A stretch of 64,000 nt of DNA, taken from contig NW_027590469.1 in the NCBI RefSeq assembly GCF_964213995.1, positions 1 through 64,000 of the forward strand, given 5' to 3'. The DNA is from Mustelus asterias. Lineage: Eukaryota. The position numbers and the translations under genes were made by a program. The first letter of the stretch is position 1. The number at the start of each line of letters is the position of its first letter. Of this stretch, positions 1 to 64,000 are shown in pieces. The notes beneath the pieces are model-generated. The model saw only the letters and a list, made by a program, of their open reading frames with translations, was not told the origin of the DNA and searched no databases.

Positions 1-549
1 TGACAAATATAAGGAGAAACATTGTATTGTGTGAGAGTTTCTTCTCATCTCCAAACCCAAACTGTACAGTGATAGCCATCCGCACTGTAAATGCAATCAC
101 TTTGTTCATACCCCCTCATTTAGTTACAGAAATCGGTAAAAATTCTTCTGATAAATGATGCTTTATTATTGTGATGTGACAGAGACCCGGAATTGTTGCA
201 ACACAGACTGACGGTCTCTTTATTTTCCACAATTGTTATTTCATCATTTTTAGATTTGTGTTCTTCTTGGGGGCGTGGTAATAAAATCACCATATTTACA
301 ATGGAATCAGTTATTTTAAATAAAGAAATGATGAACTGCAATATCACCATCAGAAATAATGGAGACAATACAATGAACATATTCAGCCAAACAAATATCC
401 AGACACAGATAAAATGTCCATTTTAATATTAACCTATTGTAAATCTGGAAGTCCATTCTGTTGGGGTGTGGAAGGTGGGACCTGGATCCTGTCGCCGCCT
501 CCAGCAGGGAAACAACAGGCGGCGCCTGGAAAGCCGCCCCCTTCTGGCG

Positions 550-563
550 GGTATTTAAATACC
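550..563 (+). promoter_or_regulatory. TATA-like box of the IgH promoter inside the palindrome GGTATTTAAATACC
   Basis: TATTTAAA at 552-559, about 90 bp upstream of the leader ATG, in a GC-rich context. Confidence 0.55.
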
Positions 564-650
564 GCTCACTGGGACCGGCATCCAACAGTCCGGGAGTTGG
601 TTTGTTCACTGAGTTCCTGACACAACCATTTCCCCCAAATCACCAGAAGG

Positions 651-696
651 ATGAGGTCGGCGATTTCTCTCAGTTTGTTGCTGACTTTCTTATCCG
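651..696 (+). CDS. IGHV: IgM VH leader exon (MRSAISLSLLLTFLS-g)
   Basis: ATG at 651, hydrophobic signal peptide, phase-1 donor GTGAGT at 697, acceptor TTTTACAG ending at 828. Confidence 0.95.
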
Positions 697-828
697 GTGA
701 GTAGTTGTTTTTCATTGTCTAAGTCTCCCACAGTTACTGTCTCAGTTTTAGTCCATCTCTGTAATATTCCAGAGTCAAAAATCATTACACCAGGATTAAT
801 CCTCGGGTTTTTTGATCTCTTTTTACAG

Positions 829-1135
829 GTGTCCAGTCGGAGGTTGTGTTGACTCAGCCAGAGGCAGAGACCGGGCGTCAAGGAGGCTCCCTGAAACTGA
901 CCTGTAAAACCAGCGGCTTCGATCTTAGCAGCTATAGCATGTACTGGATCCGACAGGTTCCAGGACAGGGGTTGGAGTGGCTGGTTTCCTACTATAGTTC
1001 ATCCAGCAACAGCTACGCCCCAGCAATTAAGGATCGATTTAGTGCGTCTAAAGACACTTCAACCAAAATCTTCTCTTTGGACATGACAAGGCTGAAGACC
1101 GAAGACACCGCCATCTATTACTGTGCAAGTGGGAT
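829..1135 (+). CDS. IGHV: IgM VH exon, probably germline-joined to D1 ([16 protein letters not shown]...[29 protein letters not shown]...[11 protein letters not shown])
   Basis: Open frame with canonical Cys, Trp (WIRQ) and YYC; elasmobranch VH motifs ([17 protein letters not shown]). Confidence 0.95.
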
Positions 1136-1173
1136 CACAGTGCTGAGCACAGCGACATCCTCATACAAAAACC
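1136..1173 (+). other. RSS 3' of V(D1): CACAGTG, 22-bp spacer, ACAAAAACC
   Basis: Consensus heptamer 1136-1142 and consensus nonamer 1165-1173. Confidence 0.95.
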
Positions 1174-1473
1174 TCATGGAAAGACATTGCTCAAATTGGT
1201 GATCAGTACCACAGCAGGAGTTTCAAAGTAAACGAGGCTTCAGTGAAATAATGTGTGGAAGTAATATTAGTTTGTGAAAAGGTATAAAAATCTTCCCATA
1301 AAATCTATATTTACCGATATGCTAAATCTACACAGAGAGTTTAAAAGCATTCCGATCCCCTTTATAAATACAATGACCAGGACAAGCTGAAATATCTCAC
1401 TCATTCGCTCGTGGATGAGGCAGAATCAGATTTTTGAGACAGCAGTGAAATTAAACAGTTAGCAGTCGGGCAC

Positions 1474-1542
1474 AGTATTTGTCATGCTGTGTCTCACTGT
1501 GATAACTGGGGTGGCACAGCAGTTACTGTCAATACAAAAACC
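1474..1542 (+). other. IGHD: DH segment ATAACTGGGGTGG (1502-1514) flanked by 12/12 RSSs (D2 type)
   Basis: 5' AGTATTTGT-12-CACTGTG (1474-1501); 3' CACAGCA-12-ACAAAAACC (1515-1542). Confidence 0.93.
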
Positions 1543-1869
1543 CCTCAGCACTAATTGACCGAGACTGGGGCAGTGCTCTGTTTTCCAATCCAGCATTGTT
1601 TACAGTGCTGTATTATTTATGTCCCAGCACTACACAAATAGCGAGAATTAATATGGAAAATGTATGATAACTATTTGATTATCAGTTGGTGTTTTCAGTA
1701 ACTTGATCATGTGATCCTCTATGAAATATAAAACATTAAGGTTATTTACGAAGAGCGAACGGTATCCACCAGTGCAATAATAATTTCATGAACATGCAGT
1801 GATTTGCTTTCCCTCTGGCTTGTGAATTTTTAAAATACTGATGGATTTCTGTCTATTTTGTGCAGAGAT

Positions 1870-1908
1870 GGTTATTGTATGACCCAGCCGAGAGAATGTG
1901 ACACTGTG
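1870..1908 (+). other. JH 5' RSS: GGTTATTGT, 23-bp spacer, CACTGTG
   Basis: Nonamer 1870-1878 and heptamer 1902-1908. Confidence 0.93.
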
Positions 1909-1956
1909 ACGCCATGGGCTACTGGGGACAAGGGACCATGGTGACGGTGACTGCAG
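1909..1956 (+). CDS. IGHJ: JH segment (AMGYWGQGTMVTVTA)
   Basis: WGxG motif; phase-1 donor GTAAG at 1957. Confidence 0.96.
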
Positions 1957-2260
1957 GTAAGAACCATGCATTTATTTAGTCAGTGTTTTATTTGAGTTTT
2001 TGTTTTATACTTTTTCTCGATTTTATTAATTCATTCGTTCAATGTAATGTGGTTTGGTGGATTCTGTGCTGAAAATCTTTACAATGTTTCATGTGATCCT
2101 GCTTAAAATGGGGGTTATAGAATTCTACTGTTAATTGACAAAAGGCGATACTGAGTGATTCAGTCTCTTGTTGTGATTTGGTGTTTATCTGCTGAGGACA
2201 TTGTGTGGCTGGGTTACTTTAAATGCATTCCTTTTGTTAAACAGTTCGGCGTTTCTTCAA

Positions 2261-4080
2261 TGTTTAATCTCGGTGACATCTAGTGGCTGCGAGTTGCACC
2301 ATCTACTGCACAAGTGTTTGAAATCTAACCCAATATTAACAAAATGTGTTAAAGTTTCTACTTTAATGTTGCGAACATGTTCCGCTTAATCACAATCTGG
2401 TTTTGTTATCTCATTGTTGTGCTTATTTTAATTATTAGTTGCTTTGGTGATGGTCAGATTGGCTGGATTTTAAATTGAGATTTTCTGCCAATGTGAAATT
2501 TGATTCTGTTGCAACTGTTTGTAGAATTGAGCTGCTTCTGCATGAACCGGGGTTCAGTCCCTCAGTGCTGCGTGTTTGCGGTGAGGAGGTTGTCTGTCTG
2601 GGTGACTTTGAATAAGTAAAATTTGTGAAATGGTTCGGAGATTCTGCACTGTTTACACTCGGTGACACTGAGCTGTTCCACACTTTGTGATTGAATACAA
2701 ACAGTCTGCGGATTTAAAACTACTTGACGTGTGCCTGCAGACAGAAATCAGGCAGGCTTTATTGTATTTGTATTTTTTTAAATCGTAGCTGATAATTGCA
2801 GGTTAAACCAAACCATGGTTTATGCCACTCGTCCAAAACATAGTTTGCCACTGCATTCATAATTTGGGATACATGCCATGTTTAACCTCGGTGGCATCTG
2901 ACGGCTGCAGCTTTTACCCACCCAATATTTAAATATGTTTGAAATCTGTTTGAAATATGACCCAATGTGAATAGAATGTGGTAAAATTTCAACGTTAATT
3001 TGTTGGACATATTCCACCTCCTCGCAATGCTATTGCTCTTATTCCAAATTTCTGTTTAGTTCAAACATTCATATATTTGGTGATGAGCTGGTTTGCCGGA
3101 TTGAATATTGAGAGTTCCTTGCAATCATATTTTTGATTTTGTTGAATGGATAATTGAGTTGCGTTCCCGTGAAACGGATTCATTCCCTCATTGATGTGTT
3201 TTGGTGTGTTTCTGTTGAGGAGGTTCTGTTGTTGGGTCACTAAGAATGTTTAAAATGTGTGAAAGGTTTTGGTGTTTCTGCATTGTTTAAACTCGGTGGC
3301 ACTGAGCGGTTACACGTTTTCTGGTTAAATGCAAATAATCTATGAGTTTGAAAATCCTTGTAGGGAGAAAATAAGCAGGTTGTGAAAGAAATAAAATAAA
3401 GGTATTACAGCATTTTTATAAATTTTAAACTCTTAGAAATTAAAATAAATCATGTCTTACAACGTTCAATCGGACACTGAGTAGTTGCTGCAAAAACAAA
3501 CTTCTCGTTAACAAGTTTGATAGTAAAATTAATATAAATCAAACTGTTATTAATCGGTAACATAACTACATATTCACAAAAGATTATTTTCTATTAATAT
3601 CATTTCGCATTAATCGGCTTTAATAGTTCTGCTGTGCTTTGCATACAATTAACATGACCAAAAAAGTTTCTCGGCTGGAAATATTTTGTGATAATTCCAG
3701 AAACTATTTCAATGGTAACATGCTGTTTCCACAGCAGCGCTCAGTTCAACAAGATACTTTGCATTAATTGTTATATCCCCGATGAAGTTCGCATTCACTT
3801 AAATATGAGTTTTGGAGAATAATTGGCAATAAAACGCTATTTGGCAATTTTTGTGCCCGATTATTACATTGTTTCTGTGCAGGCGCAGCATTCCTTCCAA
3901 GTAATTTGTAGTTGGATGCAGAGGTAATTAATCACTAATCTCATCTCAAAATTTGTGAAATGGTTTGGTGTTTCTCAATTGTTTCTGTATTGTTTCAACT
4001 CGGTGATCCTGAGCGGTTACACTTTTTCTCGCTAAATGAAAAAAACAAACTGCGTTTAAACATCCTTGTCAGGACAAAAC
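2261..4080 (+). repeat. Dispersed motif TGTTTAAACTCGGTGRCAYCTG (5 copies) in the J-proximal intron; candidate enhancer region
   Basis: Copies start at 2261, 2650, 2879, 3284 and 3991; octamer ATGCAAAT at 3329-3336. Confidence 0.6.
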
Positions 4081-6194
4081 AAACTGGTATCGGAAAAAAT
4101 AAAATAAATATATATTTGAGCGTTTTATTCATGTTAACTGATGCTTGCAGATTAAAGTAAATCATGAATTACAATTCTTACTGCGTCACTGTATCTCTGT
4201 TAGGGACATTACACTACCCTGGATCGGTTATATCTGATGTGCTCATTTTCAGAAAAAAGTATATTTTTTGCCTAGTTTTCGAGATTTGAGATAGACAGGG
4301 AGAAATAGTTAAAAGTCGAAGGGAATTTTGAAATGAATATCAGTTTAATTTAAAAGAAGTTATTGATTTTTGTTGTTGTAGTTTGAAAATTGATCAATTA
4401 GAATCCCACAGCTTAAATAAATTTGACAGAGTGAACACAGTTTTCTGACAGGTGGAATTCGCTAACACTAAACAATTGTTCATATAGCGGTGTTTGAATT
4501 GCCGTAAGGTGTCAACAGAAACTGGCTAGAGATTTACAATTTAATACTTGAAATTCAAATAATTAATTTTTTATAATATTATAATATTTTTATATTAATA
4601 TTTGCTCTGCATTTAATAATAACATCCTGTCTCCCATTACTGCTGAACATAGAATAGAATTATTGGATGAATAAATGACAGAATAGAAGAATTGATTCTA
4701 TTTGAGCATTATGTTTAATTAGTATTAAATATTATACTGAAGAAAAAGTCTCGACTTATTTTGTGCATCATGTTTCAGTGTTGCAGAGGATTTGAATCAA
4801 TTGTCCTCATTGCGTTTTTCATTGTTTAATTCAGAACTTCTTAATTTAAACAATATGTTCAGTAATTAAATTATATGGATGGTCCAAATTATTAAATCTA
4901 GGAAGCAGCTTCGTTGACCTCAAACTGCCAGGCCGTTACAGTATATACAAATTCAGAAACATGCATTCTTAACACGTTTGCAGGTTATAATAAGGCATTT
5001 GGAGTAAAAGTGGAAATGAAAAAACATGACAATGTTATTCGATTGAAGCAAATGAATTACAGATGTCTGAATCTTTCCATTCAGTAATTTGAAGTATATT
5101 GTTTAAGATTTAATTGGAACCTAATTACTTCACAATGTTGGAGGCAGGGAAAATTTTGAATGATTGAAAACTGATTTTATTATGGAGTACAAATCAGCTA
5201 ACAGGAAAAGTAACCGGCAATTAACAAAACAAAATATAATTTTGGTGCTAATTAATTCAAAACAAAATACCTTGAATAATGCACGGGCGTGCAAAGTATC
5301 ATCCGTTTTAGAGAACATTTAATTGTATCGAAAATGAATTCAGAGACAAAACCTTTCTTTCATCAGCTATGCTTAGCTCGGTAAGGTGTTTTACCTTGAA
5401 TATTTTGTTGATTACATTTAATTGAGAAATTAGATCGAATCAGGTAATGATTTTCAATGTAAATGTTTCTTGGTTTATTTTAATCCTTACTGTGTCACTG
5501 TATCTCTGTTAGGGACATTGAACTGTCCTGATTCTGTTATTTTTGATGCCTCATTTTCAGCGCAACTCCATTTTTACATAGTTTTCGAGAAGTGAGACAG
5601 ACAGAGAGACATAATTAAAAATCGACAGGAGTTTTGAAATGAATTTCAGTTTTATTCAAAAGAGGTTACTGATTTTCTGTTGTAAATTGATAATTGATCA
5701 ATTAGATTCAAACAGTTTGAATTAAATTGACAGATTGATCATACCTACCTGCTGGGAAATCGATTGTTGCACCGTTTGTGTCTGTTCTGTTTCTGCGCGC
5801 GTGGTCACCGTGTTGGGGCCAGGAAACTGCCTGACTGGCTATAAATCTTCTGGTTCATTCTCCTGTATTTCAGGGAGTTAAATTTGATTTATTTCTTCAT
5901 ACACTTGTATCTGTGAGAAATGTGATAGTTTGACTTGATGTTTGGCTCGGCGTCTCAGAAATGAGATCCCGAAAGCATATTGTGACCATCAGAGAGAGCA
6001 GAAACGTCAGATTGTAGAGGGAGATTTGGATGATTTTTAACTAGTGATGTACCGGCCTTGGGAATGTTCGATGAGCAAATGCAAAGTGAGATTTACTATA
6101 TTGTGCTCCGTAGTAAAGCAGTCCCTGATCTGTTTAGTATGACAGTTGAAGGGTCAAATTCATTTGCATTTTATTTTTAATCTTCTCAAGGCAT

Positions 6195-6700
6195 TTTAGA
6201 GTCATTTGCTCGGCCAAAATTTTTAATCATCAATAATTGTTCCTTGAGAAAGTGTTGATATGAAGCATCCTTGAATAACTGCAATCCATATGCTGCAGGC
6301 ATCCGCCGTGCTGTTAGGCGGAAGTTCCAGGATTTTGACCCAGAAGGAACTGAGGTATTGTTTCAAGTCAGGATGGTGTGTGTCTTGGAGGGGAGCTTGT
6401 AGGTGGTAGTGTTCATATGTGGCTGCTGCCCTTATCCTGTTAGGATATAAAGGCAACGGGTTTGGACAGTGTTTACTATGGAGCCTTGGTGAGTTGCTGC
6501 AGTGCATCTTGTATATAATACACACTGCTGTCACTGCTTGTTAGTGATGGAGAGAGCGAATAGGGTGAATGAGGGGGCGGATAATCTTGTGGGTGGCTTT
6601 GCCCTGGATTGTGTCAAATCTCTTGAGTTTTTACAGGTTTCCCTCATTGAGGAAAGAGGAAATTATTCAATTGCGACAGATTGCGAAAGATTTAAATGTT
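6195..6700 (-). mobile_element. LINE (CR1/L2-clade) 3' fragment
   Basis: Degenerate minus-strand reading resembling elasmobranch LINE C-terminal/3' sequence. Confidence 0.55.
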
Positions 6701-6819
6701 TTTCCAACCCTTGGCCCGCGCTCCGTATTGTGCTCACTTGTCACTCCCACTTACTGTGTGAATGGGTGAGTATGTGTGGAGTGAGTGCGCTTTTCCAGAC
6801 TGAATCAGCCAAATAGAGA

Positions 6820-7834
6820 CTTATACACATCACACACTCTCACACACATAAATACTCTCATATTCTCTCACACATACTCACACTTACTTTCTCTCTCATA
6901 CGGTCTCTCTTACACACCCATACACATTCTCTCTCTCACGTTACACATACACTCTCTCAATACAAATACATACATCGTCTCGCTCTATCCATCAATCTCT
7001 CACATCCCCATACACAAAAGCGCTCACATCCCCACACACCCACCCATTCTCTCTTACACACAGACACACACTCTCACATAAGCACAGTCTCACACTCTCG
7101 CACACGCTCTCTCTCATGGACTCTCTCTCTTCCACTCTGTCACACACGCTCAAGCTGTCTCACATTTCTTCACACGCTCTCTCACAATTCCTCTTGCACA
7201 CGCATCTCTCTCTCTCTCACACACACACGCACATATTTCTTTTTCTCTTGCGCACACTATCTCACACCTCTACATTCTTGCTCTCACACACTGGCTTTCT
7301 CACAATCACTCTCTCACAAACATAGAACATGCACACACTCTAACACACACTCTTACACACAGACACGGTCTCTCACATAAGCACAGTCTCGCGCACACAT
7401 TCGCTCTCTCACACACACACATGCACTATCCCTCTCACATTCCCTCTTCCGTACACTCTCACTTCGTCTCACACACATTCCGATGCTCTCTCTCACTCAT
7501 ACGAACACTTGCACATGTATTCTCTCACACAGGCACATATTTCTCTCTCTTTCACACGCTCACTCCGTTACACATTGTCTCACACACGCACAATCTTGCT
7601 CTCAAACACTGTCTCTCACAAACACCCTCTCTTTCACACGCACACAATCTCGCACACAGTCTCTCCTTCTCTTACACACGAACACACATGTATATACAAT
7701 GTATCTCTCTTTAAACACTCCACCTACCACAGACACATGTTCTCTCAACAGTCATTTCACTCACACACACTCACGCATCCACTCTGTCTAAGTTTCACAC
7801 TTTTTCTCGCTCACACACACTCTCACCGCCCCTC

Positions 7835-7865
<31 letters not shown>

Positions 7866-8355
7866 CCCACATTGCTTCTATCTCCCACACACATTGTACA
7901 CATCTTTCTCACTCACACGCCATCCCATGCACAGTTTCACACACTGAAGAACATATTATTTTGCTTTCCAATAGGCACTCCCTCTCACACACACTGTCTT
8001 TCACATGAACACAACACTCTCCCACACACATAACCTCCCTCTCAGGCACACACACTCTCTTTCACAGACATCGTGTATCTCAAATAGACACACTCCCTTT
8101 CGCATCAACATACACACAATCACACACAGAAGTACTCTTTCACACAGACTCCCCACACACACACTCTCCCCGCCCCTCCACACATATACATTTTCAAGAA
8201 GGGACACACTCTCACACACAAAAAATAATTCTTCAAGCACACATTCTGTCTCTCACACACACATTATCTCACACAACCTTTCTCTCACACACTCTCCCCT
8301 CTTGCACGCACAGCCCACTGTCTCACACACGTGCAAATGCATTCTATCATACACA
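6820..8355. repeat. CA/CT-rich low-complexity tract
   Basis: Degenerate (CA)n/(CT)n; accounts for the His/Thr/Ser-rich spurious ORFs. Confidence 0.95.
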
Positions 8356-8560
8356 NNNNNNNNNNNNNNNNNNNNNNNNNNNNNNNNNNNNNNNNNNNNN
8401 NNNNNNNNNNNNNNNNNNNNNNNNNNNNNNNNNNNNNNNNNNNNNNNNNNNNNNNNNNNNNNNNNNNNNNNNNNNNNNNNNNNNNNNNNNNNNNNNNNNN
8501 NNNNNNNNNNNNNNNNNNNNNNNNNNNNNNNNNNNNNNNNNNNNNNNNNNNNNNNNNNNN
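8356..8560. other. Assembly gap (205 N)
   Basis: Run of N. Confidence 1.
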
Positions 8561-8592
8561 CTATCCTTGACACCATAGAGTAAAATCATAGG

Positions 8593-8889
8593 ATGCTACA
8601 GTGCAGAAGGAAGCCATTCAGCCCATCGAGTCTGCACCAATAGCAATCCCACCAAAGCCCTATCCCCATAACCACATGTATTTACCCTAACTAGTCCCCC
8701 TGACACTAAGGGGCAATTTAGCACGGCCAATCCAACGAACCCACACATCTTTGGACTGTGGAAGGAAACAGGAGCACCCGAAGGAAACCCAAACAGACAC
8801 GGGGGGAACTTGCAAACTCCACACAGACAGTGACCCAAGTCGGGAATCCAACTCTGAGGCAGCAGGGCTAATTACTGTGCCACCATGCC
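8593..8889 (-). mobile_element. tRNA-derived V-SINE (HE1-like)
   Basis: Reverse strand has the GGCACAGT head, the V-domain GTCTGTGTGGAGTTTGCA...CACAGTCCAAAGATGTG and a CR1-like tail. Confidence 0.85.
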
Positions 8890-9764
8890 ACCCCCCCCCC
8901 CACCCGACCCCACCCCCCACCCCCCACCACCCCCCCCCACCCCGGTAGCATTTGAATGAGGGTGGGATCAAGGGGCCCGAGCAAAACTCAAGTGAATAAG
9001 AATCGGCGGGAAATTCTTCTCTGTTTGGAGTCATACTTAGCACAAAGCAACATGGTATTGGTGGTTGGAGGTCAAACATCTAAGTTCAGATTTCACTGCA
9101 GGATTTCGGCAAGGGAGTGTTCTGGGACTAACAATCTTCTACTGCTTCAACAGTGACATTCCATCCAACATGAGGTCAGAAGTAGGAATTTCCATGTGTT
9201 AAACCGGACACAAACACCCAAAAAATAAGAAGGGAATTGGCTGAGACCAAGGCCGCCTGGCTCCCCAATACTGGTGTAAACTTGGTGTTTGATTCCTGTG
9301 CGACCCATCCTAGTTTTGCTGTCAGCTTCCCTACAGCTCCCTCAGCCTGACTATTTGTTCAATGGTACGTGTTTCTTAAAGAAAGACATCGACATTAAAG
9401 CAGCTGCCCGGTGATTTACACATCCCTGTTACTGAAAGCTGATCAATGTGGAGAATCGGGAAAAGATCGATGGAGAGGAAGAGGTGGAGGTGGCCCACTG
9501 ACTCTCTCACCCTCACCCACACTTACTCACTCACCCTCAATGTTTCATCCGCACTCAAAGAACTTGAATCACTCACCCTCACTTACCTACCTTCCCTCGC
9601 TGACACACTCTCACTCATTCATCCCCACTCACAAATCCCAACTCACTCATCCCAACGAGAGAGAAGAAAGATTCCAAGCGGCAGTTTGGTGTTCAAATGT
9701 GGGAGCTGCCCTGCGAATGTGGAGAGCTGGGGGGAATCCCTGGGGGCTCAGGGCCAAGGACAAT

Positions 9765-10370
9765 GGCAAAGAGCCGAGGAGAACAGGAGGCGTGCTAAAG
9801 GGCAGAGAGCCGGGGGGGAAGGGCAGAGAGCCTGGGGAATGGGCCCACAGCCGGGCAACAGGGCTGAGAGCCGGGAAAGGGCAGAGAGTCAGGAGAAAGC
9901 GCAGAGAGCCAGAAGAAAGGGCAGAGAGCTAATAGAAAGGGCAGGGAGCCAGGTGAAAGGGCAGAGAACCAGGAGAAAGGGCAGAGAGACCAGGGAAAGA
10001 GGAGAGAGCCAGGATAAAGGGCAGGGAGGCCGGGGAAAGGACAGAGAGCCGAGGAAAAGGACAAGAGAGCCCAGAGGAAAGGGCAGAGAGTCAAGGGGAA
10101 AGGCAGAGAGTCAGGGGGAAAGGGCAGAGAGCCAGGGGAAAGGGGAAAGTGGATAGGGAGCAGGGACACCGGGCAAAGAGCCGGGGGAAAGGGTAGGGAG
10201 CTGAGGGAAAGGGCAGGGAGCCGGGGGAGAGGGGACAGAGCTGGAGGGAAGTGTAGAGAGCCAGGTGGAAGTGCGGAGAGCCGGGTGAAAGGGGAAAAGA
10301 GCCACAGGGAATAGCAGAGAGCCAGGGGAAAGTGCAGAGAGTCGGGGAAAATGGGCAGAGAGAGGGTGAT
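9765..10370 (+). repeat. G/purine-rich minisatellite, unit about 20 bp (AAAGGGCAGAGAGCCRGGRG), roughly 28-30 copies
   Basis: Tandem units visible directly; almost no T on the + strand. Confidence 0.9.
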
Positions 10371-11340
10371 CGACGGGCGGAGTGAGGATGTGCAAAATAG
10401 AGCGAGCACCACAACCAGATCATCTGTAATCTCAGTGAATAATGGAGGAGACTTCAGGGCCCGAATGGCCAACTCTTGCTATTAATGTCTGACCCTTCAA
10501 TTAGTCAATGTTGCAATTATTTGAATTTGTAATCACATTTAGAGTTTCCTGGTCATTCAGTAAGTATTCATTCCGAAGGTAGTTTTGAAGCAAAGTCACT
10601 AATCTTCGTTTTGTGGAGTGAGAGGCAGTGAGTTGGAGAGAGGAAGGGGCATCAGTTAGTTTGAACACAGGCAATAGCCAAAACTACAATGTGGATATGC
10701 CGACGTTAGGTTGGGCTGGGCACAGTAAGCAGTCTGACAACACCAGGTTGAACTCCAACAGGCTTATTTGGAATCGTGAGCTTTTGGAGCTCTTTCATCA
10801 GGTGAGTGGCTGGTATGAATGAAGAGACAACTTCTTCATCACAAAGTGCTGTTGTTTGAGAAATAGCTAGTGCCTGAAGTAATGGAGAAACTCTTTACAC
10901 TTTTCTGTTAATCTAATGAATGGTATGTCATTACAATGACATCAAAATGTTTTTGTCTTTCCAATCTGATAGAGGTCGAGACATTGATGTGAGTTTCTAC
11001 AAAGATGGCGATTCTCAAATGATAGGAGTAACAGAAGCTGAAAGGTGTATGTAGGTCTTAATCGGGAAATATTAAGTTAAGTTCATAATTCTAGACAAAT
11101 CGTGATGTAGAAACATAGAAAATAGAAGCAGGAGTAGACCATTCGGCCCTTTGACCCTGCTCTACCATTCACTTTGATCACAGCTCATCAATATGCTGAC
11201 CCCGTCTACTACCCATATCCATTGATCCCTTTAGCCCCAAGAGCTATACCTAATATAGAAACTTACTTGTATAAATATGTTTGATTAATTAATAAACGCA
11301 AGTAAGAGTCTAACTTGTTGAATCGACTATTCTTTCCCAG

Positions 11341-11640
11341 CGACACCGTCTTCGCCCACTCTCTACAGCCTCGTCTCTTCCTGTCAGCAACACAACTCCG
11401 CTGGCTCCATCACCTACGGCTGTTTGGCGATGGACTACTCTCCAGATGTCTCCAAACTGACCTGGAAGAAAAATGGGCAGCTGATCGCCACTGGATTTAA
11501 GACTTATCCATCAGTGAGAAACGCGAAGGGAACCTATACCCTGAGCAGCCAGTTAACCATCACCCAGTCAGAGGGAGAGTGCAGCAAAATCGACTGTGAG
11601 GTTCGACACAGCGACTCCGTCAAGAGCATTGGAATGCAAT
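11341..11640 (+). CDS. IGHM: IgM Cmu1 exon ([14 protein letters not shown]...[10 protein letters not shown]...TWKKNG...CEVRH...GMQ)
   Basis: Acceptor TTCCCAG at 11340, donor GTAAGT at 11641, phase 1/1, Ig C1-set Cys/Trp/Cys. Confidence 0.95.
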
Positions 11641-11789
11641 GTAAGTGTTGTGGAACTTGGGCAAGACAGGAACGCTCTGATTGAACTGTATAAGGCTTTA
11701 GTTATAACTGATATGTAGCATTCTGAAAAAAATTGAATTATTCAAAATCCAAGTAAGTGTCTACTGACTGAAAAGTTGTTCAGAACCAA

Positions 11790-12530
11790 AGAACAACAGG
11801 ACTGTTACTGTGCAGAATGAGGCCATTGAGCCCATCATGTCTGTGCTGGCCGAAAGGGAGAACAAATAAACTAGCCAGACATTTGGAGCCCATTTTCCAG
11901 CCCTTGCGCCGTAGCCGTGCAGGTTAAAGCACCTGAGATGCAGACGTAATGACCTTTTAAATGACCATGCTCCCTGGTAATTGAGCCCTCGACTTGGGGA
12001 ATGAATTATTTCTGCCTACGTCCCTTCTAATTTTGTGAACCACAATTATGTCACGCCTCAGCCTCCTCTTTTTCTCAGGAGAAAAACCCCTGCCTATCCA
12101 ATCTCGCCTCATGGCGGGAATTTTCAGTCCCTGGCACCATTCTTGTCAGCGTCATCTCTCTCTAGAGCCATTACGTCATTCCTGCAACGTGGTGACCAGA
12201 ACTGAACAGCAAACTCCAAACGTAGCCTACCTAGCGTTTTATACAGCTCCATCATTGCATCACTGTTTTTGCATTCAATATCTCACATAATAGAGGAACT
12301 AATCCGATATGCTTTCTTGATCAACTTTTCCAGCTGCCCGACCATCTACAAGGACCTGTGGACATGCACTCCATGGTCTTGCATTTCCTCAATCCCTCGA
12401 AATCTTCCATTTTATCGACTATTCCCTTGCTTTGTTTGCCCTCCCAAATTCATTGCGTGGCACTTTTGACGGTTGAATTCCATTCGCTATTTCCCTACCA
12501 ATTCAACAAAACCATGGATATAATTCCCAA
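11790..12530 (-). mobile_element. CR1 LINE 3' fragment
   Basis: Reverse-complement CR1 RT C-terminal motifs (GTGGTGACCAGAACTG on the + strand). Confidence 0.7.
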
Positions 12531-12620
12531 ATTGGCAGCTCCGGTGCTAAAATAAAAGCATTAATTTTAATTGTTGTCAGTTGAACCTTCAAGTAACGTC
12601 TAAACTTGTGTTTGTTGAAG

Positions 12621-12926
12621 GCGACATCCCCCCAACCGTTATCCTCACCGTGAGTTCCAGTGAAGAAATCACAAGCAGGAAATTTGCAACCATCGTCTGT
12701 TCAATCATCGATTTCCAGCCAAAGTCAATGACGGTGGAGTGGCTGAAGAATGGGCAGCCCATGGATTCAGGAATTGCCACCTCTCCTGCCTGTGAAGTGA
12801 ACGGAAACTTCTCTGCGAGCAGTCGGCTGACAGTCTCCGCTGGGGAATGGTTCAGCAAAACGGTCTATACCTGCCAGGTCACTCATCAAGGACTCACTCA
12901 GAGTCAGAACATCACCGGATCTCTGG
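12621..12926 (+). CDS. IGHM: IgM Cmu2 exon (DIPPTVILT...[12 protein letters not shown]...WLKNG...YTCQVTH...ITGSL)
   Basis: Acceptor AG at 12619-12620, donor GTAAG at 12927, open frame. Confidence 0.95.
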
Positions 12927-13818
12927 GTAAGGGATGCAAACCGAGGGAAAACAAATCATTCCGCTGTTAATCGGAATTAGAGATTTATTGAAGTTCGTGC
13001 GAAGCATAGAGCTGTCATGTAGTTTGCTGCAGGCGGATAGCGCCTCATTCAGAATTTCATCACATCAGCAATTATTTTTATTCTGTCATGAGATGTTCTT
13101 CATGGCCCATCCCTGACAGCACTTAAGAGTCGACGACGTTGCTGTGGATCTGGAGTCACATGCATGCCAGAGCAAGATAAAGACAGCAGATTTACATTTT
13201 AAAAGGGCATTCGTGAACCATTTACAGCAATGGCTTCATAATGATCGTTAGACTTTTAAATATCGTTTTTTAATAAAATCAAATTTGACCATTTGTGGTG
13301 GTGAGATTCGAATCTATAACCCCAGACTTTTGCCCTAGGTTACAAACCCATTGATAACACCACCATGCCACTGCCTCTCCTTGAAACAATGCGCCCTTCT
13401 ATTTTGAAGTAATATAGTGACCGAGGCGGACTTGATGTCAGCTTCTCCTGACACAGCTGGTAAAATTTGGAGAAACAGTAGGTGTCGGACTGTTTCACAG
13501 GTCACAGCGTAGGGGTAAAATGTTGGAAAGTGCATCCACCCTACTTATAAACCAACGGCCATTAATTTTTCCTGAGTTCAGGATGGTCTATTTGTGTGGG
13601 AATGCTGCAATGCTGATTCATGAGAATGATACCGCTGCTACAATACTTTAATAAAGAGAATAATTTCACAGAGCAACCTGGTTTTCCATTCACCATAGAA
13701 GTTGAAAGGCGATAGTTAGAGTTTGATAACTCGAAGGCGACTTCGTCTCCTTTAGGCTGAATACTGCTGTCCTGCTTCTGAAGGAGAACTCGAGTTGGTT
13801 TTCATTTTTCATTCACAG

Positions 13819-14127
13819 GTCCTTCCCAGTGCCCGGATTCCACAGTCACAATACAACCACCACCAATAGAACAAGTCTTACTCGAGGCGACTGTGACCTT
13901 AACCTGTATCATTTTCAATTCTCCTTCTGGAGTCAACGTGTCCTGGATCCGAGACAGGAATTATTTGAAATCAGAGATTGCAGAAAAGCCTGGAGAGGAT
14001 CCTGACAGCGTGGTCAGCAACTGAAACATCTCGACACAAGCCTGGCTGAGTGGGGCTGTGTTTGACTGCGTGGTGAGCCATCAGGATCTGCCGACTCCTT
14101 TAAGAAAATCCATCCACAAGGAAAGAG
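13819..14127 (+). pseudogene. IGHM: IgM Cmu3 exon with in-frame TGA at 14022-14024
   Basis: [29 protein letters not shown]...VSW...[38 protein letters not shown]; splice sites intact and frame continues after the stop. Confidence 0.92.
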
Positions 14128-14602
14128 GTGAGCTGAGAGATTGAAGCAACAAATGCGTCACTGTGTCTATTTCCAGTGTAAGTGTAATGGTCAATACTTA
14201 GTATTCAGTGCATTACCACTCCTCTGAGTGGTAACTCTGCTAACTAAACGCTCTGGGCCTGTAGATATTTTTGCGTGGGATGTTGATGAATGAAAAGTGA
14301 TCTGAAGAGAATGGTATTGGTTTATGATCGAATAAGTAGGGAGTAGTCTGGTGTGGTGCACAAAACCCAACGCAGAACAGTTGGGCCGAATAGCCTGTTT
14401 CTGTGTTGTAATCTTTCTGAAACTTTCCAGTCTAGCCCCAGTTATTTGACAAAGCGATTGTGTTCCCCTCTCCTCGAAGCAGGAAGTCAAAAATGGAAAC
14501 ATTTAAATTCGAAAGCAAAGCACAATTTTCTGATATCTAACCAGTGTTTTCATTGTTTGCAGAGTTCTCCAGTTTATTGACATTTATTGCAATTTTCTGC
14601 AG

Positions 14603-14994
14603 ATCCAAATCCGCGGAGACCGTCCGTCTCTGTCCTCCTGCCCTCGGCAGAACAAATATCCGCTCAGAAATTCGTCTCCCTCAGCTGCTTAGTGAGAGGT
14701 TTCTCCCCCCGAGAGGTCTTCGTCAAGTGGACCGTCAATGACCAGCCCGTGAATCCCGGGAACTACAGGAACACCGAGGTGGTGGCGGAGAACGGGAATG
14801 GCTCCTTCTTCATGTACAGCCTGTTATCCATTGCAGCGGAGGAGTGGGCCAGCGGCACTTCTTACTCCTGCGTGGTGGGACATGAAGCCATCCCCTTGAA
14901 GATCATCAACAAAACAGTTGACAAATCCAGCGGTAAACCCAGTTTTGTGAACATTTCTCCTGTACTGGTGGACCCCGTTAGTTCATGTCAATGA
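14603..14994 (+). CDS. IGHM: IgM Cmu4 exon plus secretory tailpiece (...[19 protein letters not shown]|[20 protein letters not shown])
   Basis: Acceptor CAG at 14602; internal membrane-form donor G|GTAAA at 14932/14933; penultimate Cys; AATAAA at 15031-15036. Confidence 0.96.
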
Positions 14995-15156
14995 GAATCT
15001 ATTGGTTATATTTCGAGCTGCAAGAAAAATAATAAAGCTTTTTTCATCTGCTTATGAGTTAAACATCCAACCTGCTAATTCATTTTGATTCCTCTGTTTG
15101 CTATGGGCATAAATGCTCCTCCGACAGCAGATACTTACCAGTGTCTTGCCTCCCTA

Positions 15157-15445
15157 TGGCACAGTGGTTAGCATTACTACTTCACAACACCAAGGACCTG
15201 AGTTGGATTCCTGGCTTGGGTGACTATCTGTGTGGAGTTTACACATTCTCCCCGTGTCTTCGTGGGTTTCCTCTGACTGTTTCGGTTTCCTCCCATAGTT
15301 TGAAAGACGTGCTTTTTAGATGCATTGGCCACGCTAGGTTATTCCCCAGTGTACCCGAACAGGCAACGGTATGTAGCGACTAGGGAATTTACACAGTAAA
15401 TTTATCACAGTGTTAACGTAAGCCTACTGTGACACTAATTAAAAA
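15157..15445 (+). mobile_element. V-SINE
   Basis: TGGCACAGTGGTTAGCA A-box head and V-domain. Confidence 0.85.
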
Positions 15446-17607
15446 AGCCATAAAAAATAAACCTCAATCTTAGAGATCCAGCGCTCCAAATTGAGATAGA
15501 GTACAGAATTAAGGTGGATTGGCGCTAATTAATTCAGTGATTACCCTGAGTAAGTTCAGCAAATTTCGTCCAGTTACTGGTTGATGCGAAAACGTTCTAA
15601 TTCCGAGCAACAAATGATTCACTTTTAAATATAGACGACTCGTCAATCCCATCAAAGTTTTGATCATTTCTTCGTTGCAGAATCGCACCCAGTGGGGACT
15701 GGAGTCAGAGCGACACAAGAATAACAACGGAAACTCTCATCCCCAGTCGCAGATAGGGCACTAGGCTGTTCAATCAATCCTCCATCAACTCGCCTGATAG
15801 AGAGGCGAGAAAATTGATTTTTTAACTCACTGTCCCCACTCACCTACCCGACAGAGGGGGAAAAGAGCAATTGTTTACCCATTAAACTCACTGTGCCAAC
15901 AGAGAGAGGGGAAAGGGCGATGGTTAACCCATTATACTCCGCCTCGCCAAGGAGACAGAGTGGAAAGGCACCGCTCCCTATTTCTGTGGACTCAGTTTAT
16001 ATTGGTTCAAAGTCGCTAATGGTAGGATGTATTAAATACTAACAGCCCAAAACTTCACTGGTGTTTGAATTCTTCTGGCTTTTACCCGTTCTATCCCTGA
16101 TGTTCTGAGGACTGCTAATTGAATTGCTTCTTTCATTCAGCTTGTTGTCACATTGCAGCTCACATTACACCACATGAATTCCCAGAAAGAGGCGAATATT
16201 CCATTAATATCCTCTGACAGGGACAGTTCCGGTTCGGTTTAATCAGTAAAACTTGGAGCAATAACAATGATGTTCACGTACTGTCTCACACACACAGAAA
16301 CAGAGATAAACATGCACATATACATCTCCACAAACACAGCACAGACCAGAAGAAAATACAAACATAAACATTAGTAACCCATGCCCCCTCGCAAATTAAA
16401 ACTAAAGCATTCCAATTAAGACTATCTAAACATTGACACGGGTGACCACTCATACACATGCATTAACAAACTCTAACATTCTTCCATAAACACAGGTCAA
16501 CGGATTCTCTGACCCATCACATAAACTCACCAATAAATATTCACTCCCTCACAGTGAAAAGGGGTACACACAGAAGCAGGCACATTAACACACACATTAA
16601 TTCATAGAGATGGATAAACACTAAAATACACACATGGTCAATATATCCACATGATAGACTTAATTTCCAAATAAAACATACTTTAATTTATATATATATA
16701 TGGCAGAACAGAAATTGAATATCGCTGAAAAAAGAAAGATGTTTAAGCTTTTCATCTTGCATTCCCCAGGCTCTTCACAGGAATAATAACTATCACGGGA
16801 ACAGCAATTTATAATTCTTAGGGAGAGAGTGGCGAATGCAATGCATCTAACTGTGCGAGAAGCTGCATGCATTAAAGCACAGCACCCTATTCTTTGCAGA
16901 GATAAATAACACATACAGACATTGTGTTTGTATCATCTGAACAAAATAGGAGACAGCCAAGATCTGATTACTTTCTCAGGGCAATAACTTGACCAATTAC
17001 TGTGAATGTGTCTGCTCTGAACTTAAACAAAGCTTGGCAGTTCACTCTCAGTCAACGTTTAACTGGTACATTCATCATGGAATGTCTCCACTAATCACAG
17101 TCCACTTGTCAACCAACATGTACTGTTTTCTCGTGAAGTATTAATTCTTGCTCCATTTGCGTTTGATGTTTGTGCCATTGCCCTCTGACTACAAGACAAA
17201 AAACGTCAACATATCTCTTTCAAATATATTTATATCGACACCACGGTAACGTAACACATTCTCACACACAGGGGCACACAAACAAAGATTAAAACAGATC
17301 AGTACATCCCCATGTGCACATATACAGAGGCTAAAGCACAAACAAAAATGGAAGGCTTTCAGGAAAATTAAAATTCAGTTGTTTTTACTAAGGGGTCCGT
17401 GCTGCTGTTTCAAATCCTAAAACCATGTTCTCCTTTCGAAACTGACGTGAATAAATTAACTGCCAAATCCAAACAAACAAAGAGTATAATTCTTTCCATC
17501 TGTTATCGATCATCATTTACAGTACCTCAATGAATAACTGTCTGAAGTTATCTCTAAAATCATCCAGGACGATTCGAAGAGCAAAATAAATAGTATCAGG
17601 GCAGCTT

Positions 17608-17925
17608 TGTGGCTCAATCGTTAGCATTGCTGCCTCACAGCTCCAGGGACCCAAGTTGAATTCGATTCTTGGGTGGCTGCCTGTGCGGAGTTTGCGTGCC
17701 TGCATGGGTTTCCTCCAGGAGCTCCCGTTTAATCCCACAGTCCAAAAATGTACAGGTTAATTAGATTGGCCATGCCAAATTGCCCCTTGGCGTCCCAAGA
17801 TGTGAAGGGTATGTGGATTAGCCATGGGACTATTGTGCAGTTATGGAGATAGGGTGGCTAGGTCCAATTTCGGTGAAGACTCGATGGACCGAATGGCCTC
17901 TTCAGCACTGTAGTAATTCCATAAT
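17608..17925 (+). mobile_element. V-SINE (HE1-like)
   Basis: GTTAGCATTGCTGCCTCACAGCTCCAGGGACC head, V-domain, CR1-like tail. Confidence 0.85.
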
Positions 17926-17949
17926 TCTACGACTTGACCAGAGGTCCAA

Positions 17950-19050
17950 TGTGCGTTACTTCAATATTCAAATAGCTGATGTCTGATATTGCCTCTTACT
18001 CCAGTTCCCACTTACTTCTCATATCCTTTATTACCCGATAAACCAAAACTATATCTGCCCCAGCCTTAAAAATATTCAATGATGGGGCATCCACAGTCCT
18101 CTAGGGCAGGCAACTCAGAAGAGTCATATCCCTAAGTGAAGGAATGTCTCCTCATCTCAGCCCTAAACGAGAGCACACCTATTCAAACGCCCGTTATTTT
18201 AAATTCCCCATCCAGAGGTAACAGCATCTCAGTGTCCAACTTGTGAAACCCATTCGGATTATTTTGTCTCAATGTTATCGCCTCCCATTCTTCTAAACTG
18301 AAGAGAATGTAGACCCAAGTTGCTCAGTCCGCGTCAGTTATCTTCAGTCGTTTGGTCTTCATAATATTAGTTACTGATAGTTGGTACAAAATTAAACAAG
18401 ACTAAACGATCGCCTAAGATTAAATAATAAAATATATGTTCAAATACATCTGTTCAAATCCAGTATGAGGAACATATTGGAAGGACGGGTGCGGAATTTG
18501 TAACACAGAAACTAGAAACGGGAGTACGCCTTCGAGCTGCTCCGCCATTCATTTTGAAAATGGCTGATCAACGAATTCAATATCCTGATTCTCGCCCCAC
18601 CCCATATACCTTGATCCATTTAGCCCTAAGGGCTTGAATTCATACATTGTTTTGGCCTCAACTATTTTCTGTGGTAGTGAATTCCATACATTCACCATCT
18701 TCTGGGTGAAGAAATTTCTCCTCACCTCAGTTCAAAAAGGTTTACCTCTTATCCTCAAGCCATGACCGCTAGTTCTGGACTTATCCACCATCCTTCCTGA
18801 ATCTACCCTGTCTCACTCTGTTAGAATTTGATAAGTTGCTATGAGATCCCCTCTCATTCTTCTAAACTCCGGTGAATATAATCTTAACCGACTTAATTTC
18901 TCCTCATATGACAGAACTGCATCCCAGCAATCAGCCTTGTAAAATTTCGCTTTACTCTCTCTATAGCAAGGACATTGTTCGTCAGATAAGAACACCAAAG
19001 CTGCACACAATACTCCAGGTGCGGACCCACCAACGTCCTATATAATTGTA
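17950..19050 (-). mobile_element. Two CR1 LINE 3' fragments
   Basis: Minus-strand translation ...LSYEEKLSRLRLYSPEFRRMRGDLI... Confidence 0.8.
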
Positions 19051-19241
19051 GATTATATTACTGAGAGAGATTAATTTAATAATATATGCATTGACAATTT
19101 TATTAAGCGTTTAAGTTAATAACACATAGGCTTTGAAAAGTATATCAGAGAACAAAATAATACCTTAAGAAGGGAAAATGAATAACCAAAATAATATCCA
19201 TGACGAGAAAAAAAATCTGAAAGTATTCCCTCTCCCCGCAG

Positions 19242-19366
19242 ATTCCACAGAATCCACCTGGATTGAAGACCAGGATGATAACAGCAATATCTGGACAACT
19301 GCTTCGACTTTCATAGTCCTGTTCTTCCTGAGCATGTCCTACAGCGCTGCCGTCACTCTGGTGAAG
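19242..19366 (+). CDS. IGHM: IgM TM1 exon (DSTESTWIEDQDDNSNIWTTASTFIVLFFLSMSYSAAVTLVK)
   Basis: CART-type motif WTTASTFIVLF..S..YS..VT; acceptor CAG at 19241; donor GTGAG at 19367. Confidence 0.95.
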
Positions 19367-19508
19367 GTGAGATGATTCAATCCACCCACATCTGAATCAG
19401 ATAGGAGAGGTTTGAAAAATATCCAGAAGTCTCAATTTAGAAGAGCCTTTAGATAAATGTCTCAAACACATAAAATGGCTGTTGAATTATTTTATTTCTC
19501 TTTTGCAG

Positions 19509-19517
19509 GTCGGGTGA
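19509..19517 (+). CDS. IGHM: IgM TM2 exon (VG*)
   Basis: Polypyrimidine tract plus TGCAG acceptor ending at 19508, GTC GGG TGA, AATAAA at 19569-19574. Confidence 0.8.
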   Translation, partial: VG

Positions 19518-20229
19518 TTGAATTTAGGAAATCTTGTGGTTTTCGCCGTTCACAGTGTGGTGCTGTGGAATAAAAAATACGTTATCATTGTGATCCTCAA
19601 AGTTAATGTGCCTTCAGCGGACAGATTCGAATCCATAACTGAGATAGCAATATCAGCTGGATTTCGTTTTTGTTTCAGTTTAAAATGAATGAGATAATCG
19701 TGTCGACAATATAATTGTAACTTGGAGTTTCACCATTGTTCAAATTAATGTGTAAGTTAGTGGTTATTTCTTATTGAGAATTATTCACCGCCTTTTATGT
19801 GGAGGCCCTGATTTCTTGATTTGATTTGATTTATAGTTGTCACAAGTATTAGCATACAGTGCAAAGTGTTGTTTCTTTCTTTAGTTAATTACAGTTATAG
19901 ACAATTGTCAGTTTAGGCGACAATGTTATGTTCTCACTGTGACGCTCAGTTTGTGTATTCACCTGGGGTCAACTTTAAACTGTATCTTATTGTAAAATGT
20001 TCTCTGTGAAATTTTAAATAAATCTTGAATGACAAATTAAATGACTTAGAAGTTGCTACATGCTGAGCTCCACGGCATAACCTTATCACTCGATTTTCCA
20101 ATCCGAACGCTCCCTCACTCACGACGCCCCTTTCAACCGATAGGGCTTTGTAATTAATCCTGTTTGGATTTTGATCAACCCGACAACACTTCAGTGAAGG
20201 AGCCGCTGCGCCATCCAGTGTCCCAAAAA

Positions 20230-20990
20230 ACAAAGAACAAAGAAAATTACAGCACAGGAACAGACCCTTCGGCCATCCAAGCCTGCACCGACCATGCTGC
20301 CCGAATGAACTAAAACCCCCTACCCTTCCGGGGACTATATCCCTCTATTCTCATCCTATTCATGTATTTGACAAGCCCCTAAAAAGTCACGATCGTATCT
20401 GCTTCCACTACCTCCCGGTAGCAAGTTCCAGGCACCCACAACCCTCTGTGTAAAAAACTTGCCTCGTACATCTCCTTTACACTTTGCCCCTCGCGCTTTA
20501 AACCGATGCCCCCTACTAATTGACTCTTCCACCCTGGGAGAAAGCTTCTGACTATCCACTCTGTCCATGCTCCTCATAATCTTGTCGACTTCTACCAGTT
20601 CGCTCCTCAACATCCGTCGTTCTAGTGAGATTAAACCAAGTTTTTCCAACTTGTCCTCATAGCTAATGCCCTTCATATCAGGCAACATCCTGGTAAATCT
20701 TTTCTGCACCCTCTTCAAAGCCCCCATACCTTCTGGCATCGTGGCGACCAGAATTGAATACTATATTCCAAGTACGGCCTAACTAAGGTCCTATAAAGCT
20801 GCAATATGACTTGCCAATTTTTAAACTCAATGGCCCGGACAATGAAGACAATCATGCTTTATGCCTTCTTGACTACATTCTCCACCTGCGTTGCCACTTT
20901 CAGTGACCTGTGTACCTATGCACCCAGATCCCTCTGCCTATCAATATTCTTAAGGGTTCTGCCAGTTACTGTATAAATCCCATTTGTGTA
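20230..20990 (-). mobile_element. CR1 LINE 3' end
   Basis: [14 protein letters not shown]...YEDKLEKLGLISLERR...FFTQRVVGAWNLLP; (AAAGAAC)n tail on the + strand. Confidence 0.9.
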
Positions 20991-21164
20991 AAGACACCTC
21001 TACATCTGCCTTTTCATATTAAGTGGCAGAAGCAATTGACGAAACAGTCAGCGGGAACACGTTGCTGACTTTATTCAATTATTAATCCGTTACGTTCACA
21101 TATGGGTTTCCATTACAGAGCAGGACTGTGCTGCCTCACAGCCTGACACAATGGAGTATAATGA

Positions 21165-21458
21165 AGCATCTGGTCTTCAGGCTCTGGAAGCAGATGATCA
21201 CAGAACAGTCGATAGTGAAAGCTACCGTCAGCCAAACTGACCCATCCTGTGTTGCAAAGACCAGTATGATGCCCCCTGCACTCGTCAGGGTGGTGGACAG
21301 AACATTGTTAGAAAAGTAGATGCGGCCGACATGGTTGAGGGTGACGGCAATGATGATGATCGGGAAATTGCTCATCGCTATCGGCACCAGGTAGTCGGTG
21401 ATGCACCGGGAGATTCCGTAACGTCCTCGGGATACGATTATAATCACCAACATGTTGG
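21165..21458 (-). pseudogene. Truncated, degenerate exon 2 of a GPR139-like class A GPCR (TM1-TM3)
   Basis: ANMLVIIIVSRGRYGISRCITDYL...SVWLTVAFTIDC is clearly paralogous to the ORF at 47835; same phase-1 acceptor (CTCACAG); DRF motif lost. Confidence 0.85.
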
Positions 21459-22779
21459 CTGTGAGCGATAAAAACATGGAGAGATATCACCGCGCAAACT
21501 CCAAACACCAGCTACTGCCCCATCTAATCTGAATACTTGCTGACAATTCCCTTTGCCAGCTCCAGGTTACAAATCTTCCAAAGCTATTGGTGTTTGTTCT
21601 ATACCCACTGGTGGGTGAAACGTGTCAATATAGTCACCATTCCAATCAGTCCCCGTCACACACAATGCTCTCTGGTTCCTGAATCAATCCAAGGGGCTCA
21701 CTGTGCAGCGGAAGATTATCCGAAACATTTGGTCCCACTGCCTTTATGCAAGCCCATATCAAGCCCCTACTCGCTGATGTGCATTGGCTCCCAGTCTGGC
21801 AACGTCTGCGTTTTAATATCCTGATCCTTTGAATTGTCAATCACCTTCACTGTCTCACCCCTTCCCTCGCTGTTACTTCCTATAACTACCTGAGATCTCA
21901 GCGTATCCACAATCCTGCTCTACTGAGCATCTTTGATATTAATGTCTAGCGATTATGTCTAGTTTTTGAGTATTTCATCTCTGAAATGCTCTCCCTCAAA
22001 ACCTCTGAATTTTCTTCTTGCTTTTGGATGTTTCGTACATGGAAACATAGAAACTAGAAGCAGGAATAGGACAGGGACAATTGCTAAAGATTCAGTGTTT
22101 GAAGTTTCTGGAAGGACAGAACATAACATTGGACTTTAAATACCCGACTGCTGCTCTTCAAACTCTGTACAGGTACATCCAATATCCCCGGCAAGCTCTG
22201 AGATTTTTGATGAAGACATGTAGCTTGGCAATACCGATATGACTCCACATTTCCCAGATAGATTGTCGGCTAATTTACACAAAGGGAACAACACTTTTCC
22301 TTTAAATGTCACTAGAGCTCTTCTTTCTGACACCGTGGTGTATTTCTGTGTCATGGAGCCCACACGGATTTAGCGAACCGCGCACAGAGACCCCAGACTG
22401 GGAGTTCCAGTTAATGATCAGCAGAGGGCGCGCTCAACATGATAAACAGAAACAACAATTCAGTCTCAACAACGAGTGTCACCGAATCATAAAAAAATCA
22501 AAACAAAATATGACACTCAAGAACAGCTGAGCCGCAGTTGGTTTTTAACTTGCAACTATATTAAAAATGCATTGATGCTTAGTTAACAACCCACCTTTAG
22601 TCTTTGCTGATAGTTCGTTGCATGTGTGAATTATTCTCCATCTTCACTCTCCACTTCGAGGTCACTTTGATCAATGGGTCTATTTAGTCAGAGTATTTTG
22701 CTGGCTAAGAGACAAGTTATGTAAAATATATACTTCACAAATGTGTCATAGAACCATAGGACCTGTTTGGGGACTATCA

Positions 22780-24130
22780 AGCACTTGGAACTAAATTAAA
22801 GAACAGGTCCTCAAGGTTAATAATCTCAGGATTCCGACCCGAGCCACATGCAAATTGGCATAGGATTGAGAGAATTCCGGAAGTTAACACGTTACTAAAG
22901 GAATGGTGCGGGAAAGAGAGGTTCCAATTCATGAGGTATTGGCATCAGTATTGGAACAGGAGGGATCTGTACCGTTGGGACTGTCTTCACCTGAACTGAT
23001 CTGGGACAAGTTTTCTAGCGAACTGGATAAATTCGGTGGTCACAAGGACTTCAAACTAACAACGTGGGGGGAAGGGAAGAGTAAAACTACGGGAAATATA
23101 ACGGCTAACAGAAAGAAAGCAGCAGGTTAGCATGTGGAGAGAAGGTTCCAACTACATCGGAAATCAGGGGAAAAAAGTTAATAGAGAGGAGACATGATTG
23201 CTGGATGGACATGACTGAGAATTAAATATCCAGGGGTATCCGGCTGTTTGGAGGGACAGGAAGTTAACAGAAACAGTATCCACGCATCTCTTCAAGAGTA
23301 TTTAAGGATGACGTCAGGGTGGTAATGAGAGATGATATAGGTTCCATGGAAAAAAGGTTGAATCCATTTGGGTGGAAATTAGAAATAGTAAGGAGAAAAA
23401 GGTCACGGATAGGCGTACTCTATAGGCCATCAAATTATAACATCACGGTGGGACGAGAAATAAACAACATATAAACAGCATATAAAACTGGTACAGCAAT
23501 TATCATGAGGGATTTTAATCTACATGTCAATTGGTCAGACCGGGAAATGAGGAAATGCCTGAGGATTTGAACAGGTGTTTAGTGTCGGTCTTCACAGTGG
23601 AAGACACAAAAGGCATGTCAAAAATTGATGACAAGAAGGCTATGGCAGGTGAGGACATAGAAACTAACATTATCACGAAAGAGATAGTGTTGGTCAAGCT
23701 AATGGGGGCTAAAGGTAGACAAGTCTCCTGGCCCTGATGGAATGCAACCCAGGGGACTAAAGGAGATGGTGGGAGGAATAACAAATGCACTCGTGGTAAT
23801 TTACCAAAATTCGGTGGATTCTGGGGTGGTTTCCGCAGGTTGGAAAAGAGCAAATGTGATGCCAGTGTTTAAAAGAGGAGGTAAACAAAAGGCAGGTAAC
23901 AATAGGCCGGTTAGCTTAACTTCTGTAGTAGGGAAAATGCTTGAATCTATCATCAAGGAAGAAATAGCGAGACATCTGGATAGAAATTGTCCCATTGGTA
24001 AGTTGCAGCATGGGTTCATGAAGGGCAGGTCATGTTTGACTAATTTGGTAGAATTCTTTGAGAACATTACGTGCAAAGTGGACAATGGGGAACCCCGTGG
24101 ATGTGGTGTATCTGGATTTCCAGAAGGCAT
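22780..24130 (+). mobile_element. CR1 LINE internal fragments (ORF1 end, endonuclease, RT N-terminus)
   Basis: WKRANVMPVFKRG...NNRPVSLTSVVGKMLESII...QHGFMKGRSCLTNL. Confidence 0.88.
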
Positions 24131-24189
24131 TTGCCTCCGTAACCAACACAGGCAAATGCAAAATCAAATCAACTGTGTGCCAAAATAGT

Positions 24190-37015: not shown

Positions 37016-38505
37016 CCCACTAATCTCACCGTCACTGCTTTCTGAATTAAAGCTATCCCTGCTTCCCGGGCAGTCGAAGAGTTTAGTCCTTAATTCAGAG
37101 AGCAAATGTCTTCTCATTTTGCGCAAGATTTAAAGCAAGACCTGGAAGATTATGTCAGTGGGAACAATAATCATCCTCATTGTCATTCAATCACTCCAGC
37201 CTTACATCCTATCACAAGATCATAAATAGGGTTCTCGCCCTCTATTCTCCCTCACTCTGTATTTGCTCGTAAACTATTAAACCTCTAACTTCTTCCAGTT
37301 TGAATAAAACGTCAGCGACCCGAACCATTCATTCTGTTTCCCTCACCACAGACGCTGTTTGACCTGCTGTTTCCAATATTTTCTGTTTTGAGGTGGGGTT
37401 TGCAGTACCTTCAGTGTCTTTTTTTCTCGTTCAATGTGGATTAGTTTTCTTTGACTGAACTTGACCTGTTTACATCGTCAAAGGGCTGAGGTTTTAAATA
37501 ATAAGATACAAGGATCTGTCACCCTGTTTGACATGAAATGAAACATAAAGAGAATTAATCATTTCAAAAGATGTTACGAATTCAGGATATATTTTGTTGG
37601 GGATCCACCTACTTGTACCATTCACTCACTCATCTGTCCCAATTTAAACAAGAGGTGGGACGGCGAGAGTCCAAACTGCGAAGCGTTACGACATGGAAAT
37701 GATAGCACTCTGACCTATGACACTCGGCCTTTCTCCCAAAACACACACACACACACACTTGCTCAATAATTGCCAATCTCCAGTCGAATTGTTGTTGTGT
37801 GATACCAACTGCTCATTTCTTTCAATAGATGATTTAAAGAGCAGCGAAAGATGAAAAAAAAAACATTGCTGATGCAGGCATCTTTCGCCAGAGACTCAGC
37901 AATGTGCAAGTTGCAGTTTTTGCAGAGAATGACTCTCTTGGCGTCATTGCATCAGGCCCAGAGAACGATTGCTCAAGAATACAAAGCGCTGAGAGTCGGG
38001 GAAGCGACAGTGGGCTTTGTGTCCACCTGGAGGTGTAATTCACTCTGTTATCTGTCCCAATTTAAACAAAAGTTAGGAGGCGAGAGGCCAGAGTGTGAAC
38101 CGTCACCCATTGAATCAACAGCACTCTGATGGAAGACTTTTATCCCAAAACACACACACACCAACGCCCTCTTTCTCTCTCACACACACACACATAGACA
38201 AAGACACACAGGCGCACAGACACACACACACACACACGCACGTAAACACTTGCTCAATAATTGCCAGACTCCAGTCGAATTGTTATTGTGTGACACCAAC
38301 TGTTTCTTTTTTTCAACAGAGGAGTTAAAGAGCAGCGAAAAGATGAAAAACACTGATGTTGCAGGCACCTGGCACCAGAGGCTCAGCAATGTGCATTGTA
38401 ATAGCAGTTGAACTTGCTGACAAATTGTCCTTTCGATTCGTACTTTGTGAGAAATTTAAACAAAATGCCCTTCAGCAAACCAACCATCAGCATTTGCAAA
38501 TTAAA

Positions 38506-38569
38506 GCCGAGTTTTGAACTCGGATTGCTGGATTCAGGGTCCAGAGTGCTCACCATTACACCGCGGACC
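38506..38569 (-). pseudogene. tRNA-Gln(CTG) pseudogene
   Basis: Reverse complement GGTGTAATGGTGAGCACTCTGGACCCTGAATCCAGCAATCCGAGTTCAAAACTCGG. Confidence 0.75.
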
Positions 38570-39727
38570 GCAACACACGGCTACAGGCTGAAAATGGTCG
38601 TTCAATACCTGTGCCAATTTGAACAGTAGAGTGAAATATCAGCCCCAATGCACAATCCCATCAAAAACCCACAGCAATTCATATTTACTTTACCCTTGCT
38701 GGTTCCTCCTGAAAAAAATGAGTAAGCTATCTTCAATATGCTATCTTCAACTGCATTAAATTTCACTGTAGCTCACCACGTTCGAGGAATGTTGGCATCG
38801 AAGTGTTATAAACCTGAGTGTGGTAAAAATTCTGAACAACATCAGCTTGTCACAGCTCTGCTTTGGTCATACTGGAAGCTAGTGTGAAAATATGAACAAT
38901 TTCATATCTTAACAGACTGGAAGGAGTGGGTGACTGTGTTTAATTGGCACTGTGCACATTCCTGTAATCCGTGACTGCGAGATTCAGGAAAATTACATCC
39001 TGCTGGTCTCGTGGCTAGTGTTCGGTGCTTTCGGGGTCACAGGCTGGCTTCGATACACTAAGATTTAATGTTTTTGATAAACAAACTGTAATACTTCCTG
39101 GTCCAAAGCCGCTCTGCCAGAAACGGTGGAGTGAGGTTTGTAGTTTTGCTTCCGAGTTGGAAATGTCACATGGACAAAAGGTCAAAAAGAAACACAGATA
39201 GTGAAGGACAGATATAGGATGAAAAGCGCTGACGATGGAGATGGTGACACTCGGTAAAATCTGGTTGATAATGGGTCAGAATTAACCGTTTGCATTGACA
39301 CAAATTTCATTCATTTCTGGATAAAAATATCGGGCTAAATGATAAGAAAACTTCTCGCTGAATGAAGCACAAAACTATTTGACTTCGACTGATTGCAAGC
39401 AGTTTTCATTCAGAAAGAAGTAACTGTGGGATTAACAAAGCGGGATGGAGAAAGTCTCAGTTTGAGCGGTGAAATTGCCGGAGGAATGGAGAGCTGGAGT
39501 TCACCCATAAAAGCAGCAAAGTATAAAAATATTGGGAACCACTCAATGTTGCCCTTGTCCATCATTCCTTGTGTCAGTTAACCCATCCTGTTATGCTCTC
39601 TATCACAGACCTTCCCTTTTAATCTCTTTATTGAGTGACTCCCATTTTAAATGCCACAAGACCTCAATCAATGTTTCGCGAAAAGCAAGAATAAATCTGA
39701 ATCATTTGAAATTAACCCATTTCGAAA

Positions 39728-39801
39728 TGTTTTTGCTCGGTCTTGACCCGGGGATCTGTGCACATGTGAGGCAAACATGGTAACGACTGCACTACAGAAA
39801 C
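39728..39801 (-). pseudogene. tRNA-Val(CAC) pseudogene
   Basis: Reverse complement GTTTCTGTAGTGCAGTCGTTACCATGTTTGCCTCACATG... Confidence 0.65.
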
Positions 39802-40394
39802 TTTGCGATGCATGATTTGAAGCAGATCCGGTTTACTTGTGGAGCAACTAAACTCGTTCCACAAGCCCGTCAGTAGCTCACTTTATATTCTCTCTGCTGG
39901 TTTCTCTAATCAAAATGAATGGTGACACATTCTACTGCATTCAATTTTAATAATCACATGTTTGATCAAAGTTCGTAACGTTTAAAGTAATTTCAATAAA
40001 AATCTGACATTGGGAGAATTTGATCACACTCCTCCACAAATGTCGCTATCCTAAATTTAATGCCTTAAACTTCCGATCAACGACACCAACAGAAGTCATT
40101 GCTGTCGGAACTAGTATTGGCAGTGAACAGAATCATTGGAGATGGATTAGATCACATGTCCCATTGAGTCTCCTCCGCCATTAAAATCAACCCCAGCTCA
40201 ACAACCGCCTCATTTCAGGAGTCAATTCAATTAAACTTGATTCCACCCAGACAGGGAGAGAATAGGAGGAACAAAAACAAAAGAGGGAAATGAATAGTTA
40301 GACTGAGAGAGGGAAGGACTGAGGCAGATCTATCGACAGAAAGAAAGAAAAAGCCAGAGTGGGTAGATACCGAATGGAACAGGTACACTTCACT

Positions 40395-42100
40395 ATTGAA
40401 GTGGTGAGATTCTTTCCACTTAGAAAGGAAACCAGAACTAGAGGGCACAGCCTCAAAATAAAGGGGGTTCAGTTTCGGATAGAGTTGGGGAGGAACTTCT
40501 TCTCTCAGAGGGTGGTGAATCTCTGGAATTCTCTGCCCACTGAAGTGGTGGGGGTACCTCGTTGAATATTTTTACGTTACGGATAGATGGATTTCTGATC
40601 GGTAAGGGAATTAAGGGTTATGGGGAGCAGGCGGGTAAGTGGAACTGATTCACTTCAGATCAGCCATGATCTTATTGAATGGCGGGGCAGGCTCGAGGCG
40701 CTAGATGGCCTACTCCTGCTCCTATTTCTTATGTTCTGATGTATATGGCTCCCTCATGCCAAAAATAAACTATTTTTCCGAAACGATATAGATGAGAAGG
40801 TGGGCGGATGATAAGTAAGTTTAAGAGTGACAGAAAAAAATGCTGGTGTGGCTATTAGCGAACATTTTCTAGATTGCAGGAAGATAGAGATGACAGATTC
40901 TGTTGGGGAGATATCAAATTGTAAAATGGATTGATGAGATAAATGTAGAGCAATTGCTTTCTCTTCTGCGGCAATCCAGAAAAAGAGGTCACATATATAG
41001 GTTGAGAGGTTGTCGATTAAAATCTGAGCTCAGGAGGAACTACCTCTCGCAAACGGTGATGGATTTGTGGAACTCGTTGTCCCACAGCACGGTGGAGTCT
41101 GAATCGTTGAATGGTTTCGAGAGTGAGACAGATACATTTCCAGTATCAAAAGAGAAAGAGGGATATTGGGAGCATTTGGGATGATGCATTTGAGACCAAG
41201 AATCGATCAACAATGATCTGATTGCATGGGGGAGCATGATAGCAGGGCTGAATTTACCGACATTTGCGCATAATTCCTATGTTCCTATCTTTCTGTGAGT
41301 TGCTCAGATGCGGCCGATCAGGGGCATAGCCCTGTGAAGTGTTGAATGACACACTTAGGAAGGAGGAAAATGACAAGGGAGAATGCAATGGATGGAAGGA
41401 CAAAATGAAGTTCAGAGGAGCAGAATTATCTTAGGATGTTTGTCCACTGATCCTTGAAAGCGGCAGAACAGAGTAATATGATAGTTAAGAAGGCATACAG
41501 AACTTCACTATCCCTCGTGGTATAGATTACTTGAGCAGGGAGTTTATGTTGGAACTGTATGAAACTTTGGATAGGCAAAAGCTGGAAGTACTGGATGCAG
41601 TTCTTGTCGCCCAATTATAGGAAGCATGTGATTTCATTGGCGAGGCTGAAGAGAATATTCACAAGGATGGCGCCTGAGATGAATAATTTTAGATATGGAG
41701 AGATGCTGGATAGGATTAATATATTTAGAACAGAGGAGAAAGGAAGGGTACCTGATTGGATTGGATAAGGTTAAGAGGTTTACGGACAGGATGGGGAGGA
41801 CATCGTTGAAGGATGAGTAGCAAAGGGGCATAATTTTCAGGTGAGGAGCAGGAGGTTTAGAGGGCTTTTAAGGAAACATTTTTCACAGAGAGAGTTAGAA
41901 GTCTGGACTGCACTGCCTGGGAGGATTGTAGAGGTGGGAATCCAACAAAGTTTTTTTTGATGAGCACATGAAATGCCACAGCATTCAAGACTATGGGCCA
42001 AATGCTGTAAAGGGGGATTAGTTTACATTTAGTGTATTTTTGTTGGTGCGGAATCGATGTGCCGAAGGGTCTCTTCTGCACTGCATGATATTATGACTCT
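40395..42100 (+). mobile_element. Three consecutive CR1 3' fragments
   Basis: FFPL...TRGHSLKI...RNFFSQRVVNLWNSLP motifs repeated. Confidence 0.85.
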
Positions 42101-42633
42101 ACGTTATGGAGCCTGCGGTCATAGTTATAGAAGGATCGACTAGTTTGAGGTTCCTTTGATTTTCATGTCATTTGTACAAGTTTCATGTCGATAGGCCTCC
42201 TTTTGTTTTTATACCGCTATTCAATTCCAGAACATTGATATAGATGGAATTGTTACTGTCCTAATTAGGATATAGGTGAGCAATAAAAATCGTTATTGTT
42301 TAATTGAAGGTCCATTTAAGCGGTAAGCCATCAGGTCACCTTTGTTAAAAGATATACATTTTAATTTAAAATCGCACATTTGTAATTGTGTTCAATCTAT
42401 GATATTAACAACGAAGCTAAAAACAGACCATATCAAAGTGCTTGCTCATAGGCTACAATCCGCCATTGTAATTGTTTAATTAACGGTGTTTGTTCAGTGA
42501 GTGCAAGCAACATTATTGGTAATATAACCTAATTGTGTCTACGGGGGATAACATGAGGTATAATAGAATGTTCTTTGAAAGTCGAGCAGAGCACAAATCA
42601 TTCTCAGAAAGACATCGCCGCCCCTCACAGAAG

Positions 42634-42703
42634 ATGCATGCTCCACCTACTGGACTACCATATGCTATTTACTACACTACACTTGCTGTCATTGCAGTCC
42701 CAG
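42634..42703 (+). CDS. GPR139-like GPCR exon 1 (MHAPPTGLPYAIYYTTLAVIAVP-g)
   Basis: ATG at 42634; phase-1 donor GTAATG at 42704; supplies the first half of TM1. Confidence 0.8.
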
Positions 42704-44481
42704 GTAATGCTTCAAAATAAGTTATTCGTTGTCTAATTGAATGCGTCTCAAGGATACCATGAAACAAAAGGGTTGAAGTTATCCGACGTTTGAATACCAG
42801 GAGCAATATACTCATTTTCTTCCATGTCACCTCACGAAGGATAGACTTTTCATTCAAAAATGGTGCAATGTCGATTTGCTATAACGATACCAAGTCTTCG
42901 AGAGTGAATTCTCAGGAACGGTTTCATAAATCTCATATGTTGTACATTCCGTATATAAGATTAAATAACTAGTTAGCCGCTTTGATTAAAATTAGTAAAG
43001 GGGTTCAAAGATCTGTGGGCAACAAACATATTTTTCTGGTCGGGATGCGCAAGGCAAGGGGCAGAAGTGGTGAAATAACTCAGGATATGGTTTTCTAAAT
43101 CCTCGACGAACCAGATTTGACTTAATAAAGCAGTGATCAAAGTACTGGACATGGGAATATCTATCGGTGTAGAATTTGCTTTGACAAAGAAGTTTGACAA
43201 AGGGCCTTCTGAACTCGAAACGTCAGCTTTTTTCTCTCCGACAGATGCTGCCAGACCTGCTGAAATTTTCCAGCATTTTCTCTTTCTGATTTCAGATTCC
43301 AGCATCCGCAGTAATGTGCTTTTAATATCTATCGGTGTCATTTGTAACAGAGTTCACAAAACATTTGATTAGAGACTCCACAGGGCCACGTTACTTCACG
43401 GTGAAGATACTGGAATAGAAATAAACGCATATAAATATATGGGACTAAATATCAATGTCAAAAGAGTTCTGGACTTACTGGATGTGGAGAGGCTGTTTCC
43501 ACCAGTGAAAATATCGTACACTAAAGGGAACAGTATGAAAGTAACTCGTGAAATCAGCAAAATTCATTTAAGGACATGGGTTGTACGCTGCGAGTGGCGA
43601 GTGTTTGTGATACACTGCATGAGATTGTGGTTGAGAGAGATCCTTTTGAACAATTCAGAAACTAACTGCATATTTATCTGGATGGATGAACGTGGAATGT
43701 TAGGAGGATAGGACGGTGGATGACCTTCGGTGAGACGTGCATTCAGAGAAACGATGCAATCACAATTGCTCAAATGGCACCGTGCTGATCTGTAATAATT
43801 GTCCCATTCTGTGAAATTGGCTAAGCTACATAACAGAATGCAAAGATAAGAGAAACCATTCGAACTCACAGGATATGACTGGTCGTTTCTTGCTAGGATT
43901 CTGTTGGCACTTCAATGATTAATCCGAACTATAATTGGCTGAGAAGATGCGATGTAAAAGGTCACACATCAAAATGTCCCGATAAACTTAAGTTACATCC
44001 TAATCAGTGTAGATGGAAAAATAAAATTCGAAAGATTATTGAACAGTTAAATTAAGTGGGCTAAACTGTGAAAAATGCTCATCATGGTAGACAGGTATGA
44101 TATCATCCATGTTGTGCCGATTTACGATATAATAAATGTTTCTCTATGTTTTAATTCCAATTATTGCTATATCATCTGTGCTTTCTGTTCAAGTTTCTAA
44201 TCTTTCAGTGCATGGAATATTCGAATTGTCGCAGCATAGACGTTTGCTCGGCAAGATCAGTTCAGTTTCTCCAGTTTCCCCCTTCGTTTCCCTGTCACCA
44301 CACACGTTTCCTATTCAGATGATAAGTCAATGCCCTCTTGAATGTCGCTACGAATACTATCACAACCTCATTCTCATGCAGCAAATTTGCATGCGCCAAA
44401 AGTTTGTCCTGACGTCACTTTTTCTTCCCTTATATATAACATTAAATCAATCCCCTCTTCGGTTTAATCCTTCCTCTGAGG

Positions 44482-47230
44482 TTTTGATTTGATTTGATTT
44501 ATTATTGTCCCCTGTACTAACATACAGTGAAAAGTATTGCTTCTTGCGTGCTATACAGACAAAACATATCGTTCATAGAGAAGGAAACGAGAGAGTACAA
44601 AATGTAGTGTTGCAGTCATGGCTATGGTGTAGACAAATATCAACTTCATGCAAGGTAAGTCCATTCAACAATCTGAGAGCAGCAGGGAAGAAGCTGTTTT
44701 TGAGTCGGTTGGTACGTGACCTCACACTTTTGTATCTATCTCCTGAAGGAAGAAGGTGGAAGAGAAAATGTCCGAGGTGCATGGGGTCCTTAATTATGCT
44801 GGTTGCCTTGCCGGGGCAGTGGGAAGTGTAGACAGAGTCAATGGATGGGAGGCTGGTTTGCGTGATGGATTGGGCTACATTTACAAACTTTTGCAGTTCC
44901 TTGCAATCTTGGGGAGAGCAGGAGCCATACCAAGCTGTGATACAACCAGAAATAATGCTTTCTATGGTGCATCTGCAAAAATTGGTGAGAGTCATAGCTG
45001 ACATGCCATATTTCATTCGTCTTCTGAGAAATTTGGTGGGCTTTCTCAACTCCAGTTCCGTCCATTGGGGGGCGGGGGGGGGGCGGTTAACAGGACAGAT
45101 TGTTTGTGATCTGGAGAACTAAAAACTTGAAGCTCTCGACCCTTTCTACTTCGGCACCATTGATGTAGACAGGGGCATGTTCTCCTTTACGATTCCTGAT
45201 GTTGATGGCAATCTCCTTCGTTTTGTTGACAGTGAGAGAGAGATTATTTTTGCCGCACCAGTTCACCAGATTCCTGTACTCGTCATTGTTTGAGATCCGA
45301 CCCACTAGGTGGTGTTATCAGCAAAATTGAAAATCGACATGGAGCGGAATTTGGCCACACAGTCATAGGTGTATAAGGATTATAGTAGGGGGCTGTGAAC
45401 ACAGTCTTGTGGGGCACGGGGGTTGAGGATTATCGTGGAGGAGGTGTTGTTGAATTAACTTACTGATTGTGGACTATGAGTGAGGAAGTTCAGGATCCAG
45501 TCGCAGAGGGAGGTGCCGAGGCACAGGCCACGGAGTTTGGAGATGAGTTTCGTGGGAATCATAGTGTTGAAGGCTGAGCTGTAGTCAATAAATAGGAATC
45601 TGGCATAGGTGTCCTTATTATCTAGGTGTTCTAAGGTTGAGTGCAGGGCCAGGGAAACGGCGTCTGCTGTGGATCTGTTGCGGTGGTAGTCAAATTGTGG
45701 TAGATCCAGGTCGTGCGGGAGGCTGGAATTGATTCATGCCATGACTAACCTTTCGAAGAACTTCATGATGATATTTGTCAGAGCCACTGGCTGATAGTCA
45801 TTAAAGCACGCTGCTTGGTTTTTCTTCGGTACCGGGATGATGGTCGTCTTATTGAAGTAGATAGGGATCTCAGATTGTTGTAAAGAGAGGTTGAAGATGT
45901 CTGTGAATACGCCCGCCAGCTGATCCTCGCAGGTTCTGAATGCTCGTCCGGGTACCCCATCTGGGCCAGTCCCTTTCAGTGGGTTAACCTTCAAGAAAGC
46001 TGCTCTGACATCTGCAATGGTGACCCCAGATATAGGTTCATCCTGTGCTTCCAGGGTAGAGGCCATGTGCTGGCTGACCTCTTGCTCAAAACCGGCATAG
46101 GATGTATTGAGATCATCAGGGAGAGGTGCGTTGGAGCCGGCGATTGAACATGCCTTCATCTTGTAGCCTGTTATGTCTTGCAGACAAGCGGGGCTCCGTG
46201 TGGCTAGCCTAGGACTCTAGCTTGGTCCGGTACTGTCTTTTGGCATCTTTGATGGATCTCTTTAGATCGTATCTGGCTTTCTTGTATAGGTCAGTGTCGC
46301 TTGACTTGAATGCCTCAGACCTGGACTTCAGCAAGCAGTGGATATCCCTGTTAATCCATTGTTTCCGGTTGGAAACACACGATTTGCTTCGTTGGCACAT
46401 TGCCTTCTACACACTTATTAATGATGTCAGTTCCTGTCGTGGCGTACTCTTTCAGGCTGGTTACAGAGTTTTTAAATACTAACCTCAGACTAACATTGCA
46501 CGACTTTCTTTGATGGATTCTCCCGCTTCAGTTCTTGCTAGTAAGCCGAAGCAAGAGTACTGTCCTGTGGTTTGATTGGCAAAAGTCTGGGCAACGATAG
46601 AGCATGTTTGATATTTGTGCAGCAGTGGTTTAGGATGTTTGGGCCTGTGTTGGAATAGGAAACGTGTTGGTGGTATCTTGGTAGTATGCTCTTGAGTTTG
46701 GCCTGATTGAAGTCCACAGCAACGATGAACAAAGCCTCGTCTCAAGGCTAATCGTAGTGATGTATATTTCGTCTGGCGTAATCTTCACGTGTGCATTGGG
46801 TGGAAGGTGAACTACCATCAGGATAACGGCGGTGAACTCCCGCGGAAGGGAGTAGGGGTGGCATTTTAGCATGAGATATTCCAGGTCTGGGGAGCAGAAA
46901 GTTGCTGTGTCGCTACGCCTAGGCACCACAAGGTGTTGATAAAGAAGCAGGCCCACCACCCCTAGCCATGGCTAAGGCCGCTGTACGGTCTATTCGATGG
47001 ATTGAGAAGCCCACTGGTTTTAGGGCACTGTCCGGTGAAGCAAGAGTCTCTGTGAAACAGAGTACACAGCAATCCCTCAGTTCCCTTTGGAAAGTGAGTC
47101 TCGTTCTAAGTTCGTCTAGCTTGTTTTCCAGAGACTGGAGATTTGTAAGGAATAAGCTGGGGGTGGGGGCCTTGGGGCCGCGTTGTTTCACTCTCACTTA
47201 CACTTTTTCCACGCTTCCTGGAGTGTCTGC
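44482..47230 (-). mobile_element. Near full-length degenerate Rex1/Babar-type LINE in the GPCR intron
   Basis: Endonuclease PSLFLTNLQSLENKLDEL...CFTET; RT GPDGVPGR...FTDIFNLSL...IIPVPKK; 3' RLKNSFFPAALRLLN; (TTTGA)n tail on the + strand. Confidence 0.88.
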
Positions 47231-47834
47231 CTTTTTCGAGCCTGGGAGACGGTGAGAATGTTTTGCGGTTTTAAGGGTATGGTTTTGTCCAATGAGGTTC
47301 TTCACTCTGGTCGGTGTGCGGATGGAGGATTTGTTGCCTTGCTTGCCGTTCCTGTGTCGTGAGCAGTTTTCTCCCGATCGTCTCTCCGAAGAACCCGAAT
47401 GAATTTTTGACATTTGACAAATATTTCGACACGTTTCTCCAATCAACCCTCGTAAGCGAATTACTCCATTCATGGAAACATCAACACCAATATTTTCCAT
47501 ACCCGTTGAAATGTCATCAGACTCCACTAATTGGTTGATTTCGGAAATAGAAACTTTATTAATTCATTACCGTGCACGGTAAAATGTAATGGTAATTGAG
47601 AAGTCAATGCTTGATAAACAGATAATCCATTTTGATGATTAAGAATATACTTCTTCCATCCGTGATGTCTGCCTCCATCTAACGTCCATCTTCATATTAT
47701 TAAATCAGCTGTTGTTTCTTCAGACCCAGAAAATCGCTTCAGATGCAGAAAATAAGAGTCCATGCATTTTGGTCAATGTGATGATATTATTGTGGTTTTT
47801 GCATGTAAGTTAATTCTCCTTCTGTTTAATGCAG

Positions 47835-48745
47835 CTAATTTAGTGGCGATTGTGATCCTGTCAAGAGGAAAGTGTGGTCTTTCGAGATGTATCACTCGAT
47901 ACCTTATCTCCATGAATGTGACAGATCTACTGGTCATTATCACCGCTGTGATATTAAATCGTATCAGTGCCATTTATTTTCCAGGCAGCTTCTTGTCCAT
48001 CACCCCGCTGTGTAGTGTGAGCACAGTCGTAACTTACGCAGCCAGAGTGAGTGCTGTCTGGTTAACAGTCACGTTTACCTTTGATCGCTTTGTGGCAATA
48101 TGCTGCCAGAAATTGAAAATAAAATACTGCACCGAGAAAACTGCGGCTGTTGTGATAGGAACAGTCTGTGCCCTGGGCTTTTTAACCAATATCCCCTGGT
48201 ACTTTATTCACGAGCCTATTTACATGGTTGACAATGTGCCCTGGTATTGCAAACTGAAGGATATCCGGTATACTTCACTGCTATGGACAGCATATGACTG
48301 GTTTGATTGTATATTGACCCCGTGTGCTCCGTTCCTTCTAATTCTCCTGTTCAACGCTCTGACAGTCAGACATATTCTAGCAGCCAGTAGAGCCAGGAGG
48401 AGACTTCGTACAGACAATGACGGAAAGAATCAGACTGACCCTGAGATGGAGAGCCGGAGAAAGTCCATCATTTTACTCTTCACAATCTCTGGCAGTTTCA
48501 TCCTGTTGTGGATGACATATGTTATACAGTTCTTGAATGTGCGAATCACAAACGATTATAACATTAAAAGCTTCAGTGATCCCAAATTCATTCTCCAGGA
48601 ATCTGGGAACATGCTGCAGCTTCTTAGTTCCTGCACCAACACCTTTATTTACGCAGCCATCCAGAAGAAATTCAGAGAAGAATTGAAAAATGCTCTCCAA
48701 TGTCCACTGAACCGAATTAGTAAACTAACTATTCCGAGAAAATAA
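47835..48745 (+). CDS. GPR139-like class A GPCR exon 2 (spliced protein about 326 aa, intact)
   Basis: Acceptor TGCAG at 47834; ANLVAIVIL, DLL, WLTVTFTFDRFVAIC, NIPW, FILLW, NTFIY; seven hydrophobic segments; AATAAA at 48817. Confidence 0.92.
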
Positions 48746-48914
48746 TGCAGTCCAATAGTTATAATTCTTTACTAAAATTAGTCAATTGTTTCACCCCTTA
48801 ACAGCACAGGCTTGAAAATAAAAATGGATACTCTCCAATTCATGTCAATGTCTGAGAATTATTATCTCTAATGTAATCACAACCTTTCAAAGTTCATCAG
48901 GTGATCGCAAGTTT

Positions 48915-49135
48915 CTTGATGTGGAGATGTTGTCGTTGGACTGGGGTGGGCACAGTAAGAACTCTCACAACAACAGCTTAAAGTCCAACAGATCTTTTGT
49001 TTGCACGAGGTTTCGGAGCTCTGATCCTTCAACAGGTGAGAGGCTGATGAAGGAGCAGTGCTCCGAAAGCTCGTGCTACCAAATAATCATGTTCTACGTT
49101 AACCTGGTGTTGTGAGAATTCTTACTGTGCCCACA
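48915..49135. mobile_element. Palindromic Penelope-like short repeat (related copies near 10690 and 33235)
   Basis: GTGGGCACAGTAAGAACTCTCACAAC...GTTGTGAGAATTCTTACTGTGCCCAC inverted arms. Confidence 0.55.
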
Positions 49136-50504
49136 AGTTTCTTTTTTATAACATAGATATAAGGACCCCAAGTCTCTAACAAGTGTCCTTCTTGTATTAA
49201 TGAGGCTAGCCTTCCACGTTGAAGACTATTCGTCCTTTACTTTAGTTCCAACTATCCCAATTTTCTGATGGGTCTCTTCCTTGTACCCATGTTACAAACA
49301 TCCCAATATAATGACAGCTGTCCTTAATGTGACCATGAATTAAGTAGTATCATTTGCTGGCAGATCAGTTTCAATTTTACCGTCACTGTCCAGGAATTTC
49401 AGCTTTGAGTTCTCCCGCTAATAACATTATAGCGTCAACTCCACTTCTGTTCTACTTCATCAATCAAGTGTCCTGCGACCATGCAAAGTTTGTGGTTATC
49501 TTTCTTTCCACGAGCGACCTCGTAACTCTTACTGAATGTCGATTGCTTGTGATTACTGTGATACTCGGTTGTCTATGTCACAATTGGTCCCTGGGATGAG
49601 AGTTTTCTCCTGGGATTGGAGGCTGTGTAAATTGGGCTGAAATTCCCTGGAGTTAATAAAAATGAGAGGCGATCTCACTGAAACCAGCAGTATTCTCAGG
49701 TATTGTTTCCACTGGTCGGGAAATCTAAAAGACTGGGGTCCAATCTCAGGATGAGGACCCCCTCGGAGGACTGACACACAACCACATTCAGCCAGCGTTC
49801 TTATTTGATTGGATTTCTTAACATTAACAGCATATTTGAAATAAACATATTATTGCATGTAATATGTATGAATGAATATTCATTAGCTAAATAATGTTGG
49901 TAAGACCAGATATCAGTCGAGCCGGTAACACTTGAGAAACATTTTTATTGTTGCCCAAGGACCCAAGCGAAACTGTGCGACAATCAACGGTAATTGTTTT
50001 TAAAAAGTGAAACGCCTTGTGTGGATGGTTTTGAACGACCACTTTTTCGGTGAACAGCCAAACGCACTGACAAATTAGGCCACAGAGAATAACATAACTC
50101 GAACCCACCCTATATCAGCGTATCAGCGGGTGCTGTTTATATCCAACGCCTATTCTCTTCTCGTAAAACATAATCCAGAACTCCCGCATGACCACACAAA
50201 ATCTAAATAAGCTCCTTTGCCTATTGCACCACCACAATTTTGCTGTGGTGTCGTGGTTATTCCCCTTCTCCTAATATGGAAAAAAAGACCATTTGATCGG
50301 GCAGATAGGGACAAACTCTTTCCACTGACTGAAGTCAATAACCGAAGATTGGGATTGAAGATCGTTAAAGAAAGACTGACTTCCATTTACATAGCGCTTT
50401 TCCCAATCATTGTACGTCACAACGCGCTTTCCAGGCAACGAAAGGAACGAAAACGTGGGAAAAAAGTGGCAATAAATGAATGAATGGGTCATGCGGATTT
50501 GAAA

Positions 50505-51225
50505 CATAGAACATCGAACATTACAGCGCAGTACAGGCCCTTCGGCCCTCGATGTTGCGCCGACCAGTGGTACCAATCTAAAGCCCCTCTAATCTACACT
50601 ATTCCAATATCATCCATATGTTTATCCAATAACCACTTGAACGCTCTCAAAGTTGACGAGTCCACCACTGCTGCAGGCAGGGCATTCCACGCCCTTACTA
50701 CTGTCTGAGTAAAGAACCTACCTCTAACATCTGTCCTATATCTCTCACCCCTCAATTTAAAGCTATGTCCCCTCGTGCTAGCGAACACCATCCGAGGAAA
50801 AAGGCTCTCACTATCCACCCTATCTAATCCTTTGATCATCTTGTATGCCTCTATTAAGTCACCTCTTAACCTTCTTCTCTCTAACGAAAACAACCTCAAG
50901 CCCCTCAGCCTTTCCGCATACGATCTTCCCACCATACCAGGCAACATCCTGGTAAATCTCTTCTGCACCCTTTCCAACACTTCCACATCTTTCCTATAAT
51001 ACGGCGATCAGAACTGTATGCAATACTCCAAAAGCGGCCGCACCAAAGTTTTGTACAGTTGCAGCATGCGCTCCTGGCTCCGAAACTCAATTCCTCTACC
51101 AATAAAAGCTAACACACCGTACGCCTTCTTAACAACCCTATCAACCTGGGTGCCAACTTTCAGGGATCTATGCACGTGGACACCCAGCTCCCTCTGTTCA
51201 TCCACACTACCAAGTATGTTACCAT
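50505..51225 (-). mobile_element. CR1 LINE 3' end
   Basis: LYKTLVRPLLEYCIQF; LERVQKRFTRMLPG...WNALP. Confidence 0.92.
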
Positions 51226-52859
51226 TACCATTACCAAACGGGGATCGCTTGATCGTCAGTCAGATGTTCGACCACTGAGCTCTTAGTTAAGAGTCTAAGG
51301 CTCCTCAGTTAGCAGTCTGCGCTTAGGTCCGTCATGTTCTTGGTCCACCGTGGAGGAAGCTCGAGGGGATAGTTTCTATCCCGCATTCTCTCACAATTAC
51401 TGGTTTCTCTATGGAGTCGGAGAGTTTAGTGTTTCATTCACCGAGAAGTTTTCTTATCATTTGGCTGAGACTTGAATCCACATCTAGGTGATATTTAAGG
51501 AAGAACAAGGTGATATTTAAGGAAGAACAAAGAAAACTAGAGGACAGGAACAGTCTCTTCGGCCTTTCAAGCCTACCAACAATGCTGCCCGTCTGAACTA
51601 AAGCCCCCTGCCCTTCTGGGGAACATATCCCTCTATTCCCATGCTATTCATGTGTTTGTCAAGGCATCCCTTAAAAGTCACTAGCGTATCTGCTTCCGCT
51701 ACCTCCCCCGGTGGCAAGTTCCAGACAACCACCACCCTCTCTATTTGTGAGTTTGCACCATTGCCACCCAGATTTTACCAAGCATTACCATCTTTACCAT
51801 CAGCTTTTTGAAGTCTATAACTGTCCTTCTCTTTCCCTGCTTGTTAATGACCTGTGTCCCAAGTGGCGAAATGCCACTCAGACACGAAACTACAAATCTC
51901 ACATCACTGAATCGGGCAGAGCTGTTTTCACTCAGGAACCAATTCACTTTTGATTAACAGGTTATCCAAAACATTAAATCTTAGTATATCGAAGCCAATC
52001 TTTGACCCTGAAAGCACTGAACCCTAATCATTCGACCAGCAGAATCTCATCTTCCTGATTCTCCAAGACACTGATTACAGGAACGTGCACAGTGCCAATT
52101 ATACACAATCACACACTCCTTCCAGTCTTGTGCACGTTGTTACAATTTGATCTTGTTCATCTTTTGACATTACGCCCAGTGTGACGAAAACAGAGAAGTG
52201 AAAATCTAATGTTGTTCAACAGATGCATCACAATAAACTTTCCAACAGGTTGATGCTAACATTGCTCCTTGAATATGGTCAGCTCCAGTTACAGTTAATG
52301 CAGCAGAAGGCAACATACTTATTTTGAAAGGAGGAAGCAACAAGGACAATAGCAATATGAATTGCTGTGGGTAATTGAGAAATGGGGCTAACTTTTCTCC
52401 CTGCTGTTCAAACTAGCACAAAGATCTCTCCTGGTATCGATCGGATGTAATTTCAGCTCTTCTAAATTCCTGTGCTGCATGAGACCAGTCAATTGTTAGC
52501 CCCTGACTGGGAATCGAACGCGGGCCTCGGGTCTGGCGATTATTGAGCCAATGTGTGTTTGTATGTATGGATGTATTTTGCGAGAAAGATCTTGCTGCCT
52601 TGTTCCTGACCTCCATCAGTTCCATGATGTAACGGTGAGATCACTGCACATTGATTGCAGGCAGTGTTGTTCTCGTCTTCGCACCTCTTGTTTAAATTGG
52701 AATAGACGAGTGATTGAAAGACAGCTGTAAGAGGACCCACTGCCATCTGTGGCTTCTCTACCTCTGAGCATTTTTAACGAATTAGCCATTGTCCTCTTGG
52801 GCTGATGCAGAGATGCCAGGAGAGTCATTAGCTGCATCGCCTGCAATGTGATTCACAGA

Positions 52860-53880
52860 TTCACGGAATCACAGGATATTACAGTGTCGAAGTGGCCTTT
52901 CGGCTCATCGAGTCTGCAGCGACGCATGAAAGGCCCTGACCTGCCCACCTAATCCCATTTGCCAGCAATTGTCCCATAGACTTGGATGTTTTGGCTTGCC
53001 GAGAAAAAAAATCCAGCTCTTTTTAAAGGATGTGAGGGATCCCACCTCTATCACCCTCCCAGGCAGTGCATTCCACACTGTTACCACACTCTGAATAAGA
53101 AAAATGTTTTTCCTCACATCCCTCCCCCCAAACCTCCCGCTCCTCACTTTTAGATTGTATCCCCTCGTTACTGACCCTTCAACAAAGGGGAATAGCTGCT
53201 CCCTATCCATCCTGCCCATGCCCCTCATAATCTTGAACATCCCAATCAGGTCGCCCATATTCTCTGCTCCACTGAAAACAATCCAAACCGATCCGATCTT
53301 CTTTTGAACTTAAATGTTCCATCCCAGACAACATCCTGGTGAATCTACTGCACACCTTCCAGTGCGTTCACGTCCTTCGTATAATGTAGCGACCAGAACA
53401 GCAGATGGTACTCCAGATGTGGCCTCGCCAAAGCTCTATACAACTCCATCATGACCTCTCTGCTTTTGTAATCGAAACCCCGACTGATAAAGGCGAGTGT
53501 GTCTCCTACTTTTTCGCCACCTATTAACCTGCCTTTCTGCCTTCAGAGATCTGTGGACAAACACGCCAAGGTCCCTTTGTTCTTCCGAACTTCCTGGCGG
53601 CATTTCTTTCATAGCATACTTCCTTGTCAAATCACTCCTCCCAAAGTATATCACCTTACACTTTTCAGTGTTAAATTCCATCTTCCACTTATCTGAGCAT
53701 TTGACCACCTCGTCTATATCTTCCTGTAACTCAAGACACTCAAACACACTGTTAATCACTGGCCAAATCTTTCTGTAATCGGCAAACCGACTGATTCTAC
53801 ACGTACCGCCCCCCCCCGCCCCCCCCCCCCCCGACCACATCACATAGTCATCTATGTCATTTCGATAAATGACGAACAAT
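52860..53880 (-). mobile_element. CR1 LINE 3' fragment
   Basis: ISRFAD...WKMEFNTEKCKVIYFG...RDLGVFVH. Confidence 0.85.
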
Positions 53881-53984
53881 AGAGGAATTTCCTGAAGTTT
53901 CCTGAGTGCTTATATTTCTACTTTCTGAGGATTGAAAAAAACCTTGAGCAAACAAATTTAGCAAAGAAAACCAAAGTTGAATGG

Positions 53985-56620
53985 GAATTTGAAGTCGGAT
54001 CGTTGGATTCCGAGGTAAGACTGCTTACCAATTCACCGCAGAACCCAAAACGCAGGAGCCAGCTGGAAATGGGGAATCAAACAATTTGACCTCTTTCATT
54101 CAATGTTGCAGCAACAGCAAGTGCGGCAACATGTCGTTATGCGCCACCATTGACATGCGCAAAAAACTCTCAAGAAACTGCCCCCCAAATCCACAGCAAA
54201 TCATTTCTTCCCAAGCCGTATCGGGAGATATCAGAAGAAATAGCCATGTCTCAAAGGGTCAAATGCCGTGCATTAGTGTCATACAGATGCGGCCCATCGG
54301 CCCTTCGCGTCTGCACCGGCCAAGCAACCAGCTCGCCAATATTTGTATCATCTGCAAACTTACTGATGAAGCCTCCTGCAATAAAAATCTAAACCATTCA
54401 TATAACTCACAGATGCAAGGGCCCCAGCAGTCATCCCTTTGTGACCATCTGGACATTGGCTTCCAGTCTGAAAAACTGCCCTGGAATATCACCCTCTGTT
54501 CCCTGTCACTCAACCAATTTTGGATCAATCATAGCAAAATTCCTGGGATCCATCAATGTTGTCACACTTACTGTTTCTGCCACATTGAATGAAAGAGGTA
54601 AAATGCTTTGAGTGGTCATTTGCTGTTGGGTTCTGTGATGTAACTGTGAGCATTCTGAACTTTGAATCTAGTGATCCGTGTTTAAGTCTCCGCGGAACCT
54701 TGTTTTTTTTTGCCAATGTTGATGTCTGATTTGCTGATGAAGATTTCGTCTAATTTTCTCACACAGTACAAATAGAGAGGACAATTTGTCAGCCAGTTCA
54801 ATTGCCTTTACAATTTACATTGCTGAGCCTCTGGTGCCAGATACCTGCAATATCAATGATTCTCCAACTTTTCACTACACGTTAACACCTCTGTTGAAAG
54901 AAATAAGCAGTTGGTGTCAAACAACAACAACCACTCGACAGGAGCCTGGCTATAATTGAGCATGTGTGCGTGTGTGTGTGTGCATGTTTTGGGAGAAATG
55001 CCTCGTGGTTTAGGCACGGGCCATGTCGATTCCATTCTGTAACGGTTAGCACTCTGCACTTTGTATCCAGCAATCCGAGTTTGAATCTCGGTGGAACTAG
55101 GATTATTATCGTCCCAACTCTTGTTTAAATTGGGAAATGTGACTCAGTGAATGACACCAGTAGGGTCAACTCCCACCCTCTCTCGCTTTTCTGGCATTGT
55201 GGCACAATGGTTAGCACCGCTGCCTCACAGTGTCAGGCACCGCGGTTCAATTCTGGTTTCGGGTGAAACCACTATCCTCATCGTTCCATCGCTTATTGAG
55301 ATTGGGACACCAGTCGGGGACCCCTGCTCTCTGTGGTTTCTCTGCCGTGGAGCTCTTTTATTCTTGAGCAATCATCCTCCAGAAACCGTACAGTGCAGGA
55401 AGAGGCCATTTGGCCCATCGAGCCTGCACCGACCACAATCCCACCCAGGCCCTACCCCCATAAATTTACCCACTAACCCCTCTAACCTACGCATCTCAGG
55501 ACACTAAGGGGCAATTTTTGAATGGCAAATCAACCTAACCCGCACATCTTTGGACTGTGGGAGGAAACCGGAGCACCCGGAAGAAATAACGCCAGGAGAG
55601 TCATTCGCTGCATCGTCTGCAATGTTATTGGAGTGGAATTTGCTGAAATTTCCTCTCAGTTTAAAATTCCACTTCCTGAGAATTTTACATAAATGGCCTT
55701 CAGCAAATCAATCATCAGCTTTAACAAGGAAAATAAAATGTTTCACTGAGATCTGAACTTCGAGCACAGGATTCGGATTCCCGAGTGCTCACCATTACAC
55801 CACAGAACAAAGAACACTGCAGCCAATGCATGTGACCTCTTTCATTCAATGTGGCAGCAACAACAAGTGAGTCAATTGATTTGTGTGACCATTTGCAGGT
55901 GGTTGCTATGTTCCAGGTTCTCTGGTCGAATGATGAGCACTCTGAACCCAGCGAACCGAGTTTAAATTTAGGCAGATCCTTGCTTTTCCTTGCTTTTGCT
56001 GAGGATTGATTTGTTGAAGTACATTTTGTTTACATTGCACACAGAGTACGAATCGGGAGGACAATCTTTCAGCCAGTTCAACTGCTATTACAATTCACAG
56101 TGCTGAGCCTCTGGCGACAGATCCTTGCAACATCAATGCTTTTCTTCAGCTTGTCGCTACTCTTTAACTCCCCTTTTGAAAGAAAGGAGAAGTTCTTGTC
56201 ACAAAACAACAACTATTCGACTGGAGGCTGGCAATTATCGAGCAGTTGTGTACGTGTGTTTTGTTGTGGGGAAAGGTCTAATGTCTCAGGTTAGAGTGCT
56301 GTCAGTTCTATGGTGCAACGGTTCACACTCTGTATTCCCGCTGTCCCAACTCTTGTTTAAAGCGGGACAAATGAGTAAGTGAATGACACCTGTTGGTGGA
56401 CTCCCTTCCATCTCTGGGCTCTCTGCCTCTGAGCGCTTTGTATTATTGAGCAATTGTTCCTTGGGCTGATGCAATGACGCAAGGAGAATCATTTGCTGCA
56501 TTGTCTGCAATGCGATTGTGGTGAAATTTGCTGAAATTTCCTCAGACTTTAATATTCCACTTTCTGAGAATTTTAAATTAAATGTCCTTCAGCAAACCAA
56601 CCTTCGGATTTAGCAAATAA
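53985..56620. repeat. Array of tRNA-Gln-bearing local duplications in both orientations (relics near 53985, 54630, 55030, 55740, 55910, 56305)
   Basis: For example 55030-55098 TTCCATTCTGTAACGGTTAGCACTCTGCACTTTGTATCCAGCAATCCGAGTTTGAATCTCGGTGGAACT; flanks shared with 37620-38600. Confidence 0.75.
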
Positions 56621-56703
56621 AGCAAGATTATGGAAAAGACTAATCATGAACAATCTTGTGCGGATAACACATGAGCCAAACCGTAACAAAATAGTTCAAT
56701 TAC

Positions 56704-56959
56704 CAGTAATCACAGTCAGCAAGGTGCTACCTCCACAGTGCTCCGGGTTCATGAGCCATGAATTTGTACACGGTCTGCAGCAACACGCGCCACTGTCTTC
56801 AACTTTTAGATTCTTGATACGCAAAGAAAATGCATGTTCTCTTTTTTTGACCGATTCCACACTGCGCCGGCCAATCGATATGAAATCCCGGCCTTTTGAG
56901 CCAGGCGGTGTCCAAGACGCATAGGTGCAGTAGAGTGGCTTGGAACCATTAAAGACATA
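56704..56959 (-). pseudogene. 5'-truncated, already-joined NAR-type (IgNAR or NARTCR) V(D)J exon
   Basis: ISIGRRSVESVKKREHAFSLRIKNLKVEDSGACCC-RPCTNSWLMNPEH-CGGSTLLTVIT followed by phase-1 donor GTAATT; matches the VNAR pattern ISIGGRYVESV...FSLRI.DL.VEDSGTYYC...GGGTxLTV. Confidence 0.85.
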
Positions 56960-57375
56960 GGGCCCGATTTTACCATTTAGAGACGAAGTGCCGGGTGCAA
57001 GCGTCAAATAGACCCGAGCCCGGAGGCCGCGCTCCAGCGCGCCCATGCGCATTTTTTCGGCGCCGGTCCAGTGGGCGGGGCTTAACGCCGCCGGAACGAT
57101 CTGACAGAACGCCCCCGGGCGCGAAAGAAATGCAGACATGGAGAGAGCCTCTCTGCCGTTCATCCTCTGGTCGGGGGGGGGGAGGGGGGGGGGGAGGGGA
57201 GGCGGGGAAGGGGTGTGAAGTATCATCCCCTGGGGAGGGTGGGAGGGGAGGGGGTGTGACTTATCATCCAGTGGGGTGGTGGGAGGGGAGGGGGTGTGAC
57301 GTCTCATTCCTGGGGAGGGGGGGTGGGGGGGGGGTACCCAACCTCCCCCGCCCCAGGGGAATCGCGCCAGTCCGC
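56960..57375 (+). mobile_element. GC-rich interspersed-repeat end (possibly a non-autonomous PIF/Harbinger element) with three tandem units of about 40 bp
   Basis: Begins GGGCCCGATTTTACC exactly where the NAR-like V is cut; GGGGTGTGA..CATCC units at 57205-57320. Confidence 0.35.
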
Positions 57376-60300
57376 TAGGGTGCACAAGTCTGCTGTTATG
57401 TCTGGGTCAATCAGTACCCCTAGGGGCACTTCAGGTGTGGACAAGGCACTGGGCTGTAGTGTGGTAGGGGTAAGGGTCTGGTCTGAACCTGAAAGTGAAT
57501 GAGAAGGTGTCCGAGGAAATACATTTCCTGGGTGGGGTCATTCCGGTCGCCTCGTGTCATCCTCCCCTATCTCTATTGAGAGATGGTGGAAGTGATTATT
57601 CTGAGTCCCGTAAGCTTCAGTTGATTGACGTGGAACCAACCAGTTTTCCCCTTGGTGATTAGGACTTTATACGCTGAGGGGCTTATTTTTTCGACGATGG
57701 TGTGCTGACCTGCATATCTCGGGGACAAGAAAGAACTGGGGTTGTTGAGGGAAATCATTACCTGCTGGCCAACTGTATATTCTATCGGGTGTACCCTTTG
57801 ATCGAAATATGCCTCGCTCTGTTTCTTTTTAACTCCTCGTCGGACAGCCGCGGCTAACTGTGCTGCTTTAATGTTTTCGGTTAGCTGCTGGACGGCTTTC
57901 TCGTGGGTAGGCTGTGATAGCAGGCTCAGTTAAGTCAAACCCCAATAAATATTCAGCTCCCCTCATAGGTCGGCCAGTCATTAATATGTGGGGGGTGAAT
58001 CCAGTAGAACTGGAAACGGTGTTATGTACCATCATGAGGGCAAAGGGAAGTACTGTATCCCATGTTGTGTTGTTTTGCTGCAGTGTCTTTCTAATGATCC
58101 CTTTTAGTGTTCGGTTCATGCGCTCTACGATTCCACTGGATTGTGGATGGTAGGCGATATGGAATTTCTGCTTAATACCAAATATAGCCATAACGTTCTG
58201 CATCACTCGCCCGGTGAAATGTGTCCCTTGGTCGGACTCTATGCTGCGGGGAAGACCCGAGCGTGTCAACACCTGCTGGGCTAATAACTTTGCGGTGGCC
58301 TTAGCTGTGTTGGACCTCGTGGGGAATGCCTCGACCCATTTGGTGAAAGTGTCTATTATTACCAGAACGGATTCAAATCCATTCCTACATGGCGGTAGTG
58401 GGCCGATATAATCAATTTCGAGATTTGTCCAGGGGCCTTCTACTGGGCTTAGCTCCTCTTTTCTGGCATCCCGATCAGGGTTGTTCTGGGCACAAAGTAA
58501 ACAATTGTCGATATAATAGGCAACATCATCGTGCAGTTCGGGCCACCAACATAATTCTTTTAATCGCTCGGTTGTTGCCTTGATGCCCTGATGGCCGTAT
58601 CCGTCATGGTATGGTAGATGAGTTGATTTCTGTCCTGGGTATGGGATACGTATGTGCCTGCTTTTAGTATCAAACCATCCTGAATCTGTATTTTGTCTTT
58701 CCACTTCTCATATGGAGCTGGGTAGACTCCTAAAATTTGTTGAAGGGAACTGTCAGTGCACTACGCCTGGACCAGGTCAGCTATATTAGTTTGGCAAATG
58801 GTCACAGCGCTTACTCGCTCTCCGACAGGTGGCTGCCAAAACTGTCCCGTACCAGCACCGGCTTTGGCTAAGGCATCAGCCTTACAGCTACCAGGTGGGG
58901 AGGTCCTAAGGTGGCTTCTAACCTTAATGAGTCCACATGTCCGCCCTTCGGTGGCCTGCAGAACGTATTTTAATAAGTGGGCTGACGGTAGGGGCTTTCC
59001 GTCCGCAGATACGAAGCCTCTGGCTTCCCATAACGGTAGGAATTCAGTCAGGCTGTTGCACACGTACATGCTATCGGAGTGTATGTTGGCAGGGGTTGGA
59101 AATAGGTCAGAGTGACTCACTACGTATGTGACTGCTGCTAGTTCGGCAGCTTGAGCACTCAAATGGCTGGGTAGCTTGAGGGCGAGTCCTATTAGTGGAT
59201 GTCCCTGTTGATTTTCTACATTAATGCCACATCCTGTCATTCTGGTCCCATTCTTAATGGTGGATGAACCGTCTACATAAATTCTCATGGCTGAGTCTGT
59301 CCGGAGGTGGCTGTTTGTTTTGTCCCTGATCGTCTCTCCTGTTGTTTTGGAATGAACGGACCTGTGGGGTCCTTTGTTTCTCTAACCTGACACTCATGCG
59401 GATCTCCCACATAACTTAAATTATCTGCCAGGAACGTGGGCACCTTAGTTCGCTTTACAGTGATGTCCCTCCCCTGGAGTAGTAGTGTCCAACGGGCAGC
59501 GCGGACCTGGCGTACTGAGCCATCTTTAAGGTGGCCATCCAGCAGAAGCTGTGTTGGGGTGCGTTCAGTGAGGATGGTTATTGGGTTCAGTCCGATGATA
59601 TAGGCGAAATGCTGTACGGCCCAAAATACCATGAGCAGGTGTCGTTCACACCCGGAGAAGCCCTGTTCGACTGGGTCCAATACTCGTGAGTCATCGGCTA
59701 CAGGGCCTGGTCTATCATGTTTTTCTTGTAATAATGCTGCTGAAAGTGTGTGGTCGGTGGCTGCAACTTCTAAGGCGTATGGTAGATCTGGGTCAGGGAC
59801 TAGTAAGGCTGGCGCTGTGGCGAGGGCGCGCTTTAAATCGGTTGCTGCAGCTGTGTGCTGCACAGTACACTTCCAGATCGCGTTTTTCTTTAGCAATTCG
59901 GAAAGTGGGGTTGCCTTGGTGGCGAAGCCGTCTATATGGTTCCGACATTACCCTACTAGACCTAGGAAAGATCGGAGGGCACTCAAATCTCGGGGCAGTG
60001 GATGGTGTACTATGGAGTCTATCGTTTTCTGTTCAATCTCCCTCTTCCCATGGGTAATCACTGTACCCAGGTATATAACCTCGGGTTGCAAACTTTTGGT
60101 CTTTTTGGGGTTGACTTTGCAGCCTAATGAGTGGAGCAGTGCGAGTAATTCATCCAGCAATGTTATATGTTCCGCTTCGGTGTTTGTCTGTAACAATAAA
60201 TCATCCACATATTGGATCAAGCACTCGGGTCGGGAAAACGTTTCTCGTCCGGTAGCTAGTCGCCTGTGAAAGATGGACGGGGAATTATGGAAACCCTGTG

Positions 60301-63300
60301 GGAAGCAAGTCCAAGTGTATTGCTGTCGTTGGAATGTAAAGGCAAATTTGTACTGGCAAGACCGATTTAAAGGGATGGACCAGAAGCCGTTACTAATATC
60401 TAGCACCCTTTAAAACTTTGCCTGGGCTCCCTGTCTCATCATGGTGACGGGACATGTGGTTACTGTGGGGGCCATGAGTGGGGTAACCTTATTTAATTCC
60501 TGGTCGTCGACCGTTAACCTCCATGATCCATCTACCTTCCTCACGGGCCATATCGGCGCATTATTTGTGGATGCCACTCGTATCAAATCCCCCTGCTGTA
60601 ATAGACTATCAATTACTTTGGCCACCTCCCCCTCTGCCTGTCTGTGGAAACTGTATTGTCTCTGTGGTTTCGGATCCGGTCCTTCAACTAACATCTCCCC
60701 AGGAATCTGGCCACAATCATGTTTGTGCCGCGCAAACACCCCATTGTTTCTTTGAAGCACCTCGCTGACGGCTGGATCACTGCTAATCATTAAGGGATCA
60801 AACCAAAATTTCCCTATTGTGCTAACCCTATTAGCATATGTCCCGGCTGGGATTATTGATGGCGCTCTGCTAATCGTAGTCAACTGCCAAATGCATCGAT
60901 TAGCTGGATCGAATGAAACATTACATTTATTGATATAATCGGACCCCAGGACGTGTTCAGCACTTAGGGGAAGGTCAACTAACACTACCGGATGGTCACA
61001 CACCATGATACCTAGACGGACCTGTACAGGGCTTATAATGCATCCCTCTTGCATGTGTCCTTTGAACCCACTGAGTGTAATTGTGCCCGTAGTTGGCCAA
61101 GGGATGTGTATTTTTAATTTTGATACATTTAGAAGCATTGAAACATAGAAACACGACAGCACTATACAGGCCCTTCAGCCCGTAAAGTGTGCCAAACATG
61201 TCCCTACCTTAGAGATTACTGGGCTTATCTATAACCCTCGAGCGTACTACGTTTAGGGTAGTTCGGGAGCCTCTGGTATCCCAAAGGAATGGCCTCTTAC
61301 ATCGCCGTTAACTAGCGGTCTCCCTACACTATCCCACCTGGTGCTACAGATCCAGGTTGGGGCGGCCGGGCACCGTGAATCTGGGGTTCAATAGGCAGGG
61401 ACAGTTGCATACAGTGATGGCCTCGTGCTTAAGGTATGCACGGGGTGCCGGGACCTTCCATTGGTGGTGGGCGGTGTTCTCTCTCATGCCGAGGAGCTGC
61501 CCTAACTGGTGGAACCGGTGGTCCTGGTCGTCTCAGGGACCATGTATATGGTGGCGGGGGTCTCCTACAATCTCGAGCAAACTGCCCTGGCTGCCCGCAA
61601 TTAAAACATAGATAGAACATAGAACAGTACAGCACAGAACAGGCCCTTCGGCCCACGATGTTGTGCCGAGCTTTATCTGAAACCAAGATCAAGCTCTCCC
61701 ACTCCCTATCATCCTGGTGCGCTCCATGTGCCTATCCAATAACCGCTTAAATGATCCTAAAGTGTCTGACTCCACTATCACTGCAGGTAGTTCATTCCAC
61801 ATCCCAACCACTCTCTGCGTAAAGAACATACCTCTGATATCCTTCCTATATCTCCCACCACGAACCCTATAGTTATGCCCGCTTGTAATAGCTCCATCCA
61901 CCCGAGGAAATAGTCTTTGAACGTTCACTCTATCTATCCCCTTCATCATTTTATAAATCTCTATTATGTTTCCCCTCAGCCTCCTCCGCTCCAGAGAGAA
62001 CAGCCCTCGCTCCTTCAACCTTTCCTCATAAGACCGACCCTCCAAACCAGGCAGCATCCTGGTAAACCTCCTCTGCACTCTTTCCAGCGCTTCCACATCC
62101 TTCTTATAGTGAGGTGACCAGAACTGCACGCAATATTCCAAATGTGGTCTCACCAACGTCCTGTACAGTTGCAGCATAACCCCACGGCTCTTAAATTCCA
62201 ACCCCCTGTTAATAGAAGCTAACACACTATAGACCTTCTTCACAGCTCTATCCACTTGAGTGGCAACCTTTAGAGATCTGTGTATCTGTCTGTGTACCTC
62301 TGTGTATGTTTGTGTATGTCTGTGTATCTCTCCCTGGGGCTGCTGTGTAAGGTGGAGCTGTACCTCTCTGATTTGGTGATCCCCTCTACCCTCGTTTCCC
62401 CATACTGGACCCTGGCTAGCCCTCATCGGAAGCATTCTCACCTCGCTTTCTGACCGTGACATTGGGTTTCCCTGAACTTCCTGTTCCCAGACTCGAGCTA
62501 AGCGTCAGATAACCCATGTTTTATTGTGTGTGGTCACTGCGGGGTCAAAATTAACGCAGGCTTTCTTGCCTTCCTCTTTGGTGGGCGAGACTACTGTCCT
62601 AGCCCATTTGGATTAATCAGCTTCATTTAATCTTGCCCGATCTAATTCGCCATACACTCCTGGTGAAGTGGATCTATAAACGACCGGCAATGGCAGTCGG
62701 ATGCTCCACTTTCCTGTGTCTACATTTATTTAACCGTTCTACAGGAAACCCTTTATTAAACCCTATCGCGGTCAATATCGCTTCCTGAATTTCGTCTGAG
62801 GTATCTTCCCCGACATTTTGAGGGGCTGGCAGGGCAGACCGTACAGACTTGCTTAAGCACATGACTATCAGATTCACCTCTTCCCTTTCATCTCGCTCAT
62901 GCATTAACTTCTGCTGCCTCACGTCCTCAAAGAAACTGTGTGGATCAGCCGAAGGCTCAAAGGTTGTGATTTTATTTGCGACTTCGGCCAATTGTGCCAC
63001 GGTAAATGGGGTTGTATGTAACGGCTGGGGCCTGAGACTCTCCGAACCGAAGTTCAGCCGTCACTGGATGCATCGGTACTGGAGGTGAATCTGGGTGCAC
63101 AGTGGGTATGACTTGCCCTGGGAAAGATGGTGGTGGACCCCAATCCTCGGTTTGCATAACGTAAAGGATAGCATTCTCCTTTAACTCTCCCCAACCCGCA
63201 TTCTCTATCTCCTCTTCCTCTACTGTCCCGAAGGTTCACATAAATCCGTTCTGAACGGATAATAGGGATTCCAGCCCTGAAACTTCTCGCTGGCATTTGG

Positions 63301-64000
63301 AGTGGTCAGCGGTTGCCTGTCTCTGTTCTTTACTGGCTTGATGTAGCGCTTTTAGTGCCGCCTGCAGATCAGTGCACTTAGCTTCCAATCGTGCTACTGC
63401 CTGATCGGCTTCACCTTTGGCCAAGACAGCACGCTGTGCGTCTTGGTAGGCTCTCTCATACTGGGTTTGAAAATTACCCAGTTGTAATAAATTTGCCTGG
63501 TTGGTTCTCCTTAATTCATCCACCTCTCTGTCCTTTTAGGATCTCATCTGCTCAATCTTCTCCTGTTGTTGTTCCTTTAGTTTCTTAAACTCCTCCTCCT
63601 TTTCCTCCTGTGCTCACTTCGACTCCTCCAGTTCCTTACGAACTGTGTTTAACTCCTTTTCTGTTCCGAGCAGCTGAACAAAGCAGCTCACAATAGCAAT
63701 TTCTTTCTCACTTTTATCTGCCCGTTTTCCCTGAACATTCCTTAGATCATCCCAATCCTTCTGCCCTCGGGATCCCCGTCCCATCTCAGTATTGGCACAA
63801 GATTCTGCCCATAGAGGCCACCCTTTCGTCTTAATAAATTCCCTGATTTTTGCTTCCCATATGGGACACTTCTCTCTCTCTGTGCTGTTTCCTGCCATTC
63901 TATATTCAACGACAAGGGGTAGGGAGCTGATTGGACTGTGGGTACGGCTTTGGGCTATGTTCCGGTCCTAATCCCTCCGTATTCTAATGTAAACCTACAG
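57376..64000 (-). mobile_element. Degraded retrovirus-like LTR element (gag-pol: CCHC, protease, RT, tether RNase H, second RNase H, integrase)
   Basis: CFNCGQPGQFARDC; FLWDTRGS; LDISNGFWSIPL...PQGFHNSP...YVDD; PVADDSRVLDPVEQG; IYVDGSS...AQAAELAA...SDSMY; IDYIGPLP...SDQGTHFT...VERMNRTLK; many frameshifts and stops. Confidence 0.9.
61610..62285 (-). mobile_element. CR1 3' end nested in gag of the LTR element
   Basis: [19 protein letters not shown]...LERVQRRFTRMLPGL; a second short CR1 tail near 61135-61240. Confidence 0.92.

What the first reader, a model, noticed from the sequence alone, without database searches (positions are those of the whole stretch)
1121..1542. IgM cluster appears germline pre-joined V-D1 (VD-D-J), with a microhomology join and no N bases
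Seen: the V ends TGT GCA AGT GGG AT (C-A-S-G, not C-A-R), followed by an RSS with a 22-bp spacer. Only one free D (12/12 RSS) lies between V and J, and no other CACTGTG heptamer occurs in 1174-1470. Known (from memory): shark IgM clusters are V-23/12-D1-22/12-D2-12/23-J, D1 typically ends in an AGTGGG-type motif, and germline-joined clusters occur. Inference: AGTGGGAT plus the RSS is D1's 3' half fused to V through a shared AG. This would be a fossil RAG event in the germline without TdT, fixing part of CDR3 while leaving two junctions to rearrange.
Basis: partly seen in the sequence, partly recalled or inferred. Interest (0 to 1): 0.7.

Follow-up and report, generated by a model that had tools for sequence, protein, structure and literature searches.

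The report
Half-joined shark antibody gene copy
In this shark antibody (IgM heavy-chain) gene the first two pieces, V and D1, are already fused, likely as an inherited cut-and-join event of a kind long known in sharks, and a stop codon further down the gene makes this copy likely dead.

Summary
Observation confirmed. The 22-bp signal after the V end is the D1 3' RSS, and 1136-1501 is the D1-D2 interval (98.6% to an unjoined paralogue). About 450 bp, with both inner RSSs, are missing. The joint has a 2-nt AG overlap and no N bases, but overlaps of 2 or more arise in about 1 of 5 random N-less joins. The joint also equals a sister cluster's joint minus 4 nt. Germline origin is likely (about 0.85), not shown. 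No unjoined copy of this allele turned up, and partial joins are common here: 21 of 55 loci examined (selection biased to joined ones), 15 distinct types, some repeated on several contigs. Against: the joint lies 1.1 kb from the contig start, and V-D1 is the favoured step in shark lymphocytes. From 13.5 kb on, the contig is about 99.8% identical to one carrying a fully joined VDJ, so the two may be alleles. Partly germline-joined shark IgM clusters with little TdT trace are published, and this scan noted the same configuration in another genome. Ordinary; interest 0.25.

The parts
651..696 (+). Leader exon (MRSAISLSLLLTFLS), GT donor intact
829..1129 (+). VH exon, open frame, Pfam V-set; ends TGT GCA AG (3' end trimmed 4-6 nt against paralogues)
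1128..1129 (+). AG overlap, assignable to V or D1; no N bases
   Evidence: chance level
1128..1135 (+). 3' remnant of D1 (AGTGGGAT); the GGGAT end followed by this RSS occurs only here and on contig C479
   Evidence: unjoined D1 running into position 1128 in run X5, table 7
1136..1173 (+). D1 3' RSS, 22-bp spacer, perfect heptamer and nonamer
1174..1473 (+). D1-D2 intersegment DNA
1474..1501 (-). D2 5' RSS, 12-bp spacer
1502..1514 (+). D2 coding segment, the commonest D2 variant (21 of 43 loci)
1515..1542 (+). D2 3' RSS, 12-bp spacer, same as in most unjoined close paralogues
1870..1908 (-). J RSS, 23-bp spacer
1909..1956 (+). JH (AMGYWGQGTMVTVTA), GT donor intact
11341..11640 (+). Cmu1 exon, open
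12621..12926 (+). Cmu2 exon, open
13819..14127 (+). Cmu3 exon with in-frame TGA at 14022-14024 (TTA in 16 of 16 other copies inspected)
14603..14994 (+). Cmu4 plus secretory tail, open
19242..19366 (+). Transmembrane exon, open

Best explanation
This is a shark IgM heavy-chain cluster in which V and D1 are already fused (VD1-D2-J), likely by RAG cutting in an ancestor's germ cell, and the copy is likely non-functional because Cmu3 carries a stop codon. Shown: about 450 bp between V and D1 are gone with both RSSs, the ends are trimmed, no untemplated bases are present, and the remaining 22/12 and 12/23 RSS pairs are intact. Inferred: RAG paired the V 23-RSS with the D1 5' 12-RSS, the hairpin ends were opened, trimmed and joined without TdT additions, and the product was inherited. 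Inferred: in lymphocytes the cluster could still do VD1-to-D2 and D2-to-J, giving CDR3s that start C-A-S-G and run shorter than usual, but transcripts would stop in Cmu3 and give no membrane receptor. Inferred: the cluster body is a patchwork made by gene conversion or unequal crossing-over among about 97%-identical clusters.
For: Anatomy. No unjoined version of this copy was found in the assembly: best other matches are 97% for leader-V, 97% for the upstream 640 bp and 98% for the J-C intron (about 40 best candidates scored in each). Its nearest relative in the D1-J region (C479: 8 substitutions, two 1-nt indels and the 4-nt junction difference in 989-2577) shares the unique D1 end and is also V-D1 joined, 28 kb inside a 290-kb contig. 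Joining is inherited in this lineage: the same VDD joint stands on C87 and C71 (99.6% alike), another on C1179 and C1007 (98.4%) with a one-lineage relative on C91 (84%), and the C1179-type joint is also in another sample, run X4 (table 7). 5 of 7 distinct V-D1 joints need no N bases, as described for germline-joined shark light chains (PMC2193156, section 17 read), whereas somatic shark joints show trimming with N/P addition (PMC2435157, section 10 read). No hypermutation footprint: 6 private letters in 1-1124, two of them upstream of the leader, none in 1136-2600. Cmu3 stop.
Against: The joint lies 1.1 kb from the start of contig C437, where few reads may support the consensus. V-to-D1 joining is the more frequent step in shark lymphocytes and thymocytes (PMC2435157, section 10). 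This exact joint occurs once in the assembly. 2 of 7 distinct V-D1 joints need extra or diverged letters. The Cmu3 stop rests on one assembled base with no read check. The tissue of origin is unknown.
Confidence: 0.85

Rival explanations
1. Germline, but not an independent microhomology join: one ancestral V-D1 join (the C479 form, TGTGCA CTAC AGTGGGAT) was copied by duplication or gene conversion and later lost 4 nt, so the AG overlap is a coincidence. This is a sub-case of the germline reading and its confidence lies inside the 0.85.
For: The window joint equals the C479 joint minus CTAC. The two share a D1 end found nowhere else in the assembly. C479 is the nearest locus in FR3 (3 mismatches in 138 nt) and pairs with the window in the D1-J tree (94/76, below the tool's starred threshold). 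Overlap of 2 or more has a chance level of about 0.2.
Against: The deletion would have to start exactly at the V/D1 boundary with no slippage repeat; other indels between the two copies in 1-3050 are five single-base ones. Independent joins are frequent here: V-D1 joined loci sit in several separate clades.
Confidence: 0.2
2. Somatic: a lymphocyte or thymocyte read with a one-step V-D1 rearrangement formed the tip of the contig, and the inherited copy is unjoined.
For: Joint 1.1 kb from the contig start. Somatic VD-D-J intermediates are seen in shark thymus and spleen DNA (PMC2435157, passages and section 10). Near-identical unjoined, V-DD-J and VDD-J copies of another cluster coexist in this assembly (99.4-99.9%), so very recent or somatic joins may be present.
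Against: No N bases. No unjoined counterpart near 100% identity for any part of 1-5600 that was searched, though most reads would carry it. The sister copy with the same D1 variant is also joined, deep inside a contig. In nurse shark, somatic light-chain joins were not visible above germline even in blood lymphocyte DNA (PMC2193156, passage).
Confidence: 0.1
3. Simple loss of D1 by a RAG-independent deletion between the two similar heptamers, with TGTGCAAGTGGGAT being the V's own end.
For: 2 of 39 unjoined V ends finish in GAT (L038, L045).
Against: All 39 unjoined V ends are 12 nt from TGT, the window has 14. AGTGGG(x)T is the D1 core, and C479 shows a longer D1 piece (CTACAGTGGGAT) ending in the same letters. 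In run X5 an unjoined D1 with its 5' RSS runs into window position 1128.
Confidence: 0.02
4. Assembly chimera of reads from different clusters.
For: The cluster body is a mosaic: closest to C479/C124/C109 at 1-2.5 kb, to C166 at 4.5-8 kb, to C2117 at 11.5-13.5 kb, then about 99.8% to C166.
Against: No piece of 1-13.5 kb is identical over a long stretch to any of 10 clusters compared, and merging reads of unjoined clusters cannot create a precise V-D1 joint.
Confidence: 0.03

Closest known systems
Partly germline-joined IgM heavy-chain clusters of sharks and skates (VD-J, VD-DJ; PMC5192425, PMC4279169, PMC2193156, passages seen; the original horn shark paper, Kokubu et al. 1988, seen only as a reference-list entry)
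   Same: V-D1-D2-J-C minilocus with some junctions already made in genomic DNA, RSSs excised, mixed with unjoined clusters in one genome.
   Different: Here only V-D1 is joined and D2 and J keep their RSSs. The passages seen list VD-J, VD-DJ and VDJ and do not name germline VD1-D2-J; their shorthand may cover it. This copy also has a Cmu3 stop.
Germline-joined NS4 light-chain genes of nurse shark (Lee et al. 2000, PMC2193156; section 17 and passages read)
   Same: Joined genes derived from split ones, trimmed ends, occasional P bases, little evidence of TdT, several independent and recent events.
   Different: Light chain with a single V-J step, shown in erythrocyte DNA of several animals; here a heavy-chain first step without tissue proof.
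Somatic one-step (1R) VD-D-J intermediates in nurse shark B cells and thymocytes (Malecek et al. 2008, PMC2435157; section 10 and passages read)
   Same: Same configuration; V-to-D1 is the more frequent join.
   Different: Those are cell-specific, each unique, with N/P additions, and absent from erythrocytes.
IgM1gj of nurse shark (PMC4279169, passage)
   Same: Germline-joined IgM heavy chain.
   Different: IgM1gj is fully VDJ-joined, lacks Cmu2 and is expressed in neonates; this cluster is one-third joined, has four C exons and a stop in Cmu3.

Membership tests
Elasmobranch IgM heavy-chain cluster | Leader, one V, D segments and one J within about 2 kb, followed by its own C exons | tested here: met
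Elasmobranch IgM heavy-chain cluster | Four C domains, secretory tail ending in Cys-x, transmembrane exon | tested here: met
   three full C1-set hits, Cmu3 hit weak because only the part before the stop was given
Functional IgM cluster | Open reading frame through all C exons | tested here: not met
   TGA at 14022-14024; TTA in 16 of 16 other copies; not checked on reads
Functional IgM cluster | Rearranged transcripts in lymphoid tissue | not testable with these tools
   one search listed no holder on record as RNA; this is no evidence either way
RAG-type V(D)J coding joint | Both RSSs and the DNA between them removed, breakpoints at the coding ends, 23/12 pair | tested here: met
RAG-type V(D)J coding joint | P nucleotides as sign of a hairpin intermediate | tested here: inconclusive
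   none can remain, both ends are trimmed; paralogue L029 has a candidate P base
Partly germline-joined IgH cluster | Derived from an unjoined cluster of the same family | tested here: met
   nested with unjoined loci in a 100/97 clade of the D1-J tree, 43 loci
Partly germline-joined IgH cluster | Joint present in non-lymphoid DNA or in several individuals | tested here: inconclusive
   indirect only; tissue of the assembly unknown
Partly germline-joined IgH cluster | Few or no N bases | tested here: met

The most novel reading that the evidence does not exclude
Germline RAG activity in this shark is frequent and ongoing, so IgM loci segregate for joining state: this animal carries, at one locus, a V-D1-joined allele (C437) opposite an independently and fully joined in-frame VDJ allele (C166), and joined segments spread between clusters by gene conversion. 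With at least 15 distinct joint types, including a near-identical unjoined, V-DD-J, VDD-J series, the genome would allow a direct measure of the rate, step order and end processing of RAG in germ cells.
Probability: 0.3. Interest if true: 0.55.

Novelty: new member of a known kind. Interest (0 to 1): 0.25.

Why it matters
Taken alone it matters little: one more partly pre-joined shark IgM cluster, probably dead. As part of the set in this genome it is a useful data point on RAG acting in germ cells. Most V-D1 joints lack N bases, and joins arose many times independently and some recently. If the allelic reading holds, individual sharks differ in which antibody genes are pre-joined, which would make the open question of germline RAG rate testable with population long reads.

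Tried and rejected
Public runs: 20 were listed, no RNA holder listed; 4 of the 20 were laid on 1040-1260. No listed piece bridged the joint, and in X1, X3 and X4 the depth at 1136-1143 equals the one unjoined-D1 contig. The tool filters records and it is not known whether these runs are the same species, so this is not used as evidence. A read check of the Cmu3 stop and of the flank was not obtained. C437 as a full haplotig of C166: collinear at 99.8% to 74 kb, through a satellite at 120-130 kb, 97.6% at 197-200 kb, but not found at the expected C166 places for 250-260 kb and 307-317 kb; a piece at 252 kb matches C108 at about 100%. Allele versus recent duplicate is therefore open. Somatic hypermutation as the source of the V differences: rejected (in one search one locus, L011, was mis-extracted and ignored). 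The first Cmu3/Cmu4 translation was out of frame and was redone. Papers not held: PMC454840, PMC2590587, PMC420240. For PMC2191167 and PMC2192082 only abstract and reference text were seen. The supplement of PMC2435157 with somatic junction sequences could not be read, so the share of N-less somatic V-D1 joints is unknown to me. Five paper searches gave no passage naming a germline VD1-D2-J cluster, but the key primary papers are outside the library, so absence from print is not claimed.

Full report
Observation. The window starts at base 1 of contig C437 (317 kb) of a 3.68-Gb assembly. It holds a leader (651-696), an open VH exon, one free D (1502-1514, 12/12 RSS), a J (1909-1956, 23-RSS), four C exons with a secretory tail and a transmembrane exon. 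The V ends TGT GCA AGT GGG AT, then a perfect heptamer, a 22-bp spacer and a perfect nonamer (1136-1173).

What the joint is. A search of the own genome with 1100-1560 returned many paralogues that match query 1-30 and 29-461 separately, about 450 bp apart. In them the layout is V-23 / 12-D1-22 / 12-D2-12 / 23-J. The window's spacer is their D1 3' spacer, and 1136-1501 is their D1-D2 interval (98.6% to L005). The V-D1 interval is absent from the window. The deletion is 448-452 bp against four unjoined loci. Against the ends seen in unjoined loci, V lost 4-6 nt and D1 7-9 nt, with AG shared and nothing added. Both RSSs are gone and both breaks lie a few bases inside the coding ends, as expected of a RAG coding joint (established mechanism; PMC2193156, passage). 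Simple D1 loss is rejected: all 39 unjoined V ends are 12 nt long from TGT, and the sister locus C479 shows a longer D1 piece ending in the same letters.

How much the microhomology says. Enumerating 88 blunt joins for each of three V/D pairs, 20-23% show an apparent overlap of 2 nt or more, so AG is not evidence of homology-directed joining. The D1 end GGGAT plus this RSS occurs only on C437 and C479, and the window joint equals the C479 joint minus CTAC. Two independent joins of a shared D1 variant seem more likely to me than one join with a later deletion exactly at the boundary (inference, roughly 3 to 1), but the second is not excluded.

Germline or somatic. I classified 55 cluster loci of this assembly, the window included. 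They were the top search hits, with later picks favouring loci that looked joined, and some are redundant haplotigs. 34 are unjoined and 21 joined: 9 VD-D-J (7 distinct joints), 3 V-D-DJ (2), 2 V-DD-J (2), 6 VDD-J (3 lineages), 1 VDJ. Some joints recur on diverged contigs (C87/C71; C1179/C1007/C91), and one appears in another sample, X4, so joining is inherited in this lineage. V-D1 joined loci fall in several clades of the D1-J tree of the 43 loci that keep that interval, so the event recurred. 5 of 7 V-D1 joints need no N bases and one of those has a candidate P base; 2 need extra or diverged letters. For the window itself no unjoined counterpart was found: best other matches are 97-99% in every part of 1-5600 searched, and it shows no hypermutation footprint. 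Against: the joint is 1.1 kb from the contig start, occurs once in the assembly, and V-to-D1 is the more frequent somatic join in nurse shark lymphocytes (PMC2435157, section 10). I put germline at 0.85 and somatic at 0.10.

Function. The V frame, splice sites and the remaining RSS pairs are intact, so the cluster could finish rearranging in two steps (inference). However, Cmu3 has an in-frame TGA at 14022-14024, where 16 of 16 other copies have TTA. Unless the base is an assembly error or Cmu3 is skipped, no full heavy chain results. The fixed CDR3 start is therefore most likely without function.

Context. From 13.5 kb to at least 74 kb the contig is about 99.8% identical to C166, whose cluster at the matching place carries an unrelated, in-frame, fully joined VDJ (CARHVQQWGMGYW) and an intact codon at the Cmu3 site. 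The first 13.5 kb are a patchwork of closest matches to different clusters. Further along, C437 matches C108 instead. It is either the second haplotype of the region or a recent duplicate; this was not resolved.

Comparison with what is known. Reviews state that many shark and skate IgM clusters are partly (VD-J, VD-DJ) or fully joined in the germline through RAG in germ cells (PMC5192425, PMC4279169; passages seen). Lee et al. 2000 showed for light chains that such joins are recent, repeated and show little TdT activity (PMC2193156; section 17 and passages). The passages I saw do not name germline VD1-D2-J, but the primary heavy-chain papers were not available. Earlier AI notes of this scan report the same configuration in another genome and other partial joins in this one; they are unchecked and not counted as support.

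Verdict. A real V-D1 joint, likely germline, in a likely dead IgM copy; a new member of a known kind. Interest 0.25. The allelic and ongoing-activity reading has probability about 0.3 and would deserve 0.55.

Noticed in passing
G000:C166:442602-443300 (L042) against window 13500-64000: A fully joined, in-frame VDJ cluster (CARHVQQWGMGYW) sits on a contig about 99.8% identical to the window downstream of 13.5 kb; it may be the other allele of this locus. Candidate P bases GT follow the untrimmed V end.
   Followed up: partly
L060 (C127), L047 (C306), L046 (C667): Three copies 99.4-99.9% alike form a series: unjoined, V-DD-J, VDD-J, the last carrying the same D-D joint as the second. Stepwise recent germline joining, or a somatic step caught in the assembly.
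   Followed up: partly
L024 (C166, near 172.6 kb): The D2 position holds a D1-like coding piece (ATACAGCAGTG) between D2-type RSSs while D1 is intact upstream; the piece equals the D-D joint of L047, perhaps copied by conversion.
   Followed up: no
L003, L009, L010, L013, L020, L021, L024: The D1 3' heptamer reads CACTGTG instead of CACAGTG in these unjoined clusters, which may weaken or change D1-D2 joining.
   Followed up: no
L026/L027 (C971, C143) and L050-L052 (C2355, C872, C122): Joined clusters present as 100% identical copies on two or three contigs; the assembly keeps redundant haplotigs, so locus counts are inflated.
   Followed up: partly
window 11500-15000: Cmu2-Cmu4 belong to a minority constant-region subfamily (87-93% to most clusters, 95-100% to seven), while V-D-J and Cmu1 belong to the main family.
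   Followed up: partly
window 25826-27412: A 529-residue stop-to-stop frame with a weak DUF4371 hit below the Pfam cut-off; it looks like a hAT-type transposase (family name from recall).
   Followed up: no
window 8356-8560: 205 N in the J-C intron, far from the joint and the exons.
   Followed up: no
   Followed up: no

Follow-up and report, generated by a model that had tools for sequence, protein, structure and literature searches.

The window analyzed here is the whole 64,000-nt stretch of Mustelus asterias DNA (contig NW_027590469.1, positions 1 to 64,000). RSS and exon matches delineated an IgM cluster on its plus strand (652-14994), composed of a leader, a V, one D, a J, and C-mu 1-4 with the secretory tail. 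The V has a perfect RSS with a 22-nt spacer at 1136, the D (1502-1514) has 12/12 spacers, and the J has a 23-nt spacer. By the usual spacer convention, the single D and the V- and J-side spacers are consistent with a V-D1 germline join, which is how the original prediction had described this cluster. C-mu3 contains an in-frame stop at 14022, suggesting that the cluster is a pseudogene. Its J-C intron holds four 66-nt repeats spaced 389-707 nt apart (2250-4045, family D11) and a degenerate 20-nt purine-rich tandem array (9795-10371, families D1 and D2). Searches for V genes also detected a TCR alpha/delta-type V relic on the plus strand (22111-22385), frameshifted and with a decayed RSS-like end, which the original prediction had not listed. 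It is the only TCR V in the window and lies 34 kb from, and on the opposite strand to, the exon described below. The presence of this relic beside IgM suggests that the window belongs to a region of mixed IgM and TCR V genes, comparable to the antigen receptor complex in the literature. Other genes in the window include a single-exon rhodopsin-family GPCR of 329 aa (47756-48745, plus strand; Pfam 7tm_1, E = 1e-20), a weaker GPCR-like piece that is similar by eye and has no Pfam match (21136-21486, minus strand), and a hAT-like transposase remnant with weak matches to zf-BED and DUF4371, in which 529 open codons are followed by a stop (25826-27739, plus strand).

A NAR-type exon lies on the minus strand near the right end of the window. 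The ORF list and translation gave 85 open codons at 56959-56705, as originally predicted; the frame that hosts them measures 236 aa from stop to stop, and its upstream part is repeat DNA. PDB alignments (best score, 47.2 bits with 4hgk) and a comparison with sequencing contigs defined an IgNAR-type V remnant at 56777..56959, which spans the first-Cys column (now Tyr), CDR1, FR2, HV2, HV4 and the second Cys, and has neither FR1 nor leader. It continues in frame into a joined CDR3 of 12 codons (36 nt; 56741..56776; 12-13 residues), in which translation and contigs revealed no RSS. The J/FR4 (56704..56740; alignment, contigs and pattern scan) reads H-C-G-G-S-T-L-L-T-V-I-T plus one G, and is the sole site of a loose J-like pattern among the 127,996 six-frame codons of the window, in frame and 14 codons beyond the second Cys. 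The FR3, CDR3 and J that had been read from the sequence were confirmed exactly by translation. The exon stops at 56704, rather than at the border of 56696 first proposed, and the phase-1 GT donor that had been recognized occupies 56703-56702, with a weak +5 base. Together with the donor, 82 nt of unique J intron are left (56622..56703), as delimited by a depth step and loose contig ends at 56621, where repeats begin. Downstream of the J, a composite repeat of about 1.2 kb is arranged in tandem (52671-56621); it recurs in inverted orientation at 37599-38580, and a tRNA-like part of it (54629-54700, 31.7 bits) suggests a SINE.

Part of the stretch was found in nine of ten listed sequencing runs, and no RNA run carrying it was among the ten. 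Contigs of four runs (X1, X3, X4 and X5) were aligned at 80% likeness; X1, X3 and X4 are from one study of organism A, and X5 is from another study, of organism B. Among the contig data listed, the comparison covered 40 of 103 variant rows, 32 of 578 pieces and 24 of 150 loose ends, with variants assigned to contigs by matching depth sums. These contigs and the PDB alignments revealed how far the exon has degenerated. The core Trp and the Tyr-Tyr pair are gone, as predicted, with Ala at the Trp column and Cys-Cys at the Tyr-Tyr column; of the canonical Cys-Trp-Cys core, the first Cys has become Tyr and the Trp Ala. The Cys-to-Cys spacing is 60 steps in the window copy, which is one short because 3 nt are missing at 56946. 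Record 6 of X1, which has the same junction with the mobile element described below, retains these 3 nt, giving 61 steps, the register of VNAR 4hgk. The 60 residues counted in the original prediction are those of the shortened copy. Five extra Cys are present (residues 11, 59, 60, 64 and 75), in line with those noted near CDR1, in CDR3 and in FR4. However, two paralogous contigs keep Tyr at residues 59, 60 and 64, so that these three Cys read as Tyr-to-Cys decay, and the idea that the Cys pattern marks a new VNAR type was dropped. Cys75 has no listed difference in the best-covered paralogue and probably goes back to the ancestor; type I VNAR has a comparable Cys in FR4, a known feature according to the available text of PMC12907318. 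Ser78 in the J is private to the window haplotype, the other aligned contigs having Gly. An AlphaFold model of the single exon sequence had a pLDDT of 41.8 and was set aside.

The class of the exon was assigned from bit scores and motifs. At E ≤ 0.01, 27 of 30 PDB matches were named NAR or VNAR, the other three being named "nanobody" or "antigen receptor", and the alignments extended from CDR1 through CDR3 into FR4. VNAR 4hgk scored 47.2 bits, and the first conventional V, a VH, 19.5 bits. From CDR1 to the second Cys, the alignment with 4hgk was gap-free, with 30 identities in 59 positions as counted by eye, and C' and C'' are deleted, which is the short, CDR2-less form. The exon thus shares its short spacing and its FR3 and J motifs with VNARs such as 4hgk, 7spp and 2i24, but differs in being joined in inherited DNA and in having no leader, FR1, first Cys, core Trp or C exons. 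Because the V sequence and spacing fit IgNAR while an intact core and C exons are lacking, it was classed as an IgNAR-derived pseudogene and not as a functional member. A search of representative proteins returned 14 matches, mostly multi-Ig repeats and one NARTCR model, and the ESM Atlas yielded V-set clusters (0.91-0.92) and a V-NAR cluster (0.89), which we regard as a lead only. Word-seeded protein searches with the exon produced no candidate at 47-153 aa and no scoring entry among 27 at 154-2000 aa, which is weak evidence that the searched protein collection holds no intact paralogue protein; a metagenome scan for the CDR3 pattern had no match.

No non-rearranging VJ-type IgSF exon, the kind of match that the original prediction had set itself against, scored best; IgNAR V domains did. 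A primordial VJ exon that was never split, of the UrIg/UrIg2 kind, is nevertheless conceivable at this place, since the accessible part of PMC12227049 describes UrIg2 as a gene whose VJ is one exon and which lies in linkage with IgH and TCR-alpha/delta. Such a gene would be expected to have a VJ of conventional length, a split leader and C1 exons, whereas the domain here has NAR length and spacing and no C exon, and the top 30 PDB matches are shark single-domain V. No UrIg entry was among the best 60 of 90 PDB matches at E ≤ 10, although the structures searched may include none. In addition, V-only contigs with 85-87% identity (X1 record 5 and X5 record 32) cease to fit at the V end, as relatives with another 3' continuation would. 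We therefore consider a never-split VJ exon extremely improbable.

NARTCR provided a closer competitor. The comparison set consisted of 54 NARTCR-type models from several sharks and a ray, namely P0003, a horn shark gene model with the NARTCR architecture (NAR V, J and a second V), and 53 models retrieved with it; Table S1 of PMC12227049 names one member, LOC121270138, as NARTCR. The best single domain in this set scored 29.8 bits against 47.2 bits for the VNAR, a comparison to be read with the set having been drawn with one family's sequence, so that IgNAR-like NARTCR families may be absent from it. Motifs present in the exon were rare in the models (FSLRI, 0/54; [EK]DSG, 0/54; R-x-VE[ST], 2/54), and motifs general among the models were missing from the exon (F[SWT][LM][EKQ], 54/54; J DG[SPT]G, 48/54). 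An extra FR1 Cys was present in 52 of the 54 models; the exon has no FR1 to compare. As a whole, the scores and the FR3 and J motifs point to an IgNAR-type V.

The alternative would be a joined NARTCR V(D)J of a family nearer to IgNAR than those sampled, with its supporting V-delta lost. The combination of IgM, a TCR V relic and a NAR V resembles the white shark NARTCR stretch more than an IgNAR block, and a C exon is not expected beside a NARTCR V. Moreover, NARTCR V of the joined kind are likely to exist: Table S1 of PMC12227049 has a white shark entry "NARTCR V(gj)V(gi)V", and also an entry "IgM (gj)", and four models from two lamniform species, the white and basking sharks (P0016, P0029, P0030 and P0041), have one near-identical CDR3, suggesting that a conserved germline-joined NARTCR V lineage may be real in lamniforms. 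The white shark "NARTCR V(gj)" is like the exon in being a joined NAR-type V among IgM clusters and TCR V (Table S1, PMC12227049); NARTCR motifs and a following V-delta of the supporting type set it apart (P0016, linked to the entry by name and species only). On the minus strand of the window, a profile of 49 sequences detected no supporting V-delta, and the exon has IgNAR-type FR3 motifs, no DGSG-type J, and the score difference given above. A loose end of organism B at 56791 belongs to a related V whose hand-read end, Tyr-Cys-Lys-Ala-Gln, fits IgNAR or NARTCR. A NARTCR origin is accordingly unlikely, though it deserves more weight than the other rivals.

The absence of constant and further variable genes around the exon had been noted in the original prediction, and was borne out. 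Profiles and tblastn found no IgNAR C1-C5 in the window, only C-mu 1-4 on the plus strand, with the proviso that C-mu-based queries may miss very decayed exons. Profiles built from 51 NARTCR V and 49 other V domains revealed no further V downstream on the minus strand.

At the joint itself, V, CDR3 and J are contiguous with the RSS removed. No complete RSS was present in 56560-57000, the best match there having 4 mismatches and starting with GAC, in accordance with the claim that none lies inside the exon. A perfect lone heptamer that had not been noted (sense CACTGTG, 56740-56734) is spelled by the first 7 nt of the J/FR4. It raises the possibility that a deletion fused a V end to the DNA upstream of an unrearranged J, in which case the apparent CDR3 would be RSS spacer. 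A perfect heptamer is expected by chance at about 0.7% per 45 nt, given its frequency in the window, and this one is apparently kept in the paralogue X1 record 2 (no listed difference). However, it has no nonamer, the positions at 21 and 23 nt showing 6 mismatches each, and it reaches into the first Gly codon (-1 nt); the heptamer of the IgM J in the window, by contrast, lies 17 nt before the core. Among the NARTCR models, heptamer-like read-through occurred at 13 of 52 junctions, 6 residues before the core in all 13, and where it occurs the join in the RefSeq model is likely a gene-model artefact, so that a RefSeq NARTCR model does not in itself prove a germline join. The open frame, a CDR3 of normal length and an FR4 Cys known from type I (PMC12907318, in the text available) also argue against a fused spacer, an account that we regard as very improbable. 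The CDR3 gave no convincing match to the D core and spacers of the window's IgM. IgNAR V, D or J segments in unrearranged form with their RSS were not encountered, and the supplement text of PMC8692893 and PMC11641339 contains no germline IgNAR J/RSS sequence.

The joined CDR3 was crossed without internal gap by contigs from all four aligned runs: X1 records 1-4, X3 records 9 and 11, X4 record 18 and X5 record 25. X1 record 1 matches without a difference over 56560-56981; X1 could be the very sample from which the assembly was made. X3 record 9, from another sample, covers 56577-56883 with 2 differences and a 19-nt deletion in the intron, and X4 record 18, from a third, covers 56673-56984 with 7 differences. 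The contig of organism B, X5 record 25, covers 56560-56946, including CDR3, J, intron and the downstream repeat, and is 93% identical (28 differences and 3 gap letters in 386). It has the window letter at residues 31, 38, 58, 59 and 64 and at donor +5, where the paralogues are canonical. Because these six letters are kept and the downstream repeat is shared, record 25 was taken to be the orthologue; it also has a stop codon of its own at residue 75. Of the 13 coding differences listed for it, 9 are replacements and 4 are silent, against a neutral expectation of 77% replacement (p = 0.35), so that in this test, which has low power, they appear compatible with neutrality.

These data speak against a join confined to lymphocyte-derived reads, on which the original prediction was to stand or fall: the join recurs in three samples from organism A and in one from organism B, with differences at the level of haplotypes. 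Given the variant haplotypes in the samples and an orthologue with common lesions, the join is inherited in the germline and older than the split of A and B, and the window copy was already decaying before that split. Somatic rearrangement in lymphocyte DNA, or a misassembly, could draw on the fact that no single aligned contig covers the entire 481-nt stretch; it would have to produce the same join with distinct variants and common inactivating lesions in three samples and a second organism, and is scarcely credible. An excess of A-to-G changes on the sense strand was considered as a trace of hypermutation or RNA editing of a source transcript; this was dropped because several of the sites are CpG and the tandem change at residue 33 took two steps between the species.

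The 5' side of the exon, reported to be cut by an insertion, borders on mobile DNA. A GC-rich, high-copy MITE-like element (56960..57370, the right border being approximate), recognized from a summed depth of 8,800-20,600 at 56951-57001 in the contig comparison, adjoins TA at the Tyr codon, and its two ends are unlike. Beyond its far end, neither a TA duplication nor FR1 was found. Record 25 has 128 bases beyond 56946 that do not fit, and X5 shows no depth over 57002-57040; the MITE-like element was therefore probably inserted in lineage A only. The expected place of the 5' half of the V gene is occupied by the interior of a broken Ty3/Gypsy-like LTR retroelement on the minus strand (57371..64000; domain matches to RT, RNase H, integrase and SH3), which continues past 64000 and for which no LTR pair is present in the window. 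Since FR1 does not resume past the far end of the element, the 5' half of the V gene is either deleted or more than 7 kb away. With no leader, FR1, first Cys, core Trp or C exon in 56 kb, the window copy is predicted to do nothing today.

The exon also has relatives. At least three further joined sequences in X1 cross the CDR3 gap-free. Record 2 (56666-56788, 15 differences in 123 nt) has Tyr-Tyr, Tyr64, Gly78 and a GTAAG donor; its Leu81 is altered, and 48 letters at 56788 do not fit. Record 4 (56732-56883) has 17 differences in 152 nt and a 2-nt insertion that shifts the frame. Record 3 (56698-56918) is 80% identical (44 differences in 221 nt), with Tyr-Tyr and Gly-x-x-Tyr restored at the listed sites and an intron of its own; its CDR3 may be common by descent or only equal in length. 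Some of the joined X1 contigs could be alleles, and contig depth gives no copy number. Since several copies exist, the exon may have reached its present place by duplication, and the joining itself may have taken place elsewhere.

Taken together, the exon is probably what remains, as an isolated pseudogene fragment, of an IgNAR V(D)J that was fully joined in the germline, formed once by RAG in a germ cell, then duplicated and decayed. In an ancestor, RAG active in a germ cell or in the early embryo would have brought the V, D(s) and J of a single IgNAR cluster together in frame, and the joined exon would then have been duplicated with adjoining DNA in the IgM/TCR-V region. Loss of the C exons and decay of the window copy would have preceded the split of organisms A and B; in lineage A, the MITE-like element would have inserted at a TA in the mutated codon of the first Cys, with the 5' half deleted or displaced. 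We infer the order of duplication and loss. RAG is the presumed agent by analogy with nurse shark light-chain joints, which, in the portion of PMC2193156 available, have their RSS removed and contain P bases. The donor rules out a plain processed retrocopy, as the original prediction had argued in favour of a DNA-level join, but that argument does not reach a cDNA-guided replacement. The join might thus have been copied from RNA, by cDNA replacing a split gene through homologous recombination or by insertion of an unspliced transcript, a route proposed for the marsupial V-mu-j in the available part of PMC7615758. Merely 82 nt of intron are left and a leader intron is absent from the window, which would suit such a route; however, the J continues into intron and not into C1, this intron is common to the paralogues and the orthologue, and the joined light-chain genes of sharks show RAG-type joints (PMC2193156, same portion). 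Copying from RNA is in our estimation quite improbable.

A search of the literature, conducted largely outside the subscription journals in which much of shark Ig genomics appears, found no fully germline-joined IgNAR. The consulted portions of PMC7677710, PMC11641339 and PMC12907318 do not mention a full IgNAR join. For IgNAR, the excerpts available of PMC4622739, PMC9720397 and PMC8692893 report fused or pre-joined D only, as in nurse shark type III D1-D2 and bamboo shark IgNAR2, 5 and 6. Such clusters resemble the exon in having recombined in the germline inside an IgNAR cluster, but they are joined only D to D and still rearrange, whereas the exon comprises V, CDR3 and J in one. In sharks, IgM clusters that are partly or fully joined are well established, as are joined light chains (PMC5192425, PMC4279169, PMC3308330 and PMC3149040, each in part). 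The IgM1gj/VDJ clusters and the light chains (NS4 R4/R7 and lambda) are like the exon in having an inherited in-frame joint, with RSS removed, that is stable across individuals; the joined genes are ascribed to germ-cell RAG, and expression early in life is described where they are intact. They differ in their V family, and the window copy is dead with no C region in view. The marsupial TCR-mu V-mu-j is likewise an invariant germline-joined V exon, but it is VH-derived, has a structural role and is attributed to retrotransposition (PMC7615758, in the part available).

A fully joined IgNAR exon would mean that the IgNAR isotype, too, can be pre-assembled whole in the germline, and the orthologue in organism B allows the event to be dated, with the ensuing duplication and decay still in view. 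The window copy alone is a dead fragment, of little interest beyond its record of the event; what is valuable is its paralogues. The product of an intact ancestor or paralogue would be an antibody that needs neither a light chain nor somatic recombination and whose binding site is fixed. One paralogue may be intact, with none seen so far among the aligned contigs; as its single fixed domain would be the entire binding site, the role proposed for germline-joined antibodies, to protect pups against conserved targets, would be testable with one small recombinant protein. It is possible, but on balance doubtful, that one ancient germline join founded a multi-copy IgNAR family in at least two shark species with at least one intact member, for which X1 record 3 would be the candidate. 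The product would then be a single-domain antibody that is invariant and independent of RAG, corresponding within IgNAR to neonatal IgM1gj, and its unvarying CDR3 would lend itself to expression and to screening for a conserved ligand. The contig of X1 record 3 is 1082 nt long and extends 792 nt further upstream, and X3 record 12 has an upstream overhang of about 160 nt; FR1 is expected in both overhangs, and that of record 3 should also hold the leader.
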